From NCBI GenBank assembly GCA_043800255.1, contig JAZDNF010000016.1:1-29312 (forward strand): a stretch of DNA of 29,312 bases, given 5' to 3'. Below are positions 1-29,312 of this stretch, in pieces; the stretch's first letter is position 1, and the number at the start of each line of letters is the position of its first letter. This DNA comes from Candidatus Altiarchaeota archaeon (GTDB lineage: Archaea > Altiarchaeota > Altiarchaeia > IMC4 > SCGC-AAA252-I15). The position numbers were made by a program, and so were the translations under genes. Below the pieces are notes generated by a model. That model did not search any database. It had not been told where the DNA came from and saw only the letters and a list, made by a program, of their open reading frames with translations.

Positions 1-2476
1 CAACCTCCACAGGAAACCAACCACTCCGGAAGACAGGCTCCAAATCCCGAACATACAATACATCAACACCACGCACGCTGAAACTCAAACATCGACTGTC
101 ATTCCACACACCCAAAACAGAAGGAACATCACAACCCTCACTGCTATGTAATCTTAAAACATTCCCTCTAAAGGATAGATTCAACAAGGGACTCCACACG
201 ACACTAACATTTGGGCTGACAACATACTCGTCCACAAAAACACCGTTCAAGAATAACTCCAAAGTACGATTAACATAGAAGCTCTCCAATGAGATATTCA
301 AAAAGACGGGGCCACCATTACGGCTGAACAACGAAATTGTGCCATCCTCACCCATCCACCGGTAAGTAACATTCCCATAGGTATATGAACGATACCAACC
401 CTCAGAGAACAACACCCCACCCCCAGACAACAAATCATCCAAAGACACCACCCCAACACCCCTAACATTAAAACTCAAACACCGGCTGTCATTCCACACA
501 CCCAACTCCAAAGGAACATCACAACCCTCAACACTATGAAACCTCAAAACATTAACACCAGAAGACAGATTAACCAACGACCAAACAAGACTACCATTCA
601 CACTAACAAAGTATTCACCAACAAACCCGCCATTCAAAAACAAATCAAGAGTGCGATTACGATAAAAACTATCCAAAGACAAATTCAAAAACACCAAACC
701 ACCATCACCACTATAAACGGAAACAACACCACCATCAGACAACCACCGATAAGACACACCATCATATTCTTCATGAGGATACCAATTATCTCCAAAAAAA
801 GGCTCAGACGTGTAAACTCTAACATACGCGAAAATAGAGAGCAAAATCAGGATGAAAACCAGATGATATTTTTTCAATCCCCTGCTGAGAAAAAAGGTAT
901 TTATATTTTTCATCCAAATCGCACTTAGGGCCAAGGCAAGAGGAAGGATGCTGAGGAAAGATAGCCTCAGAAGTACCATGCCATACGACGGTGTGGCGAA
1001 CAGATAAAGCATCTCCTTTCGCATGTTCTCTGCATAGTATTCTGTGTAGGAGTACGGGACACGTCGTATGTCAAGAGGGAAATGCCCCTCGATAATGTTC
1101 TCAAAGAGTCTGCTTCGGGGGCCATATTTTACAAACGAGGGCCAATAGTAGTCTAACAGGGGATTGGCAAGTATCTGAAAGTTGCTAAATCTTTGCGCAT
1201 ATTCTGGTTTGAGTTGCCTATGATCTGCTTGGATTATTGTCTCATAGCCGTGGAGGCCCACTAGTGTGATAAAGGAAGATAGTATGAGGAATACGACAAC
1301 GATTGTCTTCCCGTATTTCTCCAGAACATACGTTAAAGGCAGTATAAGCAGGGGTATGATTGGAGCTAGGTGCCTGGGCCCGAATGACGAGCCACCCCAC
1401 CACATCCACCAGGAGGAGATTAGGGTAACAAAAGACAGCGAAATCAAGGCGATTGATGCGGACTCGAGTTTTGACCTTGTGAACATAAGGGGCAGGCCTA
1501 ACAAGGAGAGGATAAGGACAGGGTTGTAGATGAAAAGCCCCCTGTAGGGCATAACTGTCAGGTAGACCATTACCTTTAGGTGCTCAGAGAATCCTATGCG
1601 CTCAACACCCTTGTTCTCTTGCAGGTTAGGCCATATTTGAGGGTCAATATGGAATCTGGGCAGGGTAAAGGGTTCATCGAAGATTGCATAATTGTATATG
1701 AACAGAGGAGACAGGCCGATTATTAGCCCCACAAAAAAATACAGTAGGTTATTCCAGTTGCCCTGTTTAAGGAGGATAATGGTTCCGAAAATGAGCAGGA
1801 ATAGGCTCGGGATTTCAACAACGATTGAAAAGCCTCCTACCATACCAGAGAGTAGAATATCACGCACTACGTTGTTCTTGCGTGGCTGACATATTAAGTA
1901 TACAGATAGAAGAGCTAGGAAAATGCCCGTCGAATGTCCAAGGAAGACTAGCGAATTATGGAATGGCGTTGAACTCAGTCCATAAGACAGGGCGATGAGT
2001 GTCTGGAATTCTTCTCTTTTCGTGAAAAATTTTGAGATTTTGTAAATGAGCACTACGGTTAATGCGCCAGATAGCGATGATGTAAATATAGTTAAGAGCA
2101 CCATTGACGATAGAACCAGCATCCCAGGACTCTTTTTCTCAAAGGTTGAGCTATACTCCCTCACAATATAATCGATTTCAGGGTATTTTTCCTTTAATTT
2201 TGCTGGCAGAAGATGATTATGGAGGACTTTCAGACCATAATATAGTGGAACCCCGATGAACGACATTCCCGGCTCTTTGTCAGAGTAATAATGTCCGCCG
2301 TAGTAGGCTCTATCGCCCGTATTGTTGTAGAAACTGTCAATCTCAAACCTATGCTCATCAACTATTGCTCGGATAGAATCTAACCGGGAGTACTCATTCC
2401 AACCACCCCAATGGATAAAGTAACTGTAAATGAGGAAGAACGTTAAGAAAAGCTTTAATTCCTTTCTATTGAACAT
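1..2476 (-). CDS. Large GT-C-fold membrane glycosyltransferase-like protein with C-terminal extracellular ~130-aa repeats (3' end outside window)
   Basis: Manually translated from ATG 2476 (MFNRKELKLFLTFFLIYSYFIHWGGWNEYSRLD...GHYYSDKEPGMS...) with no stop to base 1. Many TM segments and a WWGGSSFGPRHLAP motif, then repeats ending GCDVPxxLGVWNDSRCLSF. Absent from the ORF track because no stop codon lies in the window. Confidence 0.8.
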   Translation of the reverse strand, partial: MFNRKELKLFLTFFLIYSYFIHWGGWNEYSRLDSIRAIVDEHRFEIDSFYNNTGDRAYYGGHYYSDKEPGMSFIGVPLYYGLKVLHNHLLPAKLKEKYPEIDYIVREYSSTFEKKSPGMLVLSSMVLLTIFTSSLSGALTVVLIYKISKFFTKREEFQTLIALSYGLSSTPFHNSLVFLGHSTGIFLALLSVYLICQPRKNNVVRDILLSGMVGGFSIVVEIPSLFLLIFGTIILLKQGNWNNLLYFFVGLIIGLSPLFIYNYAIFDEPFTLPRFHIDPQIWPNLQENKGVERIGFSEHLKVMVYLTVMPYRGLFIYNPVLILSLLGLPLMFTRSKLESASIALISLSFVTLISSWWMWWGGSSFGPRHLAPIIPLLILPLTYVLEKYGKTIVVVFLILSSFITLVGLHGYETIIQADHRQLKPEYAQRFSNFQILANPLLDYYWPSFVKYGPRSRLFENIIEGHFPLDIRRVPYSYTEYYAENMRKEMLYLFATPSYGMVLLRLSFLSILPLALALSAIWMKNINTFFLSRGLKKYHLVFILILLSIFAYVRVYTSEPFFGDNWYPHEEYDGVSYRWLSDGGVVSVYSGDGGLVFLNLSLDSFYRNRTLDLFLNGGFVGEYFVSVNGSLVWSLVNLSSGVNVLRFHSVEGCDVPLELGVWNDSRCLSFNVRGVGVVSLDDLLSGGGVLFSEGWYRSYTYGNVTYRWMGEDGTISLFSRNGGPVFLNISLESFYVNRTLELFLNGVFVDEYVVSPNVSVVWSPLLNLSFRGNVLRLHSSEGCDVPSVLGVWNDSRCLSFSVRGVDVLYVRDLEPVFRSGWFPVEV
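81..530. repeat. Intragenic direct repeat, period 390 nt (130 codons)
   Basis: 81-140 and 471-530 match at 54/60 nt. Protein repeat WY..(E)...YRW...FLNxSLxSFYxNRTLxLFLNG...GCDVP...NDSRCLSF. A third unit begins at the window edge (GWFPVEV). Confidence 0.9.
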
Positions 2477-2528
2477 AAAGCCACCCGCGTTAGATATTTA
2501 TTTGAAAACAACGCTTTAAGTGACGTTT

Positions 2529-3956
2529 ATGGACAATAAGGGGAAACTCCAGCTTATTATAGTCTTCTCGTTGTTATTGAGAGTTATTCTGGCTTTCCAT
2601 ACAAGGGGTATTGCACGGGGTGATGAACACGAGTACCTGAGCATGGCAAACCAGTTGACGGGCGGGAGAATCGACTATCTGCTCGGTTTCAGGTCGTATG
2701 CATATCCGCTAATAGTCGCCGTACCCTTCGCGTTATCGAAGATCCTCGGAGTAATCAGTCCGGACATGATAATAACCGCAGCCCGGCTCCTTAACGTGGT
2801 GGCTTCAACGTTTCTGGTTTATATCACTTATTTATTGGGTAGGAGACTATACGACGAGAATGTCGGCTTGTTGGCCGCTTTTTTCGTAGGTTTCTCGTGG
2901 TTCATAACCGCCTGGACTTTAAGAGTTATGACAGAAGCATTAGCTTCAACATTCATATTATTTTCCTTTTACTTGATTCTGGAAGAGAAAGAGCTGCGGT
3001 CTGGACTCTTGATAGGAGCTGCGACAATGCTGCACATGAAGTATGCAATATTCATCATCCCGCTTCTCGCTTTCCTAACGGTTAAACGAAGGCATGCCTT
3101 GAAGTCTTTTGCCGTTGGTTGGCTGATGCTGTTTCTGGTGCAAGGTTTCGTGGACTACCTGACCTATGGCGAATGGTTCCATTCCGTTATCGAGTATTTC
3201 TTTCGCACACAAATCTTGGAGTACGCGAGATTGATTATTGAAAGCGGGGGAATCTCGGGAGTTTATGCGTTACATGAAAGCCTTTATCCGGGGCACGGCA
3301 CATCGCCGCTTTATCAGTATATGGGGATAATCCCAACGATAATCGCGCTTCCGCTCATCTTGTTCGTAGTATTAACGCTCAAGACCGAGTCGAAGACACT
3401 ATTAGCTTCGACTATTGCTTTTGTCCTGTTGGTTCTATCGTTTATGCCACACAAGGAGGATAGACTACTTTTTCCGATAGTTCCTCTCCTTTACATACTA
3501 GCTGCATTTGGGTTTTTCTGGATTTACAAGAGAGTGGAGAACTCCAAGGCCTGCAAGGCTATTTTAGTATTCAGCATCATAGCAGTATTCTCAAGCAATA
3601 TGTTCATGCTACAATATCTGCCATACAGGGCGCACTACAATGAAGCGGAAGCTATGAGATGGATCGGAAGGCAGGAGAACGCTGTGGGGGTCTTCTCATA
3701 CTATCACCCACCAAACTCAGGAGGATACATGTACATACAGAAGAACATACCAGTGTACTACTCAGAATTCAAGAATATCTCAGAGGTTGGAAGTGAGATA
3801 AACTATGTCGTCATCCCAGATTATCAAGCGGATGATCTCCTCTCCATCATCTATGAGAACTTCAGAGCAGTGAAAACTTTTGAGACAGACTACCCGAATG
3901 AGATTCTAATGGAGACGGCAGAGCAGGATATATTGGTCTACGAGCGGATAGTATAG
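2529..3956 (+). CDS. GT-C glycosyltransferase, Alg9/PIG-B-like mannosyltransferase family
   Basis: Multi-TM protein with DE in the first loop (GDEHEY) and an HKEDRLLFP motif typical of Alg9/PIG-B (HKExRF). ATG 2529 preferred over GTG 2520. Confidence 0.75.
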   Translation: MDNKGKLQLIIVFSLLLRVILAFHTRGIARGDEHEYLSMANQLTGGRIDYLLGFRSYAYPLIVAVPFALSKILGVISPDMIITAARLLNVVASTFLVYITYLLGRRLYDENVGLLAAFFVGFSWFITAWTLRVMTEALASTFILFSFYLILEEKELRSGLLIGAATMLHMKYAIFIIPLLAFLTVKRRHALKSFAVGWLMLFLVQGFVDYLTYGEWFHSVIEYFFRTQILEYARLIIESGGISGVYALHESLYPGHGTSPLYQYMGIIPTIIALPLILFVVLTLKTESKTLLASTIAFVLLVLSFMPHKEDRLLFPIVPLLYILAAFGFFWIYKRVENSKACKAILVFSIIAVFSSNMFMLQYLPYRAHYNEAEAMRWIGRQENAVGVFSYYHPPNSGGYMYIQKNIPVYYSEFKNISEVGSEINYVVIPDYQADDLLSIIYENFRAVKTFETDYPNEILMETAEQDILVYERIV

Positions 3957-3962
3957 CACATA

Positions 3963-5039
3963 TTAGAGTGGAACTAGCAGTTTAAGGAATGACTGAGGAA
4001 TGTCCCCTAATATCGATGTAACACCCTCGCAGCCGGACCAGCAGAGTTTGCAGTTTTTGTATTCCTTCCTCCATTTTTTCATGTTATTCGAATTTAGGAT
4101 TTCACTCAGGTTTCGCTCTCTTAGGTTACCGACAGGCTCTTGCATCGCACTGCAGGGGAAGACAAGACCGTAGGGGTTGATGAAAAGAGAGCCTACGCCA
4201 GCCGCGCAGGGGATTCTGCGCCCAGTTTTCAGATAATCTCTCATATACTTTATGTATAGTCGGCGAACGATGTGCCGGGGGTTGAAAAAGCTTTTCAAGC
4301 CCCCACCATACTGACTTAGGAAGCAATCAATCTCGGTCATAACTTTATTATAATCCATGACCAGATCATCATTAGGATTCTTGAAGAATTCGCTCGCTCT
4401 GGCAACCTCCACAGAGATGTCCTCCGGCATTATGCCATACGCTCTCATCTCATCTATGAAAGTTGAAAGTTCACCAAGATTTGCAGGGGAGATGACATAG
4501 TTTATGTGAACATTGAAATTTGAATACCCTTCCGAGAGTTCTGACAAGCTGGAGTAAGTCCTAATGGCATTGTCAAAGGCCCCTCTTAGGCCGCGAATAC
4601 TATCATGAACCCCGCGTTTGCCGTCTAAGCTAACACCTATTTCGAATCTAGTGTTCACATTTTCAAGAATCCTGCGGACGGCGGCCAGGATTTTATCGGT
4701 CAGGATGCCATTAGTTGATGTATCAATGAGAAGCAGATTTTCCATAGAATTGTAGGCACTTATGACAATGTCCGAAAAATCATCACGCAGAAAAGGCTCA
4801 CCACCAGTAAGATGCAACCAGGAGAGACCTAAATTATCGAAAATTTTCCGGTAATCACTTAGGTCCAATTCTGATTGAACCCCATTGGTCTTCCAACTAT
4901 TGCAATATATGCATCTTGAGTTACAGCGGTAGGTGACAGCAACATCAAGCTTGTAAAGTACAGGGTCGGCTAGATTGAACCAATAAAATCTATTACGAGC
5001 AAGTACTGCCGCAAGCTTTAGAATATCATAAACGCTCAT
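3963..5039 (-). CDS. Radical SAM protein with SPASM/twitch domain
   Basis: CNSRCIYC, TGGEPF, STNG, VSLDG, twitch motif CAAG...INPYGLVFPC and C-terminal CKLCWSGC. Start overlaps the GT2 stop (ATGA). Confidence 0.9.
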   Translation of the reverse strand: MSVYDILKLAAVLARNRFYWFNLADPVLYKLDVAVTYRCNSRCIYCNSWKTNGVQSELDLSDYRKIFDNLGLSWLHLTGGEPFLRDDFSDIVISAYNSMENLLLIDTSTNGILTDKILAAVRRILENVNTRFEIGVSLDGKRGVHDSIRGLRGAFDNAIRTYSSLSELSEGYSNFNVHINYVISPANLGELSTFIDEMRAYGIMPEDISVEVARASEFFKNPNDDLVMDYNKVMTEIDCFLSQYGGGLKSFFNPRHIVRRLYIKYMRDYLKTGRRIPCAAGVGSLFINPYGLVFPCSAMQEPVGNLRERNLSEILNSNNMKKWRKEYKNCKLCWSGCEGVTSILGDIPQSFLKLLVPL

Positions 5040-5752
5040 TTCCTATTATGAAATTCAGAGTATAATCTCAATATGTTTTTGACATAATCGCGAATAAGTT
5101 GGATTACGCTAACCTTCGTGTGTTCGCCCTCAACCCACTTAACCGGGAGTTCGGTTATCTTATAGCCCTTACGCTCCGCCAAGATTAGGAGTTCGGAATC
5201 AAAGAAAAAAGCGTTATCTTTGACGGCAGGTACAATGTCTTTCAACACTCTCCGGTTTATCGCCTTAAAACCACATTGGGCATCTGAAAAGCCAACTCCA
5301 AAGAAGACTTTGAGGAGTAGGTTGTAACCCCGAGAGAAAAACTCCCTGCGAAACGACCTACTTACGCTAGCCCCCCTCTTATGCCGCGAACCAACAACAA
5401 TGTCAGAACCACTAACGATATTTTCAACAAGTTTTGGAAGATATTTAATATCGACCGACAAATCAATGTCAGAATAACAGAATACATCGGCATCACACTC
5501 ACCCCAAGACGCCCTGAGAGCTCCCCCCCTCCCCTTTTGGTCAAGATGTAATAATTTAATTCCTTTCAAAGTGTTGGAAAGATTTATGGCTAGCTCCAGT
5601 GTCCTGTCTGTGGAAGCGTTGTCTGCTAGTATGATGGTCCAATCCCAAGCCGACTGATTCATGAGAAAATCGTGGACGGTACGGACACTATTCTCAAGAA
5701 TCTCTACCTCATTGTAGACAGGTAGAACCATACAGACTTTCAACTTGCCCAT
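5036..5752 (-). CDS. GT2 dolichol/polyprenol-phosphate glycosyltransferase (Alg5/AglJ/DPM1-like)
   Basis: PVYNE, DNASTD, GRGGA, YSDID (DxD), GSR, SDAQCGFKA, FFDSELL motifs. Confidence 0.9.
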   Translation of the reverse strand: MGKLKVCMVLPVYNEVEILENSVRTVHDFLMNQSAWDWTIILADNASTDRTLELAINLSNTLKGIKLLHLDQKGRGGALRASWGECDADVFCYSDIDLSVDIKYLPKLVENIVSGSDIVVGSRHKRGASVSRSFRREFFSRGYNLLLKVFFGVGFSDAQCGFKAINRRVLKDIVPAVKDNAFFFDSELLILAERKGYKITELPVKWVEGEHTKVSVIQLIRDYVKNILRLYSEFHNRK

Positions 5753-5793
5753 AACTAGAGTATAGTACTATCCAATTAAATTCCAAGGGCCTG

Positions 5794-7194
5794 CTAATTT
5801 ATGAGGTATATTTCCGTGATTTTGTTGTTGATTTCGAAGCCTTTTATGAGGGTGAGGTTGCCGGCGCTCTCGGTCAATATCTTCATAAGGTTTCCGTGGC
5901 AGGCAGACTGCGAAGAATAGACGAATATGTTAGCATTGGTCAGATCGCCGTTAACACAGGCATCACCTGCAATGGTTAAGGGTTGTTCGATATAATGCAC
6001 AGAAGGCAACATCAATGCATGATCCAAAGGCCATGATGAGAGAACAGTTGCATTAGGGTAATTCTTTGAGAGGTACTTTATTGCGTAGAGGTTGGTTCGG
6101 ACAGCATCAGCATATTCCATGTTAGACTCGAGAACGCAGCCGCAGGAATCGGTACGATCACCAGTCCAATTACCAATAGATAGGAGCACTAATAAGAAAA
6201 CAAAAGATATGTAAAACTCCGGTCTTCGCAGTAATGACTTAAGGGATAAGACACCAAGCAAAAAATAGGAGGGGTATGCTATGAGGACGTATCTGATTAA
6301 AAAACCTCTGATTAACGAAAATCCGAAGACAGTTGACAGCACCATGATGAGCAGGGGAACATACCTGAAATGCCTAAACTCGCCTCTTCTCAGAACTAGG
6401 ATAAGAATAATGGCGAATGTTAGAATAAAACGGAAATCCGACAGAAAAAAGTGACCAGATATAAGCAAAAACTGGGAGTATGCACTACTAAGAGGGAGAA
6501 AGCCGACCTGAGAGGGCTTCATAATCCAGCCCGCAATCAACTGGTGATGGAGAAGCCAAGCAACCCAGATGAAGGCAGGCAGAGAATAGAGGGGTAGGAA
6601 TTTCTTGATGCGTGAAGCCTCACTGATGCCTGTGGAGATCACATAGGATAGTACTGCTAATACTGGCAAAATGCCGGCCTCTTTAATCAAAACCGCTGAA
6701 AAGGCGGTTAACAGATATGGTATCGGTCTCTGGCGTATTCCATAGTAGAGCACCATAACAGAGAGCGCTGTCAACGGTATGTCAAAAAGAGCCTCGCCGC
6801 TGACGGAATAGTACATGGGGGAGAAGAAGAGCAGGATAGCGGCAAGAAAGCCCACAACCCTGTCAGACACGTAAGAGCCAAGGAGGTAGGTGTAGTATAA
6901 GCCAAGAAGAGAGAACACTAATATCAGCAGACGAGATAGGAGAAGAGACTCTCCAAGCACTGCATAAGAGATTGCAAACAGTTCATATAGGAGTGGAGGA
7001 TGGCCAAAATCCAGGTAATCTGGAAGATTGAAACTCAGATGGTTCTCAATCATCCAAAGGGAACCCTCAATAAGATGGAACTCGTCCCAGTAGTACGGAA
7101 GACTTAGGATAGGATATTTCAACAGGAGAACGGCGACAGCAAGTGAGAAAAGCACCACGTAATCAGAGTACCTACTGCCAGCTAGTATAACCAT
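5794..7194 (-). CDS. GT-C glycosyltransferase (ArnT/PMT-like, GT39/GT83)
   Basis: YWDE first-loop motif, GHPPL, multiple TM helices, IRY motif, soluble C-terminal domain. ATG 7194 overlaps the upstream TGA (TGATG). Confidence 0.8.
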   Translation of the reverse strand: MVILAGSRYSDYVVLFSLAVAVLLLKYPILSLPYYWDEFHLIEGSLWMIENHLSFNLPDYLDFGHPPLLYELFAISYAVLGESLLLSRLLILVFSLLGLYYTYLLGSYVSDRVVGFLAAILLFFSPMYYSVSGEALFDIPLTALSVMVLYYGIRQRPIPYLLTAFSAVLIKEAGILPVLAVLSYVISTGISEASRIKKFLPLYSLPAFIWVAWLLHHQLIAGWIMKPSQVGFLPLSSAYSQFLLISGHFFLSDFRFILTFAIILILVLRRGEFRHFRYVPLLIMVLSTVFGFSLIRGFLIRYVLIAYPSYFLLGVLSLKSLLRRPEFYISFVFLLVLLSIGNWTGDRTDSCGCVLESNMEYADAVRTNLYAIKYLSKNYPNATVLSSWPLDHALMLPSVHYIEQPLTIAGDACVNGDLTNANIFVYSSQSACHGNLMKILTESAGNLTLIKGFEINNKITEIYLIN

Positions 7195-7466
7195 CAAGCT
7201 GAAGTATGAGTTACAAAAGTATTCGTATGCTGTCCAGTAACAGTTCCGGTGACATCATCATAGCCAATCACAATCTGATTCGTATGCATAGGGAATTGCG
7301 ATTTAACGTCAGAAATGCTCAACATCAGATAGCCTAACGAAACAGCGCCGACTACGCTGCCAAGAACAGACAACGACTCCCTAGTAATCTTCCCCTCCTC
7401 CTCAGTAAGAAAGGATGATACGTCCTTCCTTATTGAAGGCAGTTTCGACTCCAGAAGACCCATCAT
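7194..7466 (-). CDS. Putative His-Xaa-Ser-system precursor peptide (HxsA-like) with pilin-like leader and hydrophobic helix
   Basis: ~90 aa directly downstream of hxsB. Contains FLTEEEG-KITRE, a 22-aa hydrophobic stretch and a Thr-rich tail with HTN, HTN and terminal HTSA. SD-like AGGTG precedes ATG 7466/7463. Confidence 0.7.
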   Translation of the reverse strand: MMGLLESKLPSIRKDVSSFLTEEEGKITRESLSVLGSVVGAVSLGYLMLSISDVKSQFPMHTNQIVIGYDDVTGTVTGQHTNTFVTHTSA

Positions 7467-7493
7467 AAACACCTACTTAGGATATTTGATTTA

Positions 7494-7512
7494 GTATATA
7501 AAACAGGAAAAA
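7494..7512 (-). promoter_or_regulatory. Candidate TATA box (TTTATATA) for the precursor gene, overlapping a T-rich tract after hxsB
   Basis: Minus strand reads TTTTTCCTGTTTTATATACT about 30 nt upstream of the precursor ATG. Confidence 0.45.
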
Positions 7513-7515
7513 CGG

Positions 7516-8955
7516 TTAAAAAGGCCTGGCTGAGGCCACCCAATTACGCAGTATTCTGTTATCTTCCTCTGAGCAGAGGAGCTTTTTGAAGAGAGTGTCC
7601 AGTATGGCAGAATGAACTTTACACCTGAAATCCACAGGAATTCTTGGAGTCGGAGTCTGACTCTCGGAAAACGCCCAAACAGGGCAGACACCACAGTAGG
7701 GCATCCATATGCAGTCAGAGCAAAGCAAAGATAGGCCTGAGGAGATATCCACCAAATCCAGAACAGTCTGAGAGGATAAGATTCCACCATATGTGTCATT
7801 AAGGACACTTCCAAGCCGGAAAATGTCAAAAGACCTGCCCTCATCGCACGTGTGGATGCTGCCATCATGAGAGTACGCAAGCTGGGATATCCCAGCACCG
7901 CATGGCATCTCAAGGTCACAGTAGTTTGGATTCCGACCCTCAATAATTTTCTTGAGGAAAACCTGTGTCAAACCCTCATTGAACTCGACACCATCCCTGT
8001 TCAAGCCCAAAATATAGTCCAACGAATCCTTCCAGAAGGATAGATAATCTGCAGGAGAATACCCTATCTTGTGCCACACGTTGGATGCAACTCCGACCAT
8101 TGTCAGGTATTTCAGCCTTATCGTAGGAAGGCCGTGGGATAAATACTCGTCAACAATCTCCCTCCAGTAGGGAAGCGAATGCTTCGTCACAACAGGGAGA
8201 GCGCCCACCTGCCCATACATATTATCCTTTCGGATAGTATCAAGCCAGTAGACGACGTCAGAGTAGCTGCCAGCGCCGCTCAGATACTTCCTGTTCCGGT
8301 CATGCACTTCCCGGGGACCGTCAAGCGAGGTCGATATTATAATCTCATTATCTGTTACGAACTTGAGTATGTCATAATCCATGAGAGTTAGGTTTGTTAC
8401 AAGTACATAACGTATTTTCTTCCTGGATGTCCTGTTAAGGCGTTTGGAATAGTCGACAATGTATTCGACGATTGGAAAGTTCATTAGGGGCTCGCCTCCA
8501 GATATCTCTATTGTAACGCTCTCTGCAGGGGTCTGAAATATGAAATCAACAGTCGCCTTCGCGACATCCTCGTCCATGTCGTATCCCCTCTCCCCCACAG
8601 GCTTAGCACAAGCAAAACAGTAACTGCACGCGTGATTGCACCTAAGGGATGGTGAAACTATATGAAGGCTTGTGCCAGAATACAGATGAGAATAATTCCG
8701 GAAGTAGGAATTTGCTATAACGCCCATATTCTCCGCGGTTAGGATAATGCCCCGACTTTCCAAAACATTGAATAGTATCGGATTTTCGGAGACCCTCCCT
8801 GTCCTGAGGAGATCATAGTTCTGCTGGGAGAGCGCAGCCCACGCTCCATGATCTGTTACGATTAGAAACCTGTTTCCGCCATACCTTTTGGCAGAATATT
8901 TGTTCGCAATATAATCGACGCCAGTAAGCGACAATTTAATTCTTTCCGACTCCAT
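7516..8955 (-). CDS. hxsB: His-Xaa-Ser system radical SAM maturase HxsB-like (SPASM)
   Basis: TSLHIV..LRCNHACSYC, IEISGGEP, TSLDGP, and the characteristic DLxxPCGAGISQLAYxxDGxIxTCDEGR plus CxxCxWxPYCGVCP. Start ATG 8955 (or GTG 8973). Confidence 0.85.
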   Translation of the reverse strand: MESERIKLSLTGVDYIANKYSAKRYGGNRFLIVTDHGAWAALSQQNYDLLRTGRVSENPILFNVLESRGIILTAENMGVIANSYFRNYSHLYSGTSLHIVSPSLRCNHACSYCFACAKPVGERGYDMDEDVAKATVDFIFQTPAESVTIEISGGEPLMNFPIVEYIVDYSKRLNRTSRKKIRYVLVTNLTLMDYDILKFVTDNEIIISTSLDGPREVHDRNRKYLSGAGSYSDVVYWLDTIRKDNMYGQVGALPVVTKHSLPYWREIVDEYLSHGLPTIRLKYLTMVGVASNVWHKIGYSPADYLSFWKDSLDYILGLNRDGVEFNEGLTQVFLKKIIEGRNPNYCDLEMPCGAGISQLAYSHDGSIHTCDEGRSFDIFRLGSVLNDTYGGILSSQTVLDLVDISSGLSLLCSDCIWMPYCGVCPVWAFSESQTPTPRIPVDFRCKVHSAILDTLFKKLLCSEEDNRILRNWVASARPF

Positions 8956-8956
8956 A

Positions 8957-9217
8957 TTAGGGTTTAAATTCACCTTTTACCCGCATTGAACATAGAACAT
9001 AGTTGGAAAACTCACTAGCCAGAACGGTCAGATCAAAATCCGATTGTCTGGGCTTTAGGGCGATGGTAATACTCCGACCCGTCTCAGAGGTTAAGGTAGA
9101 TTCACATATGTGTGAATACGCCTTGATTGCGTTTGAAACAGCCTCAGGACTATAGAATTGCTTGTTAAATCTTAAATCAATGGTATTGCCCTCTTTAGGG
9201 AGTGTTATGCGCTTCAC
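8957..9217 (-). CDS. HxsD-like small accessory protein
   Basis: FNKQFYSPEAV..AI..Y...EFSNYVL resembles the HxsD pattern and the adjacent ORF. GGTGA SD-like element; coupled to hxsB. Confidence 0.6.
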   Translation of the reverse strand: MKRITLPKEGNTIDLRFNKQFYSPEAVSNAIKAYSHICESTLTSETGRSITIALKPRQSDFDLTVLASEFSNYVLCSMRVKGEFKP

Positions 9218-9608
9218 CAGATTTCACCCTGACCTTCCCAACTTTCTTCCGGTTTGATGCGACAAAATTGGTCTGGAGAACCCGAATTAGGATAGCATCC
9301 CTGATAGCCTTGTTATCCTTCCCCCGCGACTTGTATAGTGCAAAATGTAGTAACTCGTTTGCAAACTCTCGCCCCAAAGACTCAACACTACGACCAGTCT
9401 TCGACCTCATACTGACAACAACCTTCTTTTTTGGATCACCGTCCAAAACAACCCAAACGCGATCCGTAAAGACGTACGCTGCAGAATAGATGACATCTAA
9501 CGGGTATATCAGAGGGTTAACATCCACCAAAACGGAACCTGACGCAGGATCAAAACGTATATTAGCAACACCTGAAAGGTTTTTCCTTGATTTAGATTTT
9601 GCAGACAT
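9195..9608 (-). CDS. hxsD: His-Xaa-Ser system protein HxsD
   Basis: IYPLDVIYSAAYVFTDR...EFANELL...IRDAIL pattern. GAGGT SD before ATG 9608. Confidence 0.75.
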   Translation of the reverse strand: MSAKSKSRKNLSGVANIRFDPASGSVLVDVNPLIYPLDVIYSAAYVFTDRVWVVLDGDPKKKVVVSMRSKTGRSVESLGREFANELLHFALYKSRGKDNKAIRDAILIRVLQTNFVASNRKKVGKVRVKSGEAHNTP

Positions 9609-9653
9609 CAGCAACCTCAAAAAAAAACAATTATTATTTGATGAATACGCCTA

Positions 9654-10673
9654 TTAAATCAGATTAAAAAAGGATAGCAGGTAGTAGACTACATTACCTC
9701 TCATCAGGTGAGTAAGCAAAGCTCCTGCAAAAATTAGGGGAGCGAAAGGAAGGCTAACGTGCACTAATATGCTGTCAAAAGACAGCTTATTATCATCGGA
9801 AAGTCGTCTAAGCCTTCGTATATCATCTTCAGACAACCCACCTATGCCAGGCTCTAGCAGATAAACCTCACTCTCTTTATTCTTGGCAGGAATCATCCCC
9901 AGCTTGAGGTCACTAATGCGGACTCTTCTGGTAGATACAATAAAGCTTACGGAGTAGATAACCTGCATAGCCAGTATTATAGGGGATAGGAGGAGTGCGT
10001 CTACCGCTAATGAGCGGATACCCTCATTGGCGAGGATAATGCGGGCTATCACAAAAGCTGCGGACAGATGAGTCAAATTAAGGCTCTGCATGCGTGAAAA
10101 AACAGATAGTAATAAGTATGTGAAGAACAAAGACAGTAGGATGTTGCCTTCTAAGCCAGAAAACTCGAACAAAATCCTGGAAAACCACATTAGACCCAGC
10201 AAAAACAGCAACGCTGTCAGAAATGCCTTGAAATTTAATGCATTCCTGACTGCAAGCTCCTTTTGACTGTAAGACGTCTCGATAAAAAATTTATAAAGCA
10301 TGAAAAACAGGCCGAGCAGGAAGGTGTTGAATAACAGCGTGAATGACGGAAAAAGCGACACGAAGCCAACCTTGTAGGATGCCAAAGGCAATAGAGCTGA
10401 GTAGACTATAAAAAGTTTGCCATCACCCGCAGACCATAACCTAAGCTCCCACAATGAAAATCCAACGAGAGAGGACATAATAACGTTTATAGAGTAAACA
10501 AAAAAAGCGTGCGAGTCTATACTGAGTATATAGTTTAATAGCAGACCGACGAGCAACATAGGTGCCAGATGCTTGTTTCTTATTTTGCCATGCCGTATGT
10601 CAGAAATAGATGTTATAACTCCTATGACAGAGATAACTATCAGAAGGGTAATGTTCCCTGAAGAATAGATCAT
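9654..10673 (-). CDS. A24-family prepilin/preflagellin-type aspartic peptidase (EppA/FlaK-like)
   Basis: First catalytic Asp in SISDIRHGKIRN, GxGD-like SAGDGKL, extra TM helices, C-terminal DLKLGMIP...GLSEDDI...PFAPLIFAG. Confidence 0.85.
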   Translation of the reverse strand: MIYSSGNITLLIVISVIGVITSISDIRHGKIRNKHLAPMLLVGLLLNYILSIDSHAFFVYSINVIMSSLVGFSLWELRLWSAGDGKLFIVYSALLPLASYKVGFVSLFPSFTLLFNTFLLGLFFMLYKFFIETSYSQKELAVRNALNFKAFLTALLFLLGLMWFSRILFEFSGLEGNILLSLFFTYLLLSVFSRMQSLNLTHLSAAFVIARIILANEGIRSLAVDALLLSPIILAMQVIYSVSFIVSTRRVRISDLKLGMIPAKNKESEVYLLEPGIGGLSEDDIRRLRRLSDDNKLSFDSILVHVSLPFAPLIFAGALLTHLMRGNVVYYLLSFFNLI

Positions 10674-10678
10674 ATTTT

Positions 10679-11164
10679 TTATGGCTCATGTATGAAGCCA
10701 ACATTAAGTTGGATAGTATTACTCCGGGGTATAACAGTGAATGCCAGCAACATCTCACCAGGTTTGAGACCAGTAATAACAAGATCATTGCAATTTTCTT
10801 CAACAAGTACGCCAACTCCATCAACGTACATTTCATTAAAACATCCGTCGATTTCAATCCTCAATGAGGAATTTGACGGTACCACAAGACGGGAACGAAA
10901 AAATGATGTCCTGCCATCCTTTTGCTTGAAGGGTAGGTTTATTGTCTTCCAGTTAGAATCGTTAAACATAGGTATATACCAACCACTTTTAAGTACATAG
11001 GACTGCTTCCAAGAGCCAGCATATGGAATCGAAGGAACGTGGTTGTCTAACAAGTCTGTAGGATAATCGGCAACAGTCAAGATGTAATTACGAATGATGA
11101 AGAGTGAGAACAAAAAGACTAAAGCCACTATACAGATTGTTTTCCAGTCCCTCTTCTGAGCCAT
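10679..11164 (-). CDS. Membrane-anchored/secreted protein with galactose-binding-like jelly-roll domain
   Basis: N-terminal TM. WY...FNDSNWKTINLP...FFR...IDG..EMYVDG resembles GH2 N-terminal sugar-binding domains. TATA-like AATATATA about 30 nt upstream. Confidence 0.55.
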   Translation of the reverse strand: MAQKRDWKTICIVALVFLFSLFIIRNYILTVADYPTDLLDNHVPSIPYAGSWKQSYVLKSGWYIPMFNDSNWKTINLPFKQKDGRTSFFRSRLVVPSNSSLRIEIDGCFNEMYVDGVGVLVEENCNDLVITGLKPGEMLLAFTVIPRSNTIQLNVGFIHEP

Positions 11165-11290
11165 AGTGTCGTATTTTTATTAGGTAAAAAGGTATATATT
11201 CATGAAAGGCAGGCGTTAGGATAGCAGACATCATAGTGACGCTGATTTGACAGCATTCTTTGAAACGCTCGGCTGCTTCTCCAATTGTGA

Positions 11291-13465
11291 TCAGAACTCA
11301 ACGCCGGCTGAAAGCTCCTCCAATTCGACGTCGCTTATCGGCGGCTCCTTGGGTGAAGGGCCTCTGCCCTTGCTCTTCCGGAATATCGAAATTAGAAGAA
11401 CGAGTATCAGAACGGCTAGAACAACCGGTAAAAACTTGCTCAACATGTCAGAAGCCTCCGAAGTACGCTCCGCCTTCTTAGCCTCCACACCACTCATAAA
11501 GGCTTCGACCTCTGAAACCGCGGTCTGATTGCCCAGATCCGCGTATATAAGCTTCGCCTGCCCGGCAGAGGCTAAAGCATTGTCATAGTCTATTGAAATC
11601 TCATACCTTTTCGCGGAGTCGAAGTACGCTACAGCGACATCGCCCAGCAGCTTATCAGATTTCCCTATCCCATCACTATCGCCAATCTCCTTGTAGATTA
11701 GTTTAGCCTCTCCAACAACGGTCGTCGAACCAGAATAGTTCCTGAAGTTGTACAGGTTAAGGGCGCTGCTATATAAGCCGTCAGCCTCGAACTTTCTGGT
11801 GCCCCTCATCTCAGTCCTGATCTGCGTCAGAAGCCGATCAGCCTTCTGGACGCCAACAGTGTCGTTTATGCCCTGATATATCTCCCTGGCAGCTCGGATG
11901 TACGTTATCGACTCATTGTACTTGTTTATGCCATAAAAGTCCAACGCCTTGTCGTAGTTGAAGTCAGCTATCCTCTTCTTGTCAGACTCGACGCCGGATC
12001 TTATCAAATCCAGGAGGAGGTCGATTTTCGGGAATCCGGACGGGTCTCGTATTTCAGAATAAAGTTCCCTCGCCCTGTCGAGGTAGATTATCGCCAACGT
12101 GTAATCGCCGGCATCATACTGCTCCTGCGCAATCCGGTAGTAGTATTCAGCCTCCTCCTTCTTCACGTAGGACTCGCGCATCTCATACAGTGTGACATTA
12201 TAGTCTGATGCCAGAAGCATGTCAACAAAGGAGTCGTTGTCAACGTCACCCAGAGTGATATCATAGACGGGGTGGCCCAGATACTGCTTCCACTTCAGAT
12301 TCCCGTTGCCGTAGAATACGTACATGTAGTTGTCGCGGTTGCCGACGAGGATTTCAACGCTGCCGTCGTTGTCAACATCCGAGACTTCGATAGACTTCGG
12401 CTCGCCCGAGAACCGGTACTTCCAGATAAGCTTCCCGTTTGAGTCCAGCACGTAGAGGGTATTATCGCCTGCGCCTGCTATAACCTCAAGCTTCGGGGTG
12501 CCCTCGAGGTTGGCTGCATGCAGAAGGTAGACGTCACTCCCAACATAGTAAGTCCAGTTAACCGTCCTGTTCTGGCTCAACACATAAATGTAGCCGTTGT
12601 CTGATCCTGCGAGTATCAGCTTCTCGCCAGAGTCGAACAGGTCTGCGGAGTGCACGACCCTCACCTTCGCATTCTTGGCAGTCTCCCCGTTCGGGTTTAT
12701 TATGGGCACAAGGTTGAAAGTGTACACGTCAGGTACGTCCTCCTCTATAACCTCTTTCTCGGTCAGGTTGTAGATCCAGCGTATGCTGCCATCATCGTCC
12801 AACAGGACGACGCTCCCGTTTCGCGTGAAATACTCCAGCAGAGTCCAGTTCTCCCTGTCATTAGCATAATCCGGGCCGTGAACCCACCACTCATCCCTGC
12901 TGAAATCGCCAGTCCCTAATATGAGCTCCAAATTTTCATCGGAATCTATGTCTATTGGGTCGATATCCTGGACGCTCGTCTCATAATCGAAAGTCCACTT
13001 TAGGGTAAGATCATGCTCATAGACTATGACCCGGCCCATGTTTCTGAGGGTCTTGAAGAGAACCCGACCATATCTGACGATAGTCTGGTCTGATTTGTTG
13101 TACTCATTCCAGGGATGCTCTACAAGCTCCCGCTTGCCCAATGTCCCAAGAACTAGTTCGAGCTCTCCGTCAGCGTCCACGTCCAGCATTCTGAGAACTT
13201 TGACTGTTCCGGTGTCGTTCACATTCCCTATGGAAACGTTCAATCTTAGCTTTCCATCAGAGTCAAAAAAGGACAGGGTGTTGTTTTTGTCAGCTACGAT
13301 GATGTCCTGGAATCCGTCTGAATCGAAATCCGCGATCGTGGCAGCGCCAACGCCAACCGTAAACGGCAGCCTCACCCTAGCATCGAGTTTGTCCTCTGTG
13401 GAAGCATTAACTGCGGGAGAAAGCAGGAGAAACGCCAAAAACAGGATCAGTATCTTCTCTTTCAT
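11291..13465 (-). CDS. Cell-surface FG-GAP/PQQ-like beta-propeller protein with TPR-like helical stalk and C-terminal TM anchor
   Basis: Signal peptide (…PAVNA), repeated DxDxDGxxE motifs with GxLxW, helical A..IY..IGD repeats, C-terminal hydrophobic helix followed by RKSK. Confidence 0.8.
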   Translation of the reverse strand: MKEKILILFLAFLLLSPAVNASTEDKLDARVRLPFTVGVGAATIADFDSDGFQDIIVADKNNTLSFFDSDGKLRLNVSIGNVNDTGTVKVLRMLDVDADGELELVLGTLGKRELVEHPWNEYNKSDQTIVRYGRVLFKTLRNMGRVIVYEHDLTLKWTFDYETSVQDIDPIDIDSDENLELILGTGDFSRDEWWVHGPDYANDRENWTLLEYFTRNGSVVLLDDDGSIRWIYNLTEKEVIEEDVPDVYTFNLVPIINPNGETAKNAKVRVVHSADLFDSGEKLILAGSDNGYIYVLSQNRTVNWTYYVGSDVYLLHAANLEGTPKLEVIAGAGDNTLYVLDSNGKLIWKYRFSGEPKSIEVSDVDNDGSVEILVGNRDNYMYVFYGNGNLKWKQYLGHPVYDITLGDVDNDSFVDMLLASDYNVTLYEMRESYVKKEEAEYYYRIAQEQYDAGDYTLAIIYLDRARELYSEIRDPSGFPKIDLLLDLIRSGVESDKKRIADFNYDKALDFYGINKYNESITYIRAAREIYQGINDTVGVQKADRLLTQIRTEMRGTRKFEADGLYSSALNLYNFRNYSGSTTVVGEAKLIYKEIGDSDGIGKSDKLLGDVAVAYFDSAKRYEISIDYDNALASAGQAKLIYADLGNQTAVSEVEAFMSGVEAKKAERTSEASDMLSKFLPVVLAVLILVLLISIFRKSKGRGPSPKEPPISDVELEELSAGVEF

Positions 13466-13466
13466 G

Positions 13467-14408
13467 TCAGGGTGCCTCTATCTGGGACAGCACTTTCTCG
13501 ATAACCTCGTCTGTTGTTGTGCCGTAATCTCTTACGTTAGGGTCTAATATGATTCTGTGCCTAAGTATGGGGTATGCCAGGTACTGTATGTCCTCGACGG
13601 TAACGTGGTCTCTGCCGTGGAGGAATGCCCTTGCTTTTCCTGTGTTCATGAACGCTATCTCAGCCCTCGGGCTGGCGCCGGTCCACACCTCCCTGCGCTC
13701 TCTTGTTGCTCTTACAATCTTCGTGACATAATCCAGAAGTGTCTCGGATATTGTCACATTCGCAGCTATCTCATCCTTTATTATCAACGCCTCCGCAGGC
13801 GTGAAAACCTTCTGAACCTCCTCATGATGGGATTTCGACTTCAGGATTGAAAGCTCATCCTCCTTGCTCAGGTACTCCAGATCGAGTTTTAACAGGAAAC
13901 GGTCCTTCTGGGCCTCCGGGAGGGGATTGGTTCCAACCTGCTCGACAGGGTTCTGGGTCGCGATGACGATAAATGGTTGAGGCAGCTTGTAGGATACCCC
14001 TCTGAAGGTGGCAGTTTTCTCCTCCATCACCTCCAGCAACGCCGACTGCGTCAGCGGGGGAGCCCTGTTGATCTCGTCTATCAGCAGGAGATTAGTGAAG
14101 ACCGGACCTTTCCGGAGCAGGTACTTGGCCTCCTCCTCGTCGTATATGCTCTCCCCCAGAAGCTCGGTCGGCGTCAGGTCGTTAGTGCACTGCACCCTCT
14201 TGAAGTCGCAGTCTATCGTCTTCGCAATGGTATTGGCAAGGACAGTCTTTCCCATACCTGGAACGCTCTCAAGCAGTATGTGACCGCCGCAGAACAATGA
14301 GATGAGTACGCCCTCTATGATGTCATCATTGCCGATTATGACCTTGTGGACTTCGTTTATTATCCTGCTGAACTGCTGGAACACGTCCTTGTCCTTCTCG
14401 AGGGCCAT
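13467..14408 (-). CDS. moxR: MoxR-family AAA+ ATPase
   Basis: HILLESVPGMGKT (Walker A), LLIDEINRA (Walker B), IATQNPVE, GTNPLPEAQKDRF, GASPRA, LRHRI. Confidence 0.95.
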   Translation of the reverse strand: MALEKDKDVFQQFSRIINEVHKVIIGNDDIIEGVLISLFCGGHILLESVPGMGKTVLANTIAKTIDCDFKRVQCTNDLTPTELLGESIYDEEEAKYLLRKGPVFTNLLLIDEINRAPPLTQSALLEVMEEKTATFRGVSYKLPQPFIVIATQNPVEQVGTNPLPEAQKDRFLLKLDLEYLSKEDELSILKSKSHHEEVQKVFTPAEALIIKDEIAANVTISETLLDYVTKIVRATRERREVWTGASPRAEIAFMNTGKARAFLHGRDHVTVEDIQYLAYPILRHRIILDPNVRDYGTTTDEVIEKVLSQIEAP

Positions 14409-14442
14409 CGCTTATTTATTTCCAATTAGACTATAAAATCGG

Positions 14443-17214
14443 TCATAATTCGACGCCCCTGTCGCATGACGACAGCACCGTTTTAACAACGGGTTTGTTG
14501 GAGTCGTCGCTGGTTGCCAGTATCAGAGCAGAAATCTTGTCTATCCTGAGCTTGTTTATGATGAAATGAGCCATCTCCTCAACAGGCTTGGATTCGTTGT
14601 AGATGAGCAGGCTTGAAAGCGAGTCGAACATCAGGAACTTCCTGCCGGATTTGACCTTGGACAGCATCCTGTCAACGTGCATGCTTATCTCCTCAAGAGA
14701 CGCCGGGTTTTCGATGAAAACGACATTTTCCCCGCCGTCTGTAGTCTTCCCCGCCATCGTTGAGATGCAGTCTATGAAGTAGAGGTCATCAGCGGTTATC
14801 CCATTCTCTCCCATGGCATCCTTCAGGCTTGAATAGGGTTTGTTGAACGTCAGGTACACCCCGCCGAACTGTTTCATCGCCTTCAGAACCTTCAAAGCGG
14901 CTATTATCACCTTCGAATGTTCGACAGGATTGTACGTTAGAAGAACTATCGGGCTCTCAGAGTCTGGAAACGCGTCCGACAGCTTGAGCACAGCCTCCTC
15001 CATCTTGGTCCTGCGGGCCTCCTGGTCCTTCTCCCTGACACCTTTCGTGCTCTCTTTCACGCTCATGGTTATCATGTTCGACGACTTCATGTACTGCTTG
15101 TCATCCTGATCGTGGTACAGCACTTCAAGAGGCCGGAAGTCGTAGACGCCAATCTCTTTGGGGGTGATCTTGAAGAGAAGCGTCTTTGACTCGTTCTTTT
15201 TCAGAATGTCTATCCTATCTGCCTCTGACACAGTCTCGAATTCTATGGGAACATTCGACCTGAAAACTATCTTCTTAACGTCCTGACCCCCCTTGTTGGT
15301 TATGATCCCGTTCAGTTTGACAATCTCGTCTTTCTCTGCGGATGAAGGCTGATTGACTGACAGTATGATCTCCGGTTTCGAGGCGATGTGGCCCAGAAGT
15401 TTCTCAGCCTCTGTCTTTAGCGCGTCAATGTGTCTCTTGTAGAAAAAATCAAGCTCCGTTTTGTCAATACCTGAGGTTCGGGAGACCACGTTGTTCAACA
15501 TCTCGGATGACTTGGCGTACTCCGCCTCCATGAGCATGAGCTTGGCATTCGCAAGGTTAAGCTGTATGTCCGCCAGATTTGCTTTCAGCTCATCTCCCAG
15601 ATGCCTGTAGAGGTCAACAGCCTTCTTGAGATTGTCAGCGGCCTTCTTGGGCAGCTCGGTCCTCAGGTATCCCTCACCGATGTCCGAATAGGCCCGCGCG
15701 ATTTTCTCATCATCCCTGTCAGCCTTCAGCTCCTCAGAGTCCAGGAACTCTGTCTGCTGCCATATCATCTTGTTGCAGTGGTTTCTTTCCGCGCTTTCCT
15801 GGTTCATGTAGCCGTAACACCATGAGGCTAGCTTATAGCTGTTGGCTGCGTTAAAGTAATCCTTCTTTTTCGAGAAGTCGTCCCCAGTCTTCTCGAAATA
15901 CTGGGCAGCATGGGAGTAGTCCCCAGCCTGCAAATAGGCGTCAGTCGCCCTTTCAAGTTTTCCGGCGTTAACGTACAATTTAGCAGCCTTCTGGAAGGCC
16001 TCAACCGCCTTCTCAGCATTGCCCCCTTTTTTCTCGGATTCGCCCATGATGAAGTATAGGTCTGCCGCCTTCTCATTATCCTTGAGCTTTTCATAGCTTT
16101 CGGCAGCTGCCAGGTATTTAGAGCCGACAGACTCCAGTCTGCCGCTGACCTTGTCGCTTTCGGCAAGACTTAGGCTTAAGTCGACTATCTTCTTCCTCGC
16201 CTCAACGGACTCGAACGACTTTCTGGCAGCATCTGCCAGAGTAGCAGCGTCATTGAAGTATTTGATGGCAGTTTCAATGTCGCCCAGAGTCTCATGACAA
16301 CCTCCCAGATCCATGAGGGCGGACGCCTGGCTTGCCTGGTCTTTTGTCTCTGAGGCAAGTTTCTCGGCAATGGAGAAGTAGGTTATAGCCTCCTTCAGCT
16401 TGTTTGTCTGCTTGTAGCATTTGCCAACGCGGGTATAGTTTTTAATCGCGCTGCCCAGATTGCTCTCCTTCCGGTAGAGTTCAGCCGCCTTAAGGTAATA
16501 GTCAATGGCATTCTCATAATCTTTCTTGTTCTCGTAAGAGGATGCCACCTTCTCATCGCATTCCGCGAACTTCAGGTAGTCATTCGACTTTTCAGCAAGA
16601 CCACCCGCAAGCTTATAAGACTCCAGTGCTTTGTCGTTGTCGCCGTCAAGCTGATAGCAGTTGCCTGCGCTTACAAGATTGTCGCTTGCCTTGGGATAGT
16701 CCTTTAATTTTATGTTCAGGGCGCCAGCCATCTCGTACAGTTTGCCGGCCTTCTTACAGTCCTTAATCTTCTCGTAGTATTGCGCCGCCTCCTGCAGCGC
16801 ATGGCTTGCTTCGAACGTCTGCCCTAGCTCAGCATACATGAGGGCTGCTTTCTCGTCGTATTTCGCGGCACTGTCAAAGTTGCCTAACGTCTCGAAACAC
16901 TGGCCTGCAGACCCGTATGCCAGCGCAGCCTTGTGTTTTATCCCCAATTTGTCGAACATGTCCCCCGCCCGGATGTAATATTCACTGGCGCTGTTAAGGT
17001 TGTGGAACTTCTCATCCTCAAGAAGAACTTCGATTTTGGAGTAACATTCGGCCACCTTTACCAGCAGTTCAGCAACGTCAGTAGTCTGATCATCTGCTTT
17101 AGACTTCAGGACTTTAAGGTAGTTTGCTACGGCCTTTCTGTAGTTTTTGCCGGCGTAGCTATTCTCAGCCAGTTTCAAAGCTACGGAGGAGGTGGCCCTG
17201 TCCAGGATTCCCAT
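14443..17214 (-). CDS. TPR/alpha-SNAP-like repeat protein with Ig-like (CARDB-type) domain and C-terminal degenerate RecA/KaiC-like domain
   Basis: About 600 aa of A..Y..AA..Y helical repeats, then a beta-rich segment (ITNKGG...LLFKITPKEIG.Y), then GGVYLTFNKP...YFIDCIS...FDSLSSLLIYN with no Walker A. Confidence 0.75.
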   Translation of the reverse strand: MGILDRATSSVALKLAENSYAGKNYRKAVANYLKVLKSKADDQTTDVAELLVKVAECYSKIEVLLEDEKFHNLNSASEYYIRAGDMFDKLGIKHKAALAYGSAGQCFETLGNFDSAAKYDEKAALMYAELGQTFEASHALQEAAQYYEKIKDCKKAGKLYEMAGALNIKLKDYPKASDNLVSAGNCYQLDGDNDKALESYKLAGGLAEKSNDYLKFAECDEKVASSYENKKDYENAIDYYLKAAELYRKESNLGSAIKNYTRVGKCYKQTNKLKEAITYFSIAEKLASETKDQASQASALMDLGGCHETLGDIETAIKYFNDAATLADAARKSFESVEARKKIVDLSLSLAESDKVSGRLESVGSKYLAAAESYEKLKDNEKAADLYFIMGESEKKGGNAEKAVEAFQKAAKLYVNAGKLERATDAYLQAGDYSHAAQYFEKTGDDFSKKKDYFNAANSYKLASWCYGYMNQESAERNHCNKMIWQQTEFLDSEELKADRDDEKIARAYSDIGEGYLRTELPKKAADNLKKAVDLYRHLGDELKANLADIQLNLANAKLMLMEAEYAKSSEMLNNVVSRTSGIDKTELDFFYKRHIDALKTEAEKLLGHIASKPEIILSVNQPSSAEKDEIVKLNGIITNKGGQDVKKIVFRSNVPIEFETVSEADRIDILKKNESKTLLFKITPKEIGVYDFRPLEVLYHDQDDKQYMKSSNMITMSVKESTKGVREKDQEARRTKMEEAVLKLSDAFPDSESPIVLLTYNPVEHSKVIIAALKVLKAMKQFGGVYLTFNKPYSSLKDAMGENGITADDLYFIDCISTMAGKTTDGGENVVFIENPASLEEISMHVDRMLSKVKSGRKFLMFDSLSSLLIYNESKPVEEMAHFIINKLRIDKISALILATSDDSNKPVVKTVLSSCDRGVEL

Positions 17215-17239
17215 TGCGATAATATCTTTAATTGTGTGC

Positions 17240-17247
17240 TATAAATA
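17240..17247. promoter_or_regulatory. Likely bidirectional TATA box (TATAAATA/TATTTATA) between divergent TPR gene and argS
   Basis: About 25-30 nt from both start codons (17214 and 17277), consistent with leaderless archaeal transcripts. Confidence 0.5.
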
Positions 17248-17276
17248 TTCTAACAACAATAGCAGACTATTTGACG

Positions 17277-18980
17277 ATGATTGAGGGCGTTAAGACAACA
17301 ATCCGGGAGCTGGTGGGCAGGGCGTCGGGCGAGGACATCCAGCCGGATGACATAGTGGAGTCGCCCGTGGCAGACTACGGGTGCAGCATAGCCTTCAAAC
17401 TGGCTTCCAAGCTGAAGAAGAATCCTGCAGATATTGCAAGAGAGCTGGCAGACAAGATTAGGCCGTCGGGGGCTATAAAGAAGGTTGAGGCTGACGGCGG
17501 TTACATAAACTTTCATCTGGACTATGCCCTCCTTGCCAAGGAACTGCTGAAGACTACGCTGGTGGAAAAAATGCCGCCTGCAGGGGAGAGGATAGTGCTG
17601 GAGCACACTTCAGTGAACCCGTCCGGGCCGATCCACGTGGGCCGCCTCAGGAACACGATAATAGGGGACTCGCTGAAGAGGATACTCGACTTCTGCGGAT
17701 ATGATGTCGAAACACACTACTTCGTCAACGACGTCGGGAAGCAGATAGCGATAATAGCCTTGGGGTTGGAGGGTAAGCTGGAGCCTGACAGCCAGCTTGT
17801 CAGAAAGTACGAACACTACAGCAGAAAGGAGGATTTCATTGTTTTCTTCAGTTATGTGACTGCGAACAAAAAATTCGAGGAGGAGGTGGAATTCCAAAAG
17901 CTGGTTCAGGAGATTATATACCAGGCGGAAAACGGAGACAAAAATTCACTTAACAAGATTAAGAAGGCGGCCCAGAAATGCCTGAACGGCCAGAAGGAGA
18001 CCTTCGACAGGCTGAATGTGAAATTCGACTATTTTGACTTCGAAAGCGACTGCCTGCTGGATGGAAGCGTGCGGACGATACTGCAGAAGCTGAAGAAGAA
18101 CAGGCTCTGGACTTCCTCTGAAGTTGGAGGAGGGCTCGACCTTAGCAACTATGGGCTGGAGCGTAAGACAGGCTTCACAGTTCTTGAGAGGGCTGACGGC
18201 ACTACAGTCTACTTGAGCAGGGACCTCGCTTACCACCTTAAGAAGGCTGAACTTGGGGCGCATCTCATCAACGTGTTGGGCGAGGACCATAAGATGCAGT
18301 TCCAGGAGCTTAAGACCATCCTGGTCAGGATATTCGAACTCCAAACGAGGCTGGACGCAGTCCACTACAGTTTCGTGAGCTTCGAAGGCAGCAAGCTCTC
18401 AACCAGGAGAGGCCAGATAGCGTCAGTCGACGAGCTGTTGGATGAGGCTGTTGAGAAGGCGGAGAATGAGGTTAAGAAGAGGGGGATAGCAGGAGACGAC
18501 GTCGCAGAGATGATAGGGGCCGGCGCCGTTAAGTTCCACATCATAAAGACGTCGCCTAACAAGCCGATAACTTTCATATGGAAGGATGCGCTGTCATTTG
18601 AGGGAGAAACAGGCCCGTATATACAGTATGCCCACGCCAGAAGCTGCAGGATTCTCGAGAAGTCAGGCATTAAGGTCGAAAAGATTAAGCCAGCTGCAGT
18701 ATCCTTTGAGCTGGAAAACAACGAGGAGAAGGCCCTGGTTAGGACGCTGTCCGACTTCCATGGAACGGTTAAGAAGGCCGCCTCCGAGTTGAGGCCTGAC
18801 ATCCTCGCCTCTTATATGATAAAGCTGACCGCAGATTACGGCAGGTTTTACATCAAATGCCCTGTGCTGGACGCTAGTGAGGACGTTAGGGCCAGGAGGC
18901 TGCTGCTGGTCGCGAAGGCAAAGAACACCCTCGGTGTTGGGCTTGGACTGCTCGGGATTAGTGCTCCTGAGAGGATGTGA
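17277..18980 (+). CDS. argS: Arginine--tRNA ligase
   Basis: LEHTSVNPSGPIHVGRLRN (HIGH), KLSTRRG (KMSKS-like), GPYIQYAHAR, C-terminal LGISAPERM. ATG 17277 preferred. Confidence 0.97.
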   Translation: MIEGVKTTIRELVGRASGEDIQPDDIVESPVADYGCSIAFKLASKLKKNPADIARELADKIRPSGAIKKVEADGGYINFHLDYALLAKELLKTTLVEKMPPAGERIVLEHTSVNPSGPIHVGRLRNTIIGDSLKRILDFCGYDVETHYFVNDVGKQIAIIALGLEGKLEPDSQLVRKYEHYSRKEDFIVFFSYVTANKKFEEEVEFQKLVQEIIYQAENGDKNSLNKIKKAAQKCLNGQKETFDRLNVKFDYFDFESDCLLDGSVRTILQKLKKNRLWTSSEVGGGLDLSNYGLERKTGFTVLERADGTTVYLSRDLAYHLKKAELGAHLINVLGEDHKMQFQELKTILVRIFELQTRLDAVHYSFVSFEGSKLSTRRGQIASVDELLDEAVEKAENEVKKRGIAGDDVAEMIGAGAVKFHIIKTSPNKPITFIWKDALSFEGETGPYIQYAHARSCRILEKSGIKVEKIKPAAVSFELENNEEKALVRTLSDFHGTVKKAASELRPDILASYMIKLTADYGRFYIKCPVLDASEDVRARRLLLVAKAKNTLGVGLGLLGISAPERM

Positions 18981-19011
18981 TTTTTTAATTCGTCTACGGA
19001 TATAGTATACA

Positions 19012-19377
19012 ATGTACAATCTCGTTGACGTCAGAAAGCTCGGGAAGAAATTCGAGATAAACAAGAAGGTCAAGACTCCAATGATCAGGGTGTCATGCGA
19101 GCAGTGCTTCAGCAAGGACATAGTCTGCTCCTACGAGAAAGACCTGCCCAAGAGAGACTTCCCGAAAGCCTACAAAGAATGCGCTGACTGCATGACGATA
19201 TTGTGCGAAAACTGTTTAGAGGAGAAAAAGGAGTGCCCTGAATGCGGAAGCAAAACACATTACAGCCTGAAACCATACGACATCTACTTGTGCAACGTAT
19301 GCGTCGAGCACGATGAGAGAGTGTGCCCCACATGCAGGTATCCCAGCCTAGAGGAGACGTTCCTGTTCCCCGACTAA
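19012..19377 (+). CDS. Cys-rich multi-zinc-finger hypothetical protein
   Basis: Six CxxC pairs (CEQC, CADC, CENC, CPEC, CNVC, CPTC) in 121 aa. Confidence 0.7.
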   Translation: MYNLVDVRKLGKKFEINKKVKTPMIRVSCEQCFSKDIVCSYEKDLPKRDFPKAYKECADCMTILCENCLEEKKECPECGSKTHYSLKPYDIYLCNVCVEHDERVCPTCRYPSLEETFLFPD

Positions 19378-19737
19378 GCTGTCAAACGTCAGGAAACCGT
19401 CCTTAGAATTCACAGTATAATTCCTTTTTTTCAGCAGACCCTCAAGCTCATAGAACCTCGGCTTCTCCCTGTAGAATTTTATCCCCAGATATGCCCTGCA
19501 CCCAGCCCTCTGGCTGAACTCCCTGAGGTTCAGCATCGCCTCTTTCAGGCTCAGCCTATCATTCCTTGTCGTCTTACATTCGATTGCCAGGATTTTCCCG
19601 TCCCTCGCCGCTATTACGTCGGGGACAGGGTGGGAGACTGTGCCGCTGCCTGCAGACCTTATTGCACCCCAACCTCGATTCCAGAATTCTGCGACAACCT
19701 CCCTCTCGAAATCAGCACCCTTTTTATACCTGTTCAT
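19348..19737 (-). CDS. hjc: Archaeal Holliday junction resolvase
   Basis: KGADFERE, RSAGSG, PDVIA, IECK (PD-(D/E)xK). Confidence 0.93.
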   Translation of the reverse strand: MNRYKKGADFEREVVAEFWNRGWGAIRSAGSGTVSHPVPDVIAARDGKILAIECKTTRNDRLSLKEAMLNLREFSQRAGCRAYLGIKFYREKPRFYELEGLLKKRNYTVNSKDGFLTFDSLVGEQERLL

Positions 19738-19765
19738 CGATTAAGTATTGGATTTGGGAAATAAG

Positions 19766-20284
19766 ATGGTTAAAATCGCGCTCGGAGTGTGCGGGTCGGT
19801 TGCCGCAGTAAGGACTGTGGAATTGGTCAGAGAGTTCAGGAGAAACCACATAGAAGTCGAGGTAGTGATGTCCGAGTCCGCTAAAAGGATGGTAGGCCCT
19901 GACGCACTCCATTGGGCTTCCGGAAACAGGGTCATTACCGAGCTGACAGGAGACGTGGAACATGTCAGATTGTGCGGCGTCGGGGGGGAAGCCTCCCTCC
20001 TGCTGATATGCCCGGCGACCTCGAACACGATATCCAAGATTTCAGCAGGCATCGATGACACGCCGGTAACGACGTTGGCTGCAAGCGCGCTGGGAGCCGG
20101 CATACCGATCGTAATAGTGCCTGCGATGCATATATCAATGTACTATAACCCGATTGTCGTCTCAAACATCGAGAAACTCAAAGAGCAGGACGTAATATTC
20201 ATGGAGCCTGAAATCGATGAGAACAAGGCTAAACTGCCTGACAATTCTGAAATTTTGAAGAAAGTTCTCGAAACCATAAAATGA
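19766..20284 (+). CDS. coaC: HFCD flavoprotein, phosphopantothenoylcysteine decarboxylase domain (stand-alone)
   Basis: GVCGSVAA, EHVRL, PATSNTISK..GIDD, PAMHISM. Ends at KAKLP without a CoaB domain. ATG 19766 preferred. Confidence 0.8.
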   Translation: MVKIALGVCGSVAAVRTVELVREFRRNHIEVEVVMSESAKRMVGPDALHWASGNRVITELTGDVEHVRLCGVGGEASLLLICPATSNTISKISAGIDDTPVTTLAASALGAGIPIVIVPAMHISMYYNPIVVSNIEKLKEQDVIFMEPEIDENKAKLPDNSEILKKVLETIK

Positions 20285-20889
20285 CCCTCAACCTTGAGGA
20301 GGGAGCATCGCTCGTACGGTATTCCAGGGAGGTGATAGCCTCCCGTTTCAAGGGGAAAAAGCCGGGAATTCCTGAAAACCTGAGGAAGATTTTCTCAGAG
20401 AAGAGGGGCGTCTTCGTCACACTCCACAAGTATCCTGACAACCAGCTCAGAGGCTGCATAGGATACCCGGAACCTGTGCTGAAGCTGGGAGATGCTGTCA
20501 GGGAATCCGCGCACTCTGCCGCATTCGGCGATCCGAGATTCAAAAACCTGGAGGAGAATGAGCTCAACAGCATAGTGATTGAAGTGTCGGTGCTGACTCT
20601 CCCAGAACTTATTGTAGTAGAAAAGCCCGTGGGATATGTTAAAGCTGTTAAGGTAGGCCGCGACGGCCTCATAATAGACGACGGCATGCTCAGAGGCTTA
20701 CTCCTCCCGCAGGTTGCTGTCGAACAGGGATGGGACGCTGAGACCTTTCTCTCCCAGACCTGCGTTAAAGCAGGGCTGACGCCGGACTGCTGGCTGCTTA
20801 AAGGCATCAGAGTTTATAAGTTCTCAGCGCAGATATTCTCAGAGGAGACTCCAAATGGGGATGTGGTGGAAAAGGCTTTAACCGATTAG
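20281..20889 (+). CDS. AMMECR1-domain protein
   Basis: GVFVTL, LRGCIG, AAFGDPRF, EVSVLT, GLLLPQVA, KAGL. Confidence 0.93.
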   Translation: MTLNLEEGASLVRYSREVIASRFKGKKPGIPENLRKIFSEKRGVFVTLHKYPDNQLRGCIGYPEPVLKLGDAVRESAHSAAFGDPRFKNLEENELNSIVIEVSVLTLPELIVVEKPVGYVKAVKVGRDGLIIDDGMLRGLLLPQVAVEQGWDAETFLSQTCVKAGLTPDCWLLKGIRVYKFSAQIFSEETPNGDVVEKALTD

Positions 20890-21522
20890 CTCGACAGTCA
20901 CAGTAACGCCGTCTTTTATCTTGAACTTCTGCCTCAGGTTCTCTTCACTCAATATTTCGATGATTCCAGTGTGGTGGGTTCTCTCAGGCAGTATGATATA
21001 GCAGTCTGCCTTCAGGCGGCCGTAGGAAAGCCGGACCGGGCAGGCGCTGAGCGCGCCAAGGCTTCGGCTCCCGCTCTGAAAACCATCTATTTTAGCGGTC
21101 ACATAGTGCCCCATATGAGGCAGCTCGCCCTCATATTTTAGGTTGAGAGTGCCAAGGTAGGGTTTAATGCCTAACGTCTTCTCTATCCTGTCCGCGTACT
21201 GCCTAACATAGTAGGCTCCCTCGCCTATCCCGCTGACGGCCTTTCCATAGATCACCGGCGGCTTATGCTGCAGCAGTGCAGATAGTTGGGAGTGCATGGC
21301 TTTGAGGCGCGATAGGCCGCTCTCGGTCAGCCGAACCTGCTGCCCCCTGCCCCGAACTATTCTATCAATCAGCCCCTCCTCCTCAAGTTCCTTAAGATAG
21401 CGGGAGGCGGTCTGCTGCGAAACGCCCATCCTCTGCCCCAATTCTGACGACTTCAGGAAGAACTCCGGCGAGCTGGCCTTCTTCAACCCAGCCAGATTAT
21501 AGAGAGCGTAGTCTGAGTTCAT
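20878..21522 (-). CDS. ribK: CTP-dependent riboflavin kinase with N-terminal winged HTH (RbkR-type)
   Basis: SQQTASRYLKELE HTH, SGIGEGAYYV, PYLGTLN, PERTHH, LRQKF. Confidence 0.9.
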   Translation of the reverse strand: MNSDYALYNLAGLKKASSPEFFLKSSELGQRMGVSQQTASRYLKELEEEGLIDRIVRGRGQQVRLTESGLSRLKAMHSQLSALLQHKPPVIYGKAVSGIGEGAYYVRQYADRIEKTLGIKPYLGTLNLKYEGELPHMGHYVTAKIDGFQSGSRSLGALSACPVRLSYGRLKADCYIILPERTHHTGIIEILSEENLRQKFKIKDGVTVTVELIG

Positions 21523-21557
21523 AGTTAGTAATAAAGAGGAAAAATAAAGAGGAGAGG

Positions 21558-22655
21558 TTAAACGTCCAGGTTCAACTCTCTCGCGATTTCCTCATACCTG
21601 TTTCTGATGGTCACTTCGGTGACGCCGGCAAGCCTGCCTGCTATGCCCTTCTGCGTCTGCTTGTCGTTTGTCAGCTTCCCCGCAAGGTATATGGCTGCAG
21701 CGGCAACGCCTGTCGGGCCTCTCCCGGAGGTGACGCCCTTCTCCCTGGCCTTCTCCAGTATTTCAATAGCCTTGGCCTCAGTCTCACCTGACAGGCCCAG
21801 CTCTGACGCGAACCGGGGCACGTAGTCCATGGGAGTTGCGACAGGCATCTTCAGGTCAAGCCGCCTGCACGCGAACCTGTAGCTTCTGCCGATATCCTTC
21901 TTCTTGACTCCAGAGGCCTCAGCAAGCTCCTCAAGCGTTTTAGGAAGCTGATGTTTTCTCGATATTAGGTAGATTATTGCGGCGACGACGCTTTCAATAG
22001 ACCTGCCTCTCACAAGGCCCTTGCTGACGGCCTTCCTGTACCACATCGCGCACTCTTCCTTGATGTTGTTCGGTATGTTAAGGTAGGCGCACATCCTGTC
22101 AAGCTCAGGCAACGCTATGGAAAGGTTCCTCTGAACTGAATCGGACATCCTGCTCCGCCTCTGCCATTTTCTCAGCCTGTAAAGCTGGGCTTTCCGCTCA
22201 GGCTGGATTGCCCCGCCCCTTATGTCCCTGTCGTACCGGTCTATCTCCGTCGTCAAACCTTTGTTAAGTTTAGCGAATTTCACCGGGCCGCCTGTCCTGG
22301 CTCTCTTGCTCTTCTGCTCCTCGTCGAACGCCCTCCACTCAGGCCCGAAGTCGAACATCCCGTCCTCGATTACCGTTCCGCAGGTCTTGCAGACGACCTC
22401 GCCGTGCTTGTAGTCTGTCACAAGGTTATTGCCCCCGCAATCAGGGCATTTGACAGGCTTCATATTCTCAAATTTAGAGGCACTGCTTTTAGCTCCGCTA
22501 TCAAACTCATTTAAACCTGAGCCCATGCTCTCATCATCTGAGTCGTAGGCTTTACTGCTAACAGAAGCCTTCCGGGGATCGTCGACAGACCCGGCATTTG
22601 AAGTTTTTTTCACAGCCCCTTTTGACGTAGATGTTTTTCTCGATTTTTTAAGCAT
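21558..22655 (-). CDS. tfb: Transcription initiation factor IIB (TFB) with N-terminal extension
   Basis: CPDC..CKTCG zinc ribbon, GPEWRAF, RLRKWQ, LVRGRSIE, SGRGPTG, VTEVTIRNRY. Confidence 0.97.
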   Translation of the reverse strand: MLKKSRKTSTSKGAVKKTSNAGSVDDPRKASVSSKAYDSDDESMGSGLNEFDSGAKSSASKFENMKPVKCPDCGGNNLVTDYKHGEVVCKTCGTVIEDGMFDFGPEWRAFDEEQKSKRARTGGPVKFAKLNKGLTTEIDRYDRDIRGGAIQPERKAQLYRLRKWQRRSRMSDSVQRNLSIALPELDRMCAYLNIPNNIKEECAMWYRKAVSKGLVRGRSIESVVAAIIYLISRKHQLPKTLEELAEASGVKKKDIGRSYRFACRRLDLKMPVATPMDYVPRFASELGLSGETEAKAIEILEKAREKGVTSGRGPTGVAAAAIYLAGKLTNDKQTQKGIAGRLAGVTEVTIRNRYEEIARELNLDV

Positions 22656-22863
22656 TTTTACCTCTAACCTCCCCTTTTTTCAACATTCGGGCCACAACAT
22701 ACGGCCTATTAACGTTACCTATAATATCCAGCACCCTGCCACCATACCCCTCAAAAGAGAGCCTACTCCCAATCTCAGGAACCTCCCCACCCTCAACAGA
22801 AAACAAAGACATATCCCCAACGCGTCTTATCAACTTATAACCCGGCAAAACAAAGCACCCCAT
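22648..22863 (-). CDS. gar1: Gar1-like H/ACA RNP protein (short)
   Basis: PEIG...GRVLDIIGNVNRPYVV motif. Lies directly upstream of tfb, a common archaeal synteny. Confidence 0.7.
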   Translation of the reverse strand: MGCFVLPGYKLIRRVGDMSLFSVEGGEVPEIGSRLSFEGYGGRVLDIIGNVNRPYVVARMLKKGEVRGKNA

Positions 22864-22871
22864 GCTAAAAA

Positions 22872-22889
22872 GCGAAAAGCTTATAAATA
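22872..22889 (+). promoter_or_regulatory. BRE-TATA promoter (GCGAAAAGC-TTATAAATA) facing trpB
   Basis: Purine-rich BRE immediately followed by a consensus TATA box. Confidence 0.55.
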
Positions 22890-22929
22890 TACCACCAAAC
22901 TAGTATAAAAAGCTTCCGCTTTTCGCGGC

Positions 22930-22983
22930 TTTGCTCCTAAAGTCCCGTTTGCTCATAAAGTCCGAGTTTTGCTCAGAAAGTTT
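22930..22983. repeat. Three direct repeats TTTGCTCNNAAAGT
   Basis: Copies begin at 22930 (TTTGCTCCTAAAGTCC), 22948 (TTTGCTCATAAAGTCC) and 22968 (TTTGCTCAGAAAGTTT). Confidence 0.8.
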
Positions 22984-23028
22984 GGGATATTTTGTTTTTT
23001 TGTCTGGAATTTAAGTGATTAATCCAGT

Positions 23029-24204
23029 ATGAAACCGAGGGGTAAGTATGGCATCTATGGGGGGCAGTTCGCTCCTGAGACTCTGATGTGCGCTCTGGAG
23101 GAGCTTGAGTGTGAGGTTCGGAGGGCGTTCAATGACAGGGGATATTGGAGCGAAGTCGGCTACTATCTGAGGGATTATGCTGGCAGGCCTACTCCGCTGT
23201 ATCATGCGAGGAATTTTTCAGACCATGTGGGGTTCAAGGTTTACCTGAAGAGGGAGGATTTGGTGCATGGTGGCGCGCACAAGCTGAATAATACGTTAGG
23301 CCAGGCTCTGCTGGCGAAGAGGATGGGCAAGAAGCGGATAATAGCCGAGACCGGGGCAGGACAGCATGGTGTTGCGACAGCAATCGCTGGGGCGATGCTC
23401 GGCCTGAAGGTCGAAGTCTACATGGGAAGCGATGACATTGTCAGACAGAGGTTGAACGTTCACAGGATGAAGTTGTTGGGAGCTAAGGTCATACCTGTCA
23501 ACTCAGGTTCGAAGACGCTGAAGGATGCCATAAACGAGGCCATAAGGGACTGGGTCACGAACGTCAGGACAACATATTATCTGTTCGGCACCGCCGCAGG
23601 CATGCACCCCTATCCTATGATGGTGAGAAGATTCCAGAGTGTCATAGGCAGGGAGGCGAGAAGGCAGATGATGGAGAAGGAGGGCCGGCTTCCAGATGCT
23701 GTTGTCGCCTGCGTGGGCGGCGGCAGCAACGCCATCGGAATATTCTCAGGCTTCATGAAGGATAAGAGTGTCAGACTCTACGCTGTCGAAGCCGGGGGTA
23801 AGGGACTGGGAACGCTGGAGCACGGCGCGTCCCTCTGCGCGGGAACGGACGGTGTCTTCCACGGCATGCTCACCAAAATATTGCAGGACAGGTACGGCCA
23901 GATAAGGGTTTCGCACAGCATAGCAGCAGGCCTTGATTATCCTGGGGTGGGGCCGGAGCTCGCTCACCTCGCGAAAGAGGGGAGGATAACAGTGTCAACG
24001 GTCACGGACAGGGAGGCTGTGCAGGCATACGGCAGACTCTGCAGGCTGGAGGGCATACTCCCGGCTCTGGAATCAGCGCACGCCCTGGCATACTTAATAA
24101 AGAATAAACGCAGGTTCAGGAAGAAGGATACTGTGATAGTGAACCTCTCGGGGAGAGGGGATAAGGACGTCGAAACAGTCATAGACCATTTAGGCGTAAA
24201 ATAG
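23029..24204 (+). CDS. trpB: Tryptophan synthase beta chain (TrpB1 type)
   Basis: [23 protein letters not shown] (PLP lysine), [40 protein letters not shown]. Confidence 0.97.
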
Positions 24205-24206
24205 GG

Positions 24207-24306
24207 TGTCAAGAACCGCCGGTCAGAGACCGGCGGCATGGATTACACCGGATAGGTTCTTGACAGATGATTTCCATCCACCAGTCACAGACTGGTGGAA
24301 ATCTCG
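24207..24306. mobile_element. Putative non-autonomous miniature element with IS200/IS605-like terminal hairpins
   Basis: Two related hairpins, CCGCCGGTC-AGA-GACCGGCGG (24216-24236) and TCCACCAGTC-ACA-GACTGGTGGA (24277-24299), plus an 11-bp inverted repeat TGTCAAGAACC (24207-24217)/GGTTCTTGACA (24255-24265). No transposase nearby. Confidence 0.5.
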
Positions 24307-24341
24307 ATTTATATTGCACTCTGACAATAAGTAGTATCACA

Positions 24342-25370
24342 ATGGAACTACTTTCGAAACTATGCAATGCATCCGGAATATCAGGCTTCGAATCTGAAGT
24401 CACAAACATCATGAAGCGGGAGCTGTCTAAGGCCTCTGAGGAGGTTATAGCAGACAGCTTCGGGAACATCATAGCTAGGAAGGGCGAGGGTAAGACAAAA
24501 ATCATGCTAACAGCCCACATGGATGAGATAGGGCTCATGGTAAAGCACATCAGCAAGGAAGGGTTCCTCAGTTTCATAAAAATAGGGGGCATAGACGACA
24601 GGATACTCATAAACCAGAGGGTCGTGGTTAGTGGGAAGAAGGGCGAAGTCGTTGGCATAATAGGTTCTAAACCGCCGCACCTGCAGAAGGACGAGGAGAG
24701 GAAGAAGCTGATAAAACACGATGAACTGTTCATCGACATCGGAGCAGACTCTGAGAAGGAGGCTGCAAAGCTCGTCTCAGTCGGAGACCCGGTGATATTC
24801 TACCCTAACTTCGGGCAGCTTAACAAGAACATATACTATGGGAAGGCGATTGACGACAGGCTTGGCTGCTATATCATGGTAGAGATTATGAAAAAACTCC
24901 CAAAGAGCTTGGATGCGACAGTGTACGCTGTGGGAACCGCCCAGGAGGAGGTCGGGCTCAAGGGCGCCAGGGTTTCAGCGTACAGGCTGGCTCCGGACTA
25001 TGCCATAGCCTTGGACACTACCATAGCAGGCGGCACCCCAAGCATAAAAGAGACCGAATCAAACCTCAAGATCGGGAAAGGCCCGGCCATAACCATAACA
25101 GAGGCTGGCGGGAGGGGAGTGGTAACCCATCCGAAGGTGAAGGAGATTCTCCTGAGTACGGCAAAAAAGGGGAAAATCCCGTACCAGATAGACGTGCTCG
25201 AGGGTGGCATGACCGACGCTGCGATAATATATCTGACGAGGGAGGGAATCCCATCAGGCTCTGTCAGCGTCCCAGTCAGGTACATACACAGCCCGAGCGC
25301 AGTCTTTGACATCAGAGACGTCAACAACACAATAAAGCTGATGCTGAACAGCGTTCCGAAATTCAAGTAG
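24342..25370 (+). CDS. M42-family (TET-like) aminopeptidase
   Basis: GISGFE, AHMDEIG, IGGID, GKAIDDRLG, QEEVGLKGA, GGMTDA, RYIHSP. ATG 24342 with TTTATA about 30 nt upstream. Confidence 0.93.
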   Translation: MELLSKLCNASGISGFESEVTNIMKRELSKASEEVIADSFGNIIARKGEGKTKIMLTAHMDEIGLMVKHISKEGFLSFIKIGGIDDRILINQRVVVSGKKGEVVGIIGSKPPHLQKDEERKKLIKHDELFIDIGADSEKEAAKLVSVGDPVIFYPNFGQLNKNIYYGKAIDDRLGCYIMVEIMKKLPKSLDATVYAVGTAQEEVGLKGARVSAYRLAPDYAIALDTTIAGGTPSIKETESNLKIGKGPAITITEAGGRGVVTHPKVKEILLSTAKKGKIPYQIDVLEGGMTDAAIIYLTREGIPSGSVSVPVRYIHSPSAVFDIRDVNNTIKLMLNSVPKFK

Positions 25371-25373
25371 ACA

Positions 25374-25859
25374 ATGATATTCTACCTGGCAGCTCTCATA
25401 CTAGGTTCGCTGCTTTATCTGGGCCTGAATTGGATACCGATAGTGGGGCCGTTATCCGCGGGATTCATTGCAGGTAGGTTGGGGAGGGCAACGCCTAATA
25501 ACAGCTTCAAGCTCGGAGTCATTTCAGGAGCTATCGGATTTGTCACAATACTGTTCATGTCAGCGCGGTGGGGTGTCTTTGACACGATCGGGTTGGGGAG
25601 GATATTCTCAGGCCTGATGGTCTGGATAGTAGTAGTCTACAACCTCTTCGGGATATTGTTAACAGGCGTCGGAGCCTATGTTGGCTCCGTTTTCACCTCA
25701 GCGAAACGCCTGTTCAGAACAGATGGCAGGGTATATCAGCCGTTCAGCGGGCTCTCAGGATCTGACGTCAGAACTTACAGAATATGCCGGGAGTGCGGGA
25801 CCTCAAGCCTGGAACCGGAGGCTAAATGCGCGAACTGCGGGAGCATGTTCTCAAGCTAG
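25374..25859 (+). CDS. Gly-rich membrane protein (DUF5518-like) with C-terminal zinc ribbon
   Basis: IPIVGPLSAGFIAG motif, about four TM helices, CRECG...CANCG. Confidence 0.65.
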   Translation: MIFYLAALILGSLLYLGLNWIPIVGPLSAGFIAGRLGRATPNNSFKLGVISGAIGFVTILFMSARWGVFDTIGLGRIFSGLMVWIVVVYNLFGILLTGVGAYVGSVFTSAKRLFRTDGRVYQPFSGLSGSDVRTYRICRECGTSSLEPEAKCANCGSMFSS

Positions 25860-25860
25860 A

Positions 25861-26427
25861 ATGGCGGGCAGAATATTACAACACCTTAGACAGAATTCAA
25901 AACTGATAGGTTACTGCGCCCTTGTTTTTTCAGCCGGGTTGACTGGGGGTTTCATGCTGCTGCCCTATGTTGAGGATCGCGTGAAGGAGCTGCTGCCCAG
26001 CATCTTTGAGGGCATTATCGTGGAAGGGTCGAGCTTCAGGACGGCTGTTAACATTCTCTTGAGGAACATGAAGGCGTCGCTCATCATGCTATTTCTTGGC
26101 ATCACTGTTGTCGTGCCTCTGCTCGTACTGTTCGTGAACGGGTTCATGGCTGGGCTCATACTGAGGCTGGCTGTTGAGGAAAGCATTCCAGCGAAGACCA
26201 CCATATTGGGCGTCGTATTCCATGGGATGCCAGAGCTTCTGGCGATTTTCGTCTCGGCAGCTTTCGGGTTGAGGATAGGATTCGCCCTCTTCTCCGCAAA
26301 GGATAGGGTGGAAGAGGTTAAGACATCAGTAACTCAGGCAGCCCAGGTATTTCTCAGGTTCATCTTACCCCTTCTGGTGCTGTCTGCCTTTATCGAGGCC
26401 TACGTTTCCTCTTCCTTTGTTCTTTAG
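25861..26427 (+). CDS. SpoIIM/DUF95-family membrane protein
   Basis: ILLRN, LFVNG, HGMPELLAI, SAFIEAYVS. True start is likely ATG 25861, not 25678. Confidence 0.8.
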   Translation: MAGRILQHLRQNSKLIGYCALVFSAGLTGGFMLLPYVEDRVKELLPSIFEGIIVEGSSFRTAVNILLRNMKASLIMLFLGITVVVPLLVLFVNGFMAGLILRLAVEESIPAKTTILGVVFHGMPELLAIFVSAAFGLRIGFALFSAKDRVEEVKTSVTQAAQVFLRFILPLLVLSAFIEAYVSSSFVL

Positions 26428-28155
26428 GCGCCTGCGGGCAACCAAGATTAGTAGGATAAGTGCAACAGCCGCAAACAGCCAGATGACAGAATATCCTTTC
26501 TCCTCGCTTCGGCTTTCTCTCAATGTGGTTGGCACAGGCGAGCTTGTCTCCACAGTCTGATTTTTCATTTCCCCTGAGAGCCGGATTATAGGTTCAACTG
26601 TCATTAGGCCGACAGTATCATTCAACTCCAAATAGATTTCCTTGGCCTTTTCAGCGTAGTCGAGAGCTTCTTTGAAACTGTTGGCAAGATAAGCCGCATG
26701 AGCCTTGCGAGAGTATTCCTCTGCCAGGGGCTTTATGTTTAGAGAGTTGTTCAGCGCTTCGACCGCCGTCAGGCCGCTGGCGTCTCCAAGTTTCTCATAA
26801 ATCCTCGCAGCCTCTGTCAGGTGTTTGGTCGCGTTCTCAAAATCGTTGACGCTGACGTATGCTCTGGCCTTCATCAGGTTTTCGCCGGCAGCCTGGAAGA
26901 GGTTGTTATTCTCCAGGTCGTCTTCATAATCTTCCAGAGTCTGCTCCAACAAGCTTATCATATCAGTGTCGTTTAGGCTCGTATAGAGTTCTATGGACTC
27001 TTTAAGGGAAACTACCGAGCCAACGTAATCTCCTGACCCGTGTTTTTCAAGGGCGAGATTATAGTATAATTCCGCGCTCTCCCGCATCAGATACCGTTGA
27101 TCAAGCCTGTAGACGTCCAAACCCCTGTTAGTGCCTATTAATATGTCAACTCTGCTGTCACCGTTGATGTCGGCAACCAACAAGTGCAGTATCTTGTTCT
27201 CAACAGTATACCTCCATTTTATGGTGCCGGTATTGTCGAACAGGAAAAGAACGTTCCCTGAGCCTACCAGAATCTCCTTTCTGCCGTCGCCTTCCAAGTC
27301 TGTTGCGAGTAGGTTAGATGTCAGGTCGTTGATACTCGTTGACCATATCTTCTCGCCTGCCAGGTTCAGAAGATAGAGTGTTGTCTTTGAGGCAGCGAGT
27401 ATCTCAGACCTGTTGTCATAGAGCAGGTCATCAGCTAACACGCTCTGCATCCTCTCCCCAGACGAATATGTCCAGTTGACGCCTCCATTATCCAAGAGCG
27501 AGATTCCCGTGAAAGTCCCTGCGACAATCTCATGGTCGAAGTCCGAGTCAAGATTCCCGCACCAGATGTCCCACACGCTAACTCCAAGGTTCATGGAGCT
27601 TAAGAGGTTTCCGTTTGCATCAAGGTGGTAGATGTTGAAGTCGTTCGACGAGAATACGATAGTCTTCGTATCGTTCAGGACTCTTATTCTGACTGAAGTA
27701 GGCAAGCGGCTGTCCTCGAAAGTCCACTTCACCCTGTTGTACAGTTTGTTCAGCCCTCTCTCGCGCTCCCGCTCTATCCTGTAGAGGAAGTGCATGTTCG
27801 CGCTCCCCGACCTTATCTGGGAGCCGGCGAGTATGTCAAAGTCGCCGTCATCGTCGAGGTCGCCGACTTCGACAAGAACTATCTCCTCGCTAGGATATAA
27901 GTAAACATTAGGCTTTTCCACGACAGTGTCCCAGAGGAGTGTGCCATTCAGGTCGTAGGCTGTGATAAGGCTCCGGGAGGGGTCCAAACTGACAGTGTAT
28001 ATCTCCTCTCGCCCGTCCCTGTCAAAATCCAACAGAGTTATACCGTTAGCGCCGCTGACAAGATGCTGGCTCCATACCAGCTCCAGCGGCGCGCTCGCCT
28101 GAGACGAGACAAAAGAGGCTGAAACCAGCAAAAACAGCAAAAAAACAACCCTCAT
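26365..28155 (-). CDS. Cell-surface FG-GAP beta-propeller protein with TPR-like stalk and C-terminal TM (paralog of 11291-13465)
   Basis: Signal peptide, DFDRDGREE/DLDDDGDFD/DINGDSRVD repeats, helical A..IY..L.D repeats, TM helix followed by RRR. Confidence 0.8.
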   Translation of the reverse strand: MRVVFLLFLLVSASFVSSQASAPLELVWSQHLVSGANGITLLDFDRDGREEIYTVSLDPSRSLITAYDLNGTLLWDTVVEKPNVYLYPSEEIVLVEVGDLDDDGDFDILAGSQIRSGSANMHFLYRIERERERGLNKLYNRVKWTFEDSRLPTSVRIRVLNDTKTIVFSSNDFNIYHLDANGNLLSSMNLGVSVWDIWCGNLDSDFDHEIVAGTFTGISLLDNGGVNWTYSSGERMQSVLADDLLYDNRSEILAASKTTLYLLNLAGEKIWSTSINDLTSNLLATDLEGDGRKEILVGSGNVLFLFDNTGTIKWRYTVENKILHLLVADINGDSRVDILIGTNRGLDVYRLDQRYLMRESAELYYNLALEKHGSGDYVGSVVSLKESIELYTSLNDTDMISLLEQTLEDYEDDLENNNLFQAAGENLMKARAYVSVNDFENATKHLTEAARIYEKLGDASGLTAVEALNNSLNIKPLAEEYSRKAHAAYLANSFKEALDYAEKAKEIYLELNDTVGLMTVEPIIRLSGEMKNQTVETSSPVPTTLRESRSEEKGYSVIWLFAAVALILLILVARRRLKNKGRGNVGLDKGRQHQKG

Positions 28156-28258
28156 GATATAAAGTTAAAAGATAGTGCTTAAAAATAGAGTTGCATCGCA
28201 TTTTTAGAAAGAAACAGAGTATATTAAATTGGACAACGTTTGGTAGAGGGTTAAAAAA

Positions 28259-28792
28259 ATGCAAAAGCAGAAGGGCTCGGGCAAGAAAGGTAGTTACTAC
28301 GATGAAGCGCAGAAGGTGCTAGAAGAAAGTCAACGAATGTATAATAAACAACAAGAACGAGAAGGGAAAAAACGAAAACGAGAATATCAGGAACAAGATG
28401 ACGCAAAAAAGGCTGCAAACAAGATGTGGGCAGACTTTGTTACAAAAACGGATGAAAGCATAAGAAAGCAGAGAAAAGAGAGGCTTGAACCTAAAGATCC
28501 AAAAGCTAGAAAAGCTGTGGAAGACGTTAAGAAAAAATATGGAGATAACCACTGGTGGGAGTCTGACGACCCAGAAGTCATAGTGGGTTTTCAACTGCAG
28601 GAGCCTTTTCTGATGGTCTCCTTGGACGAACTCCGTCTTGCTGCAGTGGCAGTCCTCGGAAGGGAGATTACCCCCTTTGAAGTGCAGATGGGGGCAGATC
28701 AGTTTGACCCGAAATTGAGGGAAATCATTGAAAAAGCCAATAAAGCAGCACTACCCCAACCTAAAAACATCAAGGGTTCAAGAACCAAGTAA
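28259..28792 (+). CDS. Hypothetical protein, highly charged N-terminal coiled region
   Basis: 177-aa ORF divergent from the FG-GAP gene with an AT-rich upstream region; K/E-rich; no recognisable motif. Confidence 0.65.
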   Translation: MQKQKGSGKKGSYYDEAQKVLEESQRMYNKQQEREGKKRKREYQEQDDAKKAANKMWADFVTKTDESIRKQRKERLEPKDPKARKAVEDVKKKYGDNHWWESDDPEVIVGFQLQEPFLMVSLDELRLAAVAVLGREITPFEVQMGADQFDPKLREIIEKANKAALPQPKNIKGSRTK

Positions 28793-28870
28793 GAGGGTTT
28801 CACTCAAACCTATTCCGGGATAGTTCCCTTCTCAGTCATGGCAAAATTTGATAATTTTTAGAAAAATTTA

Positions 28871-28997
28871 GTGTGGAGTCGAGACTCGAAGGCCGACTCA
28901 GTAGGAAGCTTCACTTCCTGCGCGCAATTACTGCGGGTCTGCCACATCGCTCCAGTCATCTTTGTTCAGTGCTATCGAGCCTTGGCGAAGAGAGCAC
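28871..28997. other. GC-rich structured intergenic segment, candidate ncRNA
   Basis: Nested stems GTGTGG/CCACAT, GAGTCG/CGACTC, GTAGGAAG/CTTCCTGC, CGCA/TGCG, then GTGCT/AGCAC, within AT-rich flanks. Confidence 0.35.
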
Positions 28998-29021
28998 ATT
29001 TGATTAAACTTTAGTAAAGTT

Positions 29022-29167
29022 TGCGGGGGAAGGGATTCGAACCCTTGGAGGCCTGCGCCACAGGATTTCTCAAACCTTCTTTCTTTTTCATCAACGTTTT
29101 TCTTTCTTAGGAAGAAAGAAAAAGGTTGCTTAAGTCCTGCCCCTTTGGCCAGCTCGGGAACCCCCGC
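29022..29167 (-). tRNA. tRNA-Leu(UAA) with 62-nt intron at canonical position 37/38 (intron 29067-29128)
   Basis: Acceptor stem GCGGGGG/CCCCCGC-A, anticodon arm CAGGA-CT-TAA-G|A-TCCTG, long variable arm, T-arm AAGGG-TTCGAAT-CCCTT. Canonical bulge-helix-bulge (CTTA/TGAG helix, bulges AG|C and AA|A). CCA is not encoded. Confidence 0.95.
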
Positions 29168-29312
29168 ATCTGATAAAATTATCCATTCAACCCGTTTTCG
29201 GCTGAATTTCACTTGGATATATATTTTGGTATTTGAGGCTTAAATCAGTTGAAATAAGCCCGCATCTGCCGTTTCAAGCGTTCAAGAGAGTTCAAACGCT
29301 TTCAGGATAATA

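Follow-up and report, generated by a model that had tools for sequence, protein, structure and literature searches.

An A24 prepilin-type peptidase conserved in an HxsC-less, mostly archaeal radical SAM peptide cassette is a candidate leader peptidase

Class III signal peptide systems pair FlaK, PibD or EppA with archaellins and pilins, and TadV/CpaA with Flp pilins. The hydrophobic stretch of known A24 substrates starts at +1. Leader peptidases encoded within RiPP clusters include C39 peptidase-transporters, the subtilisin-like LanP, M16 peptidases and TldD/E-type proteases. In bacteria, HxsA, HxsB, HxsC and HxsD form the HXS antiphage system, whose hosts are 99.7% Pseudomonadota; the main text of that report presents N-terminal processing as a hallmark of HxsA maturation and does not identify the protease (Li et al., Nat Commun 2026, PMC13128918). 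In that main text, the terms archaea, A24, prepilin and peptidase do not occur. An earlier note on the DNA described here missed the characterisation of HXS as an antiphage system. Our literature searches found nothing joining prepilin peptidase, radical SAM and RiPP and nothing on HxsA in archaea; class III signal peptide combined with radical SAM yielded only giant genes in predatory bacteria.

We analysed a 29,312-nucleotide stretch of DNA, hereafter the window, in which five minus-strand ORFs encoded an A24 peptidase, an HxsD homolog, an HxsD-like paralog, an HxsB maturase and a precursor peptide (Table 1). From the coordinates, adjacent genes overlapped by 23 nt and 17 nt or were separated by gaps of 33 nt and 49 nt. 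HxsB also matched the Radical_SAM and Fer4_12 Pfam models, and its CxxxCxxC motif was present within CNHACSYC. HxsC was absent, the best score with the HxsC model being 69.4 bits against a cut-off of 267.9. A 161-aa ORF that could open the operon ended 5 nt before the A24 start; it had no Pfam, NCBIfam or PADLOC match, and its homolog was absent from the other cassette loci.

Table 1. Positions of the cassette genes, precursor segments and neighbouring genes in the window.
Feature	Position	Strand	Remarks
ORF without assigned function	10679..11164	-	161 aa
A24 aspartyl peptidase	9654..10673	-	339 aa; Pfam PF01478 Peptidase_A24 34.1 bits, cut-off 26.5
HxsD homolog	9195..9620	-	141 aa, pI 10.4; TIGR03976 45.4 bits, E 7.6e-12, slightly short of cut-off 50
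HxsD-like paralog	8957..9217	-	86 aa; NF038315 60.9 bits, cut-off 41
HxsB radical SAM/SPASM maturase	7516..8973	-	485 aa; TIGR03978 387.9 bits, cut-off 370
Precursor peptide	7194..7472	-	92-aa ORF; NF038309 (HxsA3) partial N-terminal match
Basic amphipathic leader	7392..7466	-	conserved; ends F21-L22-T-E-E25-E-G27
Uncharged stretch S33-S54	7311..7376	-	22 aa; contains second conserved Gly, G38
Core tail D55-A92	7197..7310	-	H63-T-N, Y71-D, H82; exported in the proposal
PMT_2-type (GT-C) membrane glycosyltransferase	5794..7194	-	Pfam PMT_2 27.2 bits, cut-off 26.1
GT2 glycosyltransferase	5036..5752	-	Pfam Glycos_transf_2 85.4 bits
Second radical SAM/SPASM enzyme	3963..5039	-	Radical_SAM and SPASM Pfam matches

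The same arrangement was found in other genomes. When loci were located via the peptide alone, the order A24-HxsD-HxsD-like-HxsB-peptide on one strand was present in all 12 testable genome loci, on contigs labelled Woesearchaeota, Nanoarchaeota, Micrarchaeota, Aenigmatarchaeota, Methanosarcinales and unclassified archaea; two additional canonical loci and one rearranged but adjacent locus were also identified. When 80 metagenome loci were located via A24 alone, 59 had Hxs genes, 49 of these within 300 bp. The place of HxsD, between A24 and HxsD-like, was kept in other loci, as was that of HxsD-like. In one genome (G061), all parts of the cassette were present but scattered. Given the HMM E-values and the synteny kept across dozens of unrelated contigs, the cassette is more than a chance assembly. 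The coupling of A24 with Hxs genes is conserved and not a local accident, and the conserved core consists of five genes (A24, HxsD, HxsD-like, HxsB and an HxsA3/A4-like precursor), with HxsC absent.

Hydropathy predicted about 9-10 transmembrane segments in the window A24, together with an Arc_PepC-like soluble insert, the Arc_PepC match being weak. Catalysis would depend on D25 and on D84, which lies within SAGDGKLF. The residues D25, G83, D84 and K86 were invariant in 15 of 15 cassette A24s, and all 80 metagenome homologs had D25, which lay outside the search pattern. Among the cassette A24s, N33, K86 and P96 were strictly kept along with both Asp residues, which argues for an active protease. 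The Atlas model suggested a resemblance to clusters named A24 (TM 0.52-0.59). In a phylogenetic tree, a single branch with support of 100/99 separated 17 cassette A24s from 8 other A24 paralogs; the genome of the window contained a second, ordinary A24 elsewhere. No NCBIfam model named the cassette A24, the best being FlaK with 18.5 bits against a cut-off of 330, and public records labelled two cassette A24s as 'hypothetical protein' and 'glycosyltransferase family 39 protein'. The earlier note had described a tightly packed, co-oriented run from A24 to the peptide, which the coordinates, strand and HMM scores confirmed; the HxsB and HxsD TIGRFAMs and Peptidase_A24 matched as it had named them, with HxsD slightly under its cut-off. 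Its proposal that the peptidase is dedicated to the cassette agrees with the separate clade and the recurrent linkage to hxsB and the precursor, and conservation of both Asp residues in the cassette homologs suggests that the enzyme is of the functional type.

The precursor was single-copy in its own genome. The peptide sequence quoted in the earlier note was correct, as were the codons of Gly27 (7394-7392) and Glu32 (7379-7377) and the 22-aa stretch. Translation of the 92-aa ORF probably begins at the ATG at 7466, which is preceded by GGTG and gives 90 aa. With the HxsA3 model (NF038309), the window peptide scored only 28.7 bits against a cut-off of 65, over its N-terminal part, while 105 of 106 precursor-family members matched HxsA3 and 32 matched HxsA4 (NF038313; E <= 1e-3). 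The family profile retrieved 360 cluster representatives. The family motif was F-L-x-x-E-(E/D)-G|(K/R)-I-S-K; beyond it lay roughly 18 uncharged residues and a tail rich in His. The window peptide has just three His residues (H-T-N, H-T-N and H-T-S), with true His-Xaa-Ser repeats confined to homologs; it is a member of the HxsA3/HxsA4-like family with a degenerate His tail. H82 was invariant, and H63, N65, I67, Y71 and D72 were conserved in close relatives. By analogy with the bacterial HXS work (PMC13128918), the core tail is presumed to be the target of HxsB.

Conservation was pronounced around the motif Gly. P12, E25, G27 and I29 were invariant across 34 precursors, and all but one of the 150 best family members had the motif Gly; among the 35 of the A24-anchored sample, 34 had it and the remaining one had Ala, the sole substitute seen. 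Thus, the Gly and the hydrophobic stretch highlighted in the earlier note are conserved among homologs. Glu occurred at -2 in 146 of 149 members and Ile at +2 in 136. The residues after the Gly were K/R, I, S/T, K/R, polar and polar, with K/R at +1 in 127 and at +4 in 146 of 149 members; the hydrophobic run therefore begins only at +7. A second Gly was found at +11 in 139 of 149 members, exactly where the hydrophobic run begins, and is an alternative A24 site. The most likely A24 cut, as judged from the motif, would be after G27 (G27|K28). The basic and polar residues that follow this Gly are unlike those of known A24 substrates and speak against an A24 cut, and conservation of the leader could stem from HxsB/HxsD binding instead of protease recognition. 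The S33-S54 stretch may serve as a membrane anchor or form the h-region of a signal.

The operon ran on past the precursor into genes for a PMT_2-type glycosyltransferase, a GT2 glycosyltransferase and a second radical SAM/SPASM enzyme. The precursor TGA overlapped the ATG of the PMT_2-type gene (TGATG), an arrangement of translational coupling. PMT_2 genes adjoined the cassette in four loci, L041 and L067 included, and an 887-aa A24-PMT_2 fusion protein was found on 5 contigs (L025 is among the fused cases); the fusion and the adjoining genes fit a logic in which both enzymes work in the same membrane on the same substrate. The GT2 matched NCBIfam models at 55.9-57.2 bits, far under the cut-offs of 316-529, with a weak likeness to polyprenyl-phosphate sugar transferases, and is likely the donor-making enzyme for the GT-C protein. 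A GT2 homolog was present in L036, and radical SAM-GT2 fusions were present in L035 and L041. The second radical SAM/SPASM enzyme was considered as HxsC and rejected (HxsC model 43.1 bits versus 267.9); it is likely a tailoring enzyme. Extra radical SAM genes followed the precursor in many other loci, and the tailoring genes differed from locus to locus.

We consider it fairly probable that the cassette is an Hxs variant lacking HxsC, in which a dedicated A24 peptidase removes the leader of an exported, radical-SAM-modified peptide that is probably glycosylated in the window. HxsD, the HxsD-like protein and HxsB would use the basic amphipathic leader of about 21-27 aa in the cytoplasm, where HxsB would modify the His-bearing C-terminal tail while the leader is engaged. 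The uncharged stretch would then enter the membrane N-in/C-out, and the tail would thereby be exported. On the cytoplasmic face, the intramembrane GxGD aspartyl peptidase of the cassette would cleave off the leader, most likely after the invariant Gly. The product would be a membrane helix that starts from a short Lys-rich N-terminus and carries the modified tail on the outside. In the window, the tail would probably be glycosylated outside the membrane by the coupled PMT_2-type transferase, with the GT2 providing the lipid-linked sugar. We infer this route from the observed gene identities, linkage, intact catalytic residues and precursor motif conservation. By homology with bacterial HXS, the product is likely an envelope-level conflict or defence peptide, which is the least certain step; a PADLOC scan returned no specific match for the cassette. 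The pairing of a prepilin-type protease with a radical SAM peptide in many microbes points to an undescribed maturation route.

A two-step export is unlikely, although several features are consistent with it. Here the hydrophobic stretch would be a Sec-type h-region, and signal peptidase I would cut after an Ala/Ser-rich c-region to free a soluble His-rich peptide, leaving the A24 enzyme to trim the N-terminal extension, to cut at G38 or to dispose of the remnant signal peptide as a signal-peptide peptidase would. Across the family, the part beyond the Gly resembles an ordinary signal peptide: the net charge over +1 to +6 was +1.8, the uncharged run had a median of 18 aa (+7 to about +24), and positions +27 to +30 were Ala-dominated; this Ala/Ser-rich end resembles a signal peptidase I site, so the helix may be removed and not kept. 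Small-x-small endings, with the c-region judged by eye and composition, occurred in almost every cassette precursor, and the window precursor has a small-residue S-I-S|D site after its uncharged stretch. Some homologs bear self-cleaving C-terminal Hint or S74 domains, which suggests that proteolytic release is a habit of the family. [quoted passage not shown] Moreover, a clean-up role hardly explains a dedicated A24 clade held by the cassette across phyla.

It is more doubtful still that the A24 enzyme cuts another substrate or acts non-proteolytically as a membrane scaffold, export partner or immunity/regulatory protein. The cleavage-site context is atypical of A24 enzymes, and 5 of the 80 A24-anchored loci had no Hxs gene across at least 1.5 kb on both sides. 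In L018 and L021, A24 lay 4.6-5.6 kb away from HxsB and no precursor was recognisable, and three HxsB-less genomes held intermediate A24 relatives (95-105 bits). However, the strict retention of both catalytic Asp residues, N33, K86 and P96 argues against such a role. Within the phylum of the window, A24 profile scores above 300 bits were confined to those 6 of 61 genomes that carry HxsB, and the N-terminal extension with its invariant Gly was the sole precursor feature kept family-wide.

The pilin half of the earlier note, in which the cut peptide polymerises into a radical-SAM-modified surface filament, is very improbable: the putative A24 substrate with Gly at -1, an acidic leader end recalling Flp-type prepilins, 4 T2SSE-family ATPases elsewhere in the genome and two homologs with a trimer-promoting S74 chaperone domain are outweighed by the rarity of Glu at +5 (E 31, Q 71 and K 17 of 149 members, so not conserved), by basic +1 and +4 residues that would fall in the filament core, and by the lack of pilin matches or assembly genes. 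None of the 34 precursors matched the Pfam Flp, class III signal, N-methyl or archaellin models (E <= 1), no PDB sequence match was found, and a pilus ATPase or platform was absent from the window and from 46 scanned neighbour genes at 14 cassette loci.

With bacterial HXS (PMC13128918), the cassette shares an HxsB homolog above the NCBIfam cut-off, HxsD-family small proteins and a precursor whose N-terminal part bears a hydrophobic export signal and whose tail is of the His-x-Ser type; processing of the precursor at its N-terminus and an active part outside the cytoplasm are predicted for the cassette as well. In contrast to that system, the cassette has no HxsC, two HxsD paralogs, a dedicated A24 and variable tailoring genes, its small precursor (about 90-120 aa) has no peptidoglycan-binding domain and is extended at the N-terminus by about 21 conserved aa, and its hosts are mostly archaeal. 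Among NCBIfam families, the 86-aa protein passed the HxsD_rel cut-off, and the precursor family matched HxsA3 and HxsA4, the window peptide only partially. Like class III systems, the cassette combines a polytopic A24 GxGD aspartyl peptidase, with both Asp residues and an Arc_PepC-like domain, with a candidate substrate in which a conserved Gly, rarely replaced by Ala, precedes a membrane helix and the leader end is acidic as in Flp prepilins. Unlike them, it has six polar or basic residues between the Gly and the hydrophobic run, and no conserved Glu at +5; it neither matches a pilin family nor is linked to an assembly ATPase or platform, and its candidate substrate is part of a radical SAM maturation pathway. 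The conserved leader with a variable core, the radical SAM/SPASM maturase with small partners, the variable tailoring enzymes and the in-cluster protease gene are all as in RiPP pathways, whereas the protease itself differs from RiPP leader peptidases in being an intramembrane aspartyl peptidase of the prepilin type.

On the minus strand of the window, between 11164 and 3963, reading of the ORFs revealed nine close-packed genes, all in one orientation, which are listed in the table with their family matches. The HMM searches proposed in the earlier note supported Peptidase_A24, HxsB and the HxsD-like protein, each of which passed its cut-off, whereas HxsD scored just under that of TIGR03976; the HxsD slot in the cassette was kept in other loci. 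HxsB aligned to TIGR03978 over protein residues 30-479 (positions 8-466 of the 466-position profile), and its CxxxCxxC motif reads CNHACSYC. Re-reading of the window confirmed the peptide sequence and the codon coordinates that the earlier note had assigned to Gly27 and Glu32. Since GGTG lies immediately 5' of the ATG at 7466, a precursor of 90 aa is likely. The precursor TGA overlaps the start ATG of the PMT_2-type glycosyltransferase gene.

Genes of the minus-strand run and further annotated genes of the window
Feature	Coordinates	Strand	Length and family matches
ORF of no assigned family	11164..10679	-	161 aa
A24 peptidase	10673..9654	-	339 aa; Pfam Peptidase_A24 34.1 bits vs 26.5; weak Arc_PepC
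HxsD	9620..9195	-	141 aa; TIGR03976 45.4 bits vs cut-off 50, E 7.6e-12
HxsD-like	9217..8957	-	86 aa; NF038315 60.9 bits vs cut-off 41
HxsB	8973..7516	-	485 aa; TIGR03978 387.9 bits vs cut-off 370
Precursor peptide	7472..7194	-	90-92 aa; N-terminal half matches HxsA3, 28.7 bits vs 65
PMT_2-type membrane glycosyltransferase	7194..5794	-	~467 aa; Pfam PMT_2
GT2 glycosyltransferase	5752..5036	-	238 aa; Pfam Glycos_transf_2
Second radical SAM/SPASM	5039..3963	-	358 aa; Pfam Radical_SAM + SPASM
Additional GT-C gene	2520-3956	+	Glyco_transf_22/PMT_2
Two FG-GAP/beta-propeller proteins	within 11291-17214 and 26365-28155	-	TPR-like tails
MoxR-type AAA+ ATPase	13467-14408		
TPR/SNAP-like protein			923 aa

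The 161-aa ORF has an N-terminal hydrophobic segment and stops 5 nt ahead of the A24 start; it matched no family, and its homologs were absent from the other cassette loci searched. The GC content was 0.40-0.46 across the first 11 kb, which hold the cassette and the glycosyltransferase region, and mostly 0.48-0.55 beyond. The FG-GAP, MoxR and TPR/SNAP-like genes, which lie in the minus-strand regions 11291-17214 and 26365-28155, resemble MoxR-vWA-propeller-type ternary sets. In the rest of the window, TFIIB, Hjc and ArgRS represent the housekeeping genes of an archaeon.

A profile built from four precursor sequences retrieved 360 cluster representatives at E <= 1e-3 from 1.84 billion proteins; a word search with the single peptide found no match besides the query itself. 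The conservation of Gly expected in the earlier note was borne out, as [F/Y]-x5-G was found in 149 of the 150 best family members, and Gly was present in 34 of 35 precursors of a sample anchored on the A24 gene, with Ala in the other one. The family consensus was (I/L)-P-K-I-K-K-K-x-x-x-F-L-x-x-E-(E/D)-G-(K/R)-I-(S/T)-K-(Q/E)-S-L-L-x-x-G. Counted from the Gly, which was present in 149/149, the most conserved positions were E at -2 (146/149), I at +2 (136/149), K at +4 (142/149) and a second Gly at +11 (139/149). P12, E25, G27, I29 and H82 (numbering of the window peptide) were invariant in 34 cassette precursors. The leader through Gly had a median length of 21 aa, and its hydrophobic residues at -16, -13, -9, -6, -5 and +2 followed a helical periodicity. 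The hydrophobic stretch was likewise kept among homologs; six polar or basic residues with a net charge of +1.8 follow the Gly, and an uncharged run with a median of 18 aa begins at +7. Next come an Ala/Ser-rich patch and, at about +32, the first His. The tails have the form H-x-N ... Y-D ... T-x-H, most homologs add long H-x-S-H-x-S arrays, and about half of the short members carry Tyr or Trp at the C-terminus.

For 106 members, NCBIfam matches at E <= 1e-3 were to HxsA3 in 105, HxsA4 in 32 and bacterial HxsA in 11. The window peptide, in which the 92-aa form showed no Pfam domain, contains three His, in one H-x-S and two H-T-N. It is a degenerate member of the family and a divergent relative of HxsA3, outside HxsA3 by the curated rule. 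In some precursors the His-x-Ser repeats are followed by a self-cleaving module at the C-terminus, either Hint/PT-HINT or Peptidase_S74, the latter being the intramolecular chaperone domain of phage tail fibres; these are the homologs P0052, P0067, P0077, P0080, P0094, P0142 and P0149 with L028:194-994 and L037:10001-10948, as well as P0139 and L067:1005-1577. One of the 34 aligned precursors matched Pfam Collagen (E 3.2e-07), presumably because H-G-S repeats place Gly at each third position.

We approached the linkage of A24 with the Hxs genes from four independent sides: anchored on HxsB, on the peptide and on A24, and by phyletic profile. The HxsB-anchored search covered all 61 genomes of the window's phylum in the set and found HxsB at E <= 1e-60 in six, five of which exceed the cut-off. 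In the window, in locus L017 (co-oriented) and in locus L019 (adjacent and divergent), an A24 homolog shared the locus with HxsB. It lay 5.6 kb from HxsB in L018 and 4.6 kb in L021; no precursor was found in L018, L021 or L064 even at relaxed thresholds. The sixth genome has a cassette contig that starts within HxsD, and a cassette-type A24 lies at the end of another contig.

The peptide-anchored scan took one genome per species and the exact pattern EEGKISKQ from a 15-row alignment, so that only members with that motif were sampled. It yielded 22 loci, 20 on archaea-labelled contigs and two from one Desulfobacteraceae MAG. HMMs built in this analysis detected HxsB in 16 of the 22. All 12 HxsB loci with sequence upstream of HxsD revealed the order A24-HxsD-HxsD-like-HxsB-peptide on a single strand; in the remaining four the contig ends at or before HxsD. 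The peptide stood by itself in six of the 22 loci, and three of the five genomes concerned carried HxsB elsewhere, in two canonical cassettes, one rearranged but adjacent set, and one HxsD-HxsD-like-HxsB group without a nearby A24. In the genome with this last group, a cassette-type A24 lies about 80 kb away and scored 173 bits on the cassette A24 profile, on which ordinary A24 paralogs scored 29-54 bits.

The A24-anchored scan searched metagenomes for the motif around the second Asp and returned 304 relatives, of which the best 80 were kept; its contigs partly duplicate the peptide-anchored loci (L112 and L042, for example). Among these best 80 of 304, 59 had Hxs genes in the locus: 41 were co-oriented and 8 divergent within 300 bp, and 10, including locus L096, were more distant or otherwise arranged. 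Five had no Hxs gene within at least 1.5 kb on either side, seven were only partly testable and revealed no Hxs gene, and nine were untestable. The synteny of A24 with hxsB and the precursor, on which the earlier note had staked its proposal, was found in 12 of 12 testable peptide-anchored loci, and linkage of A24 with Hxs genes in 59 of the best 80 A24-anchored ones. By phyletic profile, scores above 300 bits on the cassette A24 profile occurred solely in the six HxsB-positive genomes of the 61, five of the six sequences belonging to the profile itself and one not. Three more genomes reached 95-105 bits, and 52 of the 61 had no match at E <= 1e-25. The three 95-105-bit enzymes (G024:C13:70932-71849, G028:C36:13267-14229 and G032:C93:6155-7138), from genomes without HxsB, lie between the cassette enzymes and the ordinary paralogs.

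The cassette is widespread in DPANN and methanogen-related (Methanosarcinales-labelled) archaea, with leads in some bacteria; here "archaeal" is the label of the loci examined and not the proven range of the cassette. Clusters nearest to the window's A24 and peptide in the Atlas, a structure and cluster resource, include largely bacterial ones (Bacillota, Elusimicrobiota and Omnitrophota), so the cassette may extend beyond archaea, although these are leads only. The two loci of the Desulfobacteraceae-labelled MAG (L026 and L033) hold typical long-repeat precursors. Neither HxsB nor a cassette A24 was found in this 4.7-Mb genome, and Pfam recognised none of the ORFs beside the precursors; these may be mis-binned contigs or orphan genes.

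The window's A24 exceeds the PF01478 gathering score, and 9 of 15 cassette homologs matched at E <= 1e-3. D25 and D84, the latter in A-G-D-G-K of the GxGD type, align with both Asp of an ordinary A24 paralog. D25, G83-D84, K86-L-F, P96, Y100 and N116 were invariant in all 15 cassette A24s, and D25, N33 and P96, none of which was in the search pattern, were present in 80/80 metagenome homologs (the best 80 of 304). Hydropathy revealed about 9-10 hydrophobic segments; D25 closes the first membrane segment and is followed by a basic loop, and D84 opens another segment. The Atlas model of the window's A24 (pTM 0.70) gave TM values of 0.52-0.59 to A24-named clusters among the rows meeting the bar. 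A search of the PDB with the cassette A24 profile returned no A24 chain at E <= 1. Residues ~275-339 (window 9654-9850) gave weak PDB matches to Sec61-gamma (E 0.003-0.06), and this resemblance of the C-terminal amphipathic region and last helix is probably due to chance. NCBIfam has no model that names the cassette A24.

The window's genome carries a second A24 on another contig, and related genomes have two to three each. One branch of an unrooted maximum-likelihood tree, with 100/99 support, split the 17 cassette-linked A24s, which represent several phyla, from 8 other paralogs, all of which come from the window's phylum. That the cassette A24 is the housekeeping prepilin peptidase of the cell was ruled out by the second A24 elsewhere and by the clade that the cassette enzymes form on their own. 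The cassette A24 is probably a dedicated and active enzyme.

Our preferred reading, to which we give a fair degree of credence, is that the precursor would have in the cassette A24 a leader peptidase of its own, cutting after the invariant Gly (G27|K28). The cut would follow cytoplasmic radical SAM chemistry and insertion of the peptide into the membrane, and the helix kept in the product would anchor the modified His-rich tail at the surface. The main alternative assigns the uncharged run to the h-region of a Sec-type signal; signal peptidase I would then cut at the Ala/Ser-rich patch and release a soluble peptide, and A24 would trim the N-extension, cut at the second Gly or clear what is left of the signal peptide. 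We regard this as a distinctly less probable course. Two further alternatives are less likely. One holds that the cassette A24 does not cut the precursor at all, and we consider it unlikely.

The other is that the precursor is a polymerising pilin. The acidic F-L-x-x-E-x-G leader end is, we presume, reminiscent of Flp prepilins, which speaks for it; several lines of evidence speak against it. Glu at +5, which the earlier note had taken as a pilin-like feature, did not hold up in the family (E in 31, Q in 71 and K in 17 of 149), and its caveat that basic residues at +1 and +4 are atypical for pilins proved well placed, with K/R in 127/149 and 146/149. Rules of the FlaFind type call for Gly or Ala at -1 with a hydrophobic helix straight after; here the Gly is kept, but basic residues occupy +1 and +4, and the hydrophobic run does not begin before +7. 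Of the two conserved Gly, the one at +11 stands ahead of this run but has no charged residue at -2. None of the 34 precursors matched pilin, Flp, class III signal or archaellin families at E <= 1, and the precursor profile had no PDB match at E <= 10. A scan of 46 neighbour genes across 14 cassette loci revealed no pilus ATPase or platform gene, nor did the window contain one, and all four T2SSE-type ATPases in the genome of the window are encoded on other contigs. A polymerising pilin is therefore very improbable.

The neighbours of the cassette include many extra radical SAM enzymes, B12-binding and SPASM types among them, and glycosylation genes. PMT_2-type transferases adjoin the cassette in the window and in loci L041 and L067, and radical SAM-GT2 fusions were found in L035 and L041. 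In L035, a 1678-aa protein (8151-13187, plus strand) with four radical SAM domains and SPASM is encoded downstream of the cassette precursor. As judged by Pfam, PMT_2 and GT2 genes accompany only a minority of the cassettes. In BLAST searches against the other cassette loci, the window's PMT_2, GT2, second radical SAM, 161-aa ORF and FG-GAP proteins had no homologs save one GT2, which ruled out the downstream window genes as a conserved cassette core. An A24-PMT_2 (GT39-type) fusion of 887 aa was found at L025:5189-7852 (plus strand) and at L092:146-2809; it was recorded on five contigs, and its public name is only "glycosyltransferase family 39 protein". A24 enzymes work on the cytoplasmic face of the membrane and GT-C enzymes on the outer face, so the fusion fits a single membrane-inserted N-in/C-out substrate of both activities. 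This logic supports the proposed export of the precursor tail and, in this window, the putative glycosylation of its Ser/Thr-rich end.

A role in conflict or defence is suggested by homology to HXS, the patchy distribution (6/61 genomes) and the multiple HxsB copies in some genomes, and also by the hypervariable core and variable tailoring genes; such features are typical of conflict systems and prove nothing. More tentative, and in our view possible rather than probable, is a joint reading in which A24 was recruited as the leader peptidase of a radical SAM pathway, the product is an anchored, glycosylated His-rich surface tail, and the whole forms an archaeal barrier against viral DNA. Through the cut at Gly, a precursor already modified in the cytoplasm would become a peptide anchored in the membrane, the counterpart of HXS defence at the archaeal envelope. 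If leader cleavage by A24 is true, an intramembrane GxGD aspartyl protease would be a new class of leader peptidase in ribosomal peptide maturation, and the substrate range of A24 enzymes would widen past pilins and archaellins. The motif F-L-x-x-E-E/D-G|K-I-S-K and the two catalytic Asp make the family open to direct tests. Surface peptides and envelope-level antiviral defence are almost unstudied in the DPANN and Methanosarcinales-labelled hosts.

Our searches brought up no literature on HxsA in archaea, nor any on a prepilin peptidase in a radical SAM RiPP context. For class III signal peptides with radical SAM, they led only to work on giant genes in predatory bacteria, and term searches of an archaeal RiPP survey and of an archaeal SPASM enzyme paper gave no Hxs, A24 or prepilin terms. 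On the window, PADLOC returned only generic viperin-like radical SAM matches; its 2023 version has no HXS model.

The Hxs system goes back to an in silico prediction by Haft and Basu, as cited in PMC9062424, and in 2026 HXS was shown in E. coli to act against phages (PMC13128918). According to the main text of that paper, cleavage of HxsA at the N-terminus and a +8 Da change on an SHRSS motif each depend on HxsB, HxsC and HxsD together; the matured effector is periplasmic, sits on peptidoglycan and stops DNA entry; and 99.7% of HXS systems are in Pseudomonadota. The same text identifies no protease for the N-terminal cleavage, and the words archaea, A24, prepilin, pilin and peptidase are all absent from it. 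Compared with bacterial HXS, the cassette differs in several respects. It lacks HxsC: against the 267.9 bits required, the best score in the window's genome was 69.4 bits, and the second radical SAM gene of the window reached 43.1 bits; HxsD is duplicated; and an A24 peptidase is added. The cassette precursor has a conserved N-terminal extension, is small and lacks the peptidoglycan-binding domain of bacterial HxsA, for which its membrane helix would stand in. With a protease of its own, the cassette offers a direct handle on the step in HXS at which the N-terminus of HxsA is cleaved.
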